DNA from: Minisyncoccota bacterium
GTDB lineage: Bacteria; Patescibacteriota; Minisyncoccia; UBA6257; UBA9933
Reading direction: 5' to 3'
NCBI GenBank assembly: GCA_041653755.1
Contig: JBAZEU010000004.1
Span: forward strand, 1 to 42,305
DNA: 42,305 nt
In this document: positions 1-42,305 of the stretch, in pieces
How the letters are laid out: every line of letters begins with the position of its first letter
How positions within the stretch are numbered: position 1 is the first letter of the stretch
Program-made: the position numbers and the translations under genes
Notes under the pieces: generated by a model
What the model was told of the DNA's origin: nothing
Databases searched by the model: none
The model's input: only the letters and a program-made list of their open reading frames with translations

Positions 1-122
1 TTTTTGAGGAATTCTACTGGATTGAGAACTGTTAAGACGACGACGGCTAGAACTGCTACGATACCTATCACGATTAGAAGTTCTATGAGGGTGAAACCTT
101 TATGTGGTTTAGAAAGATTCAT
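1..122 (-). CDS. Type IV pilin / pseudopilin, N-terminal fragment (5' end only; gene runs off window)
   Basis: Reverse-strand ATG at 120-122 reads MNLSKPHKGFTLIELLIVIGIVAVLAVVVL..., the prepilin cleavage/methylation motif (G|FTLIEL) plus hydrophobic helix. Not in the ORF track because it is truncated. Confidence 0.7.
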   Translation of the reverse strand, partial: MNLSKPHKGFTLIELLIVIGIVAVLAVVVLTVLNPVEFLK

Positions 123-191
123 TTGATCTAAGTTTAGAATATCTGGAGATAAACGCAAGAAAGATAAATAAGCTCCCCAATACATCAAGCA

Positions 192-220
192 TTGAAAAAA
201 ATAGTGAAAACACTTAAACT
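192..220 (+). promoter_or_regulatory. Candidate sigma70-type promoter of yebC (TTGAAA-17 nt-TAAACT)
   Basis: TTGAAA at 192-197, 17-nt spacer, TAAACT at 215-220. The -10 ends 11 nt before the ATG at 232 and there is no SD. Confidence 0.3.
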
Positions 221-231
221 AAACGCTAATC

Positions 232-750
232 ATGTCTGGACACTCTCATTGGTCAGGAATAAAACGCAAAAAAGAAATTTCAGATAAAAAACGCGGTCAG
301 TCATTTTCTAAACTATTAAATGCAATCGCGATTGCCGCCAGAGTTGAACCTAACCCTGAATTTAATCCTCGCCTAAGAACAGCTGTTGATAAAGCCAAAG
401 AAAATCAGGTACCGCAAGAAAGTATTGAACGATCGATAAAAAAAGCTAAAGAGGGTAATCTCGAAGAATTACTAATCGAAGCATATGGATCGGGTGGCTG
501 CGCAATTTTAATTGAAGCGATCTCTAATAGTAGGAATCGAACAATGGGCGACTTAAAGAATATCTTTGCTGAAAATTCAGCGAAGATAGCAAATCCCGGC
601 AGCGTACTCTGGGCTTTTGAAAAAACATCCGAAGGCTGGCAAACAAAGTTTCCTCAGCCAATACAAGAAACTGATTTAGAAAAAGTTAAAAAACTTATTG
701 AGGAACTAGAAAATCACGACGACGTCCAAAACGTCTACGCTAATATTTAA
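232..750 (+). CDS. yebC: YebC/PmpR-family transcriptional regulator, shortened form (172 aa)
   Basis: N-terminus MSGHSHWSGIKRKKEISDKKRG...NPRLRTAVDKAKENQVP and C-terminal HDDVQNVYANI match the YebC family signature. Confidence 0.85.
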   Translation: MSGHSHWSGIKRKKEISDKKRGQSFSKLLNAIAIAARVEPNPEFNPRLRTAVDKAKENQVPQESIERSIKKAKEGNLEELLIEAYGSGGCAILIEAISNSRNRTMGDLKNIFAENSAKIANPGSVLWAFEKTSEGWQTKFPQPIQETDLEKVKKLIEELENHDDVQNVYANI

Positions 751-762
751 AAATTTAACGCA

Positions 763-1308
763 ATGTTAATTTTAGGAATTGATCCGGGGACAACACGCAT
801 CGGCTATAGCTTGATTAAAAAAACTCCAAAGGACTTAGAACTAATTGAATGTGGAGTTTATACAACCAAAGCTACCGATATGCAGGGCCGTCTTTCTTCT
901 TTGGCTAAAAATCTTAGAAAGACTCTCAAAAATTTTTCTCCTGACTTGATAGCGATGGAAAGAATTTTTTTCTTTAAAAATAAAAAAACCGCTTTTGAAA
1001 TAGCCCAAGCAGTAGGAGTGATGACATTGCTATCAGCTCAATTCAAAATAACTCAAGTTCAATACACCCCGTTAGAAATTAAACAAACCATAACTGGTTA
1101 TGGTTTATCAGAGAAAGAAGAGGTGGCCGCAGAAGTTTTCAAAATCTTACGAATTAAAAAATTGGAAGGATATGATGATATGACCGACGCCATAGCAATT
1201 ACCCTCACGGCAATTTGCCGATTTTATTATAAAAATAAAAGCTTCTACGAAGAGTTAAACAGTAAAAGCAATAAAAAAATTAAAAAAGGTCGTCTAAACA
1301 AAAAATAA
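763..1308 (+). CDS. ruvC: Crossover junction endodeoxyribonuclease RuvC
   Basis: MLILGIDPGTTRIGY (first catalytic Asp), IAMERIFFFKN (Glu), DDMTDAIAI (C-terminal Asp). Typical position after yebC. Lys-rich tail. Confidence 0.85.
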   Translation: MLILGIDPGTTRIGYSLIKKTPKDLELIECGVYTTKATDMQGRLSSLAKNLRKTLKNFSPDLIAMERIFFFKNKKTAFEIAQAVGVMTLLSAQFKITQVQYTPLEIKQTITGYGLSEKEEVAAEVFKILRIKKLEGYDDMTDAIAITLTAICRFYYKNKSFYEELNSKSNKKIKKGRLNKK

Positions 1309-1311
1309 TTT

Positions 1312-1473
1312 ATGGCTACCATCGACACATATTCTGATGACGGCACCATTCTCCCGGAAGAAGACGAGCCGCAAAAACAATGGCCGCCAGAGATAGAAGA
1401 ATCTCTCGAGGATAATCCGAAAGAGAATCCCAAAGAAGAGGGCCTCGACAGCGAATTAGAACGAGGATGGTAA
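1312..1473 (+). CDS. Small acidic hypothetical protein (53 aa)
   Basis: ATG 3 nt after the ruvC stop. Reads MATIDTYSDDGTILPEEDEPQKQWPPEIEESLEDNPKENPKEEGLDSELERGW, ends TAA at 1471-1473, followed by a GC hairpin. Below the ORF-track length cutoff; no homology recognised. Confidence 0.3.
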   Translation: MATIDTYSDDGTILPEEDEPQKQWPPEIEESLEDNPKENPKEEGLDSELERGW

Positions 1474-1478
1474 TCGTT

Positions 1479-1506
1479 CCCCCGCCCCTTTTAATAAGGG
1501 GCGGGG
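1479..1506 (+). terminator. All-GC stem-loop (CCCCCGCCCC-TTTTAATAA-GGGGCGGGG), possible terminator or RNA stability element
   Basis: 9-10 bp pure G/C stem in an AT-rich spacer between the ruvC unit and the PBP gene. No U-tract follows. Confidence 0.4.
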
Positions 1507-1518
1507 AGTATATTAAAA

Positions 1519-3588
1519 ATGACTAAAACTAAAACAAAAAAGAATAAAGCTTTCTTATTTCTAAAAATTTTTGGGACCTTAGTATTTTTAGGTCTTATTA
1601 TTCTGGCTGTTGGTCTTTTTACTGTTGCTAAAATCGCCAAAGACCTCCCAAACCCAGAATTAATGACAAATCGTATACCTAGCCAATCCACTAAAATTTT
1701 TGACAGGACTGGCCAAATTCTTCTTTACGAAATTCACGGAGACGAAAAAAGAACAATGATACCTTTTGATCAAATCCCAGATTATTTAAAAGCGGCCACT
1801 ATTGCCATTGAAGACAAAAACTTCTATACCAACCCTGCTTTTGATTGGAGAGGAATATTGAGGGCTTTCTTTATAAATATAACAAGAGGAGGAATTTATC
1901 AGGGTGGATCAACTATCACTCAACAAGTCGCGAAAACGGCATTTTTGACGCCCGAAAGAACTTACACCCGAAAAATCAAAGAATTAATCCTTTCATATTG
2001 GTTGGAAAAAAATTATTCAAAAGATCAAATTTTAAATCTCTATCTTAACCTTGTTCCTTACGGATCCAATGCTTATGGCGTTGAAGCGGCTTCTCAAGCC
2101 TATTTTTCAAAATCTGCAAAAGACTTAACCTTGGCGGAATCAGCATACTTAGCAGCGCTAACAAAAGCGCCATCATATTATTCTCCGTGGGGGGTTCATC
2201 AAGATGAACTAGAAAAGAGAAAAAACGATGTATTGAAACGAATGTACGAACTTGGATCTATTGATCAAGAAGAAGAAGACAGGGCGATCGCAACTAAAGT
2301 TACTTTTCAGCCGCAATCGCTTGGGTCCATCAAGGCGCCACATTTTTCGATAATGATTAAAAGTTATTTGGCGGAAAAATACGGAGAAGATATGGTAACT
2401 AACGGCGGGCTCAAAGTAATTTCTACCCTCGACTGGGATATTCAACAAATTGCCGAACAGACCGTTTTGGACGGAGCAAATAGAAACACCGAACTTTATC
2501 AAGGGAAAAACGCAAGTTTAGTCGCTCAAGACACCAATACCGGCCAAATCTTGGCATTGGTTGGTTCAAAAGATTATTTTGACACTTCAATTGACGGGAA
2601 CTTTAATGTCGCTACTCAAGGGCTTCGCCAGCCAGGGTCAGCATTGAAACCTTTTGTCTATCTAACTGCTTTTGAAAAAGGATATGCTCCACAATCATTA
2701 GTTTTTGACGTTCCAACAAATTTTGACACCACTGGTAAAAATCCTTATCAACCGCAAAACTACGATCATTTATTCAGAGGGCCGATATCTCTCCGCGAAT
2801 CCCTCGCTCAATCATTAAACGTTCCTTCCGTAAAAACTCTCTATCTGGCAGGATTAAAAGATAGTTTAAAAACTTTATCCGATTTTGGCGTTACTACGCT
2901 AAACGATCCTTCGCGCTTCGGTCTTTCTTTAGTATTGGGAGGAGGAGAAGTAAGATTGGCTGAGTTAGTCAACGCTTATGGAACGCTTTCTCAGGAAGGA
3001 GTTCGTCATAATCAAAGCTTTATTTTAGAAGTTGATGACAGCAAGGGAAAAATATTAGAAAAAAACGAGGATGTGGCGACACAAGTTACTGACCAACAAT
3101 ATGCGAGATTAATTTCAAGTATTCTTTCGGACCCGGAAGCCAGACGACCGCTTTTCCAAAGCAGCTTTGATTTAACCGTTTTCCCTGACAGACAGGTAGC
3201 GTTAAAGACTGGTACCACAGAAGATTATAGAGACGCATGGGCTTTCGGTTATACGCCTTCTTTCGCGGTCGGCGTTTGGGCCGGGAACAACAATAATAAA
3301 CCGATGCAAAAACAAGGAGGAAGTATCTTGGCGGCTGTCCCTATTTGGCACGATTTTCTGTCACAGATTTTTGAAAAATATCCCGACAAAATTCCAGTTG
3401 AAACATTTAACAACCCTGATCCAGTCGAAGAAACAAAACCAATGATTAACGGCCAAGCTGCTAATCATTCAATTCTTTATTTTGTCGACAAAAACAATCC
3501 TTTAGGATCAGCTCCTGAACATCCGGAAAACGATCCCCAATTTAATAATTGGGAGAGATCAGTCCAATCCTGGCTCAGCAACCATTAA
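1519..3588 (+). CDS. Class A penicillin-binding protein (glycosyltransferase GT51 + transpeptidase), PBP1A-like
   Basis: N-terminal TM anchor. GT51 motifs EDKNFYTNPAFDWRG and GGSTITQQVAK. Transpeptidase SxxK (PGSALKP) and KTGT (ALKTGTT). Confidence 0.9.
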   Translation: MTKTKTKKNKAFLFLKIFGTLVFLGLIILAVGLFTVAKIAKDLPNPELMTNRIPSQSTKIFDRTGQILLYEIHGDEKRTMIPFDQIPDYLKAATIAIEDKNFYTNPAFDWRGILRAFFINITRGGIYQGGSTITQQVAKTAFLTPERTYTRKIKELILSYWLEKNYSKDQILNLYLNLVPYGSNAYGVEAASQAYFSKSAKDLTLAESAYLAALTKAPSYYSPWGVHQDELEKRKNDVLKRMYELGSIDQEEEDRAIATKVTFQPQSLGSIKAPHFSIMIKSYLAEKYGEDMVTNGGLKVISTLDWDIQQIAEQTVLDGANRNTELYQGKNASLVAQDTNTGQILALVGSKDYFDTSIDGNFNVATQGLRQPGSALKPFVYLTAFEKGYAPQSLVFDVPTNFDTTGKNPYQPQNYDHLFRGPISLRESLAQSLNVPSVKTLYLAGLKDSLKTLSDFGVTTLNDPSRFGLSLVLGGGEVRLAELVNAYGTLSQEGVRHNQSFILEVDDSKGKILEKNEDVATQVTDQQYARLISSILSDPEARRPLFQSSFDLTVFPDRQVALKTGTTEDYRDAWAFGYTPSFAVGVWAGNNNNKPMQKQGGSILAAVPIWHDFLSQIFEKYPDKIPVETFNNPDPVEETKPMINGQAANHSILYFVDKNNPLGSAPEHPENDPQFNNWERSVQSWLSNH

Positions 3589-4700
3589 GAAGTTTTAATA
3601 GGCATTACGATATAGAAATAGGAACTGTCATCTGGGGACTTGATAACCGCCGGTTTGTTTTCACTATTAAGACCCAGAAATAAATCCTCTCCTTTAATAT
3701 TCTTCAAACCACCCAAAAGGAAGCGCCAATTAAAAGCCGCTTTGTTTTTTTCTCCTTTAATCTTGACCGGGATAAGATATTCGTTTTCTCCGAGGGCCGA
3801 GCTTGACGAAGAAATTTTAATAGATTTTTGATTATCTAAAACAGAGATTTTAATTTCATTGATGCGGTCCGTAAAAATACTGGCGAGCTTAACCGCGTTT
3901 ATAAGTTTATCTTTTTTAATAATTATTTCGGTGTCAATTTCTTTCGGAATGATAGGCTGGTAATCAGGAAATTCTCCGTCTATTAACCGTGAAATTATTT
4001 CTGAATCGTCAATTTTAAAAAGTATTTGATTTGGGTCAAAATAAATAATTGCTTTCTCGGTATTATCCTTAAGTAATCTTATTACCTCTTGAATAGTTTT
4101 AATTGGGACGATAGCCTTAAATCCTTGGGCGATGGTTGATTTAAATTGGCTATTAGGAATTGTTTTTTCTGATAATCTAAAACTATCAGTAGCGGCAACT
4201 TTCAGAAAATTAACCTGATAATCAAAAAGGATTCCGTTTAATTCCGGCCTAGAGCCGGAAACCTGCGCTGACTCTTCGACTAACCCAAGAGCTTCTTTTA
4301 AGACGTTAGATGCGATCTCGACAGAGTTTTGATTGTTGGATATTTTTGGAATCAAAGGGAACTCTTCTTTTTTTATTCCTTGAATTTTCGCTTGATAATC
4401 AGATGTTTTAATAATTAAATTATTGTTTTCTGATTCTAAATTAATTCTTTCTTCCTGAATGTTATTGATAATATTCAGGAATGTATAAACAGGAATTGTT
4501 AAACTCCCACCTTCAATAACCTTCCCTGAAACGAAACCGGTGATTGCTATTTCTAGGTTGGTCGTCAAAAAAAGAATTTTATTTTCAACCGTTTCAATAA
4601 GACAGTTTTTTAAAATAGGCAAAGTTGAATTATCGCTGGCGATTTTTTCAATTTTTTCCAAACCTTCTTTTAAATTTGTTTTTAAGATTATTAGTTTCAT
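3585..4700 (-). CDS. dnaN: DNA polymerase III beta sliding clamp
   Basis: 371 aa directly downstream of dnaA. MKLIILKTNLKEGLEKIEKIASDNSTLPILKNCLI is a typical DnaN N-terminus. Confidence 0.9.
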   Translation of the reverse strand: MKLIILKTNLKEGLEKIEKIASDNSTLPILKNCLIETVENKILFLTTNLEIAITGFVSGKVIEGGSLTIPVYTFLNIINNIQEERINLESENNNLIIKTSDYQAKIQGIKKEEFPLIPKISNNQNSVEIASNVLKEALGLVEESAQVSGSRPELNGILFDYQVNFLKVAATDSFRLSEKTIPNSQFKSTIAQGFKAIVPIKTIQEVIRLLKDNTEKAIIYFDPNQILFKIDDSEIISRLIDGEFPDYQPIIPKEIDTEIIIKKDKLINAVKLASIFTDRINEIKISVLDNQKSIKISSSSSALGENEYLIPVKIKGEKNKAAFNWRFLLGGLKNIKGEDLFLGLNSENKPAVIKSPDDSSYFYIVMPIKTS

Positions 4701-4902
4701 GTTTATATATTAATGGTCGACTTTACTATTATAGTTATTAGTTAATTAAATTAGTAGTTGTATTAGTAAGGGCTGTGAATATGTTGATAATTCTTTTCTA
4801 GGGTTGTTTTAGTTTATGTTTTTAGATTTTTCTTTTTTGCTAACCCATGGATAACTATCGGAAAACTCTTTAATAAATAGTTGATGAATTTATTCATATA
4901 AA
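4701..4902. other. AT-rich dnaA-dnaN spacer; candidate oriC segment / unwinding element
   Basis: 202-bp non-coding AT-rich spacer in the position of Bacillus-type oriC. Only degenerate DnaA-box-like 9-mers: TGTTGATAA 4782-4790 (1 mismatch to TGTGGATAA), TGTGAATAT 4774-4782, CATGGATAA 4846-4854. Confidence 0.4.
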
Positions 4903-6270
4903 TCAGCCATTTTTATATATTAATTCCTTAATTGACGTTATTTTTTGATTTAAGTTTTGTTTCTTTGTGATTTCAAGCGATATTTTCTCGTAAGCATAGA
5001 TGGCGGTAGTGTGATCTCTCTTCCCCAGTTTTTCCCCAATATTTGGGAAGGACATATCCAGGATATCCCTCATCAAAAACATAGTGATTTGTCTTGGTTC
5101 GACCACGTCTTTCTTGCGTGAGCGATTGCTAAGGTCGGCAGGAGACATTTCGTAAAAGTCCGCCACCGCCTTAATAACCTTTGTGGGGCTGATATTTCTG
5201 GTTTTTTCCTGAAGGGTATTGTCGATGATCTCTTCTACGATTTTCGGCAATAAATCAACGCCTTTCACATCCTGGTAGAAGATTATTTTATTCAAAATCC
5301 CCTCTAATTCTCTGATGTTTCTTTGAATTTTAGTTGCGATTAGAGAACAAATTTCGTCCGGCAGGTAGCTCTTTCTTTCTTGAAGCTTGTTTTTAATAAT
5401 CGCCAGACGCATTTCGTACTCAGGATAGGTAATATCAGCGATCATCCCACCTTCGAATCTGGAACGCAGCCTTTCTTCGAGCACCGGCAGAGCGGACGGC
5501 GGTCTGTCGGAAGAAAAGATGATTTGTTTATTGTTTTCATATAAAGCGTTGAAGGTATGGAAAAGTTCTTCCTCGCTTTGTTTTTTACCGCCGATAAATT
5601 GGATATCGTCGATAATTAAAACGTCGGTATTGCGGTATTTTATTTTTGTTTCTTCTGTTCTTTTAGTGCGGATAGCCCAAATTAAATCATTAACGAATTT
5701 TTCTGAACTAACGTATTTTATTTTAACTTTGCCCTTATAAGCGCTTCTGATTTCGTTTCCAATAGCCTGAATTAAATGAGTTTTTCCCAAACCAGTGCCG
5801 CCATAAATAAAAAGCGGATTATATTTTTGACCAATTGATTTTATAATCGCTTGGCTTGCGGCGTAAGCTAATTCGTTTGACGGTCCGACTACAAAAGAGT
5901 TGAAAGTATATTTTGGATGGAGATTAGTCTCTGGGTCGATTTTAAATTCTTCGAAGCCGTCTGCTGCCGCTGGCTCGGCAGATTTTTTAGTTTGTTTGAT
6001 CGGCGCGGTATCTGGTTTCCCGATCACGGTATATTCGATTTTTTTAATTGAATTATCTAAAGAAAAAAGAATACCTAAAAGAAGTTTGTTGTATTTGTTT
6101 TCAACCCATTCTTTGGCAAAGTTGGAAAACAAGCCAACAAGTATTTGACCGTCAGGTTTTTTTTCAATTAATTGGCTATTTTTAAACCAAGTAAGAAAAT
6201 TGGGCCGGGATATCTGAAGTTCAAGTTCAGCCAGAGTAGTTTGCCAAAGTTTTTCAAGTCCAGTCGCCAT
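4903..6270 (-). CDS. dnaA: Chromosomal replication initiator DnaA
   Basis: Walker A GGTGLGKTHL, Walker B LIIDDIQF, C-terminal DNA-binding region ...DHTTAIYAYEKI. Confidence 0.95.
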   Translation of the reverse strand: MATGLEKLWQTTLAELELQISRPNFLTWFKNSQLIEKKPDGQILVGLFSNFAKEWVENKYNKLLLGILFSLDNSIKKIEYTVIGKPDTAPIKQTKKSAEPAAADGFEEFKIDPETNLHPKYTFNSFVVGPSNELAYAASQAIIKSIGQKYNPLFIYGGTGLGKTHLIQAIGNEIRSAYKGKVKIKYVSSEKFVNDLIWAIRTKRTEETKIKYRNTDVLIIDDIQFIGGKKQSEEELFHTFNALYENNKQIIFSSDRPPSALPVLEERLRSRFEGGMIADITYPEYEMRLAIIKNKLQERKSYLPDEICSLIATKIQRNIRELEGILNKIIFYQDVKGVDLLPKIVEEIIDNTLQEKTRNISPTKVIKAVADFYEMSPADLSNRSRKKDVVEPRQITMFLMRDILDMSFPNIGEKLGKRDHTTAIYAYEKISLEITKKQNLNQKITSIKELIYKNG

Positions 6271-6301
6271 AAAAATTAAAAAAATATATTATGTTGGTTT
6301 A

Positions 6302-6329
6302 ATTCTATTCAAAGCTTCAACTAAGTCAA
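6302..6329 (-). promoter_or_regulatory. Candidate dnaA promoter (TTGACT-16 nt-TAGAAT on minus strand)
   Basis: Reverse complement reads TTGACT (6329-6324), 16-nt spacer, TAGAAT (6307-6302). About 31 nt upstream of the dnaA ATG; no SD in the leader. Confidence 0.45.
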
Positions 6330-6382
6330 ACCCTGTTTTTTCTAAAAGTGTTGATTAACTGGGGAAAACTTTTCTTAACCGC

Positions 6383-6411
6383 TTGTTTTCTTGTTAAATC
6401 TCTGGTATATT
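6383..6411 (+). promoter_or_regulatory. Candidate rpmH promoter (TTGTTT-17 nt-TATATT)
   Basis: -35 at 6383-6388 and -10 at 6406-6411. The -10 ends 8 nt before the ATG at 6420, implying a leaderless or near-leaderless mRNA. Confidence 0.4.
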
Positions 6412-6419
6412 ATTCAATA

Positions 6420-6554
6420 ATGTCGTTAACATATCAACCTAAAAAGCGAAAAAGAGCAAGAACACACGGTTTTTTGAAGCGTTCTAGGACTCCTGGAGGG
6501 AGAAGAGTTTTGCAGAGCCGAAGACAAAAGGGCAGAAAAAAACTTTCTGTTTAA
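6420..6554 (+). CDS. rpmH: 50S ribosomal protein L34
   Basis: [44 protein letters not shown] matches L34. The track ORF from 6348 is an upstream hydrophobic extension lying over the predicted promoter. Confidence 0.9.
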
Positions 6555-6592
6555 TTTTTTATAGCGAATAGAATATTCGATATATCAGGCAT

Positions 6593-6949
6593 ATGTTGGC
6601 TAAAAAATTTAAGTTGCCGATTCAAGAAGGCCTTAAAAAAAATCAAAAGGCTTTTAGTTTTTTAAAGGGAAAATATTTTAATTTTAAAATTTCGAAAAAT
6701 GATTTGAATTATTCCCGTTTTGGCGTTATCGTCAGCAGTAAGATTTTTAAAAAAGCATTCGCAAGAAATAAACTAAGAAGAATTATTTTTGAAAAGATAA
6801 GGAGTAAAAATTATTATTTAAACCCCGGGAACGATATACTAATAATAACGTTACCGGAAGCTTCAAAAAATTTCTTAATAGGAGCAGTTGGTATAGAAAA
6901 AATTATTAAAGATTTAGAAAGCAGTTTTAATTTTATACATAACCAATGA
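6593..6949 (+). CDS. rnpA: RNase P protein component
   Basis: Position after rpmH, basic 118-aa protein, RNR-like motif ARNKLRRIIFE. Confidence 0.85.
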   Translation: MLAKKFKLPIQEGLKKNQKAFSFLKGKYFNFKISKNDLNYSRFGVIVSSKIFKKAFARNKLRRIIFEKIRSKNYYLNPGNDILIITLPEASKNFLIGAVGIEKIIKDLESSFNFIHNQ

Positions 6950-7614
6950 AAAATCTTTTTAACATAATTCTCTTCAATCCGCTTTTAAATGCTCTGCTGT
7001 TTTTCTACCAGCATTTTCATGATTTAGGGTTAGCGATTATTCTTTTAACTATTATCGTCCGGCTGATCCTTCTTCCGTTTTTCTATAAGGGCGCCAAAGA
7101 TCAGACGATTATGCAGCGGCTTGCGCCAAAAATAAAAGAGATTCAAAAAACCCATAAAGATAATTTGAACAACCAGACGCAAGAATTGATGAAGCTCTAT
7201 AAAGAACATCGGGTTAATCCTTTGTCGAGTATGCTTTTGTTGATTATCCAATTACCGATTCTTATCGCCCTTTATCAAGTTCTTTTGCATGGCGTTCAGA
7301 AAATAGCCGTTAATCCTTTGTTTTTGAATTGGATTAACCTGACAAAACCGAGTATATTTATTATAGTGATAACGGCGATAGCGTCGTTTTATCAGGGGAT
7401 AATTTCTCTGCCTAAAATCGCGAAAGACAAGGTTTTAAGCCCCACAGACAAGATGAGCAGGAATATGATCTTAATGTCGCCGATGTTCACAGTTGTGATT
7501 CTTTTGTTCTTGCCCTCGGCTCTCGGTTTATATATTCTAGTTAGCGCTGTGTTCTCGATAGTTCAGCAGTTATTCATTAATAAAACATTAAAAGATAAAA
7601 ATCTTCCTGCATAA
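6946..7614 (+). CDS. yidC: Membrane protein insertase YidC/Oxa1 family (short form)
   Basis: ATGA overlap with rnpA. Multi-TM 222-aa protein with the YidC-type loop KEIQKTHKDN...ELMKLYKEHRVNP. Conserved rnpA-yidC-jag synteny. Confidence 0.85.
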   Translation: MKNLFNIILFNPLLNALLFFYQHFHDLGLAIILLTIIVRLILLPFFYKGAKDQTIMQRLAPKIKEIQKTHKDNLNNQTQELMKLYKEHRVNPLSSMLLLIIQLPILIALYQVLLHGVQKIAVNPLFLNWINLTKPSIFIIVITAIASFYQGIISLPKIAKDKVLSPTDKMSRNMILMSPMFTVVILLFLPSALGLYILVSAVFSIVQQLFINKTLKDKNLPA

Positions 7615-7696
7615 GCAAGAAGATTTGTATATAAAATGAATTTTTTATAGAATTTTTTAATTAAATTATATATAAAATTTATAAAATAAATTTTTT

Positions 7697-8125
7697 ATGG
7701 ATTGGTTACAGGAGATTCTAACAAAATTAATTAAGTTGATGGGTTTTGAAGATTTTTCAATAAACTACGATCCCGATCGAAGCCGTTTTATGATTTTCAT
7801 TAATAATCTGGATTCTGAAGAATTAACTTGGCGTTTAATTAATGATTTAAATCATTTAGCGAAAACATTAACAAAGAAGCAAAATCAACAGTCGGTGTTT
7901 ATCGACATCAATAATTATCGGGAAAAAAGAGAAGGATTGATTATCGAACTGGCACGAGCCACCGCCAGAAAGGTGGTAGCGACTAAAACAGAATTAACTT
8001 TGCCTTTTATGAATGCCTACGAAAGGAGATTGATCCATCTAGAGTTGTCCTCTAGGCCAGACGTTAAAACAGAAAGTATTGGCGAGGGCAAAGAAAGGAA
8101 ACTCATTATTAAGCCGATAGATTAA
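7697..8125 (+). CDS. khpB: Jag/KhpB-like R3H RNA-binding protein
   Basis: C-terminal R3H motif MNAYERRLIHLEL. Follows yidC as in most bacteria. Confidence 0.75.
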   Translation: MDWLQEILTKLIKLMGFEDFSINYDPDRSRFMIFINNLDSEELTWRLINDLNHLAKTLTKKQNQQSVFIDINNYREKREGLIIELARATARKVVATKTELTLPFMNAYERRLIHLELSSRPDVKTESIGEGKERKLIIKPID

Positions 8126-8154
8126 AAAACGCTTTCTTGAAGAAAGCGTTTTTT
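8124..8154. terminator. Bidirectional intrinsic terminator
   Basis: Perfect palindrome AAAAAACGCTTTCTT-G-AAGAAAGCGTTTTTT between convergent genes, with A-run and T-run flanks. Confidence 0.7.
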
Positions 8155-8165
8155 AATTACGATCC

Positions 8166-9260
8166 CTACAAAGCAAACTGATAGAGTTTGTTATCGTAGC
8201 GATTAATAAATATCAAAGAATTTCCAACTTTTGTTAACCTAGAAATATCTATGGGCGCATCAGCGCTCGTGGCGAAAATTTCTTCTGGCTCGTTAGCGCC
8301 ATTAATATCAATCTTATAAATAGAATCATTAAAGTAAACGGCTTTCTTTAAATAGTCATCTGGTAGGTTGATGGCGCCTATTGGCAGGCTTTGGCTGGTT
8401 GCGATAGCGCAATAGAGCAAAGAATCGGCAATGGCGCATTTATCTGGAAGAGTATAGAAATTTAGCGTTGTCTCTTGGCTGTTTTTATCAATTAAAGACA
8501 TTGCTAATTTCTGTTGGTTAGCGGCTAATTTAATTCCTTGGTTTTTATTTTTTTGCCAGTTTATCATTAAGCCGTCTCCCGAAGAAAACAATTTTGCTGA
8601 TTTATCTTTTAAGTTGATTATCCATGCTTCTCCTTTTGTTTGGCTCGATGGTTGTGGGAGTAAAAGCACATTGTCTTTATCTATCCATGAGAGGTCAAAA
8701 TCCTTTTGCGCTAAAGACATAACCGTTGTTGTCTTTTGTTTTGCTTTTGTCGCAAGGTCTTTAATAACCAGATTGCTATTTCCTGACTTAGTGTTGACTA
8801 GGTAAATTATTTTTTGTTCAATTGGTGACCAGTCAGCTGCGGTTATTCCGAGATCTAACGGTTGCCAAACTTTTCTGGAGAGATCGAAGATGTTAAAAGT
8901 AGACGAGGAGAAACTGCCGGATTTTATTAATATCTTTGAGCCATCGCTAGATGCTTTTATTGATTGGAGATTATTGATCGTTTGGCCGCTGATTTCTTCG
9001 TTTTGCTCGCCAGCTTTGAATATTTTTCCATCCAAAGCAATATAAGATATTTCGGTTGTGGTTGTTGAGGTGTTTGCCCAGTAACCAAAAACTTCTTTAT
9101 CGCTTATAGGATTAATTTTTTCTTTTAATAATTCTTCGGCAGTGGGCGAAGGCGTTTTGGTTGGATTCAAATATGGCTTGGCTTTTTGCCAGCCAAAATA
9201 AACTCCAACTCCAAGAGCTAAGAAAGCGACTATTATTATGATGGGCGTTATTTTTCTCAT
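8166..9260 (-). CDS. Membrane-anchored hypothetical protein, possibly beta-propeller-like (last gene of T4SS-like locus)
   Basis: Track ORF 8166-9293. The internal ATG at 9260 gives MRKITPIIIIVAFLALGVGVYFGW (N-terminal TM) and removes a 22-nt overlap with the upstream gene. The remainder is beta-rich and repetitive; no specific family recognised. Confidence 0.6.
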   Translation of the reverse strand: MRKITPIIIIVAFLALGVGVYFGWQKAKPYLNPTKTPSPTAEELLKEKINPISDKEVFGYWANTSTTTTEISYIALDGKIFKAGEQNEEISGQTINNLQSIKASSDGSKILIKSGSFSSSTFNIFDLSRKVWQPLDLGITAADWSPIEQKIIYLVNTKSGNSNLVIKDLATKAKQKTTTVMSLAQKDFDLSWIDKDNVLLLPQPSSQTKGEAWIINLKDKSAKLFSSGDGLMINWQKNKNQGIKLAANQQKLAMSLIDKNSQETTLNFYTLPDKCAIADSLLYCAIATSQSLPIGAINLPDDYLKKAVYFNDSIYKIDINGANEPEEIFATSADAPIDISRLTKVGNSLIFINRYDNKLYQFAL

Positions 9261-9271
9261 AAAAATTTGTT

Positions 9272-10156
9272 TTAAGGTATGACTACGTCCCAATGGAATC
9301 CTCCATTTGTTTGCGACTCCAAATTATATATCGCTCCCGAAGAACAGCGGTAGCGCTCTTTATAGACAGAGCTTGTCCCAGATAACTTAGCACAATTGTT
9401 TAAGATATATGTCGAAAGGTCAGACCCGGCAGTAGCGGGCTGTAGGTCTACTTTATAGCCGTTAGCGTGGCTGTATACGCCTTGTGCATGTCCGGTTTGC
9501 TCACATCCTCCAGTTAGCGTGATCGGACAATCTTGCGTTCCATGGTGGATAGCGTTTTGACAGTGTTTAGCTAAGTCGCCTAATTCGTTTATTGTGTTTT
9601 GTCTTAAGCAGCTGACCTTAGTGCAACCGGGGCAGGATTCCCAAACAGTAATTCCCCATGAAGCTAATTTACTGCGAATCTGTTGCTCGGTGAGAGAAGT
9701 AGCGGGGTTGGTGGTATCAATTAATTCTCCTGTGGAGGAGGCGGTAATAATAGTACCGAAAGAAGGTTCTTCTAGTTTAATTAAATCCGGGTTAATAGTA
9801 TTTAAGATTAAAAATGCTGCTAAGAGCAGAATTACCCCCCAAAGAGCTTGTGTAATTCTATCTCTGGCATCTTTCTGACGAGTCGGATCGCCAGCTGACA
9901 TTGAATATTGAATACCGCCGAAAACAATTATTCCTAAAGCCAAGACACCGACTAGGCCTAATGTGATTAGATAAATTTGCTTTATCAGGGCGCCAAGGCC
10001 AGTTGCATTGGACCATGGGAAGCTGAAAGTTTGTCCTACAGAAGTTTGACCAGTGGTTTGTTCGGCCGCTTTTACAGAAATGAAACAAACCAAAGATAAT
10101 AAGGATAAGAAGATTATACTTAAAATAAAAATATTTTTTGTCTTTTTGAAGTTCAT
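9272..10156 (-). CDS. VirB2/TrbC-like 'T4SS pilin' domain fused to a Cys-rich putative LAS/M15-type peptidoglycan peptidase domain
   Basis: Signal peptide plus two TM helices flanking the motif FGGIQYSMSAGDPTRQKDARDRI, shared with the three pilins at 34.5-35.8 kb. C-terminal half has TGGCEQTGHAQGVYSHANGYKVD (SxHxxGxAxD-like spacing) and GGFHWDV (terminal His). Confidence 0.55.
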   Translation of the reverse strand: MNFKKTKNIFILSIIFLSLLSLVCFISVKAAEQTTGQTSVGQTFSFPWSNATGLGALIKQIYLITLGLVGVLALGIIVFGGIQYSMSAGDPTRQKDARDRITQALWGVILLLAAFLILNTINPDLIKLEEPSFGTIITASSTGELIDTTNPATSLTEQQIRSKLASWGITVWESCPGCTKVSCLRQNTINELGDLAKHCQNAIHHGTQDCPITLTGGCEQTGHAQGVYSHANGYKVDLQPATAGSDLSTYILNNCAKLSGTSSVYKERYRCSSGAIYNLESQTNGGFHWDVVIP

Positions 10157-10177
10157 TTTATATATAATTAATAAATT

Positions 10178-10882
10178 CTATTGAACTGTTAATTTTAAAT
10201 TTTTTGCGGCTGATTCAATGCTTTGCAGAGTGTTTGAAATAGATGCGCTGATATTAAGAGTCAACCCGCTCGGCGTGGAGGTGCCTACGTTAAGATTTAA
10301 AATATCTGGGCCTGTTTCGTTTTCTTCGAGAGAAGCGGCTTGGTTGTTCACGGCCCAGCCAAAAGAAAAGTCATTCAAAGATAGCGCATTAAAGAAAAAC
10401 GGGAGAGCTTCAAGATGATAGCTGCCGCCTATCTTTACTTTTTGTGTTAAATAAGGGGAATTGATTATTGCTTCGGGATTTTTAACGGGGATATAAATAA
10501 ATTTATTCAATTCTTCCCCTTTATAGTTAACGACAGCAATCCGTATTGAGATATTTGTGCCAGCCTGATTCTTTGGAATAAACCTAATATTTTTTAGCCC
10601 AGTTCCCTTGGTGAAGAGTGAATCGTTAATATACCAACGAATTTCTTTTGCGGAAATATTTGCTATTTGATTATTGTCGATTAGCTCGAAAGACACGTCT
10701 ATGGGGGTTGAATAAATTGGGAATGCTTTACCCTGATACCAGTCGGGGGTATAGCTATAGGCTTTCCAAGAGGATAAAAACTGAGGCGTGGAAGTAGCGT
10801 TGACAGAATCAAAAATTAGGAAAGAGAAAAGGATGAGCATCAGACAAAGCGTAAAATTGAGTTTTAAATTATTATTTTTCAT
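10178..10882 (-). CDS. Secreted hypothetical protein (beta-sandwich-like)
   Basis: N-terminal signal-like hydrophobic segment (LCLMLILFSFLIFDSVNA), beta-rich. ATGA overlap with the upstream gene. Confidence 0.6.
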   Translation of the reverse strand: MKNNNLKLNFTLCLMLILFSFLIFDSVNATSTPQFLSSWKAYSYTPDWYQGKAFPIYSTPIDVSFELIDNNQIANISAKEIRWYINDSLFTKGTGLKNIRFIPKNQAGTNISIRIAVVNYKGEELNKFIYIPVKNPEAIINSPYLTQKVKIGGSYHLEALPFFFNALSLNDFSFGWAVNNQAASLEENETGPDILNLNVGTSTPSGLTLNISASISNTLQSIESAAKNLKLTVQ

Positions 10883-11334
10883 TTTTTGGAGTTATTAGGC
10901 ATGGTCATTTGAGCTACTCTTGCTGCGGTTTGAACGATCTTTGCTTGGGGAATAGGAATTAATGATGTTGCCACTTCAGTTGCTTTTAGCGCTGTTTTAA
11001 CTATTCGTGGATGATTCATCACGAAAATGACTATGAACAAACAAAAGGTTCGCATCGGGAGAATATTAATGACTGGGATAAATTTCAGCAAGTTGGCGAC
11101 AATCAATAAAGTGCCCCAAAGCCCACCGATCCTTCTTATTATAAGCCACGTAACTATTACAAGCAAAACAATTATAGCGAGTATCAACTCTAAGGCCAAA
11201 AAAACAGGCATAAGAGCAATTGTTGTCGAGAGTAGATTTGCTACAATGTCAAAAAAGTCAGCTCCACCACAAATCAAAACCATTATGATTGTTTCTGGTA
11301 ATGAAATTTTTTGTTGGTTTTGATTTTCCTCCAT
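10879..11334 (-). CDS. Small polytopic membrane protein (about 4 TM), T4SS-locus component
   Basis: Start taken at ATG 11334 (MEENQNQQKISLPET...), 4 nt after the virB4 stop. The track ORF extends to 11406 inside virB4. Four hydrophobic helices. Confidence 0.6.
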   Translation of the reverse strand: MEENQNQQKISLPETIIMVLICGGADFFDIVANLLSTTIALMPVFLALELILAIIVLLVIVTWLIIRRIGGLWGTLLIVANLLKFIPVINILPMRTFCLFIVIFVMNHPRIVKTALKATEVATSLIPIPQAKIVQTAARVAQMTMPNNSKK

Positions 11335-11338
11335 ATTT

Positions 11339-13093
11339 TTATATTTGTTTTTCTTCCCGCTGCTCCAATAATTGAGCCGGACTAGTGGTAATAATCTGGT
11401 CTTCAAAATAAGAAGCGATTACCTGGATAGCGACATGCTTTAAGCCGGCGAAGAATAATCCTTCTCCAATCGCTGCCTCAAGGAGTAATGATTTTTCCGC
11501 TTCGGTTAGATTAAAAGTTTTTTGGACCAGATCAATTGTTGCCGGTGATTGTTTGAGGAGTAGAGCCAAAGTGGAGTTGGTGATAATTGGTTTGCCATAA
11601 GGCGAGCTTAAGAAATCTTCTACATCTTGAGTGATAGTAGTCACGCCCAAGAAATATTTTCTGGCTCTCTTTACCAAAGAGAATAAGAATGATGCGCTGT
11701 CCGGATATTTCATCATCCACCATGCTTCATCAATCACTAAAATTCTTTGTTTCAACTCGACCCGGATCAAGTTCCAGATGAAATTTAAAACAACATACAT
11801 TGCGATCGGTCGAAGCTCGTCTTCGAGATCTCTGATCGAGAAAACAACTAAGCGGTTGTTGACGTCGACAGAAGTGGGTTTGTTGGCAAAGCCGGCATAA
11901 CTGCCTTTAGTGAATTTATATAATCTTTCAGCTAATCCCCGACCGCCCTCCATGCTTTGCAATATGGTTTGAAAATCTTCCAGAAGCGGCGGAGGAATTT
12001 TAGCGAAGTCCTCTCTCTCCGGAGTTATATTGCGGGAAGTGTATGTTTCAGAAAGCGCTCGATCTAATAAGGCCTCTTCTTCGGCAGTCATTTCGCCAAG
12101 CATCAATTTTAACAAGCCAGTTAAGTTTACGATGTGCGATCTGAATCCTTCTGTCGGCGATTCGCCTTGCGGAACTGGCGGGATATCAAAAGGATTAATG
12201 GAATTTTTAGAGGTTAAAGAGATATTGATAAAGCTTCCGCCAACCGCTTCGGCTAGCTTTTGATATTCGTTCTCCGGATCGATTACTAAGACATCAACCC
12301 CAAGCATCAAAGACCTTAGGATTTCAAGCTTGGTGGCGTAGGATTTACCGGCGCCAGCCATAGCGAATACAACCTTATTAGCATTTTCTAAAGAGAACCT
12401 GTCAAAAATTATTAAGCTGTTATTTTGACGATTAATACCATGGAGCACTCCTTCGTCAGAAGTTAAATCAGTTGAAATAAACGGGAAGAACGAAGAGGTC
12501 GGGCCGGAATTAAGCGGAGTATGTATTAATAATTTATCTTGAGCCAAAGGCAGAGTTGATTGGTATCCTTCGAGCTGTTGGAAGAGAGCTGGCTTCACGT
12601 AGACCAAATGTTCTTCAAAAAGCGAAGTGATTTTATTCTCAAGCTTTGTTAGTTCTTCTAACGTGCTTGCGTACATGGTCAGATAAATACCGACATTGAA
12701 CAATCGTTCTTGGGCCTGTTGAAGAGTGTCGCGTAGTCCTTCAACGTCCTGGAAAGCGGTTTCAAGCAGCGGGTCTCTCACCAATCCTTTTTCATCTCGT
12801 TCCATCAATTGAGCTTGAATTTGAGTAGCCTTTTTTCGGAGGTTCCTTAGGGCCAACGAGGTGTCAACCGGATGAACGAAAATTGAAACATCCATCAAAT
12901 TCGGGAAATTGATAATCGAATTAAACCAGCCAACCGAAAGGTAGCGAGGATAAGTAAAGACGAAAACGCTTTTGATAAAGAAATCGCCAGTTCTTAAATA
13001 TCCCGGGCTGACTTCAAGCGCGGCTGGAGCAATAACGTCTTTTACGTCTTTAGATGAAGCGGTATAGGTTTGTGGTATTTTTATTTTGTTCAT
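11339..13093 (-). CDS. virB4: VirB4/TrbE-family type IV secretion ATPase (C-terminal 584-aa portion)
   Basis: Walker A FAMAGAGKSYATK and Walker B ILVIDEAWWMM. N-terminal region IAPAALEVSPGYLRTGDFFIKSVFVFTYPRYLSVGW is typical of Gram-positive-type VirB4. Confidence 0.85.
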   Translation of the reverse strand: MNKIKIPQTYTASSKDVKDVIAPAALEVSPGYLRTGDFFIKSVFVFTYPRYLSVGWFNSIINFPNLMDVSIFVHPVDTSLALRNLRKKATQIQAQLMERDEKGLVRDPLLETAFQDVEGLRDTLQQAQERLFNVGIYLTMYASTLEELTKLENKITSLFEEHLVYVKPALFQQLEGYQSTLPLAQDKLLIHTPLNSGPTSSFFPFISTDLTSDEGVLHGINRQNNSLIIFDRFSLENANKVVFAMAGAGKSYATKLEILRSLMLGVDVLVIDPENEYQKLAEAVGGSFINISLTSKNSINPFDIPPVPQGESPTEGFRSHIVNLTGLLKLMLGEMTAEEEALLDRALSETYTSRNITPEREDFAKIPPPLLEDFQTILQSMEGGRGLAERLYKFTKGSYAGFANKPTSVDVNNRLVVFSIRDLEDELRPIAMYVVLNFIWNLIRVELKQRILVIDEAWWMMKYPDSASFLFSLVKRARKYFLGVTTITQDVEDFLSSPYGKPIITNSTLALLLKQSPATIDLVQKTFNLTEAEKSLLLEAAIGEGLFFAGLKHVAIQVIASYFEDQIITTSPAQLLEQREEKQI

Positions 13094-13108
13094 AGAATAT
13101 GAAATATT

Positions 13109-13768
13109 TTATCCATTCGTTTCTTTCGCAATTTCCAGACCTTTTTTCTTCGCCGAAGGATTATAAAGGTTATAGAAAAGCTCGATCAGTTCTTCGTCGT
13201 TCAACGGGACAGCGCGTAAACCGATTTGCGCCAAACCTTGAAGTGTTTGATCAGTTCGCTGATCAAGCTGGCGAATTTTTTCTTCTAGTGTTTGATTAAT
13301 TGGTTGATTTTGACTGACCATTTGTCCGCCGCTCTTTAAAAGCTGGAAAGCTTTTTGTCCGCCCTTGGGTATTTGGGAAATATCATAGGGAATAATGACA
13401 AAAAAAGTTTTTGTCATTATTTCGTTTTCGGCGACGAAAGAATTAATAAATTGGCGATATTCGCTGATTTGGTTTTTTAAGAGCTCGTTAGTTTCTATTT
13501 CTTCTTTCTCCGCTAGTTTTTCGAGATACGATTCGATGTTCAGCTTTCGGGAATGAATAATTATCTGAGTCGAAAAATCTAAGGAATTTAAAAAGTTTTG
13601 ATAAGCAAAAATAATCGAGCTTTGTTCTTCCTCCGATTTGAGATCAAAATTAAGACCAGCCACCATCAATACCCGGCGTAAACCGCCATTCTTTAAAATT
13701 ACAACGCCGTCTTTAATCTCTTCGATATCGACAAATTGTTGCGTAGATTTTGAAATTTGTTTAGGCAT
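13109..13768 (-). CDS. VirB4 N-terminal-domain-like protein (219 aa), in frame with downstream virB4
   Basis: FVDIEEIKDGVVILKNGGLRRVLMVAGLNFDLKSEEEQSSIIFAYQNFLNSL resembles the extreme N-terminus of ~800-aa Gram-positive VirB4 ATPases (recalled pattern, not searched). Ends TAA at 13109-13111, in the same frame as ATG 13093. Confidence 0.5.
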   Translation of the reverse strand: MPKQISKSTQQFVDIEEIKDGVVILKNGGLRRVLMVAGLNFDLKSEEEQSSIIFAYQNFLNSLDFSTQIIIHSRKLNIESYLEKLAEKEEIETNELLKNQISEYRQFINSFVAENEIMTKTFFVIIPYDISQIPKGGQKAFQLLKSGGQMVSQNQPINQTLEEKIRQLDQRTDQTLQGLAQIGLRAVPLNDEELIELFYNLYNPSAKKKGLEIAKETNG

Positions 13769-13774
13769 ATGTTT

Positions 13775-14311
13775 TTATCGATAGTCCACTCTCCTGGCGG
13801 CTTCTTTTTGGCCGGAAAGTTTTCTGAATAATTCGAATCTTTCGGTTGATTTGACTGCCGGTGCGATTGTCCTTTCTCTTTTCGGCAGAGGATTTTTGGT
13901 AGTCGCAAGGTCTCGCCAAAGGTTTTTAATGTCTGGCATTTCAGAAAAAAAGTTTTTAAGAGATTCTCTCTTTATAACAACATTTTGCTCTTTGACTTCT
14001 CTGGTTTCTGGCAGAATGATTTCTTTGGTAATTTCTTCTCTTTGCCAGAGATAAAGCCGGGGATTTGTGAAGAAATTTATGGCGGAAACAACAACTTTTA
14101 TCAGCGGTTGGCCGTTAACTTTTATAAAGGCGAAAGCCATGGCAGCAACTATTAAAATCATAGCAATTATAATCCAAAGCCAAAACTTTAAGACGAAGAA
14201 AAGCGCAAAGCATAAAGCGCCGGCAGCGGCAAAAAACAGAAATTGTTTGATGGTTAGCGGCCCTACGATTTTATCCTCTGTCTCGATAAATTGCGGAACT
14301 TGGAATTGCAT
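13775..14311 (-). CDS. PrgI-family (VirB3-like) membrane protein
   Basis: MQFQVPQFIETEDKIVGPLTIKQFLFFAAAGAL followed by two TM helices is the PrgI-family signature. Sits immediately upstream of VirB4, as in Gram-positive T4SS. Confidence 0.65.
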   Translation of the reverse strand: MQFQVPQFIETEDKIVGPLTIKQFLFFAAAGALCFALFFVLKFWLWIIIAMILIVAAMAFAFIKVNGQPLIKVVVSAINFFTNPRLYLWQREEITKEIILPETREVKEQNVVIKRESLKNFFSEMPDIKNLWRDLATTKNPLPKRERTIAPAVKSTERFELFRKLSGQKEAARRVDYR

Positions 14312-15510
14312 TATTTTCGTAAATCAATAATAGTTTCGTCTTTGCCTGCCTGCCGGTAGGCAGGGGTTTTTTCGACCTCGGTTTTTATTTTTACTTTTTG
14401 AAGATCTACTAAGTCGATCATTTCTTCATCTTTTGTGATAGTCGCTACGGTCGGTTCTTTATCTTTTGCTGGTTCAGGTGGTTTAGGCAGGGCAACAACT
14501 GGTGGCAATTGTTGAGGCGGCTTAGGAAGTTCTATTGGGATAACAGTTGGAATAGGTTGTCTTGGCGGCGTGATAGGCGCTTTGGGAACTATCGGTAAAG
14601 TCGTTATTGTTTTAGCTTGCATTGGGGAAAGATTTTTTTCTTCAGGATATGTTTTCGGCGATGGAGGAATTGGTGTGACAGAAATAATTTTCGGCTTAAA
14701 AGATGGAGGCGGCGTTGGAGTGATAGGTTTCTGCCCAACGAACATTTTTGGCCCTCCGTCTGTCTGATCGGTTTGTTTCTGGGGTTCAAATTGAGTGTAA
14801 TGGACTACTTTAAATGTTGGCGCTCCGGTTTTAGCTACGGTTGGTTTTTCTTGCGGTCTTTGCGTTGGTGTCTCAATTTCAGCAATAATTTTTTCTTTGG
14901 AAGCTGTTTCTTTCCTTCTAGAGAAACCAAATAGTCCTCCTAGTGTTGGCTTTCTTTTCTCTGTGGTTATTGGGGTGGCTGACGCAATTGTTTCTGATTT
15001 GAATAAAATTGCCGGACCTTCTTCTGGCGCTGGTGGCATTGATGGTGTTAGTGGCTTCGGTTCCTCTTTTGGTTCTTGGCTTTTCGGTTGTTCGGATGGT
15101 CGTAGGTCTACTGGCGGTATGGAACTTTTCATTTCTTGCCGAGATATCGTTGGCGGAGTGGTTTGCTTTGATTCTTCTGTTGGCGGTAGAGGCGAATAAT
15201 TTTTTTCGATTTCTTCTTTTAACGGAGAGAAAATTCTTTTTCCAATATCTTTTGCAACGTTATCGGCAACCTTATAGTTAAGCCCTGTTATTTCTTGGAT
15301 TTCTTTCGCCATGTCTTCGGAATGTAAAAATCCTAAAAGTACTTCTCCTGTAACCATTGCCACATCGTCAACCCATTCTTTCTTTAGATAGTTGGTCTGG
15401 CAAACAGTATTAATTAGACTATAAATAGCTGTTGAATTCAGAATGTTGCTTATCTTTTCTGGAAGATTCTTAGCTCTTTTAACGATTTCTCCTTCGGGTA
15501 TGAAAAGCAT
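14311..15510 (-). CDS. Proline-rich hypothetical protein (globular ~110-aa N-domain + long P/T/K/E low-complexity region)
   Basis: 399-aa ORF with TAATG 1-nt overlap with the PrgI-like gene. No TM seen. Contains an in-frame GC hairpin near its 3' end. Confidence 0.6.
   Translation of the reverse strand: MLFIPEGEIVKRAKNLPEKISNILNSTAIYSLINTVCQTNYLKKEWVDDVAMVTGEVLLGFLHSEDMAKEIQEITGLNYKVADNVAKDIGKRIFSPLKEEIEKNYSPLPPTEESKQTTPPTISRQEMKSSIPPVDLRPSEQPKSQEPKEEPKPLTPSMPPAPEEGPAILFKSETIASATPITTEKRKPTLGGLFGFSRRKETASKEKIIAEIETPTQRPQEKPTVAKTGAPTFKVVHYTQFEPQKQTDQTDGGPKMFVGQKPITPTPPPSFKPKIISVTPIPPSPKTYPEEKNLSPMQAKTITTLPIVPKAPITPPRQPIPTVIPIELPKPPQQLPPVVALPKPPEPAKDKEPTVATITKDEEMIDLVDLQKVKIKTEVEKTPAYRQAGKDETIIDLRK
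14345..14364. repeat. GC-rich palindrome CCTGCC-TGCCGGTA-GGCAGG inside coding sequence
   Basis: Encodes PAYRQAG in frame, 11 codons before the stop of the proline-rich gene. Sharply GC-rich versus its flanks. Confidence 0.5.
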
Positions 15511-15516
15511 AGGATT

Positions 15517-16860
15517 TTATTTTTTGCCTTTTGGCATAAGATTTTTTATGAACTTTTGTCCTTCTTTCGTTGTGAGATGATAACGCATCCTTTCCGTAAT
15601 GGAGCCCATTAAGGTTGGCGGGGTGCTAATCGGGGACGACCCTCCAAAAGTTGTTGCTCGGCGATAAGCGCCAGTTATCCCTTGGCCGATTGCTCTTGTG
15701 AAGCGATTGTTACCTTGGCTTGCCATCCTGGCGGTTTGGTTTGCTATTGGTCCGGTTGCTCTTGTAGCTCCTCGAGCAGCTAACCTAGACATCCAGAGTG
15801 CAGTTCCTGCCCCAACTCCAATCCCTGCGGCCATGGTTATCCCTAAAATTTTATCTGCACCCTTGATCCCTATCATATTGGCGATTATAAGCCCGCCCAA
15901 TAGTAGACCCGTAAAAATAAAGTAATTCCCAATAGTAGCCCATGGAGAGGCGAAAGCGGACCCGACGTTAGTAAATCCTTGCGCACCTCCTTTATACCCC
16001 GCAGTAAGGGCGAAAGAAATAAAAAGCATCATAACTGGAGCAAAGAAAATCCATCTTAGAAAATGAGTCCACCATTTTTTCCATAGATCTATTGTCGCCG
16101 GGAAAATAGAACAAAGCCAAGCTAACGGCGACAATACGACTAGAATACCAACGACCACATATCTGATAAGCAACATAATAATGATGCCGATCATAGTTAG
16201 TAAAAGAATTACCATACAAACTAGCGAAAAAATCGGGGCAGCTATGCCCGTCGCTACCACATTGCCAGTTTCTTTTATTATCCCAACAAGCGCTCCTTCT
16301 TGTCCTCCTATGTTATTTATCCCAGAGAGATTTAATATTGTATTCCCAATTTCATCTATCTTGGTGTCTCCCAAGATTGCTTTCGTGGCTATATTGGAAA
16401 TGTCGCCGATAGCAGCGCAAATCATTAAGCTGAAATTGACTAAAAGAGCGGCAACGATTAATTTTGTTAAGGTTTTTTTGAAACCATAGTTTTCCATTCT
16501 TAGAATCGTGCCAAAAGCAACGACGATAATAGCCAAAACAAATCCTAAATTAGCGATGTCTCTGGCTTTTTGCCAAGCTCCATATATATAAGAATTACTA
16601 GGGTTGAATATCTCGTTGTTTATGTTAATAGCAAAACCTAAAAATCCTGCAAAAATTTTGGAAATTACCCAGATAATCGGTTTCGCTACAACTGTAATGA
16701 AAATATTAGTTGCGCCTACTAGTGCATTTTTGGTAACTTCTCCCAGCGAAAATAAAGCAGCAGAAGCTTTATGTGGGCTAACAGCGTAAATTATCGTTAT
16801 CCCGAACACCAGGACGATTACGACAAGAAGAAATAAATTTTTGTATTTCTTAGTCATCAT
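15517..16860 (-). CDS. Polytopic membrane protein, VirB6/TrbL-like candidate
   Basis: 447 aa with a signal-like N-terminus and at least 6 hydrophobic helices plus a basic C-terminal tail. Size, topology and position in a VirB4 locus fit VirB6 analogues. No sequence motif verified. Confidence 0.45.
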   Translation of the reverse strand: MMTKKYKNLFLLVVIVLVFGITIIYAVSPHKASAALFSLGEVTKNALVGATNIFITVVAKPIIWVISKIFAGFLGFAININNEIFNPSNSYIYGAWQKARDIANLGFVLAIIVVAFGTILRMENYGFKKTLTKLIVAALLVNFSLMICAAIGDISNIATKAILGDTKIDEIGNTILNLSGINNIGGQEGALVGIIKETGNVVATGIAAPIFSLVCMVILLLTMIGIIIMLLIRYVVVGILVVLSPLAWLCSIFPATIDLWKKWWTHFLRWIFFAPVMMLFISFALTAGYKGGAQGFTNVGSAFASPWATIGNYFIFTGLLLGGLIIANMIGIKGADKILGITMAAGIGVGAGTALWMSRLAARGATRATGPIANQTARMASQGNNRFTRAIGQGITGAYRRATTFGGSSPISTPPTLMGSITERMRYHLTTKEGQKFIKNLMPKGKK

Positions 16861-18137
16861 TAGATGATGCTACATCGTTGTTGGGTGAATTGTAGTTGTC
16901 GAAGTTCTTGCTGGGCGGCATCTATGTCGTCATTTGTAAGGAAATTTTGATAGACGTCCCCGTTATTCACAATAAAGCTGTTATAGTCATTTTGCGCTTT
17001 TTGTTGATCTGCCGGAGTAGTTGCGCTTTGAGCCTCGTTAAGAATAAAACTAAGCTGGCTGACTGTGCTTTGGATAACGGCGATTTCTTGAGTCAAGGAA
17101 GCAACTTTTGCTGCGGCTTCAGTGCCATTAGAACAACGGCTCGCAACTATGGCATTCGCTGCGCTAAGCGATTGCTGCTTAATATTCAAAAGACTATTTT
17201 CGTGATTTAGAAGGCCTTGTGTGTCACTAATAAGCTGAGCTAGCAATTGTGATGAGGTACTGGAAGATTGTTCTGACCACCCGCTACCGCTAGCTGAAAT
17301 AGTGGTTCCTCCTGAAGAAGAGCTTAAACCCATTTGATCCAAACCACCTTGTATGAATCGATTGATTAAAGCATTTGCGAGAGCGGAAAAAGGCGATTCA
17401 ACATTGCTTATAAAATCAAAATTTATCGTTAGAGCTTTTGAGACCACGTCTTTAATCGATTGCCCTGGAGTGGCTATTATTTCTCGTATACAATCTCCAG
17501 CGTCGCTCGTCTCTAAACATTTTTTTGCAGAAAGATATCCTTGACCGGCGACGGCTTCGTTTTGGGCGGCGTCAGCCTTAGCTGTTCCTCTGGTTGTCAT
17601 TTCATCTTTGATTAAAGCTACGGCACCATAAAGGTTGTTTTGGGGTTCAAAAACATTACCGCCGGAATCCAATGTACATTTTATTTTTTCTGCGAAACCA
17701 TCAGTACTTGGGTTCGAGTTATCCGACAATGACATGCCTAATGTTCGTTGCAAATCATCTCTAAACTCTGGACAAATATAATCAGCCGGAATTTCTTGCC
17801 AAGCTTCGTTTTCTCCTCTTGCGTATGCTTGATTTGAATAACTTTCCCAATTTGTGACAAATTGCGGTGAGCCGTCTCCCTGAATCCAATGAATTACTTG
17901 GTCAGAGAGCAGGTTTAATATCTCGTGAACAACTGCATCACGAAATCCTTGAGTGGCGAAATCCTTTGCCCACTGTAGGACATTAGACACTGTTTGTGCG
18001 ATATTGGTGTGTATAAGCGCAGGGTCAATAACAACATATTGTGCATGTGCTTTTTGAGGTACCAATGTTATTGCAGAGGAAATGATTAATACGACGACGA
18101 TAAAAGTAGAAAAAGATTTTTTAAAATATTCGTTCAT
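16860..18137 (-). CDS. Secreted hypothetical protein, possible VirB5/TrbJ-like
   Basis: Signal peptide (...LVPQKAHA|QYVVIDPALIHTNIAQTV). The mature N-terminus resembles the TrbJ/VirB5 start. Ser-rich linker and helical C-terminus. TAATG overlap with the VirB6-like gene. Confidence 0.35.
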   Translation of the reverse strand: MNEYFKKSFSTFIVVVLIISSAITLVPQKAHAQYVVIDPALIHTNIAQTVSNVLQWAKDFATQGFRDAVVHEILNLLSDQVIHWIQGDGSPQFVTNWESYSNQAYARGENEAWQEIPADYICPEFRDDLQRTLGMSLSDNSNPSTDGFAEKIKCTLDSGGNVFEPQNNLYGAVALIKDEMTTRGTAKADAAQNEAVAGQGYLSAKKCLETSDAGDCIREIIATPGQSIKDVVSKALTINFDFISNVESPFSALANALINRFIQGGLDQMGLSSSSGGTTISASGSGWSEQSSSTSSQLLAQLISDTQGLLNHENSLLNIKQQSLSAANAIVASRCSNGTEAAAKVASLTQEIAVIQSTVSQLSFILNEAQSATTPADQQKAQNDYNSFIVNNGDVYQNFLTNDDIDAAQQELRQLQFTQQRCSII

Positions 18138-18176
18138 ATTTTTTTATAGCGAAATTTTATTTCGATATAACCTTGG

Positions 18177-19016
18177 TTATAGACCGACACTTTTAGCTTT
18201 TAAGTTTATAATAGTTTGGATATCTAAACCGGTTTTTAACAATTGGTTGATAGCATTGAAAGCTAAATAGGCCTTCAATGGATCCGATTGTATGTTTCCT
18301 ATCGCTCCATAAATAATCTTAGCATTTTGATAATAAGTAAGTAAGTCCTTATGAGAAGATAGCCATGCATAAGGGGCGGGGGTGGTTAAAAGTTTGTCAT
18401 AAGAACAAGCATAGGCGTCAGAAAAGTTTTTTGCCAAAGTTCCGTCTTTTCTTTCGAAAGCGTTTGATAATGCTTGGGTAGCGCTATCGTTGACTTGAGC
18501 AAAACAATTGATGGCGATATCTCGAAGGTTTTGGAGATATTCTTTTTTAATGCTTGGTGCGTTGGAATAATTGATTTTCAATATTTTTTCGTCAATTGCT
18601 TGATTAAGCGGGAGGTAATCTTTGGTGTTTATATCTTTCAAGGCGGCATCAGAAATTTGCTGTTGATCAGAAGACAAATTCTGGCCTGTTTTGTAATTTA
18701 ATAAATCGCCGCTCGCTCCTAGAATCTTTGAAGCCATATCTTTTGTAAGAGCTTGAGTAAGATTTTGGTCTGAAAGATCGGTTGATGAAGTCGAAGCAGG
18801 GTTTTTGGTAAAAAAATTCTTAATGGATTCTATGCTTAGGTTTGACAAAGGGTTATTTGGGTTGTTCCAAAAAGAATTTGGATTTTGAGCGGAAGTTATT
18901 GGTTTTATATCGCTTCTAAACACAAACCAGCAGCCTATAAGTAAAATTGCCGCTATGATGAAAAAAACACTAAGTTTTAGCGGGTTCATTGACTTTATTA
19001 TACAGAAAATGCGCAA
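18177..19016 (-). CDS. Membrane-anchored hypothetical protein (first gene of T4SS-like locus)
   Basis: ORF abuts the rsmA stop (19017). An alternative start at 18989 gives MNPLKLSVFFIIAAILLIGCWFV (TM anchor). No family recognised. Confidence 0.55.
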   Translation of the reverse strand: MRIFCIIKSMNPLKLSVFFIIAAILLIGCWFVFRSDIKPITSAQNPNSFWNNPNNPLSNLSIESIKNFFTKNPASTSSTDLSDQNLTQALTKDMASKILGASGDLLNYKTGQNLSSDQQQISDAALKDINTKDYLPLNQAIDEKILKINYSNAPSIKKEYLQNLRDIAINCFAQVNDSATQALSNAFERKDGTLAKNFSDAYACSYDKLLTTPAPYAWLSSHKDLLTYYQNAKIIYGAIGNIQSDPLKAYLAFNAINQLLKTGLDIQTIINLKAKSVGL

Positions 19017-19832
19017 TTAAAACAAAGTGGATAACGCTGTCAATTGATTAATTGACAGGTTTTGGGGCCGAGAACCTGGATCGATACCAGCTTTTTTCAA
19101 TATTTCTTCTATAGCAAGTTTACTTGATATATCGAAACGAAGTTTTGATATTTCTGGTTTATTCTTTTCGGTGCCCGCGGAAAGATTGTTTAAAATCGTT
19201 TTCCTTGGTTGCTTAAAAATAATCTTTATTAGTTTGTAGTACTCAGTTTGTAGTTCGTAGTCTATAAAAGAACAAGGAGTTAATTTGATGATTGCGGAAT
19301 TGACTTTTGGCTGGGGCTGGAAAGCGGCTTTCGGGATATAGTCAATAATTTCCGGTTTGGCCCAGAATTGGATAGAGGCGGCCAGAAGATTCATTCCGTC
19401 CTTTCCCATAATCCTTTCCGCGACTTCTTTTTGGATGGTGAAAACGATTATCTCTGGCTTTGGCTCCAAATCGGCAATAATTCTAAAAAGATAGCCGGTT
19501 ATATAATAAGGTATGTTACCGACCAACTTGTATCCTGGATCATGAATCTTAAATCTTGAAACGATTTGCGGTAGAACCTTTAAGGCGTCTCCTTGGATAA
19601 CCTCAATTTTATCGTCTGATTTATGATCCAAGATCCATGATGCAAGACGCGGGTCTTTTTCAATCGTGATAATTCTGCATTCGGAATTTTTAGCCCTTAA
19701 CTCTCTGGTTAGTTCTCCGTGCCCTGGGCCAATTTCAACAATAAAATCGCCTTTTTCAATTTTTAGGGCTTCAACGATCTTTTCTAAAGAATCCTTATCT
19801 TTTAAGAAATGTTGACCAAGTCTTTGCGGCAT
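19017..19832 (-). CDS. rsmA: 16S rRNA (adenine1518/1519-N6)-dimethyltransferase RsmA/KsgA
   Basis: MPQRLGQHFLKD..., SAM motif VEIGPGHGELT, GNIPYYIT. Confidence 0.9.
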   Translation of the reverse strand: MPQRLGQHFLKDKDSLEKIVEALKIEKGDFIVEIGPGHGELTRELRAKNSECRIITIEKDPRLASWILDHKSDDKIEVIQGDALKVLPQIVSRFKIHDPGYKLVGNIPYYITGYLFRIIADLEPKPEIIVFTIQKEVAERIMGKDGMNLLAASIQFWAKPEIIDYIPKAAFQPQPKVNSAIIKLTPCSFIDYELQTEYYKLIKIIFKQPRKTILNNLSAGTEKNKPEISKLRFDISSKLAIEEILKKAGIDPGSRPQNLSINQLTALSTLF

Positions 19833-19842
19833 AGGCTGAAAT

Positions 19843-20937
19843 ATGATACGATATAGACCTATTATTACTTATTTGAAAAGCTTATTAAAGCCCTTGGGGC
19901 ATCTCTCAAAAACCAACAAAATCCTCATTGGGGCAGTTTTTGCTATTTTGGCAGCTAATTTTACATTAATAAAACAGCCAGTTTTGCTCTCAACCGTACT
20001 TTCAAAGCAAGAAATTCAGCCCGGTGGTCCGATAACCACAGCTAATTTAGTGGCAGTTTTTGACACAAAGGCTACCGAGAATAAAGATTTTGGAGTTTCT
20101 AATACCGGTCTTAACGGTTTTAGCGTAGCCGAAAGCGACGAAGAATTAGCGGGGTTTGCCTTAGTGGAGGACTCCGCTTTTTTGAGCTCGAGCGGTCCCC
20201 TTAAGAACATCTTAACTAAAAAAGAAAACTTGATGATTTATAAGGTTCAATCAGGCGACACTATTTCAAAAGTTGCTGAAAATTTTGGGATTTCAGTCAA
20301 CACGCTTATTTGGGCTAACAGTTCTTTATCTAATCGTTCGCTCACCCCAGGCCAGGAAATTATTCTTCTGCCGGTTTCAGGGGTTATTTACAAAGTCGTC
20401 AGCGGCGATACATTGGAATCAATCGCCAAGCTTTATAAGGTTGATGTTGAAAAAATTAAACAATATAACGATGTTTCTTCCGGTTTAGCGGCTGGCACCA
20501 CCTTAGTGATACCAGGCGCTAAGCCATCGACGAAGACAATAGCCGATACGTCAGCTTATTCTGGCCTGCCAAAAGTTTCCGGATATTTTACTATGCCTAC
20601 TACTGGTTGGAATTGGGGCCGTTTGCACGCGACAAATGCTGTTGATATCGCTAATAGTTGCGGTACGCCAATCTTTGCCGCAGCCGAAGGATTGGTGATG
20701 GAGGTTGATAGCAACGGTTATAATGGCGGTTATGGAAATTATTTGAAGATAGAACATTCTAACGGCACAAAAACTTTATATGCTCATGCCAGTAAAATTT
20801 TTGTCACTCAAGGACAAATGGTTCAAAAGGGAGAATTAATCGCTAATATAGGTAATACCGGAAACACGCATGGTTATACCGGCTGTCATCTTCATTTTGA
20901 AGTTTACGGCGCTCAAAATCCCTTTGCTAAATATTAG
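19843..20937 (+). CDS. LysM-repeat M23 family peptidoglycan endopeptidase
   Basis: TM anchor. Two LysM repeats (YKVQSGDTISKVAENFGISVNTLIWAN; YKVVSGDTLESIAKLYKVDVEKIKQYN). M23 motifs GNYLKIEHSNG...YAHAS and GCHLHFEV. Confidence 0.9.
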   Translation: MIRYRPIITYLKSLLKPLGHLSKTNKILIGAVFAILAANFTLIKQPVLLSTVLSKQEIQPGGPITTANLVAVFDTKATENKDFGVSNTGLNGFSVAESDEELAGFALVEDSAFLSSSGPLKNILTKKENLMIYKVQSGDTISKVAENFGISVNTLIWANSSLSNRSLTPGQEIILLPVSGVIYKVVSGDTLESIAKLYKVDVEKIKQYNDVSSGLAAGTTLVIPGAKPSTKTIADTSAYSGLPKVSGYFTMPTTGWNWGRLHATNAVDIANSCGTPIFAAAEGLVMEVDSNGYNGGYGNYLKIEHSNGTKTLYAHASKIFVTQGQMVQKGELIANIGNTGNTHGYTGCHLHFEVYGAQNPFAKY

Positions 20938-20968
20938 AAATAATACGAATCTACGAACAATATAAATA

Positions 20969-21001
20969 TAAAAGGGACGAATTTTGGTTCGTCCCTTTTT
21001 T
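20969..21001. terminator. Bidirectional intrinsic terminator
   Basis: AAAA-GGGACGAA-TTTTGG-TTCGTCCC-TTTTTT between convergent genes. Confidence 0.75.
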
Positions 21002-21011
21002 GTATGGCTTG

Positions 21012-21383
21012 TTAGCTGAATTTCAGTATTTTATGATCTGGGCTTAACCTTGTGTCTACTGTTGAAACCTCTAGGGTGGTTGCTTCGTCTAGTCCTTTTT
21101 TTGTATCCCAGTTGCAAGTGATTCCCCTGCGTCCGAAGTCGATAAGATAGAATGTCCATGCTTCCATGGGTTCCGTCAACGGTTTCAGCCCAGGAACAGC
21201 CAGAAAAAGAACCTTCAAACCGCCTCCATAGCCGACAACCATTACGGAATATTCTCCGTCGGGGATAGTGCTCTTCGGTTTTCCTCCGTGAGTGGTTTTA
21301 GCGAGCCAGTAACCGAAGAGTAACGTAAACAGAATAAATAAAGTCCAGTTTATTAACTCTACGTTCATAGTCCTCCTTTCCAT
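21012..21383 (-). CDS. Small membrane-anchored hypothetical protein
   Basis: One TM (INWTLFILFTLLFGYWL). AGGAGG at 21372-21377 lies 3 nt upstream of an internal ATG at 21368 (MNVELINW...), so the start is either 21383 or 21368. Confidence 0.5.
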   Translation of the reverse strand: MERRTMNVELINWTLFILFTLLFGYWLAKTTHGGKPKSTIPDGEYSVMVVGYGGGLKVLFLAVPGLKPLTEPMEAWTFYLIDFGRRGITCNWDTKKGLDEATTLEVSTVDTRLSPDHKILKFS

Positions 21384-21420
21384 AGATTAAAGGCGAGCGG
21401 AATGCTCGTTTGCTATTCTT

Positions 21421-21449
21421 AATATAGCATATTTATATCTATCGGTCAA
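21421..21449 (-). promoter_or_regulatory. Candidate promoter (TTGACC-17 nt-TATATT, minus strand) for the 21012-21383 gene
   Basis: Reverse complement reads TTGACC GATAGATATAAATATGC TATATT, immediately after the comM stop. Confidence 0.4.
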
Positions 21450-21466
21450 GAAAGACCATAGACCAA

Positions 21467-23014
21467 CTAGAAACTAATTTCTTCTCTTACTCTATACCCG
21501 AACGCTTCTGCAATATGTTCGGGTTTTATTTTTTTCGATTCGTCTAAGTCCGCGATGGTTTGGGAGATTTTTAAAATTCTGTAATAGCCGCGGCCGGAAA
21601 CAATATTTTTTTCTAAAATCTTTTTCATAAAACTTTCTGCTTCGGTTGTAAGTTCTACCAGCTCATCAACTTGCTTGGAAGACATTTCGGCGTTGGTGTA
21701 AATTTTCGGTTTGATTTTTGAAAATCGTTCGGCTTGAATTTGTCTGACTTTCAAAACTTTATTTCTGATTTCTTCGGATAATTTACTATTGGAAGATTTT
21801 TTGATGATGTCTTCTACTTTTATCCGCGGCACTTCAATTTGAATGTCGACTCTATCTAAAAGCGGCCCTGAAATTTTCTTGCGATAGCGAAGAACTTCTG
21901 CCGCTCCGCATTTGCAATCAATTTCTGGGTCGTTGAAATATCCGCAAGGGCAGGGGTTCATCGCCGCCACTAAACAAAATTTTGCCGGAAAAGTTAAAGT
22001 ACTTTTTGCTCGTGAAACAATAATTTTTCCGTTTTCCAATGGTTGGCGCAGAGCTTCTAAAACATCCCGCCTGAATTCCGGCAATTCGTCCAAGAACAAA
22101 ATACCGCGATGGCTCAAGCTGATTTCTCCGGGTTTCGGGCTTTGTCCCCCGCCAACTACCGATACCGGCGAAGCGGTATGGTGAGGCGATCTAAACGGCC
22201 GGAAATTAATAAATGTTTCTTCCTCAAGCACTGAAGCGGCGCTATGAATTTGAGTAGTTTCGATGGATTCTTCCAGGGATAGAGGCGGTAAGATTGAGAT
22301 CAACGCTTGGGCTAGCATTGTTTTTCCTGTCCCGGGCGGACCCATCATTAGAAGATGATGATTCCCGCTGGCCGCCACCATTAAAGCCCTCTTAGCATTT
22401 TCCTGCCCTTTTATTTCTGAAATATCAACGACATATTTATTTTCGCCATGTATAAATTCTGTTTCCGGGCAAGCAGGAATTATTTCTCTTTCTTCCAAAT
22501 GATTTATTAATTGTTCGAGAGAAGAAACCGGAATGATTTTTATTCCTTTGATAATTGCCGCTTCAACCGCATTTTGTTTCGGCAGAAATAAAAAGTTAAA
22601 GCCAAGTTTTTTGGCAAGCTGGGCAATACTCAAAGAACCATTGACCGATCTTAATGTTCCATCAAGAGAAAGTTCTCCGACAAAAATTTTGTCTTTAGTG
22701 TTAAAATCTTTTAACTGTTTGGTGGCGAGAAGATATCCGACAGCGATTGCTAAATCATACTGAGAACCAGTTTTTTTGATGTCAGCTGGCGCCAAATTCA
22801 CGGTAATTTTTCGGTTTTCTTTGTTCGGTGGTTTACAGCCGGAATTTTTTAAAGCGGAATTAACTCTTTCTTTTGCTTCCGACAGCGCTTTATCCGCCAG
22901 CCCGACAATACTAAAAGAATGGAGGCCGACATTTATATCGGTCTCCACTTCAATTAATTTTGCTTTGATTCCTTCGAGTTCAGCTGAAAACAGCTTAGCG
23001 AGATTCTTCGGCAT
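21467..23014 (-). CDS. comM: ComM/YifB Mg-chelatase-like AAA+ ATPase
   Basis: 515 aa. Lon-like N-domain, Walker A MMGPPGTGKTM, Walker B ILFLDELPEF, Cys cluster NPCPCGY...CKC, typical of YifB/ComM. Confidence 0.9.
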   Translation of the reverse strand: MPKNLAKLFSAELEGIKAKLIEVETDINVGLHSFSIVGLADKALSEAKERVNSALKNSGCKPPNKENRKITVNLAPADIKKTGSQYDLAIAVGYLLATKQLKDFNTKDKIFVGELSLDGTLRSVNGSLSIAQLAKKLGFNFLFLPKQNAVEAAIIKGIKIIPVSSLEQLINHLEEREIIPACPETEFIHGENKYVVDISEIKGQENAKRALMVAASGNHHLLMMGPPGTGKTMLAQALISILPPLSLEESIETTQIHSAASVLEEETFINFRPFRSPHHTASPVSVVGGGQSPKPGEISLSHRGILFLDELPEFRRDVLEALRQPLENGKIIVSRAKSTLTFPAKFCLVAAMNPCPCGYFNDPEIDCKCGAAEVLRYRKKISGPLLDRVDIQIEVPRIKVEDIIKKSSNSKLSEEIRNKVLKVRQIQAERFSKIKPKIYTNAEMSSKQVDELVELTTEAESFMKKILEKNIVSGRGYYRILKISQTIADLDESKKIKPEHIAEAFGYRVREEISF

Positions 23015-23028
23015 CCCTTGAATTAGTA

Positions 23029-23367
23029 TTAATGTATCTTTTGCTTACATTCTTTGCAGAGTCTCGATTCCGGCACAATCTTCAAGATTTCCGGAGAGAT
23101 TTCTTTTTTGCAGTTTTCACAAATTCCGTAAGTGCCTTTTCCTATTTTTGATAAAGCGATTTCAATATCGGCTAAGCGTCCTTTAAGAACTTGGGCTTGG
23201 GCCAATTGATTTGAAAATTCTTCCGATTCGTCTGTTTCAATATCAGGGTCTAGTTCGCTTCCAAAATCAGGTATCGCTTTTAATTCTTTCAGCTTTTTTA
23301 AAATGATTTTTCTTTCTTTAGATAATCTTCTTTTTAATTTTATCGCGCTCCAACGAATTATAATCAT
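23029..23367 (-). CDS. TraR/DksA-family C4 zinc-finger protein
   Basis: C-terminal CENCKKEISPEILKIVPESRLCKECKQ (CxxC-17-CxxC) after a coiled-coil segment. Confidence 0.75.
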   Translation of the reverse strand: MIIIRWSAIKLKRRLSKERKIILKKLKELKAIPDFGSELDPDIETDESEEFSNQLAQAQVLKGRLADIEIALSKIGKGTYGICENCKKEISPEILKIVPESRLCKECKQKIH

Positions 23368-23432
23368 GATAAAAAATTTATTAATTCTTATGTTCTAAGG
23401 TTAACTAAGTTTTTTATTTGGGTCAACCGAAA

Positions 23433-23849
23433 TTAATGCTTAAAAATTAATTTAGACGATATAAAATATCCGATTAAGATAAAACCGATGATTACCGCTA
23501 GAATAATAACGACTAAAAATATTGCTTTTCTGTTGATGGGTTCTGCTGTGGTTTCTTCTTCTAATTTTTCTTGTGCCCAATCAGGAATGGTTTTTGGCTC
23601 CTCGTTGATTGGGACAGTTTCTACAATAGAAGCGGGTTCCGGTTCGGATGCGAAAGGAGCGAAAGGAACTTCCGGTTCAAGCGGTCTGGTTATTTTCGGC
23701 TCTGGATGTGATTCTTCGTAAGGAATAGTAACTCCTTGTCTAGCGGTTTGCCGGTCAGAGCCCATTGTTCTGACATTTATTGCTTCTTTCGGCGGAGGAG
23801 TTATCGGACCAACTTCGTTGTTGATATTCTCATCGTTCATACATTCCAT
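23433..23849 (-). CDS. Hypothetical tail-anchored protein with proline/glutamate-rich N-region
   Basis: 138-aa ORF with a single C-terminal TM (IFLVVIILAVIIGFILIGYFI). No family recognised. Confidence 0.45.
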   Translation of the reverse strand: MECMNDENINNEVGPITPPPKEAINVRTMGSDRQTARQGVTIPYEESHPEPKITRPLEPEVPFAPFASEPEPASIVETVPINEEPKTIPDWAQEKLEEETTAEPINRKAIFLVVIILAVIIGFILIGYFISSKLIFKH

Positions 23850-23884
23850 TTTACTAAATTAAATAGGTAGCACCAACCTCTAAA

Positions 23885-23913
23885 TTGACAGAATGATAAA
23901 AACAAGTTATTAT
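23885..23913 (+). promoter_or_regulatory. Candidate promoter (TTGACA-17 nt-TATTAT)
   Basis: Consensus -35 at 23885-23890 and -10 at 23908-23913. About 33-nt leader carrying AGGAGG (23943-23948) before GTG 23953. Confidence 0.45.
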
Positions 23914-23952
23914 TATTCACTGAACATAAACATAACCTAAAAAGGAGGGAAC

Positions 23953-24363
23953 GTGGTCAAGACAGTGTTGATAGTTGATAACAGTCGGGTTGTTCGCGAG
24001 ATAATCCGAGATTCGGTTCTTTGCTTTTTGCATCGTGATATCCCCGAATTAAGGAGTGTTGAAGCCAGCAACGGAGAAGAAGCTATTGAGAAAATTAACA
24101 CTGAAGATGGGTTAGTTGCCGTTGTTGTTGAACAGGCTATGAATGGGGTGGACGGAATGGATGTTTTAAGGCATCTCGCACAGAGTAAACCTAACGTTGG
24201 GGGTATTTTGGTGAGAGATGATTCCGAAATAGGTTCTCCTACCGAAGATCAATTTATTATAGCGGGGCTGAAAAGGAAGATTTCGATAGTTCACCGATTC
24301 GGGTTCGAAGCGATGAATAAGATTATCGACAAGGTTAGAGAATCCGTTTGGGTGAATCTATGA
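23953..24363 (+). CDS. Stand-alone CheY-like receiver domain protein with non-canonical active site
   Basis: GTG start 4 nt after AGGAGG. VLIVDNSRVVREII... and VAVVVEQAMNGVDGMDVL align to the receiver fold, with Glu where the phospho-acceptor Asp is expected. Confidence 0.6.
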   Translation: MVKTVLIVDNSRVVREIIRDSVLCFLHRDIPELRSVEASNGEEAIEKINTEDGLVAVVVEQAMNGVDGMDVLRHLAQSKPNVGGILVRDDSEIGSPTEDQFIIAGLKRKISIVHRFGFEAMNKIIDKVRESVWVNL

Positions 24364-24433
24364 GAAGCCGGAGATAGAAAATGGAACCGCCCACTCAAGA
24401 CATACCGGATGTTTGGAAAGTTAATTAATGAAG

Positions 24434-24476
24434 AAAGGCGCCTATTCATCTTGTATGGATAGTGCGCCTTTTTATT
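24434..24476. terminator. Intrinsic terminator between convergent receiver gene and yraN
   Basis: AAAGGCGCCTAT...ATAGTGCGCCTTT stem followed by TTTATTTTT. Confidence 0.65.
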
Positions 24477-24477
24477 T

Positions 24478-24885
24478 TTATATATTTTGATAATGCTTTA
24501 TAGAATGTTCTTCGTGAGAGAAAGTTATAGCGATGAGATCAATTCGCCAGCCTTTTTCATTAGAAATTTTTTCCGGGAAATGGCCAGCGTAAAGCAAAGC
24601 GGTTTTTTGAATCTTTAAAAGTTTTGATTTCGTAAGTTGGTCCTCTGGCGAGAGTTGTTCTTCGGGAGCTTGCCCGGAGGACATTCGGCTGAGCTCAGTC
24701 GAAGCCATTTGTCGGAGGGTTTTTACTTCTACGAAAACCAAAGTTTTATCTGGTGCCTTACATATAATATCTATTTCACCCCAAGGTTTCCTAAAATTTC
24801 TTTCAATAATTTTATATTTATTTTTGATAAGAAAATCACAAGCGATGTCTTCACCGAAGTTACCAAGATTTTGTCGGTAGGTCAT
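24478..24885 (-). CDS. yraN: YraN-family (UPF0102) endonuclease-like protein
   Basis: GEDIACDFLIKNKYKIIERNFRKPWGEIDIICKAPDKTLVFVEVKT is the YraN/PD-(D/E)xK signature. Confidence 0.8.
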   Translation of the reverse strand: MTYRQNLGNFGEDIACDFLIKNKYKIIERNFRKPWGEIDIICKAPDKTLVFVEVKTLRQMASTELSRMSSGQAPEEQLSPEDQLTKSKLLKIQKTALLYAGHFPEKISNEKGWRIDLIAITFSHEEHSIKHYQNI

Positions 24886-25508
24886 AAAGATTTTATCAGT
24901 TCAGGTAATTCTATAAACGAAGAAGCATAAGCATCGGCATCACCAATTTTATTTTTAGAATAAATAATAATTTTCATGCCTGCGGCTCTGGCTGCTTTAA
25001 TGTCGTTTTCTACATCACCGATATAAACCGTTTCTTCTGGTTGTATATTTAACTTTTGAGCAGCTAACAGTAACGGTTCTGGGTGAGGCTTGTGATTTTC
25101 TGTGTCTTGGTATGAAATGGCAATCTTAAAGTAATTCCTCAATTTCGCTAGTTCAGGTACTTCATAGACGTTGCTTTTCGTGCGACCCGTAACAATCGCA
25201 AGGGTATAATTTTTGCTTAAAGATTTTAATATTTCCTCGGAGCCTTCGGGCATTTTTATAAGCTCGGTGTGATATCCGATTTCACTGCTTTCTCCAAGAT
25301 CATATATTTTTTTGATTTCTTCTTCTGAGGTGGATTTAGTTAAGATCTTTATCGTTTCAACTAAGCTTAAATGAAACATTGTTTGAAATTCTTGTCGTGT
25401 CGGTGGTTTATAGCCGGATTTGTTCATTAAATTCTGAAAGAATATTAAATTTGCTTCGAATGAATCGAGCAAAACACCATCTATATCAAAGATAACAGCT
25501 TTGATCAT
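24882..25508 (-). CDS. HAD-superfamily hydrolase (phosphatase, subfamily IA-like)
   Basis: Motif I VIFDIDGVLLDS, motif III-IV region YIGDVENDIKAARAAGM. 4-nt overlap with yraN. Confidence 0.85.
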   Translation of the reverse strand: MIKAVIFDIDGVLLDSFEANLIFFQNLMNKSGYKPPTRQEFQTMFHLSLVETIKILTKSTSEEEIKKIYDLGESSEIGYHTELIKMPEGSEEILKSLSKNYTLAIVTGRTKSNVYEVPELAKLRNYFKIAISYQDTENHKPHPEPLLLAAQKLNIQPEETVYIGDVENDIKAARAAGMKIIIYSKNKIGDADAYASSFIELPELIKSL

Positions 25509-25525
25509 TTTAATTTTATCTTATC

Positions 25526-25551
25526 AAAAAATCGCCTTTGCAGCGATTTTT
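25526..25551 (-). terminator. Hairpin terminator downstream of tRNA-Val
   Basis: AAAAATCGC-CTTTGCA-GCGATTTTT palindrome immediately 3' of the tRNA on the minus strand. Confidence 0.55.
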
Positions 25552-25555
25552 AATG

Positions 25556-25627
25556 TGGGCGCTGAAGGGATCGAACCCTCGGCCTACTCGGTGTAAACGA
25601 GTCGCTCTACCACTGAGCTAAGCGCCC
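25556..25627 (-). tRNA. tRNA-Val (anticodon UAC)
   Basis: Reverse complement GGGCGCTTAGCTCAGTGGTAGAGCGACTCGTTTACACCGAGTAGGCCGAGGGTTCGATCCCTTCAGCGCCCA folds as a cloverleaf. Anticodon stem ACTCG/CGAGT, loop TT-TAC-AC. No encoded CCA. Confidence 0.9.
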
Positions 25628-26649
25628 TGATTTTCTTTTTTATTTGTTCTATGTTTTCTGAGGTAATCTAAAATTTGTATTGCTGAGTTTTGGTTACTAT
25701 CCATCATACCAAGGATCCTGAAAGATCCTTTGTCGAAAGATTTTTCGATGAGATGGGCAATTTTTAGCAAGCGGCCATTAAAATAAGCGCGGAAAAATTC
25801 TTCCATTACTTTGTCTTTTGTTTCAAACTCCGATTCGTTATCAGCGTAGATAGATTCGCATAAAAAATATAACACTTTTCTCTGGTTATGATAAGGATGG
25901 GTTCTGATAATCTCTCTATCTTTGCTAGAACATATGATCTCTTCCGGGTTTATATTCTCTGCTTTAGACAATTTTTCTTTTATTTTTCTGGCTTCTTCTG
26001 AATTTTCCCATTCTAATTCTTTCTCTAGATAAGTATTCTCCTTAAAAATTTTTGGAAGATATTGTTTTACGATTTCTGAAACAACGGCTTCGTTTAATCC
26101 CTCAAACATCATAAAGAACCCTATTTTTTCTGACTTTTTTCTCGTTGCACCAACCTTCAAGCCGCCCCTGTAAGGCTTTTGGAGATCTTCGTGTACTTCT
26201 TCGGCGTGGAAGCCTTTAAGATGTACCGTTTCGTGGAAGATTGTTTCAGCCCTATCTAAGGGGAGCATTGTTTCGCCAGCATCTATTGCGATTAATTGTT
26301 TATCCAAAAAAGTTGTTGCTACTCTGTCGGGAGTATTGTCGACTTCTTTATAAAGCTTTTTTGGAACTATGTGTATGTTTCGTTCGGGAATGTCGAATGG
26401 TACTAAGTCGTATTTTGACAGCAGAATATTCGTGGTTTCGTTCGCTAATCTTATGGTTTCGGACTCAGCAGGTTTTTTATGATATTCTAATGACTCCAAA
26501 ATTTTTCTTGATTTTTCGGGTATCTGTCTAAGGTGCCCTTCGCCGAATCTATCCAATAAAGATCTCTTTGCTTCCTCTTTTTTTTCTAACGAAGCAGGCC
26601 CAACAATAATTGGTTCTGGTCTTTCGAATTGTGGTAATTTTTCGGGCAT
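25618..26649 (-). CDS. Hypothetical cytoplasmic protein with HExxH / gluzincin-like motifs
   Basis: IFHETVHLKG (HExxH) followed ~40 aa later by FEGLNEAVVSE (candidate third ligand Glu). No signal peptide. The stop codon lies 10 nt inside tRNA-Val. Confidence 0.55.
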   Translation of the reverse strand: MPEKLPQFERPEPIIVGPASLEKKEEAKRSLLDRFGEGHLRQIPEKSRKILESLEYHKKPAESETIRLANETTNILLSKYDLVPFDIPERNIHIVPKKLYKEVDNTPDRVATTFLDKQLIAIDAGETMLPLDRAETIFHETVHLKGFHAEEVHEDLQKPYRGGLKVGATRKKSEKIGFFMMFEGLNEAVVSEIVKQYLPKIFKENTYLEKELEWENSEEARKIKEKLSKAENINPEEIICSSKDREIIRTHPYHNQRKVLYFLCESIYADNESEFETKDKVMEEFFRAYFNGRLLKIAHLIEKSFDKGSFRILGMMDSNQNSAIQILDYLRKHRTNKKENQGA

Positions 26650-26687
26650 AATAGTTTTTTGTTTTAGCTAAGCGCGCAAAATTCTAG

Positions 26688-26759
26688 TGGGCGCACTTGG
26701 ATTCGAACCAAGAACCTTGGCCTTATAAGAGCCCTGCTCCGCCATTGAGCTATGCGCCC
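26688..26759 (-). tRNA. tRNA with UAU anticodon (predicted tRNA-Ile, AUA-decoding)
   Basis: Reverse complement GGGCGCATAGCTCAATGGCGGAGCAGGGCTCTTATAAGGCCAAGGTTCTTGGTTCGAATCCAAGTGCGCCCA. Perfect acceptor, D and T arms. Anticodon loop C-U-UAU-A-A. The anticodon stem has a G:A mismatch and a U:G pair. Confidence 0.75.
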
Positions 26760-26763
26760 TAAC

Positions 26764-28599
26764 CTATACTGCTATTGGTTTTATTTTATACGGTTTGAGC
26801 AAATTGTAAAACTCTTCGCCCTCAAGGGTTTCTTTTTCCATCAAGACCTGAGCGATTTTATCTAATGCCTTGCGATACTTTTGAATAATGTTTTGAGTGG
26901 TTTTATAGGATCGATTAACAAAGTTTTTTATTTCAGCATCAATCTCTTTGGCCACTGATTCGGAATAATCTTTTTCAACGGCGATTTCTCTGCCAAGAAA
27001 AACCATTTCATCGGTTTTGCCAAAAGTCATCGGTCCTAATTTTTCACTCATTCCATATTTAGTCACTAATTTTTTCGCTAATTCAGAACTTTGTTTTAAA
27101 TCAGAAGAAGCGCCGGTTGAAAGATCATTGAAAACTTTTTGTTCTGATACATAACCGCCGAACAATATTGCTAAGTCGCTTAAGAATTGTGACTTGGTTC
27201 TTAAATGTCTATCTTCGCTCGGGAGATTCATAGTATAACCGCCAACCATTCCCCGGCTGACAATAGAAATTTTATGAACTGGATCGGTATTTAATAATCC
27301 GGCCGTAACCAAAGCATGGCCAGCCTCGTGATAGGCGGTAATCTCTCTTTCTTTTTGAGAAACGGCTTTTGATCGGCGTTCCGGTCCTAAAACAACTTTT
27401 TCGATGGAAGCGTAAAGATTATCTTGGGTGACAAGTTTTGTGTTTTTGGTTGCTGCCAAAATTGCCGCTTCGTTCATTAAATTAGCTAACTCGGCGCCGG
27501 AAAATCCTGGCGTACGAATTCCTACTTTTCTTAAATCAACATCTTTGGCTAATGGTTTGCCTCGGCTGTGAATTTTTAAAATTGCCTCTCGGTCATTGAT
27601 GTCAGGCAAATCTAAAATTATTCGACGATCAAATCTGCCTGGTCTTAATAACGCTGAATCCAAAACATCAGGTCTGTTTGTGGCGGCGATAACGATTCTC
27701 GTGTCTTCTCTTTCGAAGCCGTCCATTTCCACCAAGATTTGATTCAGGGTCTGTTCTCTCTCGTCGTGTCCTCCGCCAAGCCCCGCTCCTCTCTCACGGC
27801 CAATCGCATCAATCTCATCGATGAAAATGATCGAACGGCCAACCTTTTTAGCGGTTTGAAATAAATCTCTTACCCTTGAAGCGCCGACTCCAACAAACAT
27901 TTCAACGAACTCAGACGCAGACATATAAAAGAAAGGAACATTGGCTTCGCCGGCAACAGCTCTGGCTAATAAAGTTTTCCCCGTACCGGGCGATCCCAAA
28001 AGAAGGACTCCTCGGGGAATACGGGCTCCCATATCCAGATATTTTTTTGGATTTTTCAGAAAATCAACCACTTCTATCAGTTCTTGCTTTGCTTCTTTCA
28101 GCCCAGCCACGTCATCAAAAGTAACCCTATTTTTGAAAGGATTAAAAATTTTTATATTAGCCCGACCAAAACTGAAGGCCTGATTTACGCCAGTCTTGGC
28201 TTGGCGAAACATCAGCCAGAAAAATACTCCGATAATTAGCAAAGGTAAAAGTATCGGGATTAAAACGCCGGCCCAGTATTTAAAACCGGACGCTTCAACA
28301 ATTTCTATTTTTACTTGTTGCAATGCTGCGGGGTTAACGCCGTAATTTTTTAACGTTTCGGACAAGCTGGTTTCCAGTTCTTTGGTGGCGACAGCGGTCT
28401 GGCCGTTTTTTAAAGTGATTGAAAGATTATTGCTATTGACGCTGATTTTTGAAACTTCATGATTATTAATTTTTGTCGCCAGTTCATCCAATGAGAGAGT
28501 CGTAACGCTTTTTTGAAACTGCGAAAACAAGGCAAAGATTATTGCAATCGCCAATAAAATATTAATCGCTAAAAAGATATTTTTCCCGATAGACTTCAT
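26764..28599 (-). CDS. ftsH: ATP-dependent zinc metalloprotease FtsH
   Basis: Two TM, Walker [12 protein letters not shown], Walker [38 protein letters not shown] zinc motif. Confidence 0.95.
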
Positions 28600-28613
28600 A
28601 AACGGTTACGAAA

Positions 28614-29714
28614 TTACTTTTTTAATTTCAAAGTAATTCTTTTTTCTTCCGGCTTAACAGAAGCCAGAATAAACTTGTATGCTTTTTTGGGTTCTAATGC
28701 TTTTTTCATTTCCTCAATGCTTCCGAATTCAGAAACGTGGATTAACCCTTGAATGTCTAAATCTAGGTTTACAATCGCGCCGAACGGATTAAAACTATAA
28801 ATCGTTCCTTCAAGCTCCTGACCTTCCTGATATTTTTCTTTGACTAAATCCCAAGGATTCGCCTGAAGCGCTTTAAGCGACAGGGAAACACGTCCATCTT
28901 TAATTTCAATAATTTTTGCTTTGACAGTGTCGTTGATTTGAACAACGTCTTTGGGGCCTTCTAAAAGCTTATGGGATAGTTCGGAGATGTGAATTAGTCC
29001 TTCGAGCTCGGGATCATCAGTAAATTTGAAGAAAGCGCCGAAATCAGCAATACCGGAAACAATACCTTCAACGATGTCGCCAATATTATATTTTTTTAAG
29101 GCTTCCTGGGAATTGGTTTCATTGGCTTCCCTCTCGGAGATAATCAGCTTGGCGGTTTTAGGGTTGAGATCGATAATTTTTACCGTTAGATTCTGACCGA
29201 CTAATTTTTGGAGTTCCTGAAAGATTTTATTTTTATCAGCGTTTTCTACTCGCGGATAATGAGAACTTAATAATTGAGAAACCGGCAAGAAAGCTTTAAT
29301 GTCTTTTAGGTCAGCCATTAATCCTCCGGTGTTAGCGCCTGTGACCGTTACTTCAATCGGCTCGCCAGCTTCTTTTAACTCTTTTAATTCGTGCCAAATT
29401 TTTTGCTGTGAGGCGCCAGCTAAAGAAAGCTCTACGTAGCCTTCTTCGTTCTCTTGGTCAACTACTTTTGCCGGCACAGTGTCGCCGACTTTCACTTCTC
29501 TTAAAACATTTTTAGCGTTTAGAAATTCTGTTCCGAAAATAACGCCGGTGCCAAATTTTCCTAAATCAAAATAGCAGACACCCGCTTGTCTTTTTATCAG
29601 CTTGGCTTCAGTAATATCTCCGGGCTTTAAAAATGCCATAAAAGCCGGGTCAAGCTTCATTAGCTGGCCGAAAGCAGAATTTTCTTTATTTGATACGATT
29701 ACAGGTGTCTTCAT
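28614..29714 (-). CDS. rpsA: S1 RNA-binding domain protein (four S1 repeats; ribosomal protein S1-like)
   Basis: Repeated S1/OB motifs (GDITEAKLIK..., GDTVPAKVVD..., GDIVEGIVSGIADFGAFFKF, GQELEGTIYSFNPFGAIVNL). 14 nt upstream of ftsH. Confidence 0.75.
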   Translation of the reverse strand: MKTPVIVSNKENSAFGQLMKLDPAFMAFLKPGDITEAKLIKRQAGVCYFDLGKFGTGVIFGTEFLNAKNVLREVKVGDTVPAKVVDQENEEGYVELSLAGASQQKIWHELKELKEAGEPIEVTVTGANTGGLMADLKDIKAFLPVSQLLSSHYPRVENADKNKIFQELQKLVGQNLTVKIIDLNPKTAKLIISEREANETNSQEALKKYNIGDIVEGIVSGIADFGAFFKFTDDPELEGLIHISELSHKLLEGPKDVVQINDTVKAKIIEIKDGRVSLSLKALQANPWDLVKEKYQEGQELEGTIYSFNPFGAIVNLDLDIQGLIHVSEFGSIEEMKKALEPKKAYKFILASVKPEEKRITLKLKK

Positions 29715-29774
29715 ATATCTTTGATATATTGAATCTTTGATTCACTATAACAGTGTTATTCTATCAGAATATAT

Positions 29775-29803
29775 TTGAAAATCAAGGATTTATCTGGTAA
29801 AAT
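29775..29803 (+). promoter_or_regulatory. Candidate promoter (TTGAAA-17 nt-TAAAAT) giving a near-leaderless transcript
   Basis: -35 at 29775-29780 and -10 at 29798-29803. The -10 ends 9 nt before the ATG at 29813; no SD. Confidence 0.4.
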
Positions 29804-29812
29804 AAAATAGTA

Positions 29813-30436
29813 ATGATTATTTCTTTTTACGGCGAAGGGTGTTTTAAAATTCAATCAGGAGACCTCACCCTTTTAACAGACCCGCTTACAAAAGAGAGCG
29901 GTCTTGATGTGCCGCGATTTAAGACAGATTTGATTTTAAAAACTTTAGTTTCTTTCCCGCCCGAAGGCGAAAATTCTCATGAGTTAGTCGGTCCGGGCGA
30001 ATACAATTTCAAAGTCGCTGACAAAGAGGTTGATGTCGAAGGATTTTTTTTAAACACCGAATCAACGGATAAATTTATCAAAACGGTTTATCTGGTTGGT
30101 TTGGAAGATTTAAAACTTTGTTTTTTGGGGCATCTTTCCGAAGGATTGCCGTCAGAAATCAGCGAACGACTGGAAGAAATAGACATTTTGTTTATCCCGG
30201 CTGGCGGAGCGCCGTTTATCGACCAGAAAAAAGCAGCAGTTTTGATCAAGCAAATTGAGCCGAAAATTGTGGTGCCGAGTTTTTATAAAATGCCGAACTT
30301 GAAAAGGCCGGCTGAAGATTTGAAGAAATTTTCGAAAGAGTTTGACCATGACTCGGTCTGCGAAGAAAAATTGGTGATCAAGAAAAAAGACGTTTTAACG
30401 ATCAAGGGCACAAAAATTGTATGCCTCAAGGCCTAA
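29813..30436 (+). CDS. MBL-fold (UPF0173-like) protein lacking the HxHxDH metal motif
   Basis: MIISFYGEGCFKIQSGDLTLLTDP... matches the start of UPF0173/MBL-fold hydrolases. The position expected for HxHxDH reads DLILKTLVSFP. Confidence 0.55.
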   Translation: MIISFYGEGCFKIQSGDLTLLTDPLTKESGLDVPRFKTDLILKTLVSFPPEGENSHELVGPGEYNFKVADKEVDVEGFFLNTESTDKFIKTVYLVGLEDLKLCFLGHLSEGLPSEISERLEEIDILFIPAGGAPFIDQKKAAVLIKQIEPKIVVPSFYKMPNLKRPAEDLKKFSKEFDHDSVCEEKLVIKKKDVLTIKGTKIVCLKA

Positions 30437-30684
30437 AAAGCTTTTTAAGAAAGATACAAAATTCTGATGAAAGCGTTAAAAAAAGATATTTGCTGATTTT
30501 TTCGATTATCGCGATGGCTGTCGTGGTTGGTCTATGGGTCTTGTATCTTAGAGAAATGTCGAGCGTGGATGTTGCCAAAGAACATGAATTTTCTGTTCAA
30601 AAAGTTTTTTCTGCGGTTTCTCAATGGAGCAAAGATATAATTTTTAAAATAAGAGAAGGTCGAGTTATCAATATTGAAAGATAA
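30421..30684 (+). CDS. Small single-TM hypothetical protein
   Basis: 87-aa ORF overlapping the upstream gene by 16 nt. TM YLLIFSIIAMAVVVGLWVLYL. Confidence 0.45.
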   Translation: MPQGLKSFLRKIQNSDESVKKRYLLIFSIIAMAVVVGLWVLYLREMSSVDVAKEHEFSVQKVFSAVSQWSKDIIFKIREGRVINIER

Positions 30685-30721
30685 TTCGGCACAGCTACAT
30701 TATATATAAAGTAAATCTTAT

Positions 30722-33247
30722 ATGGTCAAAATGCCTAAAAGAGCAAAAAAAGAACTAGCCCAGCCGGCGGAAACAAAAATACAAAAGCATCAGGACCGGG
30801 AAATTTCCGAAGAACTCCAAGAATGTTATTTGGATTACGCAATGAGCGTGATTGTTTCCCGCGCTTTGCCTGACGCTCGTGACGGGTTGAAACCAGTTCA
30901 AAGAAGAATTTTATGGTCAATGTGGGATATGGGTTTGGGCCATGGCGCCAAACTTATAAAATCCGCAAGAGTAGTCGGAGAAGTAATGGGGAAATATCAT
31001 CCTCACGGCGATATGGCGATTTACGATACCTTAGTAAGAATGGCTCAAGATTTTTCTTTGAGGTATGTGTTAATTGACGGTCAGGGAAATTTTGGAAGCA
31101 TTGATGGCGATGCGGCTGCCGCCCAAAGATATACCGAAGCGCGGCTCTCGAAAATTTCCGAAGAGATGCTTGCGGACATTGAAAAAGAAACCGTCGATTG
31201 GCAGCCGAACTATGATGCCAGCCGGGTTGAGCCGAAAGTTTTGCCGTCAAAACTGCCGAATTTATTGCTTAACGGCTCAATGGGGATTGCGGTTGGTATG
31301 GCTACCAATATTCCTCCGCATAATCTGAACGAAATTATTGACGCCATTTTTTACCTAATTGAGAATTCTGACGCTTCGACTCAGGAACTTTTCAAGTTTA
31401 TTCAGGGCCCGGACTTTCCAACCGGCGGTTTGATATTCAATAAAAAAGCCATTATGGAGGCCTATAGCGCTGGCAAGGGGCCGATCACTATGCGGGGCGT
31501 TGCCACAATAGAAGAAACCAAAAATAACCAGTTTTCTATTATTATCACCGAGATCCCCTACCAAACCAATAAAGCCGAACTGATTTTAAAGATTGCCCAA
31601 TTGATTACTGACAAAAAAATTGAAGGTATTCGAGACATTAGAGACGAATCAGACAGAGAAGGATTAAGGATCGTAATTGAAGTAAAATCAAATGCGCCAA
31701 CCCAAAAGATTTTAAACCAGCTTTACAAATTTACCGAGCTTCAAAAAGATTTTCATTTGAACATGATTGCCCTTGCTGACGGCATTCAGCCGCAGACGAT
31801 GTCGTTAAAAGATTTGCTTTCGGCCTATCTTGAACATCGCAAGGTTGTTGTCAGAAAACGAACAGAATTTGAACTAAAGAGAGCAAAAGAAAGAGCGCAT
31901 ATTCTGATGGGTTTGGTTAAAGCGCTTTCGATAATCGATGAGGTTATTAAAACTATCAAAAAATCTAAAGATCGGCAGGATGCTTTTAATAATTTAATCA
32001 AGAAGTTTAAATTCAGCGAGATTCAGGCCAATGCGATTTTGGAAATGAAATTGCAGACATTGGCTAACCTTGAAAGACAGCGCCTCGAAGATGAATTAAA
32101 AGAGAAAAAGAAATTAATCGCTGAATTGGAATTAATTTTGAAAGAGCCGAAAAGAATCTTGAAAGTCATTAAAGAAGAGCTGACGGAAGTGAAAGAAAAA
32201 TACGGCGACGAAAGAAAAACCAAAGTTGTTTCAACCGGATTGCAGGAATTTAACGAAGAGGATTTGGTCCCTAAAGAAGATGTAATAATTACTCTTTCCA
32301 ATACGGGCTATATTAAAAGAGTTGTGCCTTCAGCTATCAAAGCGCAAAATAGAGGAGGGAAAGGAACAATCGGTTCTGAACTTGGCGAAGAAGATTTTAT
32401 TGTCCAATTTTTACGGGCGAACACTCACGACAATATTTTATTCTTTACTGATAAGGGCAGAGCTTTCCAGGCCAAGGTTTATGAAATCCCGGTTGGCACT
32501 CGAATTTCCCGCGGAAAATTAGTTCATAACTTTTTGGATTTTCCGGCTGAAGAGAATATATCCGCCATTATCAGTTACCCGGCGACCAAACCTGCCCGCA
32601 ATGCTTCGCGCAGCGATGCAGGCGGGGACGAAAAAGAATTAAGTAATCAATTCTTAGTAATGTGCACATATGGCGGAATGATTAAAAAAACGCCAATTTC
32701 TGATTTTCAGAATGTCAGGCGCAGCGGCATCGTTGCCATGTCCTTAAAGAATGGCGATCTTTTGAAATGGGTAAAAATGTCTTTGGGCAAAGACGAGGTC
32801 ATTATTGCTACCGCTAAGGGTCAAGCAATCAGGTTCAAAGAAAGCCAGTTGCGACCAATGGGCCGTCAGGCCTCGGGCGTAAAAGCTATCGGTCTGAATA
32901 AAGATGATTTTGTGGCAGGGCTTGATATAATTAAAGGAGAGCAGAAGACCGCCAAAATCTTAGTAGTAATGGAAAATGGTTTTTCCAAGCAAACGCCTTT
33001 GTCTTCTTACCGTCTTCAATCCCGAGGAGGTAAAGGGATAAAAACCGCCAAGGTTACGGCTAAAACCGGTCAAATCGTGACTGCTAAAGTTTTAGCTGAA
33101 GAGGAAGAAGTGTTCGCGTTATCGTCTAAAGGCCAAATCATCAGAACCAAGATTTCTAATATTAGAACCGCCTCAAGAGTTTCACAGGGAGTCAAGATTA
33201 TGAAGTTGGAAAAAGATGATAAGATTGCCGGAATCGTCGCCATCTAA
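30722..33247 (+). CDS. gyrA: DNA gyrase subunit A
   Basis: [32 protein letters not shown], catalytic Tyr in [12 protein letters not shown]-terminal beta-pinwheel repeats. Confidence 0.95.
32595..32626. repeat. GC-rich imperfect hairpin embedded in frame in the gyrA C-terminal domain
   Basis: CCCGC-AA-TGC-T-TCGC-GCA-GCGA-T-GCA-G-GCGGG. Encodes [11 protein letters not shown] within an otherwise AT-rich gene. Confidence 0.5.
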
Positions 33248-33271
33248 TAAAATATATCGAAAAAAATTTAT

Positions 33272-34549
33272 ATGAATTTTTCAAAAAAACAAATTACTAT
33301 CGTCGGAGGAATCGCGATTATTGTCTTGCTGATTGTCCTGGCGATTATCTTCGGCCGGGCCGCTCCAACCAACCAAAAAGAAATTACCCTAACGGTGTGG
33401 GGCGTTGGCGACAGCGAAGATGTTTTAAGACCGGTTTTTGAAAGTTATCAGAAAAGCCATTCTAAAACTAAAATTCAATATACCGAATTTAACGAAGCTG
33501 ATTACCAGAAATCTTTGATTAACGCCTTAGCCGCCAATAATGGCCCGGATATTTTTATGTTTCATCGTTCTTGGCTGCCGGCTAATGCCGATAAAGTTCT
33601 AGTTTTTGATAAGACAAAAATTTCTCTCAATAAATTAAGAGATCTTTTCCCGAAAGCAGTAGAACAAGATTTCTCTTATGGTGAAAATATTTATGCGCTT
33701 CCTTTATATATAGACACACTAGCAACTTTTTATAACAAAGATATTCTTGATAACTCGGCCATCGCAATACCGCCCAAGACCTGGGACGAATTTAAGCTTT
33801 TGATTTCAAAATTAAGAAAACTTGATCCGAAAACTAACTCTATTATCAGAGCGGCTGGAGCTATCGGCGGTTCTAATGATAGCATTCATAGCGCCTCGGA
33901 CATTTTCACTCTCATGGCGATGCAAGAAGGCGTTAATTTCCCGAAGAATTCCGGAGAAAGATTAGCTTTTGGCAACAAAGGGCAGAATGCATTGAATTTT
34001 TATCTGGAATTCACTAATCCGAAAAGCTTGATTTACGCGTGGGACGACGCTTTTAATTATTCGTTGGATGCTTTTGCGAATGGACAATCGGCGATAATCT
34101 TTGACTATCAGCGCACCATAGATGTCTTAAAAAAGAAGAATCCCTATCTCAATATTGGCATCGCTCCAATGCTTCAGTTCAATTTGGACAGTAAAGTGAA
34201 CTTTGCCGATTATTGGGGACTGGCAGTTTCTAAGAAAAGCCAGAATCCGTCAGCTGCCCAAGATTTGATATTGGCCTTAACAACAAACGAAGCCTATGCC
34301 AAAGCTTATTTGCTATCAAGCGGTCGGCCGCCAGCATTGAGAAGTTTGATTAATAAATATCAAGATGATCCTTCTTTGGGTGTTTTTGCGCAACAAGCGC
34401 TTTCTGCTAATTCTTGGTATCAGGTTGATAGTGATTTTATCAGCCAAACCTTTTCTGATATGATAGAATCAGCGTTAGCCAAGCAGGTTTCGATAAAAGA
34501 TGCCCTTGAAGTGGCGGAAAATAAAGTTAATTCGTTGATACAACCATGA
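33272..34549 (+). CDS. Extracellular solute-binding protein (ABC sugar-binding family 1-like), TM-anchored, orphan
   Basis: N-terminal TM then ITLTVWGVGDSEDVLRPVFESYQKSH...NGPDIFMFHRSWL, typical of family-1 SBPs. No permease or ATPase gene nearby. ATGA overlap with the next gene. Confidence 0.75.
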   Translation: MNFSKKQITIVGGIAIIVLLIVLAIIFGRAAPTNQKEITLTVWGVGDSEDVLRPVFESYQKSHSKTKIQYTEFNEADYQKSLINALAANNGPDIFMFHRSWLPANADKVLVFDKTKISLNKLRDLFPKAVEQDFSYGENIYALPLYIDTLATFYNKDILDNSAIAIPPKTWDEFKLLISKLRKLDPKTNSIIRAAGAIGGSNDSIHSASDIFTLMAMQEGVNFPKNSGERLAFGNKGQNALNFYLEFTNPKSLIYAWDDAFNYSLDAFANGQSAIIFDYQRTIDVLKKKNPYLNIGIAPMLQFNLDSKVNFADYWGLAVSKKSQNPSAAQDLILALTTNEAYAKAYLLSSGRPPALRSLINKYQDDPSLGVFAQQALSANSWYQVDSDFISQTFSDMIESALAKQVSIKDALEVAENKVNSLIQP

Positions 34550-34962
34550 AAAAAATAATTTCAATCCCAGTTCTTTTTTCCGCTTTATATCTTTTGCTTT
34601 CTACTCCGGTTTTTGCTGCCGGTTTAGTTCCTTGTAGCGGAGCCGATTGCACTTTTAATTGTTTCATGAAGATGTTTCATGATATTCTCTATAACTTGGT
34701 TTTGTTGAAAATCGTTATTCCTTTGGTCGTGGTTACGATTGTTTGGGGAGGTTTTATGATGATGTTTTCTGCTGGAGATCCTAAAAAAGCCGAAACCGGC
34801 AAAAAAATTATTACCAGCGCCGTAGTTGGAGCAGTTATTGTTTTTTGCGGCTGGCTGATCGTTAATCTTCTTTTTTCTGTATTGGTGAAGCCGAGCGCTT
34901 TAAGCCAAAGTCCACTGCTGGAAGGAAGTCATTGGTATAACGTAAGAATCAGTTGTCCTTGA
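34546..34962 (+). CDS. VirB2/TrbC-like T4SS pilin paralogue 1
   Basis: Signal peptide (...STPVFA|AG). TM1-WGGFMMMFSAGDPKKAETGKKIITSAVVGAVIV-TM2. Confidence 0.65.
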   Translation: MKKIISIPVLFSALYLLLSTPVFAAGLVPCSGADCTFNCFMKMFHDILYNLVLLKIVIPLVVVTIVWGGFMMMFSAGDPKKAETGKKIITSAVVGAVIVFCGWLIVNLLFSVLVKPSALSQSPLLEGSHWYNVRISCP

Positions 34963-34992
34963 TTTTAGAATTAAAACAATTAGAATTTTATT

Positions 34993-35376
34993 ATGATTAA
35001 AAAAATAGGACTATTTTTATTAGCTGCTGCTCTGCGTTTCCAGTTTGCCTTGGCTGACGGGGGAGGTCAAATTCCTGGCGGAGGCCAAATTCCTTCTGGA
35101 GAAAGTTCCGGCGGTTTTACCAATCCTCTGAATTTTGGGAGTATTGAAGAACTTTTAAAGGGTCTTTCCAACTGGGCAATAACCATCTCTACTCCAATCG
35201 CCGCCTTGATGATTATCGTAGGCGCTTATCAGCTTTTGTTTTCTGCTGGTAATCCTGACAAGGTTAAAACTGGCAGGCAGACCATCCTTTACACCGTGAT
35301 TGCTTATGCTATAATTTTATTGGCTTGGGCCCTTGCTCATGGAGTGGCTGAGCTTATCGGAGCAAAAACGAGTTAA
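34993..35376 (+). CDS. VirB2/TrbC-like T4SS pilin paralogue 2
   Basis: Signal peptide. TM1-VGAYQLLFSAGNPDKVKTGRQTILYTVIAYAIIL-TM2. Own promoter-like TTGATT-16-TAGAAT (34959-34986), with the -10 ending 6 nt before the ATG. Confidence 0.65.
   Translation: MIKKIGLFLLAAALRFQFALADGGGQIPGGGQIPSGESSGGFTNPLNFGSIEELLKGLSNWAITISTPIAALMIIVGAYQLLFSAGNPDKVKTGRQTILYTVIAYAIILLAWALAHGVAELIGAKTS
35062..35097 (+). repeat. 18-nt tandem duplication in pilin paralogue 2
   Basis: GGAGGTCAAATTCCTGGC / GGAGGCCAAATTCCTTCT encoding GGQIPG-GGQIPS just after the signal peptide. Confidence 0.7.
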
Positions 35377-35424
35377 ATAAAAGGTCGAGACGAAAACGAA
35401 CTATTTTATTTTAAATTTAATCAA

Positions 35425-35754
35425 ATGAAAATTAATTACAAAAAAATATTTCCACTTCTTTTGTTATCGCCTTCAGTAGTATTAGCTCAAATGGGAGTAA
35501 CCTCAGAAAATGTTCCAGAATCGGTTAACCTGACTAACATTATTACGGACGTTATTAATTGGGCGTTCGGTTTGTTGATTCTTTTAGCGGCAGTTTTTAT
35601 TATCATTGCGGCTTTTATGTATTTGTCTAGCGCCGGCAATGAGGATAAAATAAAAAACGCTAAAAATTACATCATTTATGCTGCGGTAGCGATTTTAATC
35701 GGGTTCTTAGCAAAGGCCATCGTTACACTTGTAACACGACTTCTTGGCGTTTAA
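35425..35754 (+). CDS. VirB2/TrbC-like T4SS pilin paralogue 3
   Basis: Signal peptide (...VVLA|QM). TM1-IAAFMYLSSAGNEDKIKNAKNYIIYAAVAILIGF-TM2. Confidence 0.65.
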   Translation: MKINYKKIFPLLLLSPSVVLAQMGVTSENVPESVNLTNIITDVINWAFGLLILLAAVFIIIAAFMYLSSAGNEDKIKNAKNYIIYAAVAILIGFLAKAIVTLVTRLLGV

Positions 35755-35781
35755 TATTGGCTTCTAATATTTTTAAATTGA

Positions 35782-35819
35782 AAAACCCCCGAGAACTTTT
35801 TAAGTTTCTCGGGGGTTTT
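35782..35819. terminator. Bidirectional intrinsic terminator
   Basis: AAAA-CCCCCGAGAA-loop-TTCTCGGGGG-TTTTGTTTT between convergent pilin 3 and the SPFH operon. Confidence 0.75.
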
Positions 35820-35834
35820 GTTTTGCGAGATGTT

Positions 35835-36275
35835 TTACGAAATCGGATCGTGGTTAATTATTATTTGAACCACTCCTCCAGTTTCATTATAAAAACTCAT
35901 CTCTGGCGTAATTACTCCGAAGTCGTCCGTGATGAATCCTTCCTCCCCGTTAGCAAATCGCACTCGGGTGTCGGTAGGGCCTTCAAGGTGGAAGTATGCT
36001 CCGGCCGGACCTTCAAATCTTTTTGACTTGCTCCATTCTCCGGGCGTAAGAATTACTTCTTTCGTCTCGGGCAGAGCTTTAACGGTTTGGGCTTGAGCGG
36101 TCTGGATTTGAGCTTGGGATTGGTGGGTTTTAGCTTTGTTCGAAGCGGAATGGATGATCCCGACAACAATTATTAAGCTGATAATTGTCAGGAATCCCCA
36201 TTTTGTCCAGCCAGGGATGGATTCGAGTTGTGGTTTTTCTTCTTGCAGTTTCTCTTTTTTTTCGGTTTCAGCCAT
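35835..36275 (-). CDS. Membrane-anchored hypothetical protein, partner of the SPFH protein
   Basis: 8-nt overlap with the SPFH gene end. AAGGAG (36282-36287) 6 nt upstream of the ATG. One TM (WGFLTIISLIIVVGII). NfeD-like role is only a positional guess. Confidence 0.5.
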   Translation of the reverse strand: MAETEKKEKLQEEKPQLESIPGWTKWGFLTIISLIIVVGIIHSASNKAKTHQSQAQIQTAQAQTVKALPETKEVILTPGEWSKSKRFEGPAGAYFHLEGPTDTRVRFANGEEGFITDDFGVITPEMSFYNETGGVVQIIINHDPIS

Positions 36276-37302
36276 TTTCTTCTCCTTTTCTGGGCAAGGC
36301 CGGATTTATCAAAAGAATCGGTCTAGCTTTTTGGTCGCCGGACAAACTAATGTCCTGAAACGTTCTTGTTGCTTTCCCTCTTTCGGCCATTACCGTTTTA
36401 AGGGCTTCTTCGTCAGAAATACCCGGTATAAGACCTTTCAGTGTTTTTACCAGATTCCCGACGTTTGTGATTTCGACCATTTCTCCTTTTGCCTGTTTTT
36501 CTTCCTTCGCGGCTAAGTCGGCATCTTTTGCAAATTCATCAGTCGGTTTTATCTCGCCGATATTTAGACGGACAAGTTTGACACCGAGTTGCTGGAGTAA
36601 GATTCCTCCATTGCCTTGACGGATTTCTGTCACGATCTTTTTTCGAACGGCCAATTCTTCTTTTAGCTGGGCTTTTTCTTCTTGAGAGAGCGCTTCATGC
36701 CACTCCTCAATTTTTTCCCAGTTTGTTCCGAACGAATTTTCTTCGTACTTCGTGGGTGGTTTTGGAGGCGTATTGAAATATTTGAAAAGAGAGTTTGTCG
36801 GGAAAGGCGAGTTTATTTTTTTAATTTTTTCTCCGGCAAGCGCCTTTATCAAAATTTCAACCGCTTCTTCCCCAGCAGACATCGCTTCGTCATAATCCGC
36901 CGGGCCTTCTCCCACCGCTCTGGTCCACATCCTTCCTTTTTCTTCGAGGATTTCTTCAAGGATGGTAAAGACACCATTTTCTCCGCCATTGTCCAAATAC
37001 TGGATTAAATTTTTCCCATCCGGGACAACAGTCAGAGAAATTGGAACTTCGATTGGAACATTGTCTGGTGTTCGCAAGTCTTTAATCGGGAAATCTTTAT
37101 TCTTTTTACGCATATCCACAAGAATTACATTGCTGATAAACGGAAACCCGAATAAAAAGCACCATCCTTCTCTTATAATTTTATTGGTTCTTCGACCGAA
37201 AATGGTTAAGAGACCAATATGCGGGGGGTCGTTTGGAATCTTTTTTAACCCCGAAAAAACAATCCACACAAGCGCGAGAACTACTAAAGCTAAAACATTC
37301 AT
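36268..37302 (-). CDS. SPFH/Band 7 (stomatin-prohibitin-like) domain protein
   Basis: N-terminal TM then GLKKIPNDPPHIGLLTIFGRRTNKIIREGWCFLFGFPFISNVILVDMRKKNKDF...VPISLTV, an SPFH-type core. AGGAGG (37309-37314) 6 nt upstream of the ATG. Confidence 0.65.
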   Translation of the reverse strand: MNVLALVVLALVWIVFSGLKKIPNDPPHIGLLTIFGRRTNKIIREGWCFLFGFPFISNVILVDMRKKNKDFPIKDLRTPDNVPIEVPISLTVVPDGKNLIQYLDNGGENGVFTILEEILEEKGRMWTRAVGEGPADYDEAMSAGEEAVEILIKALAGEKIKKINSPFPTNSLFKYFNTPPKPPTKYEENSFGTNWEKIEEWHEALSQEEKAQLKEELAVRKKIVTEIRQGNGGILLQQLGVKLVRLNIGEIKPTDEFAKDADLAAKEEKQAKGEMVEITNVGNLVKTLKGLIPGISDEEALKTVMAERGKATRTFQDISLSGDQKARPILLINPALPRKGEENG

Positions 37303-37483
37303 TTTACTCCTCCTTATAGGTTGAATTCATTTTTATTTCTGCGAATAGATGTTTTTCAAGGTGCAGCTTTTATTCTTTATAATATACCATAAAGATTTTA
37401 AAAAGTCAATCCCTCACCCTTTTAGTAAAAAGGATAAGGGATGGAGTGTTCTTCCGGTTTTTGCTAAGATATTTGTACGTTTT

Positions 37484-37565
37484 GCTCCCGTGGCGGAATT
37501 GGAATACGCGCAGCGCTTAGGACGCTGTCCCGCAAGGGTTAGAGGTTCGAGTCCTCTCGGGAGCA
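37484..37565 (+). tRNA. tRNA-Leu (anticodon UAG), class II with long variable arm
   Basis: GCTCCCGTGGCGGAATTGGAATACGCGCAGCGCTTAGGACGCTGTCCCGCAAGGGTTAGAGGTTCGAGTCCTCTCGGGAGCA. Anticodon stem CAGCG/CGCTG, loop CT-TAG-GA, variable arm CCC-GCAA-GGG. Confidence 0.9.
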
Positions 37566-39113
37566 CAAGCGTTGAAATAAGGCAAGAGAAAGTCCGTTTT
37601 GTCCATTGTTTACGCCGTATTCTTCAGGTTCTAACCTCTCCATTTCCTTATCAATACCCCTTAACCCTTCCTCAAGGATAAGTAAAGGTTTTTTCGCTTG
37701 AATAGTGAGTTTTTTGTCTTTCAGGAAAAGGTTCGAACCAATCCATTGAAGAACGTCCCTTTTATCTTCCGAGAGACCATCCCGAAACGTCTCTCTGCCT
37801 TCGTTGGCAAAAATCAGGGTTTTCTCGGTTAATTCAACAGCTCTTCTTCCATAGTTAATTCCCTCTTTCAATCTTTTCTCTATTCGCATCTTTTCTTCGA
37901 TCAATTTTTTCTTTTCACCGAGATATTCCGAATCGTCAATCAGGTCTTTGAATCGCATCTGGTTCAAGTTATGAAGTTTCGTCTGGCAACCCACGGCTGC
38001 TTTTTCCAGGGTTCTTTGAATGTCGAGACACCCCTTATTTTCTTCGTCCAGCATTTTCTCCAAATACTCTAACGCCGGATTAAGGAATGTTTTCGACACG
38101 TAAATCTTATCGAGATATTCCAAAACCTGCAATTCTAAATTCGTAAGATTTATTGACTTTTGACGACAGGTGGAACCCCTCTTTTTCCAGGTGCAGTGGT
38201 AATAGGTGTAGTGATATCCGTAGCGATTCTCTTTTTCTTCCGCGGTAACCATACAGCCGCATTCTCCACATCTTATCAGTCCGGTAAAAGCGAATTGATG
38301 TTTTTTTGGCCTTGGTCTTCCCTTCCTGCCCAAAATCTCCTGAACTTTCCAGTATTCCTCTTCTGTAATCATCGGCTCGTGTTTTCCCTGAAAAACACCT
38401 TCTTTTCTTTCAATCAGTCCGTAATAAAAGGAATTGCCGAAGATTTTGTAAATACAGGCCCGGCTTAAGGGCTTGCCGCCGCTCTTTTTGTGAGTTCTGG
38501 TTTTAAAACCCCATTCCTCATTAACGGTCTTCAAGATTTTTAGCGGAGACATACCCTGAAGCAAAAGGTTCCACATCTTACGGATAAGAAGAAATCTTTC
38601 CGGGTCAGGAATAATAGTCCTCTCTTTTGGTTCATTGAGGTATCCCAAAGGCGGAAGTCCAGGAAACCACCCTTTTTCGAGTTTGGCACGGTTACCTCTT
38701 TTCACGTTATCGCTTAGATCGTCCACATATTTTTTGGCCATGCCGAATTCCAGTTGCATCAAAAACTTATCATTGCTGTTGTTGAGGAAAGTATTGATTG
38801 GAGTGACTATTTCGGAAATATTCCCTTGGTCCAAAGCCCAGACTAGAGATGAGCCGTCAATGGGATTTCTGGCTAATCTATCAAGCTTCCAGACGATGAT
38901 TCCCTTAACCTGCCTGCCATAGATTTTTTTCATCATAGCGTTAAAAACCGGCCTTCCCGGTGATTTGGCGGAACGCGACTCTGTTAGAATTTCAGAAACA
39001 TTCAACTTCAACCTATCGGCCAGTTCTTTCAGCTCATTCATTTGGGACTCAATGGAAAGGATTTGTCTTTCTTCAGACTCGGAGGATTTACGGCAATAGA
39101 TGATATAGGACAT
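37539..39113 (-). CDS. Large serine recombinase (integrase)
   Basis: Resolvase catalytic domain IIYCRKSSESEERQILSIESQ...WKLDRLARN, recombinase domain, zinc-ribbon CGECGCMVTAEEK...YYHCTWKK, coiled-coil C-terminus. The last 27 nt overlap tRNA-Leu. Confidence 0.85.
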   Translation of the reverse strand: MSYIIYCRKSSESEERQILSIESQMNELKELADRLKLNVSEILTESRSAKSPGRPVFNAMMKKIYGRQVKGIIVWKLDRLARNPIDGSSLVWALDQGNISEIVTPINTFLNNSNDKFLMQLEFGMAKKYVDDLSDNVKRGNRAKLEKGWFPGLPPLGYLNEPKERTIIPDPERFLLIRKMWNLLLQGMSPLKILKTVNEEWGFKTRTHKKSGGKPLSRACIYKIFGNSFYYGLIERKEGVFQGKHEPMITEEEYWKVQEILGRKGRPRPKKHQFAFTGLIRCGECGCMVTAEEKENRYGYHYTYYHCTWKKRGSTCRQKSINLTNLELQVLEYLDKIYVSKTFLNPALEYLEKMLDEENKGCLDIQRTLEKAAVGCQTKLHNLNQMRFKDLIDDSEYLGEKKKLIEEKMRIEKRLKEGINYGRRAVELTEKTLIFANEGRETFRDGLSEDKRDVLQWIGSNLFLKDKKLTIQAKKPLLILEEGLRGIDKEMERLEPEEYGVNNGQNGLSLALFQRLCSREDSNL

Positions 39114-39141
39114 GAATTGGACAAATTAATGATCCCTAATC

Positions 39142-39354
39142 CTACATATTTTTAGGATTTTGGTCAACTGTCGGGAATGATGGCGTATCGGATTCCGGAT
39201 TTCGACCTTTTTTGTAACGTGGATAAAGAATTGCCTTCAGAAGATAGACCAAATTCAGAAATCTCTCACAGGCCTCCTCTCTTGAGATTTCTTCTCCGAA
39301 CTCTGTAAGATAATTCTTTCGGAATTCTTCGATTGTTTCATCGCTTGGTTTCAT
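39142..39354 (-). CDS. Small hypothetical protein upstream of the recombinase (possible accessory or directionality factor)
   Basis: 70-aa ORF co-oriented with the recombinase, 28 nt upstream. No family recognised. Confidence 0.4.
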   Translation of the reverse strand: MKPSDETIEEFRKNYLTEFGEEISREEACERFLNLVYLLKAILYPRYKKGRNPESDTPSFPTVDQNPKNM

Positions 39355-39605
39355 AGTTATTACCTTAAGCGTAAAGGAACAAGGAGAAAATCAAAGACGT
39401 GAAAATATGGCTCAAGGAAACAGTATCACCGGTCTTTTGTGTGAAAAACTTTTCGGGCAAAATATAAAAAAGGGTCAGTGACAGAAAAAATTCATCCGAT
39501 TGATGTCTTAATCCAAAAGTTGTCCACACCGAAGGATTAAAAACCTGCACGCTCGCGCAGTTTTTTCCGTCTTGTGAGGCTGGTCCTGATTGAACAAAAT
39601 TATTA

Positions 39606-39905
39606 TTGATGAACAAGAAAAAAATTATGGTTGCGTCAAACAAAAAACCTAGAATCAATAACTGTCTCCGACAATGCCGGAAATCAATGAGATACACACA
39701 GGAAGATGTCGCCTATATGTTGGGCGTGAGAGCGAGAGCCATATCCAACTGGGAACGAGAAATTACGCATCCCAGCCTGGCGAATGTTCTGAAACTATCC
39801 TATGCCTACAACCGGCTGGTTGACCACCTGTATTACGATCTCTCGAAAACATTCCGGCACGAAATAAAAGCCAGAAAGAATAAATTATTCCCGCCCAATG
39901 AATGA
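39606..39905 (+). CDS. XRE/Cro-type helix-turn-helix transcriptional regulator
   Basis: LRQCRKSMRYTQEDVAYMLGVRARAISNWEREITHPSLANVLKLSYAY is the HTH_XRE signature. Confidence 0.75.
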   Translation: MMNKKKIMVASNKKPRINNCLRQCRKSMRYTQEDVAYMLGVRARAISNWEREITHPSLANVLKLSYAYNRLVDHLYYDLSKTFRHEIKARKNKLFPPNE

Positions 39906-40650
39906 CAACAACCCGAAAAATAAAATATGGTGGAGACCATTATGGACAGGGCTGGTCAGAGATTTTACAGGTAAGCATTCAAAGAAGTTAAAAGTCAGCG
40001 TCTGGCTACTTTTATACCTTTTTCTTTCAGCCGATTATGGCACCGGAGTTTTTTCCGGAAGTTATTCCGAAATCAGTTGGAGTATGGGCAGAAGCAAAAG
40101 CACTATCAGAAAGTGGCTGAAGACCCTGGAAAGATACGAATACGTCGCAGCAGTCCGACAAGGGAAGAAACTCCTTATTCGCATCCAGAAGTGGAAAACC
40201 ATCAGCAAGCGTCCAAGTCTGGGCACCATTGAAAAAGAAAGTGTCCAGATTAGAGCAGGTAATGTATCCGAATTTGGACACATCGGGAAATCACTAAAAG
40301 GTCGAAAAGAGTATTATTCAAGCCAAAAAATCAAAAACAAAGGTCGTTACGACGACATAGATAATAATATAAATAAAAACGTCGTTAATAACGTCGTACG
40401 TAATTTAACTTCTATGAACAACGAAAACGATTCGCTTTACACTAAGGACGAACTCCTGGCCATGGAAATCAGCAATGGCCTAAATGACAAAGAAAACCTG
40501 AGGGCTTACCTCTCCCTCTGCCGGAAGTATCCGGAACCCTTCTTAAGAAAGGTCTACAAAGAGGTAAAAGAACTGCCGATTGAGAAGATTAAAAAATCAA
40601 GAGGCGCATTATTCACTTACTTAATTCAAAAACTATGCCGAGAAAAATAA
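39898..40650 (+). CDS. Winged-helix DNA-binding protein, possible replication initiator of the element
   Basis: SYSEISWSMGRSKSTIRKWLKTLERYEYVAAVRQGKKLLIRIQKW (wHTH-like). 8-nt overlap with the HTH gene. C-terminal SRGALFTYLIQKL is reminiscent of Rep-protein tails. Weak assignment. Confidence 0.35.
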   Translation: MNDNNPKNKIWWRPLWTGLVRDFTGKHSKKLKVSVWLLLYLFLSADYGTGVFSGSYSEISWSMGRSKSTIRKWLKTLERYEYVAAVRQGKKLLIRIQKWKTISKRPSLGTIEKESVQIRAGNVSEFGHIGKSLKGRKEYYSSQKIKNKGRYDDIDNNINKNVVNNVVRNLTSMNNENDSLYTKDELLAMEISNGLNDKENLRAYLSLCRKYPEPFLRKVYKEVKELPIEKIKKSRGALFTYLIQKLCREK

Positions 40651-41162
40651 AACGCAAGAAGAGACCAAAAGAAGAAACCATTATAGCAATCGACCCCGGA
40701 ACCCGTTATTGGGGAGTCGCCATCTTCAGAGACAACACCCTCAAAAGTTCGCTGGTTAAGGTATTAAAAACCAACGGCTCGCCCAGGAAACGGCTGGACG
40801 AGGTCCGAAAGATATTTATCTCCCTGCTCAACAGTTACGAGCCCGACATTCTGGTTCTGGAGAAACCGTTCTTCTTCTGGAGCAAGCAGTCCAGATTCCT
40901 GGACGTGGTGGTGGAAGAAGTAAAATCCCTGGCCAGAAAAAACAGAATGAAAGTCCATGAGTACTGCCCCAGAACCGCCAGAAAGATTGTCTGCGGCAAC
41001 GGCAATGCTTCCAAAAGCGAGACCGCCAAACTGCTGTCAGCTTTGTATCCCGAATTATATGTCTACCTGAACCAGAACAGAAAGTACAAAGACAGATACT
41101 GGGGACATATGTTTGACGCGGTGGGGTTAGGGGTGTGTTATCTGAAAAAAACGGGAAAATAG
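40635..41162 (+). CDS. RuvC-like Holliday junction resolvase (element-encoded paralogue)
   Basis: IIAIDPGTRYWGVAIF (Asp), ILVLEKPFFFWSKQS (Glu), KIVCGNGNASKSE, HMFDAVGLGVCY (Asp). Same motif order as the chromosomal RuvC at 763-1308. Confidence 0.7.
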   Translation: MPRKIKRKKRPKEETIIAIDPGTRYWGVAIFRDNTLKSSLVKVLKTNGSPRKRLDEVRKIFISLLNSYEPDILVLEKPFFFWSKQSRFLDVVVEEVKSLARKNRMKVHEYCPRTARKIVCGNGNASKSETAKLLSALYPELYVYLNQNRKYKDRYWGHMFDAVGLGVCYLKKTGK

Positions 41163-41242
41163 GAAACTGCTCTTTCCGAAACTTGCGGTTATGGATTAAA
41201 ATATAATTTTAGCTTCAGAAACCGGAGATAAGGAGGATCGGA

Positions 41243-42163
41243 ATGCTGTGTCCTCACTGTGGTCACAAAAACGAAGAGGGGATTAGGTTCTGTACCGGTT
41301 GCGGAGAACTGCTGGGTGGCAGAGCGCGGAGTCACGCAACAGGAACGGCTAAAACCAGAATACCGGTATGGATTCAATCCATAATTGGAAAAGGTTTTTT
41401 ATTAGTTCTCTCCGTAATTGTCATCGTTTTGCTAATTTCAATAACTTTAGCCATACACCGAGCTTCGCATCGTCCGGCTCCTCCGGGAATTCCTTATTCA
41501 TCCTCTCCTCTACCCTCTCCTGCGCCACCAAGGGAAAGCGTTCAAGTGCCGGTGCCCGCAGTTACTGAATCATCTCCACCTTCTACTCAAACCAACGCCG
41601 TAGAAAAAAAACCTGTTGCGCCACCGGAAAAAGAAAAGGCTGTTGAAAAATCAGTTCTTGTAGACCGGGACTTGGACAAATTCATTAATCTTCCGGCAAA
41701 AACAGAAGAAGAATTCAAGAAATTCAAACAAGACGAAGGCTGGCGATTACTTCAAACGATAGGCCTGAATATTCAATTTGATCAGCTTTGTCGGAAAGCC
41801 GAGGACGCTAACAAGAATCACGATTGGCGGGAAGTGATAGACCTCTATACGAAAGCGTTGCAAACATATCCATACTATGACGCTTACTTCCGCATCGCCA
41901 ACAGTTACAACCAACTCAACCAGCCGGACAAAGCGCTGGGGTGGACATACATAGGAATTCAAAAGTTCCGGTATAACCTGTTCTACGAAATCGCGGCCGA
42001 AGCCTACTGCAAAAAAGGAGACGAGACACGAATGTTGGCATGGCTGGAAGGCGCGCTGAAAAGCGGATTCAAAACAAGCAAAGAAGGGTTGGACAGAACT
42101 TTTTCCCGATACAAAGACGAGCCGAAGTATTTGTCCTTACTTCAGAAATATGACCTGAAGTAA
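41243..42163 (+). CDS. Zinc-ribbon / TM / proline-rich linker / TPR-like repeat protein
   Basis: MLCPHCGHKNEEGIRFCTGCGELL (double CxxC), TM GFLLVLSVIVIVLLISITLAI, P/S-rich linker, helical repeats with TPR-like YxxAL...P patterns. AGGAGG (41231-41236) 6 nt upstream. Confidence 0.6.
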   Translation: MLCPHCGHKNEEGIRFCTGCGELLGGRARSHATGTAKTRIPVWIQSIIGKGFLLVLSVIVIVLLISITLAIHRASHRPAPPGIPYSSSPLPSPAPPRESVQVPVPAVTESSPPSTQTNAVEKKPVAPPEKEKAVEKSVLVDRDLDKFINLPAKTEEEFKKFKQDEGWRLLQTIGLNIQFDQLCRKAEDANKNHDWREVIDLYTKALQTYPYYDAYFRIANSYNQLNQPDKALGWTYIGIQKFRYNLFYEIAAEAYCKKGDETRMLAWLEGALKSGFKTSKEGLDRTFSRYKDEPKYLSLLQKYDLK

Positions 42164-42175
42164 AAGGAGGTTCAA

Positions 42176-42305
42176 TTGCCGATACTGAAAAGAGACGAAA
42201 TCAAAGAGGAGTGGTCGGTTTTAATAGAAGGCGCCCAGGGAAGAGCCGGATATATTTTGGGCACTACGGGAAACGCCATAGACCGGTCAAATGTGCCGGA
42301 CATAA
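42176..42305 (+). CDS. Hypothetical protein, 5' fragment (runs off window)
   Basis: TTG start 5 nt after AAGGAGG (42164-42170). Open frame reads (M)PILKRDEIKEEWSVLIEGAQGRAGYILGTTGNAIDRSNVPDI... Confidence 0.35.
   Translation, partial: MPILKRDEIKEEWSVLIEGAQGRAGYILGTTGNAIDRSNVPDI

Follow-up and report, generated by a model that had tools for sequence, protein, structure and literature searches.

What kind of machine is encoded between positions 8166 and 19016 of the window, a stretch of 42,305 nt from a Minisyncoccota bacterium? The initial annotation described a T4SS-like locus without a coupling protein, relaxase or VirB8-11, and proposed it as an undescribed system.

Organization and conservation of the operon

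The locus comprises 11 ORFs, all on the minus strand and all intact according to the ORF listing and translations (Table 1). It is a real, intact 11-gene operon, present as initially annotated; the ORF count stands, with the reservation that the eleventh arises from VirB4 being represented by two genes. The operon continues directly from ksgA/rsmA, the ksgA stop meeting the first ORF at 19016/19017. Direct reading of the sequence reproduced the reported overlaps: TAATG junctions with a 1-nt overlap at 16860 (425-aa and 447-aa protein genes) and at 14311 (399-aa protein and PrgI genes), and an ATGA junction with a 4-nt overlap at 10879-10882 (genes of the small polytopic and the 234-aa protein). 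The remaining intergenic gaps are 39, 6, 6, 15, 4, 21 and 11 nt, within the reported range of 4-39 nt, when ATG starts are substituted for the upstream TTG starts of the ORF tool in three genes. A separate gene prediction for an identical contig places the same ATG starts on the 270-aa and 151-aa protein genes, while the start of the 364-aa protein gene is based on the orthologue alignment, in which M12 is almost invariant.

Table 1. Positions of the annotated features in the window.
Feature	Position	Strand	Basis and description
N-terminally anchored 270-aa protein, helix-rich ectodomain	18177..18989	-	one N-terminal hydrophobic segment; ORF to TTG at 19016 = 279 aa
Secreted 425-aa protein	16860..18137	-	signal peptide, Cys-conserved globular part, C-terminal helical/coiled-coil part
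VirB6/TrbL-like polytopic membrane protein, 447 aa	15517..16860	-	roughly 7-8 hydrophobic segments; weak Pfam TrbL_3 (PF19590)
399-aa protein, no predicted TM	14311..15510	-	conserved ~105-aa helical N-domain, variable proline-rich tail (28-orthologue alignment)
PrgI/VirB3-like small membrane protein, 178 aa	13775..14311	-	Pfam PrgI PF12666 1.4e-11, 45.2 bits (gathering score 27)
TrsD/TraD-like protein, 219 aa	13109..13768	-	NCBIfam TrsD 5.6e-10; Pfam TraC-like PF26593
VirB4 ATPase, 584 aa	11339..13093	-	NCBIfam conju_CD1110 5.3e-109, 365.5 bits (cutoff 325); Pfam P-loop_TraG 1.1e-25
Small polytopic membrane protein, 151 aa	10879..11334	-	3-4 hydrophobic segments; ORF to TTG at 11406
Secreted or anchored 234-aa protein	10178..10882	-	N-terminal hydrophobic segment; no Pfam match
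VirB2-like T4SS pilin fused to candidate zinc hydrolase	9272..10156	-	Pfam T4SS_pilin 30.9 bits (gathering 26.6); NCBIfam Mbov_0395 pilin-like 6e-9
Pilin domain of the fusion	9794-10000	-	residues 53-121
Candidate hydrolase domain of the fusion	9275-9709	-	C-terminal residues ~150-294
N-terminally anchored 364-aa protein, last operon gene	8166..9260	-	one hydrophobic segment; ORF to TTG at 9293
Inverted repeat	8121-8157	.	perfect 18+18 nt, 100% complementary, 1-nt loop, A/T runs flanking
Additional T4SS pilin, 138 aa	34546..34962	+	Pfam T4SS_pilin 5.3e-11, TrbC/VirB2 6e-4
Second additional T4SS pilin, 127 aa	34993..35376	+	Pfam T4SS_pilin 7.7e-11; in tandem with the 138-aa pilin gene

Directly 3' of the last gene lie the inverted repeat and a T-run, and the hairpin, placed between the operon and the convergent jag gene, probably acts as an intrinsic terminator in both directions. 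Promoter-like and terminator-like consensus matches within the operon are no more numerous than in shuffled sequence, and its GC content is no different from that of the flanks. On sequence grounds, transcription of the 11 genes as a single unit is plausible.

Comparison of gene order across other species confirmed its conservation. The succession ksgA-T4SS-jag-yidC-rnpA-dnaA-dnaN is collinear in order and strand in 70 of the 72 informative Paceibacteria loci, and the operon arrangement is therefore far beyond chance. It is held across species with VirB4 identity as low as 58%. VirB4 identity tracks dnaA identity (Spearman 0.73; median virB4-dnaA distance 5.2 kb), so the locus belongs to the vertically inherited core and is not a mobile element.

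Core components, pilins and surface proteins

Several assignments of the initial annotation hold in profile searches, with VirB4 above the CD1110 cutoff and PrgI (present in 78 of 80 loci) above its gathering score. Both the Walker A (AGAGKS) and Walker B (VIDEAW) motifs are intact in the VirB4 translation, and the profile match assigns this ATPase to the MPF-FATA (CD1110) type. Its relatives in Paceibacteria MAGs are 58-87% identical, while the closest plasmid VirB4s among the records listed, all from monoderms, are 30-36% identical. The TrsD-like protein further aligns with the N-terminal ~120-230 positions of the CD1110, VirB4_CagE and Mbov_0397 models of VirB4, and judged by these matches it is the N-terminal domain of VirB4, made as a polypeptide of its own. 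A TAA and 15 further nt lie between the two ORFs, and the TrsD-like gene stands as its own ORF in 79 of 80 related loci. Since their relative reading frame varies among relatives, the split is neither a readthrough arrangement nor a recent nonsense mutation, and the comparison of loci indicates that it is ancestral.

The 447-aa protein is the shortest of its family (relatives 459-1033 aa). A VirB6-like nature, as initially annotated, agrees with the precomputed TrbL_3 match, weak for this protein and recorded for many of the 120 homologues listed, and with matches of its orthologues to TrbL PF04610 (2 of 30; 1.3e-7) and TrbL_4 (1 of 30). Direct hmmscan of the protein returned nothing at E<=1, and hhalign against one plasmid protein gave no match; we consider the VirB6 assignment weak. 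Judged by homology, the energy/channel core consists of PrgI (VirB3), TrsD (the free VirB4 N-domain), the VirB4 ATPase and the VirB6/TrbL-like protein.

At least one VirB2-like pilin is encoded in the operon, and two more are present on the contig. The former is part of the initially reported pilin-hydrolase fusion, which is real: the pilin domain scores above the gathering threshold and is joined by a disordered linker to a C-terminal domain, a candidate LAS-type (M15-like) zinc hydrolase of the Hedgehog/DD-peptidase fold. In the AF2 model of the fusion (pLDDT 80), this domain resembles the Sonic hedgehog N-domain (probability up to 0.99, TM about 0.46, Foldseek E 0.04). Within the PDB, its profile retrieved Hedgehog N-domains only (hmmsearch, E 0.007), and the alignment pairs the H-x6-D motif and the last His. 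These two matches, individually weak and concordant, suggest the peptidase assignment. Putative zinc ligands are H230, D237 (H-x6-D) and H288, of which D237 and H288 are invariant in the alignment, and the domain is a candidate VirB1-type cell-wall enzyme. The domain was found in 388 cluster representatives; of the best 148, 91 have the pilin domain as well. Pilin homologues elsewhere bear YkuD, SLT or NlpC/P60 domains instead of the fold proposed here.

The 138-aa pilin gene lies 15.5 kb off the operon, its start overlapping the stop of a solute-binding-protein gene. Identity to the operon's pilin domain is 24% for this pilin and 21% for its 127-aa neighbour, the latter a degree of divergence in agreement with the divergent “VirB2 arrays” of PMC12102498.

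The operon also encodes four further surface-exposed proteins: TolB-like propeller, Ig-like, Cys-rich/coiled-coil and anchored helical. A propeller-like protein (375 aa with the upstream start) had been proposed for the last gene, and the profile of 28 orthologues indeed matches the TolB propeller at E 3e-9; this protein is present in 41-46 of 80 loci. For the 234-aa protein, a 31-orthologue profile matches phage T4 Hoc (Ig-like domains) at E 2.8e-4, a weak indication that it probably consists of two Ig-like beta domains. The VirB5/TrbJ-like identity put forward for the 425-aa protein was not upheld. Its DUF4141 match is sub-threshold (E 6.6e-6, 25.8 bits, under the gathering score of 30), PDB sequences gave no match, and the poor AF2 model (pLDDT 60.6) yielded only generic helical bundles in Foldseek, without VirB5/TraC. 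DUF4141 proteins adjoin traJ, near traG, in Bacteroides conjugative transposons. The 425-aa protein, found in 28-32 of 80 loci with conserved cysteines, is read here as associated with the T4SS; its gene is translationally coupled to that of the VirB6-like protein. The 270-aa protein, encoded by the first gene after ksgA, has BLAST orthologues in only 4 of 80 loci, with a similar-sized gene at the equivalent place in more distant ones.

Five of the 11 operon proteins remained without a family assignment after profile searches. No match was obtained in Pfam, NCBIfam, PHROGs or PDB for the 270-aa protein, nor for the 399-aa protein, which has no hydrophobic segment and a proline-rich tail that is probably disordered, with short conserved motifs within. 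The 151-aa membrane protein, without a family match in profile searches including Pfam and NCBIfam, is fast-evolving, having BLAST orthologues in 8-11 loci and a positional equivalent in others.

Function of the machine and alternative explanations

T4CP, relaxase, VirB8-11 and a second secretion ATPase had no profile match in the 42-kb contig, scanned with Pfam and NCBIfam for the 11 operon proteins and with Pfam for other genes. Likewise, a scan of genes flanking 6 orthologous loci revealed no T4CP, relaxase or VirB8-11, and these flanks hold housekeeping genes only. No oriT-like repeat stands out, no integrase or att site flanks the locus, and no outer-membrane core was detected in or beside it. 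In a truly conjugative relative, a C. perfringens plasmid, MobC, relaxase and VirD4 are encoded directly upstream of PrgI-VirB4. The initial annotation was thus right that the locus is not a conjugation module. According to a 2025 survey, VirD4-like genes are located away from virB4 in most Patescibacteria genomes (PMC12102498), so the absence of a coupling protein holds for the contig only, and a VirD4-like gene may reside elsewhere in the genome, outside the 42 kb.

We consider it highly probable that the operon encodes a monoderm machine derived from the MPF-FATA type and no longer tied to conjugation, which would serve contact-dependent exchange with a host. TrsD and VirB4, docked on PrgI and VirB6, would power the building of an extracellular tube or stalk from pilins, and a pilus made of the operon's pilins is predicted. 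If the fusion is oriented as VirB2 is, its C-terminal peptidase would lie outside the membrane, where it could open peptidoglycan of its own wall, and possibly of the host's, as VirB1 does. The propeller, Ig-like and coiled-coil proteins may make or target the contact site. Macromolecules, not plasmids, would be exchanged with the host cell of the epibiont, and the sequence fits import and export alike.

Export of effectors or hydrolases into or onto a host bacterium, causing leakage or holding the host, is a tentative alternative, in which substrates would be recruited without VirD4 as in Bordetella Ptl and Brucella VirB. Known coupling-protein-less T4SSs secrete proteins (PMC12102498), and Wang et al. 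prefer protein export or some other role, given the lack of relaxase and T4CP (PMC10633639). An operon coding for several secreted or surface proteins, and for a tethered peptidase with the potential to attack the host wall, would also suit export. However, no effector candidate or secretion signal was identified, and all extracytoplasmic proteins have Sec-type N-termini and so do not need the T4SS for their exit.

Somewhat less likely is an import machine comparable to the archaeal Ced system or H. pylori ComB, in which a VirB4-only apparatus and a VirB2-like pilus would draw DNA or other nucleotide-containing macromolecules, taken from the host or the surroundings, into a nucleotide-auxotrophic cell. 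A recipient-side importer needs neither T4CP nor relaxase, and neither was detected here; the MPF-FATA clade also contains archaeal systems (PMC12102498). In Southlakia epibionticum comEC is dispensable (PMC10633639; PMC12857230) and the T4SS essential, so another uptake route is needed. However, the locus has no recognisable DNA-binding or nuclease component, and the weak partial CedB match (1.9e-7) reaches 30 bits against a cutoff of 700. The comM gene, 2.45 kb away in a neighbourhood conserved in at least 5 loci, encodes a widespread recombination helicase; between it and the operon lie ksgA, a peptidase gene transcribed divergently, and a small ORF. The idea of import is, moreover, already published.

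An ordinary conjugation apparatus, with relaxase, coupling protein and oriT elsewhere or too divergent, is very improbable. It would accord with the dispersed VirD4-like genes and the relaxases of a few Patescibacteria genomes (PMC12102498), with a contig covering 42 kb of the genome, and with monoderm conjugative elements as the source of the closest non-CPR VirB4s among the records listed. Against it stand the conserved position in the origin region among housekeeping genes, the co-divergence with dnaA, and the lack of a flanking integrase or att site. Relaxase was recorded in 103 of 3,035 genomes versus VirB4 in 2,417, and the T4CP homologue of Southlakia is not essential, unlike other T4SS genes (Quinonero-Coronel et al. 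2025; PMC12102498). An ancient integrated conjugative element in decay, with a stop-broken VirB4, as the in-frame TAA and many missing canonical parts could suggest, is already contradicted by the TrsD/VirB4 split in 79 of 80 species in differing frames, the recognised TrsD family, 11 of 11 intact ORFs with conserved Walker motifs and zinc ligands, and the gene order kept down to 58% VirB4 identity.

Comparison with described systems

The proposal of an undescribed system has to be withdrawn, as the same machinery was already presented in 2023 (PMC10633639) and 2025 (PMC12102498). The operon is the relaxase-less T4SS of nearly all ultrasmall CPR/Patescibacteria, located next to the replication origin, and 8166-19016 is a well-preserved example of it. 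In these systems the relaxase is missing, the coupling protein is not near virB4, and pilins are VirB2-like (PMC12102498; PMC10633639); in Paceibacteria they adjoin dnaA, rnpA, rpmH and ksgA (PMC12102498). Import from the host and export to it are both published hypotheses, as are the ComB-like DNA uptake and host contact suggested in the initial annotation, and the widespread pilin-peptidase fusion is the only new detail, modestly so.

The T4SS locus of Southlakia epibionticum (14 genes, SEML1_0006-0019) is reported to be essential for epibiotic growth (Wang et al. 2023, PMC10633639; PMC12857230), SEML1_0012 within it being non-essential. Function of the Paceibacteria T4SS is extrapolated from this one Saccharibacteria species, whose locus has the same core order as the operon studied here, VirB6...PrgI-TrsD-like-VirB4.

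Operon layout and core components

The eleven ORFs of the T4SS locus, taken from the ORF list, are all located on the minus strand between ksgA/rsmA and jag. Reading of the junctions directly from the sequence reveals two 1-nt TAATG overlaps and one 4-nt ATGA overlap; the other intergenic gaps measure 39, 6, 6, 15, 4, 21, and 11 nt, assuming ATG starts in place of upstream TTG starts for three ORFs. The ATG starts of the 270-aa and 151-aa proteins agree with those called independently on an identical contig, and the ATG start of the last, 364-aa protein corresponds to M12, nearly invariant in the ortholog alignment. The sequence represents an entire metagenomic contig (42,305 nt) of an uncultured organism, and identical proteins are found on a 19.8-kb contig from the run SRR18595300. 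Coordinates of all features are collected in the table below.

Features on contig JBAZEU010000004.1 discussed in the text
Feature	Coordinates	Strand	Remark
AT-rich stretch	7625-7720		yidC/jag gap
Hairpin	8121-8157		3' of last T4SS gene
T4SS operon, eleven ORFs	8166-19016	-	ORF list
Pilin fusion gene	9272-10156	-	294 aa
Related AT-rich segment	10143-10185		gap between 234-aa protein and pilin fusion genes
234-aa protein gene	10178-10882	-	
ATGA overlap	10879-10882	-	4 nt
TAATG overlaps	14311; 16860	-	1 nt each
LysM x2/Peptidase_M23 gene	19843-20937	+	divergent from ksgA
tRNA-Ile (TAT)	26687-26759	-	
Region of solute-binding protein and tandem pilin genes	33272-35376	+	
Two small T4SS pilin genes	34546-35376	+	Pfam scan; 21-24% identical to operon pilin
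tRNA-Leu (tag)	37484-37566		
Possible integrated element	37484-42305		to contig end
Large serine recombinase gene	37539-39113	-	

The stop codon of ksgA/rsmA, identified by the RrnaAD profile (4e-41), abuts the first ORF. At the other end, a perfect hairpin (18+18 nt) with T-runs lies between the last gene and the convergent jag. Matches to promoter and terminator consensus sequences inside the locus are equal in number to those in shuffled sequences, and this hairpin is the only convincing candidate. One transcript running from ksgA onward is plausible. In the gap between yidC and jag, an AT-rich stretch includes three ~41-nt direct repeats spaced 25 nt apart and palindromic TATATA elements, and a related segment precedes the pilin fusion gene; this could be promoter or origin-associated sequence.

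Profile searches identify the core of the system around virB4. The VirB4 protein (584 aa) exceeds the cutoff of the NCBIfam CD1110 family (365.5 vs 325 bits), matches Pfam P-loop_TraG, and carries Walker A (AGAGKS) and Walker B (VIDEAW) motifs in its translation. The PrgI/VirB3 protein beside it (178 aa) scores 45.2 bits with Pfam PrgI, compared to a gathering score of 27. Directly upstream of virB4, a 219-aa protein matches NCBIfam TrsD (TrsD/TraD; 5.6e-10) and also the N-terminal 100-230 positions of several VirB4 models, and is labelled TraC-like in another Pfam release.

The TrsD-like and VirB4 ORFs are parted by an in-frame TAA and 15 nt. In related loci, defined as the 80 best genome matches to VirB4 with one genome per species, TrsD is encoded by its own ORF in 79, and its frame relative to virB4 varies. 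The split is therefore not a lesion, and nonsense mutation as well as programmed readthrough could be rejected as explanations, since it is universal and frames differ among species. The coupled eleven-gene layout described in the initial annotation proved to be accurate, with the amendment that its single VirB4 corresponds to two genes, hence the count of eleven.

The 447-aa polytopic protein, with about 7-8 hydrophobic segments, is moderately supported as VirB6/TrbL-like. It gave no match in a direct hmmscan, and evidence comes from a weak precomputed TrbL_3 match, the same domain being assigned to many of the 120 listed homologues, and from a TrbL/VirB6 match in two of 30 orthologues (1.3e-7). 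Comparison of its family profile by hhalign with the 264-aa protein located upstream of PrgI on a C. perfringens plasmid gave no signal, the single-sequence template being a weak one. The earlier assignments of VirB4, PrgI, and pilin thus hold in profile searches, and that of VirB6-like holds moderately. The 447-aa protein is the shortest of its family (orthologues in the related loci span 459-1033 aa) and is without most of the long hydrophilic C-terminal extension known from "extended VirB6" proteins. A division of such an extended protein into the 447-aa and 399-aa ORFs was rejected, as relatives with a long VirB6-like protein keep the 399-aa orthologue.

Pilin fused to a putative peptidase, and accessory proteins

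The N-terminal part of the pilin fusion protein matches Pfam T4SS_pilin (30.9 bits, gathering score 26.6) and the Mycoplasma Mbov_0395 pilin-like family (6e-9). Its C-terminal 145 residues have no match in Pfam. In the AlphaFold model (35 homologues, pLDDT 80) they form a compact alpha/beta domain, for which the top domain-level structural matches in PDB are Hedgehog N-terminal domains (probability ≤ 0.99, TM about 0.46). Hedgehog N-domains are also the sole family matched by the domain sequence profile in PDB (E = 0.007), and the alignment falls on H-x6-D and a distal His. These residues are zinc ligands in the Hedgehog/DD-peptidase (LAS) fold, to which zinc D-Ala-D-Ala and cell-wall peptidases belong. 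The putative ligands are H230, D237, and H288, and the Asp and the distal His do not vary among 15 family sequences, only one of which matched Pfam Peptidase_M15_3 (0.014). Combined profile and model evidence supports a predicted M15-like LAS zinc peptidase of the Hedgehog/DD-peptidase fold, narrowing the "hydrolase" initially proposed as the fusion partner.

The fusion is not a one-off: the C-terminal domain was detected in 388 cluster representatives of a library of 1.84 billion proteins, and 91 of the best 148 also carry the pilin domain. In other homologues of the operon pilin, the place of this domain is taken by YkuD, SLT, or NlpC/P60. A peptidoglycan enzyme that is anchored to a pilin and interchangeable is therefore recurrent at this position of the locus, and it would be the natural candidate for a substitute in the role of VirB1.

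A divergent gene adjoining the operon on the ksgA side encodes a protein with two LysM domains and Peptidase_M23. Matches to this protein were obtained by tblastn in six related loci, between comM or the locus edge and ksgA. M23 and LysM domains are noted among VirB1-type matches in the 2025 survey (PMC12102498), and the protein may be a second wall enzyme of the T4SS.

Besides the fusion gene, the Pfam scan detected two small pilin genes in tandem on the plus strand. They follow gyrA and a gene for a 425-aa extracellular solute-binding protein (SBP_bac_8/SBP_bac_1), the stop codon of which overlaps the start of the first pilin gene by 4 nt. This solute-binding protein gene is an orphan, with neither an ABC permease nor an ATPase gene next to it.

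Among accessory proteins, that encoded by the last gene (364 aa, or 375 aa in its longer form) is anchored at its N-terminus and has a TolB-like beta-propeller (profile search against PDB, 3e-9). The 234-aa protein shows a weak match to Ig-like domains of phage T4 Hoc (2.8e-4); hhalign of its family with the protein following the hydrolase on the C. perfringens plasmid, again a weak single-sequence template, gave no signal. The secreted 425-aa protein contains conserved cysteines, is helical in its C-terminal part, and has DUF4141 as its sole family signal (25.8 bits, below the gathering score of 30). Proteins with DUF4141 adjoin traJ, near traG, in Bacteroides conjugative transposons, and a link of the 425-aa protein with T4SS is therefore reasonable. 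Its AF2 model is poor (pLDDT 60.6, homologue search with 14 sequences); Foldseek matched it to designed or generic helical bundles only, with no VirB5/TraC among top matches, and the PDB profile search yielded coiled-coil noise only. The possible VirB5/TrbJ-like identity suggested in the initial annotation thus found no confirmation in these searches.

No family match was obtained for the anchored 270-aa protein, the 399-aa protein comprised of a conserved N-domain and a proline-rich tail, and the polytopic 151-aa protein, and PDB profile searches with the first two disclosed nothing meaningful. A PHROGs scan of eight unassigned proteins gave zero matches. Given a tractable Paceibacteria co-culture, five conserved unknowns of the operon would be worth structural or genetic work.

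Search for conjugation genes and position in the chromosome

Every sizeable ORF on the contig was scanned against Pfam, and ten of the eleven operon proteins, all except that of the last gene, against NCBIfam. In agreement with the initial annotation, these searches detected neither a coupling protein nor a relaxase nor VirB8-11 within the 42-kb contig; a second secretion ATPase was likewise not found, leaving VirB4 as the sole secretion ATPase recognised on it. Anchored proteins gave no sequence or profile match to a VirB8-like (NTF2-fold) protein. A repeat search for oriT-like structures between 7600 and 20100 revealed only low-identity AT-rich matches and no distinctive repeat, also as first reported. 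Furthermore, no relaxase or coupling protein was found among the flanking genes scanned in six orthologous loci. In three loci of more distant Paceibacteria (L025, L029, and L055), a helicase of the UvrD/PcrA type occupies the place of the M23 peptidase upstream of ksgA. These helicases were considered as relaxase or T4CP candidates and rejected, being ordinary housekeeping UvrD/PcrA proteins; extra flanking genes of distant loci are such helicases and surface proteins.

On one side the operon is flanked by dnaN, dnaA, rpmH, rnpA, yidC, and jag, and on the other by ksgA, the divergent LysM/M23 peptidase gene, and comM. The 80 best loci all belong to Patescibacteria, mostly labelled Paceibacteria, Parcubacteria, or Wolfebacteria, and their VirB4 proteins are 58-87% identical to the one studied here. 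Comparison of gene order, which the initial annotation had proposed, shows the same order and orientation in 70 of the 72 informative loci, between ksgA and jag/yidC/dnaA. The median distance from virB4 to dnaA is 5.2 kb, and identities of the two proteins are correlated (Spearman 0.73).

The nearest plasmid VirB4 proteins among the matches listed are 30-36% identical, all from monoderms. By contrast with the locus, a C. perfringens plasmid with a VirB4 of the CD1110 family has PrgI-VirB4 immediately preceded by MobC, relaxase, and VirD4 (MobC and relaxase 5-7 kb upstream of VirB4) and followed by an SLT hydrolase. Instead of the integrase, att sites, and patchy distribution of a plasmid or ICE, the locus has a syntenic core context and co-diverges with dnaA. 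Going by conserved synteny, co-divergence, and the contrast with the plasmid, the locus is therefore a vertically inherited core operon with ancestry in monoderm conjugation, and not a mobile element.

A single recombinase gene occurs on the contig, at a distance of 18 kb from the T4SS, with ftsH, gyrA, and further housekeeping genes in between. The 3' end of this large serine recombinase gene is overlapped by tRNA-Leu(tag), and proteins with HTH and zinc-ribbon/TPR domains follow up to the contig end. The segment may be an element integrated at the tRNA, separated from the T4SS by housekeeping genes. Another tRNA gene on the contig, tRNA-Ile with the anticodon TAT, reads AUA directly and is unusual in bacteria relying on TilS-modified tRNA-Ile(CAT).

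Relation to known secretion systems

The locus is very probably a Patescibacteria T4SS with a general role in contact-dependent host exchange. Features in common are the VirB4 type and its nearest relatives, TrsD, PrgI, the VirB6-like protein, pilins, no relaxase or T4CP nearby, and the position on the origin side. The dissection of the locus in the initial annotation was right for the most part and its reasoning was sound; its headline claim of an undescribed system fails, as such T4SSs are described by Wang et al. 2023 (PMC10633639) and Quinonero-Coronel et al. 2025 (PMC12102498). In the latter survey, VirB4 was found in 2,417 of 3,035 Patescibacteria genomes, in a clade nested in MPF-FATA, with TrsD, PrgI/VirB3, VirB6, and VirB2-like pilins near virB4; relaxases occur in 103 genomes only, T4CP genes are mostly distant from virB4, and the Paceibacteria locus adjoins dnaA, dnaN, rnpA, ksgA, and rpmH (PMC12102498). 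The only member of this kind with experimental data is the cluster SEML1_0006-0019 of Southlakia epibionticum ML1, which is without recognisable coupling or relaxase proteins and was reported by Tn-seq to be essential for epibiotic growth, including its pilin array (PMC10633639).

As a working model, PrgI and the VirB6-like protein would keep TrsD and VirB4 at the membrane, and the latter two would power assembly of a pilin-based extracellular structure. The tethered zinc peptidase would, by analogy with VirB2 topology, be exposed outside the membrane and cut peptidoglycan, and the propeller, Ig-like, and coiled-coil proteins would form or target the contact site. The apparatus would serve contact-dependent exchange with the host cell. 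About 80% of Patescibacteria genomes encode the T4SS, and its function matters for a quarter of bacterial diversity; we know of no other T4SS that is essential to its bearer.

Regarding direction, reviews call the role unknown, and published guesses are effector delivery and import of DNA or macromolecules. Import from the host is a tentative reading. Like the present locus, the H. pylori ComB and archaeal Ced systems are VirB4-dependent and have VirB2-like subunits, and their importing cell needs no relaxase or coupling protein. None of the diderm ComB core (ComB7/9/10, i.e. VirB7/9/10) or ComB8 was found in the window, nor was the CedA/CedA1/CedA2/CedB set: the CedB match is a 75-residue fragment (30 bits, cutoff 700) and that to CedD scores 14.8. 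ComB/Ced is a possible functional analogue, and membership in either cannot be claimed. According to reviews, comEC is dispensable in Southlakia (PMC12857230). Export to the host, as in effector delivery, is held with about the same reserve as import.

Further than the general role in host exchange goes the proposal that the fused peptidase and its YkuD, SLT, and NlpC/P60 cousins are built into or carried by the T4SS pilus and presented to the host wall, opening a port for macromolecule intake by the epibiont. We consider it improbable; if true, a monoderm would combine an import-type T4SS with a wall-cutting enzyme displayed on its pilus, beyond a housekeeping substitute of VirB1.

The locus resembles conjugative MPF-FATA systems of monoderms (C. 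difficile CTn2/CD1110, pGO1/pIP501 Trs/Tra, pCF10 Prg), with which it shares VirB4 above the CD1110 cutoff, PrgI directly upstream and a cell-wall hydrolase downstream of virB4, and a TrsD-type protein as in pGO1/pIP501. However, conjugative members are plasmid- or ICE-borne and have MobC, relaxase, and VirD4 beside the channel genes, whereas neither relaxase/oriT nor a VirD4/TcpA coupling ATPase was detected on the contig, and a conjugation apparatus is hardly credible. To our knowledge, conjugative MPF-FATA systems of monoderms are generally without VirB2-like pilins. PrgI, TrsD, and VirB4 match successive segments (23-129, 101-233, and 289-893) of the Mycoplasma ICE protein Mbov_0397, and the gene order therefore mirrors the Mycoplasma domain order, although scores are far below cutoffs of the Mycoplasma families (e.g. 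279 vs 590 bits), which belong to an ICE-borne conjugative system.

The Southlakia T4SS has the same core order (VirB6-like ... PrgI - TrsD-like - VirB4), pilins, and a location near the chromosome start. It differs in six small pilins beside the core, in VirB6-like proteins of about 1000 aa, and in the NTF2/VirB8-like, non-essential SEML1_0012, while the present locus has one peptidase-fused pilin in the operon and, at a distance of 15 kb, two free pilins, and lacks a detectable VirB8-like protein. The fusion, the TolB-like propeller, the Ig-like protein, and the eleven-gene order are not described in the available portion of the 2025 survey (PMC12102498). The widespread pilin-LAS-peptidase fusion with its domain-swapped relatives, a family of at least 91 sequence clusters, is the single, modestly new observation. 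The value of the locus is that of a reference annotated per gene, including the TrsD/VirB4 split and the TolB-like and Ig-like surface parts. With the T4SS of Quinonero-Coronel et al. 2025 it shares MPF-FATA VirB4, TrsD, PrgI/VirB3, VirB6-like protein, VirB2-like pilins, no relaxase or T4CP near virB4, and the site by dnaA, dnaN, rnpA, rpmH, and ksgA. There is no essential difference between the two, and the published picture is left unchanged by a clean, complete Paceibacteria example that agrees with it.

Follow-up and report, generated by a model that had tools for sequence, protein, structure and literature searches.

The T4SS of Patescibacteria is located near the replication origin, and its most abundant component is TrsD, which is distantly homologous to the N-terminal part of VirB4 and whose gene is mostly found adjacent to virB4; of 2,272 TrsD homologues, 1,664 are associated with VirB4 (Quinonero-Coronel et al. 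2025, Microb Genom, PMC12102498). The TrsD of Ca. Southlakia epibionticum ML1 is listed as essential (PMC12102498, citing Wang et al. 2023, PMC10633639). The placement of trsD beside virB4 in Patescibacteria is already published, and the feature described below is in this sense a known one (PMC12102498).

Bacillales plasmids also carry a VirB3-like gene, a gene for a TrsD of ~200 aa and a gene for a VirB4 ATPase of ~620–660 aa, all separate and in different frames; on the Bacillus subtilis plasmid CP120574.1, for example, trsD is followed by a DUF87 ATPase gene. The TrsD/TraD and TrsE/TraE proteins of the pGO1/pSK41 type (MPF_FATA; NF041427) are encoded in the same order that we find here, VirB3-like, trsD, VirB4, which is presumably the order of the pGO1 prototype. 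In full-length VirB4 proteins, such as TrwK of R388 (PDB 7O42/7O43/8RTB) and Thermoanaerobacter VirB4 (4AG5), the first ~200 residues are part of the same polypeptide as the rest, and in the VirB4 family of Mycoplasma ICEs (Mbov_0397 family, NF045975, 894 positions) three modules are found in one protein.

Here we analyse a stretch of 42,305 nucleotides from a Minisyncoccota bacterium, called the window throughout, in which the initial annotation had described VirB4 as apparently split by a single in-frame TAA between an N-domain ORF and an ATPase ORF. It had offered four explanations: a genuine two-polypeptide VirB4, a recent nonsense mutation, a sequencing error, or stop-codon readthrough. 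We find that the locus very probably holds a normal two-gene VirB4, in which a TrsD-like protein of 219 aa and a VirB4 body of 584 aa are made as two polypeptides.

Genomic setting

The window comes from a Patescibacteria genome assembly of 0.67 Mb whose nearest proteins are named Wolfebacteria/Paceibacterota. Its T4SS locus comprises eleven ORFs on the minus strand (8166–19016). On one side it is flanked by dnaN (3585–4700), dnaA (4903–6270), yidC and a jag-like R3H gene, and on the other by rsmA (19017–19832); dnaA and dnaN are 2–5 kb away, and the locus is chromosomal. VirB2-like pilin genes (T4SS_pilin Pfam) are present at 9272–10156 and 34546–35754, and no relaxase was recognisable among the ORFs scanned.

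Three consecutive genes form a VirB3-TrsD-VirB4 triad on the minus strand, with no promoter-like or terminator-like site found between them on that strand. The first (13775–14311) encodes a PrgI/VirB3-like membrane protein of 178 aa that matches Pfam PF12666 PrgI above the cut-off (E = 1.4e-11), and a PrgI-like gene precedes the TrsD-like gene also in the related loci L051 and L054–L057. The second is the TrsD-like gene (13109–13768) and the third the virB4 body (11339–13093).

The likeness to the published Patescibacteria pair is close: a gene for a small protein resembling the VirB4 N-terminus adjoins virB4 as a separate gene, the locus is chromosomal and near dnaA/dnaN, a PrgI/VirB3-like gene lies upstream, and there are VirB2-like pilins. 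Nothing essential differs, and only the junction in the window, with its 23-nt insertion, shared frame and mini-ORF, is peculiar. The pGO1/pSK41-type systems, by contrast, reside on conjugative plasmids with relaxases, whereas the window locus is chromosomal and adjoins the replication origin.

What the two ORFs encode

As a proxy for the MPF_FATA TrsD profile of PMC12102498 (CONJScan/MacSyFinder set) we used the NCBIfam model NF041427 (TrsD/TraD), to which the 219-aa protein aligns over positions 13–200 of 201 with E = 5.6e-10. Its score of 39.4 bits is far below the curated cut-off of 200 bits, and we therefore call it TrsD-like rather than a member of NF041427; compared with Gram-positive TrsD proteins it is only about 24–32% identical. 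It also matches the N-terminal parts of three VirB4 models (NF045975, 101–233; NF045971, 2–116; TIGR00929, 11–186), and precomputed Pfam assignments for it and its relatives give PF26593 TraC-like and PF27097 VirB4_TrbE_N.

An AF2 model of the 219-aa protein (pLDDT 77.8) resembles R388 TrwK in fold: in a fold search of the PDB it matches TrwK/VirB4 structures only, and the top 14 matches are TrwK/VirB4 of R388, with probability 1.0 and a query-normalised TM-score of about 0.5. The link of this protein to VirB4 structures comes from the fold search only and not from a PDB sequence profile; a profile built from 32 TrsD-like sequences matched no PDB chain at E ≤ 1. The 219-aa ORF is a TrsD-like protein, a separate copy of the first subdomain of VirB4 (its first ~180–200 residues), and the initial annotation was right to see in it an N-terminal VirB4 module, as both the NCBIfam matches and the TrwK/VirB4 folds support.

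The 584-aa protein supplies the second part of the N-terminal domain together with the C-terminal ATPase. It scores 365.5 bits against NF045971 (VirB4-like, CD1110 family), above the cut-off of 325, and covers profile positions 181–732 of 752. Its residues 214–569 match the VirB4 C-terminal domain of Thermoanaerobacter (PDB 4AG5) with E = 2.9e-46, and Walker A (GAGKS) and Walker B (DEAW) are present and invariant across the alignment of relatives. Its N-terminus, MNKIKIPQTYT, fits the M-x-K-I-K-I-P start conserved among relatives. The NF045971 and 4AG5 matches bear out the earlier description of this ORF as the remainder of VirB4 with its ATPase.

Neither polypeptide covers the whole of NF045971 by itself: the short ORF supplies positions 2–116 and the long one 181–732. 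When the two translations are joined (with X at the stop), the score against NF045971 is 393.5 bits and the joined sequence aligns to TIGR00929 as a single stretch, 18–725 of 792. The two ORFs are likewise collinear with a naturally fused 796-aa orthologue in G029, a relative, with which they share 58% identity across 802 aa. The concatenated translation thus lines up with full-length VirB4. Because the two ORFs match complementary regions of VirB4 and align collinearly, they are two complementary parts of one VirB4.

Against NF045975, the model of the Mycoplasma ICE family, the three adjoining genes of the window match successive segments: PrgI-like, 23–129; TrsD-like, 101–233; VirB4 body, 289–893. 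What is three genes in the window is one protein in that family. Compared with full-length VirB4 proteins (TrwK, 4AG5 and the G029 fusion), the difference is that the first ~200 residues form a separate polypeptide.

We also modelled an artificial TrsD-VirB4 read-through fusion with AF2, using 8 rows from relatives whose two genes share a frame, their TAA taken as Q, plus the natural G029 fusion. The model (pLDDT 54.1, pTM 0.40) is too poor for judging packing. The junction between the two ORFs sits in a variable region that is modelled at low confidence.

Conservation of the split

The N-domain gene is present in 39 of 41 relatives at the family/order level, in nearly all of them as a free-standing frame of about 215–240 aa, and G029 is the only fused form among these 41, with an open frame of 816 aa. 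Across the phylum, the gene was found in 383 of 401 sampled genomes. Open frames there are 214–375 aa long and G029 is again the sole fusion, among the matches listed (the best ~150 of the phylum search). The protein database holds 3609 stand-alone homologues of the 219-aa protein.

These distributions indicate that the two-gene split is ancient and general across the phylum, and that it is neither a recent event nor an error nor a readthrough device. Among the four options of the initial annotation, the genuine two-polypeptide VirB4 is the one that conservation across relatives and the phylum upholds; a split kept phylum-wide contradicts a nonsense mutation, a sequencing error and programmed readthrough alike.

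The junction and its reading frame

On the minus strand the junction reads ...ACG AAT GGA TAA AAT ATT TCA TAT TCT ATG AAC.... The TrsD-like gene ends with the TAA at 13111–13109 and virB4 starts with the ATG at 13093–13091, so that both genes lie on the same strand, separated by a spacer of 15 nt. One stop and five sense codons (AAT ATT TCA TAT TCT) stand between the two ORFs, which share a common frame, and the coordinates and the layout given in the initial annotation agree with the minus-strand sequence in every respect. TAA is the dominant stop of the window, and its context here, TAAa, is common in the window. The TAA is found at the identical codon in L051, an independent assembly with 90% identity. 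No Shine-Dalgarno site was found ahead of the virB4 ATG; since nearly all genes of the window likewise have none, its absence at virB4 is uninformative.

Junction sequences were taken from 38 relatives, and the TrsD stop and the virB4 start were located in each. Among the 37 that are split, 13 have virB4 in frame 0 with respect to the TrsD stop, 18 have it in frame +1 and 7 in frame +2, an in-frame share that does not depart from the expected one third (binomial p = 0.86); a single in-frame stop, as in the window, occurs in 8 of the 37. The closest relatives vary as well. In L051, the closest at 90% identity, virB4 begins 8 nt before the end of the TrsD gene, in frame +1, and the five closest (72–90% identity) show offsets of +1 (8-nt overlap), +2, +2, 0 (three in-frame stops) and +1. 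Given that relatives carry the two ORFs in different frames, the shared frame in the window is coincidental, no more than chance gives. The initial annotation had itself named different frames in related genomes as the observation that would make the shared frame a coincidence, and this is what the relatives show. Of its description of VirB4 as split by a single in-frame TAA, the split stands, but the weight laid on an in-frame TAA does not, as the frame varies among relatives.

In 12 split relatives the virB4 start codon overlaps the TrsD stop, by 14, 11, 8, 4 or 1 nt, and in most of those with no overlap the virB4 start is ≤7 nt from the TrsD stop. Such frequent overlap or near-abutment of start and stop is the usual sign of separate genes that are translationally coupled.

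An insertion at the junction

Alignment with L051, G015 and G006 accounts for the layout in the window. In L051, TrsD ends ...AAT GGA TAA and the virB4 ATG lies inside A-ATG-GAT-AA, from which MDKIKIPQTYT is read. ATGGAT is present in the window too, but there 23 additional nt (AAAATATTTCATATTCTATGAAC, 13110–13088, minus strand) come next and only then AAAATAAAAATACCACAA. As the extra 23 nt precede AAAATAAAAATACCACAA, the working virB4 start is the second ATG, which reads MNKIKIPQTYT. Relative to L051, the 23 nt move the virB4 start from the +1 frame with an 8-nt overlap to frame 0, 15 nt past the stop. The picture of one stop plus five codons in frame is due to the 23-nt insertion, by accident.

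At the position of the L051 start the window retains an 8-codon mini-ORF, MDKIFHIL* (13090–13116, minus strand), that can be read from the sequence. It begins with an ATG (13116–13114) that overlaps the stop of TrsD (ATGGATAA) and ends with a TGA that shares bases with the virB4 ATG (ATGA). This mini-ORF is the relic of the ancestral virB4 start. The genus G015 (L041/L055) has a homologous insertion with the same 12-nt repeat and 11-nt spacer, and an equivalent mini-ORF, MNKILHDL*, with the ATGA overlap. Because the homologous insert is present in G015, it was probably already there in the common ancestor, and L051 probably lost it through a deletion between the 12-nt direct repeats. The insert was also considered as a repeated mobile element and rejected, as it occurs only once in the window and is unique in the genome. 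Insert and mini-ORF are minor local curiosities.

Discussion

The in-frame arrangement invites the thought that TAA readthrough is programmed, with a minor VirB4 of ~809 aa made beside the two polypeptides and the ratio of short to long forms set in this way. The shared frame with a single stop between the ORFs would permit it, the G029 fusion shows that a fused protein is viable in nature, and a single in-frame stop recurs in those eight split relatives. However, the in-frame arrangement is not conserved, the frame counts being what chance predicts, and in L051 the two genes overlap by 8 nt and differ in frame. In G015, the next relative with a shared frame, the spacer contains three stops, and the in-frame state of the window stems from a 23-nt indel specific to the lineage. 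As a stop context TAAa is ordinary in the window, and TAA is the least leaky stop codon of bacteria. We therefore regard programmed readthrough as highly improbable.

Two explanations that treat the TAA as accidental seem to us more remote still. If a former single virB4 of ~800 aa had recently been turned into a pseudogene by a nonsense mutation, one would expect two ORFs that share a frame and are collinear with full-length VirB4, as is the case here; yet 39 of 41 relatives, and genomes throughout the phylum, have a stop at the homologous place, and an uninterrupted gene is seen only in G029 among the 41 relatives and the listed phylum matches. In addition, the 584-aa ORF opens with a conserved ATG and an M-x-K-I-K-I-P N-terminus of its own, and both ORFs are intact and well conserved in the alignments. 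A false stop created by sequencing or assembly could be suspected in a metagenome-type assembly of 20 contigs, but L051, an independent assembly, has this TAA in the identical position, two contigs carry records of the exact 219-aa protein, and in every relative the gene stops no more than a few codons away from this point. We give each of these two explanations next to no chance.

The two-gene VirB4 suggests how such a locus would work. The PrgI-like gene, trsD and virB4 would be co-transcribed, translation of the first VirB4 part would end at the TAA (13111–13109), and virB4 would start independently at the ATG at 13093, with its translation probably coupled to that of trsD, possibly by termination-reinitiation through the 8-codon mini-ORF. 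A stronger version, in which MDKIFHIL* from the insert is a translated relay ORF, so that ribosomes would be passed from trsD to virB4 via two successive termination-reinitiation events, strikes us as rather unlikely, including its bolder variant, in which rare TAA readthrough would also yield a little fused VirB4. In the R388 structures the first subdomain belongs to the N-terminal domain of VirB4; by analogy, TrsD would take that place, and it may associate through non-covalent contacts with both the VirB4 body and the VirB3-like anchor on the cytoplasmic side of the secretion channel.

TrsD is the missing first subdomain of VirB4 rather than one more paralogue of its N-terminus, because the neighbouring VirB4 is without exactly those ~180 profile positions and because the two are fused in G029. 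This point is slightly sharper than the published wording and is useful in models of the T4SS of Patescibacteria, a system that epibiotic growth requires in the one species tested. For the locus itself there is little consequence beyond correct annotation: the pair is neither a pseudogene nor a recoding site, and we suggest the annotation TrsD-like VirB4 N-domain protein for the 219-aa gene and normal two-gene VirB4 for the pair.

Genomic setting and translation signals

The T4SS locus (8166-19016, minus strand) begins about 2 kb from dnaA/dnaN and adjoins yidC and a jag-like R3H gene (region 3585-8125). In Patescibacteria, T4SS genes are often found near the origin of replication (PMC12102498), and the position of our locus relative to dnaA/dnaN agrees with this published origin-proximal placement. 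Throughout the window, gene leaders are A/T-rich, and in almost all of them no Shine-Dalgarno-like motif is present within 25 nt upstream of the start, including those of the TrsD-like gene (13769-13793) and virB4 (13094-13118). About two thirds of the window ORFs end in TAA.

Elsewhere in the locus, the 294-aa protein encoded at 9272-10156 (minus strand) matches the T4SS pilin domain PF18895 and the Mbov_0395 pilin-like family at residues 53-121 only. Its C-terminal ~170 aa match no family, so the protein joins a pilin module to a further part of another kind. The 425-aa ORF at 16860-18137 (minus strand) has a sub-threshold match to DUF4141 (residues 17-55, 25.8 bits vs a cut-off of 30), and the 399-aa and 447-aa ORFs adjoining it have no match in Pfam or NCBIfam.

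The trsD-virB4 junction in relatives

We compared the frame of virB4 relative to the TrsD stop across the junctions of 37 relatives (loci L013-L050 and L005). The +1 frame, found in 18 of them, is somewhat in excess (p = 0.055), and this is because several recurrent overlap types (ATGGAGAAAATTAA, ATGGATAA and TAAnATG) put the virB4 start in +1. Spacers are unusually long in three genomes, at 434 nt in G005 (L017), 122 nt in G025 (L022) and 96-138 nt in G028 (L028); those of the other relatives span 0-40 nt.

In one relative, G030, the reading frame of the TrsD-like gene (locus L038; contig 3, ~3709-3885 and downstream, minus strand) meets a TGA around codon 59. The TGA aligns with the conserved Tyr56, and homology to TrsD-like proteins runs on past it. 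The virB4 start lies ~500 nt downstream of this TGA, near the expected end of the homologous TrsD frame, and virB4 itself has no internal TGA. Pseudogenisation, an assembly error or local recoding may account for this.

A natural TrsD-VirB4 fusion was found in G029, of the same order (contig 5; L035:722-3109), as a 796-aa protein within an 816-aa open frame; it is the only one among the 41 relatives and the phylum-level matches listed. The fused protein and the two ORFs of the window are collinear, and conservation is low in the junction region. This fusion shows that the fused TrsD-VirB4 state is viable and that the split and fused states are able to interconvert.

What the first reader, a model, noticed from the sequence alone, without database searches (positions are those of the whole stretch)
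37484..42305. Integrated prophage/IME-like element at tRNA-Leu(UAG) using a large serine recombinase
The 524-aa large serine recombinase reads into the tRNA; its last 27 nt overlap the tRNA 3' end. This is the geometry expected if the element supplies the 3' part of the tRNA at attL. tRNA targeting is classically a tyrosine-integrase trait, so a serine recombinase here is unusual. The layout (int, small ORF, divergent control region, Cro-like HTH, wHTH Rep-like, RuvC-like resolvase, then SD-bearing genes of unknown function) mimics a temperate-phage early region. Mobile elements of CPR bacteria are poorly described.
Basis: partly seen in the sequence, partly recalled or inferred. Interest (0 to 1): 0.66.

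Follow-up and report, generated by a model that had tools for sequence, protein, structure and literature searches.

The report
Serine-integrase element inserted at tRNA-Leu end
A mobile DNA element sits at the 3' end of a tRNA-Leu gene, and relatives indicate that its serine integrase uses the tRNA's T-loop as half of its target, with the element's own attachment site inside the end of the integrase gene, so insertion swaps the enzyme's last helix for a few codons read off the tRNA.

Summary
A 524-aa large serine recombinase (LSR) gene converges on tRNA-Leu(UAG) and overlaps its last 27-28 nt. It is followed by a small ORF, an HTH repressor-like gene, a DnaD-like wHTH gene, a RuvC-like gene and a zinc-ribbon/TPR gene.

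The region is foreign:
- its depth is about 8x against 19x for the flank;
- it is absent from near-identical host DNA in landfill metagenomes;
- its composition is an outlier.

It is not demonstrably a prophage. No relative was found in IMG/VR, GenBank phages or PLSDB, and two relatives carry a TraG/VirD4-like ATPase and defence cargo.

More than 20 relatives read into 14 different tRNAs in one frame. Near-identical gene pairs, and two loci with both ends, show only an 8-9 bp repeat at the CCA/acceptor end. They also show an orphan LSR C-terminal tail at the far end. Therefore attP lies inside the LSR gene.

The T-loop TCGAAC motif lies exactly 5 bp closer to the junction than the tail's GTT(C/A)GAAC motif, which is the known attB/attP offset.

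The window's own far end is missing, because the contig ends. The finding is a new variant of a known kind.

The parts
37484..37565 (+). tRNA-Leu(UAG), intact. On this reading it serves as the B' half of the attachment site in attL.
   Evidence: ARAGORN; Rfam RF00005 at 54.9 bits.
37545..37550 (+). T-loop GTTCGA, which is TCGAAC on the LSR strand. It lies at nt 19-24 counted from the CCA position and is the inferred zinc-ribbon-domain motif of the B' half-site.
   Evidence: Sequence. The motif sits at the same position in all tRNA-fused relatives. It is 5 nt nearer the junction than the tail motif of attP-type relatives. The 5-bp rule comes from PMC3783163.
37561..37568 (.). Inferred crossover zone of attL: the last 4 nt of the acceptor strand, the discriminator A, and CAA at the CCA position.
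   Evidence: Homology with the closest relatives stops at 37564. The assembly graph of the source run branches after 37566-37569. Core repeats in relatives are TGGCGGAGA (L065), TGGGTCGT (L062) and TGGTGGGC (L089/L090). The placement here is an inference by homology.
37539..39113 (-). Large serine recombinase, 524 aa, in its integrated (tail-swapped) form. The last ~9 codons (CSREDSNL*) are read from the antisense tRNA. The family's C-terminal helix (W-x3-VEDVRTF...) is missing.
   Evidence: Pfam, PHROG, PDB relatives SPbeta and A118 integrases, tail comparison, AF2 model of relative P0002.
39142..39354 (-). 70-aa ORF directly upstream of the LSR on the same strand. Its first ~45 residues are conserved next to the LSR in relatives from at least five phyla. 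It is a candidate directionality factor or regulator (inference).
   Evidence: tblastn hits in L001 and L003-L008, among others, at 43-63% identity, always just upstream of the LSR. No family match.
39355..39605 (.). Divergent intergenic region between the small ORF/LSR operon and the HTH gene.
   Evidence: ORF map. Promoter-like matches do not exceed chance.
39606..39905 (+). XRE/Cro-CI-type HTH regulator, 99 aa.
   Evidence: PF01381 at 6.4e-11; repressor PHROGs. Homologues lie at the same place in many relatives.
39898..40650 (+). Winged-HTH (HTH_36) protein, 250 aa, similar to DnaD-like helicase loaders and replication initiators.
   Evidence: PF13730; phrog_186 and phrog_428; conserved in relatives.
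40635..41162 (+). RuvC-like Holliday-junction resolvase, 175 aa.
   Evidence: PF02075 at 6e-11; phrog_159 at 1e-20. There are 1-2 copies in about 40 related loci.
41243..42163 (+). Zinc-ribbon, proline-rich linker and TPR protein, 306 aa. Probably membrane-anchored cargo or an accessory gene.
   Evidence: PF13240 and TPR. A homologous gene sits at the same place in L085.
42164..42305 (+). Start of a further element gene, cut by the end of the contig. The element continues beyond the window.
   Evidence: 76% DNA identity to L085 2849-2989, which is the start of a 185-aa gene following the zinc-ribbon gene.

Best explanation
Window 37.57-42.3 kb is the recombinase-proximal end of an integrative, probably mobilizable or conjugative, element. 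It was inserted by its own large serine recombinase at the extreme 3' end of tRNA-Leu(UAG).

In this LSR clade, the element's attachment site (attP) lies inside the 3' end of the LSR gene. The crossover falls at or just after a conserved Trp codon. That codon occupies the position of the tRNA's CCA. The right half-site of attP (P') is the DNA that encodes the conserved C-terminal peptide VEDVRTF, with consensus GTT(C/A)GAAC.

The chromosomal site (attB) uses the tRNA gene itself as its right half-site (B'). B' consists of the acceptor 3' strand, the T stem, and the universal T-loop sequence, which reads TCGAAC on the LSR strand. That motif lies exactly 5 bp closer to the crossover than in P'. 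Solved large serine integrases place their zinc-ribbon domain in attB versus attP with the same 5-bp offset.

Integration therefore has three consequences:
- The tRNA stays intact, because only the CCA-position and discriminator end is exchanged.
- The LSR reading frame is fused to the antisense tRNA, giving a short new tail and stop (...CSREDSNL* here).
- The last 25-40 codons, a predicted terminal helix, are moved to the far end of the element (attR). Excision would rejoin them.

Shown directly:
- the geometry in the window;
- the insertion polymorphism or foreignness of the region;
- the breakpoints, short core repeats and orphan tails in relatives;
- the 5-bp offset;
- the DNA-level constraint on the tail motif.

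Inferred:
- that the window's own attR carries the orphan tail;
- the exact crossover dinucleotide;
- that the motif is bound by the zinc-ribbon domain;
- any regulatory role of the tail swap or of the 70-aa ORF.
For: 1. Foreign or polymorphic DNA.
- In the source run, depth is 18.9x up to the tRNA and 7.5-8.3x beyond it. A second branch leaves the graph right after the tRNA end.
- Three landfill metagenomes hold the host flank with 0-1 differences in most contig pieces but not the element.
- Element GC is 43.0% against 38.8% for the host. The tetranucleotide distance exceeds all 33 host windows, z = 3.3.
- The host flank is core chromosome, with gyrA, ftsH and dnaA.

2. A conserved mobile module. 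The LSR, small ORF, HTH, wHTH and RuvC genes recur together in Nitrospirota, Thermodesulfobacteriota, Zixibacteria, Acidobacteriota, Patescibacteria and other phyla, with 60-80% LSR identity.

3. The tRNA association. LSR homologues read into tRNA-Val, Gln, Asn, Gly, Asp, Tyr, Lys, Ser, Pro, Arg, Glu and Leu. The arrangement is always convergent and always in the frame that reads the T-loop as E/D-S-N.

4. Breakpoints.
- L089 and L090 are 95% identical over 2074 nt up to ...GCTTGGTGGGC. L089 then continues as antisense tRNA and L090 as the VKDVRTF tail.
- The same breakpoint is seen for the window against L082-84 and for L061 against L068.

5. Both ends in one locus.
- L065 has attL (tRNA-Ser) and, 10.6 kb away, attR. 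The repeat is 9 bp (TGGCGGAGA), followed by an in-frame orphan tail IVDDVRTYW...*.
- L062 has an 8-bp repeat plus an orphan tail.
- Both L065 junctions lie inside independent Logan contigs.

6. The offset. TCGAAC lies at nt 19-24 in every tRNA arm and T(C/A)GAAC at nt 24-29 in every tail. This matches the 5-bp ZD-motif shift of PMC3783163.

7. DNA-level constraint. In 49 unique tails, Val is GTT in 45 of 46 cases and Arg is CGA or AGA in 44 of 49. DVRT is invariant in 50 proteins.

8. The tail forms a confident terminal helix (residues 511-535) after a disordered linker in an AF2 model of a relative.
Against: - The window lacks its far end, so its attR and orphan tail are unseen.
- Two scans of JGI metagenome contigs found neither the candidate empty-site flank nor the host flank.
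- The host-element link crosses an 83-nt tRNA whose k-mers are shared with other organisms (depth up to 180x). The 19x versus 8x depth could therefore also mean that the element sits at the identical tRNA-Leu end of a rarer relative, joined chimerically.
- Only two loci show both ends. The other 13 of the 15 tRNA-adjacent loci scanned show none within the at most 10 kb of upstream sequence available. Three further tRNA-fused loci found later also show none.
- About 80-85% of homologues keep an intact tail, some in Mb-size chromosomal contigs (L007, L015). Under the model this needs tandem arrays or another mode of residence, and that is only partly documented.
- No excision or circle junction was detected in reads.
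- The left half-sites show no clear symmetry.
- No biochemical data exist for this clade.
Confidence: 0.7

Rival explanations
1. Classical tRNA island geometry. The crossover lies well inside the tRNA, the element carries a copy of the tRNA 3' half, and a direct repeat of 20-45 nt marks attR. The overlap of the integrase ORF with the tRNA would be incidental.
For: The LSR ORF overlaps the tRNA 3' end. The graph branch point after the tRNA end is also what an identical element-borne 3' copy would give.
Against: - No repeat of 11 nt or more of the tRNA occurs in up to 10 kb upstream in 15 relatives.
- In L065 and L062 the repeat is only 9 and 8 bp.
- Near-identical LSR genes diverge within 8 nt of the CCA position.
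- Window homology to L082-84 stops at 37564.
Confidence: 0.07
2. The element is a temperate prophage whose early region is seen here. The integration mechanism could be the same as in the best explanation.
For: The layout of integrase, repressor-like HTH, DnaD-like protein and RuvC-like protein is typical of phage early regions, and all four match PHROG families.
Against: - No relative of the LSR was confirmed in 2.9 million IMG/VR contigs.
- The best GenBank phage identity is 27.5%.
- No structural or packaging gene appears in any related locus inspected.
- L090 and L091 carry a TrwB/TraG-type coupling ATPase.
- The complete L065 element is 10.6 kb of restriction-modification and ATPase cargo.
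Confidence: 0.1
3. Assembly chimera. The element is attached to the same tRNA-Leu 3' end in a different, rarer organism, and the assembler joined it to this chromosome through shared tRNA k-mers. There would be no insertion in this genome.
For: Depth is 19x against 8x. The tRNA interior has depth up to 180x from other organisms, and the host unitig ends inside the tRNA at 37533. The composition differs.
Against: - A unitig (37537-37709, 8.3x) directly joins 30 nt of exactly this tRNA's 3' part to the element. The 38-nt node 37529-37566 (15.3x) is consistent with the element branch (8.3x) plus a second branch whose depth was not reported.
- A subpopulation insertion is the simpler reading.
- Either way, the LSR-tRNA fusion itself is real.
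Confidence: 0.12
4. A static, domesticated recombinase gene that happens to neighbour tRNA genes, with no mobility.
For: Many homologues sit in large chromosomal contigs with intact genes.
Against: - The region is absent from near-identical host DNA.
- 14 different tRNAs are involved.
- LSR identity is 60-80% across phyla.
- L065 and L062 have flanking core repeats with a split gene.
- L065-like element DNA at 95-99% identity occurs in other metagenomes where most of its host flanks are missing or barely covered.
Confidence: 0.03

Closest known systems
Phage and element large serine integrases (A118/LI, SPbeta SprA, phiC31, Bxb1)
   Same: They share the three-domain architecture of catalytic, recombinase and zinc-ribbon domains with a coiled coil. 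They share short att sites with a tiny common core. The right half-sites here show the 5-bp outward shift of a conserved motif in attP relative to attB that is described for LI integrase (PMC3783163).
   Different: Identity to any GenBank phage or PLSDB plasmid homologue is below 30%. The target is the 3' end of tRNA genes rather than a protein-coding gene. In a well-studied mycobacterial set, tRNA sites go with tyrosine integrases (PMC10654092). Here attP lies inside the integrase's own coding sequence, so the enzyme has different C-termini in the free and integrated states.
SSV1-type ('suicidal', class I) tyrosine integrases of archaeal viruses and plasmids
   Same: The att site lies within the integrase gene, the target is a tRNA gene, and the gene is partitioned by integration (PMC8371274).
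   Different: The catalytic family is unrelated (tyrosine). The review describes the SSV-type integrase gene as fragmented upon integration and calls these integrases 'suicidal'. That review also calls the type exclusive to archaea. Here only the last 25-40 codons are removed, a new stop is supplied by the tRNA, and the hosts are bacteria.
Tyrosine-integrase genomic islands and prophages at tRNA 3' ends (P4/Islander type)
   Same: The target class is the same, and the integrase gene lies next to the intact tRNA.
   Different: Those elements carry a copy of the tRNA 3' segment and leave a direct repeat tens of nt long. Here the repeat is 8-9 bp.
Integration-dependent immunity of mycobacteriophages (BPs, Charlie; own knowledge of Broussard et al. 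2013, not checked here)
   Same: attP lies inside a coding gene, so integration changes the C-terminus of the product. The target is a tRNA.
   Different: There the split gene is the repressor and the integrase is a tyrosine recombinase. Here the split gene is the serine integrase itself. A regulatory consequence is not shown.
ICEs and IMEs with serine recombinases (streptococcal ICEs/IMEs; Tn5397-like)
   Same: They are integrative elements with an LSR and, in relatives L090 and L091, a T4SS coupling protein.
   Different: No relaxase was identified, the targets differ, and the core module (two RuvC-like genes, DnaD-like wHTH) differs.

Membership tests
Large serine recombinase (serine integrase) | N-terminal resolvase catalytic domain with the nucleophilic serine | tested here: met
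   PF00239 at 1.8e-18 over residues 4-148. R8-K9-S10 in YCRKSS is nearly invariant in the family alignment.
Large serine recombinase (serine integrase) | Recombinase domain plus a zinc-ribbon domain with an embedded coiled coil | tested here: met
   PF07508 and PF13408; invariant Cys282, 285, 307 and 316. The AF2 model of relative P0002 shows long helices at 342-446 after the ribbon. The nearest solved structures are the SPbeta and A118 integrases.
Large serine recombinase (serine integrase) | Short att sites with a minimal common core and an attB motif shifted 5 bp inward relative to attP | tested here: met
   This was tested on relatives, for the right half-sites only. The core is 8-9 bp, with TCGAAC at nt 19-24 (tRNA) against nt 24-29 (tail). 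The left half-sites are unclear. The window's own attP and attR are not available.
Large serine recombinase (serine integrase) | Unidirectional attP x attB recombination, reversed by a directionality factor | not testable with these tools
   This needs an assay. The conserved 70-aa upstream ORF is only a candidate.
Temperate prophage | Virion and packaging genes (terminase, portal, capsid, tail) | tested here: inconclusive
   None appears in the 4.7 kb present or in about 10 kb of several relatives. The window is cut, so absence cannot be proven for this copy.
Temperate prophage | Relatives in virus collections | tested here: not met
   None confirmed in IMG/VR. The best GenBank phage hit has 27.5% identity.
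Integrative conjugative or mobilizable element | Relaxase and/or coupling protein and a T4SS, or an oriT | tested here: inconclusive
   A TrwB/TraG-like ATPase occurs inside related elements L090 and L091. No relaxase was found, and nothing of the kind lies in the window's 4.7 kb. The host itself has a VirB4-like cluster.
tRNA-integrating genomic island of the classical (Islander) type | Intact tRNA at one end and a displaced tRNA 3' fragment as a direct repeat at the other | tested here: not met
   No repeat of 11 nt or more in 15 relatives. Only 8-9 bp is shared in L065 and L062. The window's far end is missing.
SSV-type partitioned integrase | att site inside the integrase gene, with the gene split on integration | tested here: met
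   Tested on relatives: L089 against L090, and L065 and L062.
SSV-type partitioned integrase | Tyrosine recombinase fold and catalytic residues | tested here: not met
   The protein is a serine recombinase. The resemblance is in how it works, not in membership.

The most novel reading that the evidence does not exclude
The clade is a self-splitting serine integrase system with two protein states, full-length when free and helix-less when integrated, that can use any tRNA through T-loop mimicry. The same enzyme may also drive integron-like arrays. In at least 9 loci, an intact LSR gene is followed on the same strand by 1-2 orphan 'tail' sites (X|P'). These sites bound 1-3.5 kb cassettes that lack a recombinase and carry defence or toxin-antitoxin genes. 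The left arms of these sites are conserved between cassettes and even between phyla. Such cassettes could be excised by attP x attB-type recombination and captured by attL x attR-type recombination at the integrase gene's end.
Probability: 0.25. Interest if true: 0.85.

Novelty: new variant of a known kind. Interest (0 to 1): 0.72.

Why it matters
- It would explain how a serine integrase can exploit tRNA genes. These are the safest and most universal landing sites, and so far they are associated with tyrosine integrases. The proposed means is reading the invariant T-loop as a ready-made attB half-site.
- It would give a bacterial, serine-family counterpart to the archaeal integrases whose att site lies within their own gene. 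Here the design keeps the enzyme's core intact.
- The clade is large (thousands of metagenomic members), shares 60-80% identity across distant phyla, and is unrepresented among studied phages and plasmids.
- It moves restriction and defence cargo in CPR bacteria, whose mobile elements are poorly known.
- tRNA-end-targeting serine integrases with predictable sites could also be useful integration tools.

Tried and rejected
- A search for a long direct repeat of the tRNA in the window and in 15 relatives found none.
- An exact-protein look-up found nothing for the window LSR and nothing for P0004.
- A look-up of the Band7 flank protein returned only short Logan contigs that stop before the tRNA.
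- Two scans of JGI metagenome contigs found nothing. One used the alternative branch sequence after the tRNA and the other a host-specific 24-mer upstream of it.
- The IMG/VR scan returned no confirmed relative.
- Laying contigs of four runs on L065 confirmed both junctions. It gave no empty-site or circle joint. The two long 'skips' listed were spurious matches between different tRNA-Ser genes.
- I tried by eye to find dyad symmetry between the left and right half-sites, and to classify the X arms of orphan sites as attB-type or attP-type. The offsets were inconsistent (5, 6 or 7 nt), so this was abandoned.
- The promoter and terminator scan around the junction did not exceed chance.
- I considered and rejected the idea that the conserved VEDVRTF peptide is only a protein motif. 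Synonymous positions are fixed.

Full report
**1. The observation**

The window carries tRNA-Leu(tag) at 37484-37566 by ARAGORN and at 37484-37565 by Rfam, with 54.9 bits. A 524-aa ORF lies on the opposite strand at 37539-39113. It has the three Pfam domains of a large serine recombinase (LSR): Resolvase, Recombinase and Zn_ribbon_recom. It matches the PHROG integrase family phrog_95 at 9e-74. Its nearest solved relatives are the SPbeta and A118 integrases.

The ORF runs 27-28 nt into the tRNA and ends ...LCSREDSNL*. Those last codons are the antisense of the acceptor stem and T arm.

- a 70-aa ORF;
- a divergent intergenic region;
- an XRE-type HTH gene;
- an HTH_36 / DnaD-like protein;
- a RuvC-like resolvase;
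- a zinc-ribbon/TPR protein.

The window is the whole contig, so the element runs off its end.

**2. Is it foreign DNA?**

Three lines of evidence say yes.

- In the metagenome that holds the contig, the host side has a word depth of 18.9 up to the tRNA. The element side has 7.5-8.3.
- A 38-nt node covering the tRNA 3' end (15.3x) splits immediately after 37566-37569. One branch is the element (8.3x). The other reads CAACGATGACTTTTTAACTC..., a candidate empty site.
- Three landfill metagenomes hold the host flank, with 0-1 differences in most contig pieces, but essentially none of the element.

The host flank is core chromosome, with gyrA, ftsH, S1, dnaA and PBP1. The element has 43.0% GC against 38.8% for the host. 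Its tetranucleotide distance is larger than that of all 33 host windows, z = 3.3.

One caveat applies. The link between host and element crosses an 83-nt tRNA whose k-mers are shared with other organisms (depth up to 180x). The depth ratio therefore means one of two things. Either about 40% of cells carry the insertion, or the element sits at the same tRNA-Leu end in a rarer relative and was joined by the assembler. In both cases the LSR-tRNA fusion itself is real, because one unitig contains both.

**3. What kind of element?**

The LSR belongs to a very large clade. There were 5080 hits at E <= 1e-20 among the candidates scored. Identity is 60-80% across Patescibacteria, Nitrospirota, Thermodesulfobacteriota, Aminicenantes, Bacteroidota and others.

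The module of small ORF, LSR, HTH, wHTH and one or two RuvC-like genes travels with it in dozens of loci.

Evidence against a phage:
- No relative was confirmed in IMG/VR.
- The best identities in GenBank phages and PLSDB plasmids are below 30%.
- No virion gene was seen in any related locus.

What the relatives do carry:
- L090 and L091 carry a TrwB/TraG-type coupling ATPase plus restriction-modification genes.
- L001 carries a radical-SAM Hxs-like set.
- The complete 10.6-kb element in L065 carries a C5-methylase, R.HinP1I, Vsr and two ATPase genes.

'ICE/IME-like integrative element with defence cargo' therefore fits better than 'prophage'. A relaxase was not found, and the window copy is cut.

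**4. The tRNA association**

A convergent tRNA abuts or overlaps the LSR 3' end in the window and in L001, L031, L042, L046, L048, L050, L052, L054, L057, L059, L061, L062, L065, L078, L081, L089, L091, L095 and L096. The same holds for second LSR genes in L063/64, L066 and L071.

Fourteen tRNA species are involved: Leu-tag, Leu-gag, Val-tac, Val-cac, Gln, Asn, Gly, Asp, Tyr, Lys, Ser, Pro, Arg and Glu. The hosts are mostly CPR bacteria.

In all but two of these loci, the ORF enters the tRNA in the frame that reads the T-loop as E/D-S-N, or stops just before it in that frame. In L062 the LSR is truncated. In L078 the frame was not determined.

Among the 120 best homologues, about 10% have such tRNA-derived tails. 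About 80-85% instead end with a conserved W-x3-V-E-D-V-R-T-F peptide.

**5. Where the junction is**

- L089 and L090 carry LSR genes that are 95% identical over 2074 nt. Identity ends at ...GCTTGGTGGGC. L089 continues GTGAGAGGAATCGAACC, which is the antisense tRNA 3' end, and its ORF stops as WWA*. L090 continues CACAGTGAAGGACGTTAGAAC..., which encodes the tail TVKDVRTF....
- The window and its closest relatives (L082-84, 79% DNA identity) diverge at 37564, two bases from the tRNA end.
- L061 (tRNA-Gln) and L068 diverge 9 nt into the tRNA.

Two loci contain both ends.

- L065: attL reads ...CCCACT|TGGCGGAGA|GGGTGGGATTCGAACC (tRNA-Ser). At 10.6 kb upstream, attR reads ...AAAACCGAG|TGGCGGAGA|ATCGTGGACGACGTTAGAACC... 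Joining the two restores an in-frame LSR ending ...PTWRRIVDDVRTYWQTT...*, and an intact tRNA with its own flank.
- L062: TGGGTCGT is repeated, again with an orphan tail on the far side.

The L065 junctions each lie inside an independent Logan contig at even depth.

The shared core is thus 8-9 bp covering the CCA position, the discriminator and the first acceptor bases. Intersecting the cases puts the crossover at nt 4-8 from the CCA position. This explains why the search for repeats of 11 nt or more found nothing.

**6. Mechanism**

Count from the first base of the CCA position on the LSR strand.

- The T-loop TCGAAC occupies nt 19-24 in every tRNA arm.
- T(C/A)GAAC occupies nt 24-29 in every tail, counted from the Trp codon at the same position.

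A constant 5-bp inward shift of a conserved motif in attB relative to attP is what Rutherford et al. described for the zinc-ribbon-domain motif of the LI/A118 integrase (PMC3783163).

The tail motif is constrained as DNA, not only as protein. In 49 unique tails:
- Val is GTT in 45 of 46 cases. The Val two codons earlier uses GTG or GTA.
- Arg is CGA or AGA in 44 of 49 cases.

DVRT is invariant in 50 proteins from many phyla.

I conclude that attP sits in the last 60-100 nt of the LSR gene, that its right arm is the VEDVRTF-coding DNA, and that tRNA genes are used because their acceptor and T arm mimic that arm at attB spacing.

An AF2 model of the relative P0002 (mean pLDDT 80) shows the tail as a terminal helix, residues 511-535 with pLDDT 81-87, after a disordered linker at 492-510. 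Integration removes this helix and replaces it with a few tRNA-encoded residues. Whether that changes activity or directionality is not known. The conserved 70-aa ORF upstream is a candidate partner.

**7. Consequences for the window**

The window shows the attL end in the integrated state.

- The tRNA is host DNA apart from at most the discriminator and CCA-position end.
- The LSR is the helix-less form.
- The predicted attR, beyond the contig end, should carry an orphan tail next to a few nt of the tRNA end and then the flank CGATGACTTTTT...

The prophage label and the expectation of a repeated tRNA 3' segment are not supported.

**8. Unexplained**

Most family members keep an intact tail, some inside Mb-size contigs. 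Under the model an intact attP in a chromosome needs explanation.

Part of the answer may be tandem accretion.
- L067 has two tail-intact LSRs 6.9 kb apart, with tails 94% identical.
- L063/64, L066 and L071 have an upstream LSR followed by a second LSR fused to a tRNA.
- L093 has an LSR fused to three successive T-arm fragments.

In addition, orphan tails lie downstream of the LSR gene on the same strand in L002/82-84, L004, L007, L014, L019, L029, L044, L058, L060 and L093. The LSR is tail-intact in all of these except L093, where it is fused to tRNA fragments.
- Their left arms are conserved between copies and between L004 and L007, which come from different phyla.
- The 1-3.5 kb between them holds cargo without a recombinase: Beta_protein plus ImmA/IrrE, a SocA/Panacea toxin-antitoxin pair, an AAA_13 ATPase, a methylase plus a dCTP-deaminase-like gene, and an IS5 transposase.

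These look like LSR-less cassettes bounded by attachment sites. I could not decide between decayed tandem elements and a genuine cassette system.

**9. Comparison and novelty**

It works like a large serine integrase and passes that family's sequence tests. It resembles the archaeal SSV-type tyrosine integrases in having the att site within the integrase gene and a tRNA target. A review calls that arrangement exclusive to archaea (PMC8371274).

It differs from classical tRNA islands in the length of the repeat. Full-text searches found no description of tRNA-end or T-loop targeting by serine integrases, or of such elements in CPR bacteria. The library is incomplete, so priority cannot be asserted.

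I rate it a new variant of a known kind.

Noticed in passing
L007 15096-15133 and 16288-16328; L044 13877-13908 and 16455-16492; L004 5924-5963; L019 14268-14455; L029 13630-13743; L014 12534-12571; L060 12938-13132; L058 19388-19492; L082 3825-3865: Orphan copies of the LSR C-terminal 'tail' (core plus GTT(C/A)GAAC plus the rest of the tail) lie downstream of intact LSR genes on the same strand. They bound 1-3.5 kb segments that have defence, TA or IS genes and no recombinase. The left arms are conserved between copies and between L004 and L007. This may be an integron-like cassette array or decayed tandem elements.
   Followed up: partly
L093 11545-11700: The LSR is fused to a tRNA 3' fragment that is followed by two more T-arm-like fragments (GGAATCGAACC, GGGAATCGAACCC, GAGATTCGAACC), with no complete tRNA. 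A second, unrelated LSR gene and Shedu, DUF4365 and Panacea genes follow. This looks like a much-used integration hot spot.
   Followed up: partly
L015, L019, L022, L023, L026 at about 9903-9933; L039 8928-8950: Weak matches to the tail-site profile, mostly in inverted orientation (both orientations in L015 and L022), lie 70-100 nt upstream of the LSR start codon in several loci. They might be an LSR binding site for autoregulation. E-values were 0.04-6.5, so this may be chance.
   Followed up: no
window 8166-19832: The host chromosome carries a T4SS-like cluster with a VirB4/TraG P-loop ATPase (11339-13093) and a DUF4141 protein. T4SS-pilin-family genes lie at 34546-35754, a few kb from dnaA (4903-6270). 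This could be relevant to the uptake or transfer of elements like this one.
   Followed up: partly
window 26687-26759: A tRNA-Ile with anticodon TAT is present. Most bacteria use a lysidine-modified CAT tRNA for AUA.
   Followed up: no
window 30000-37441 vs runs X2-X4: The host flank occurs in a groundwater metagenome and in several landfill metagenomes from other studies, with 0-1 differences in most contig pieces. This CPR lineage is therefore widespread and very clonal over this region.
   Followed up: no
L084 4436-4545 and L085 10128-10215: A ~110-nt non-coding stretch ending in a ribosome-binding site and ATGGGAGAAA is conserved (82%). In L084 it lies directly after the LSR stop. In L085 it lies 1.9 kb further down, behind three small genes. 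In L084 the short ORF it starts runs into an orphan tail that matches L085's LSR tail better than L084's own.
   Followed up: partly
L095 3078-3683: A 201-aa Phage_integrase (tyrosine recombinase) gene or fragment lies inside an LSR element that is fused to tRNA-Glu.
   Followed up: no
L065 1-70: A second type-II tRNA, apparently tRNA-Ser(TGA), lies about 950 nt from attR and is cut by the locus edge. It caused spurious long 'skip' joints in the read layout.
   Followed up: yes
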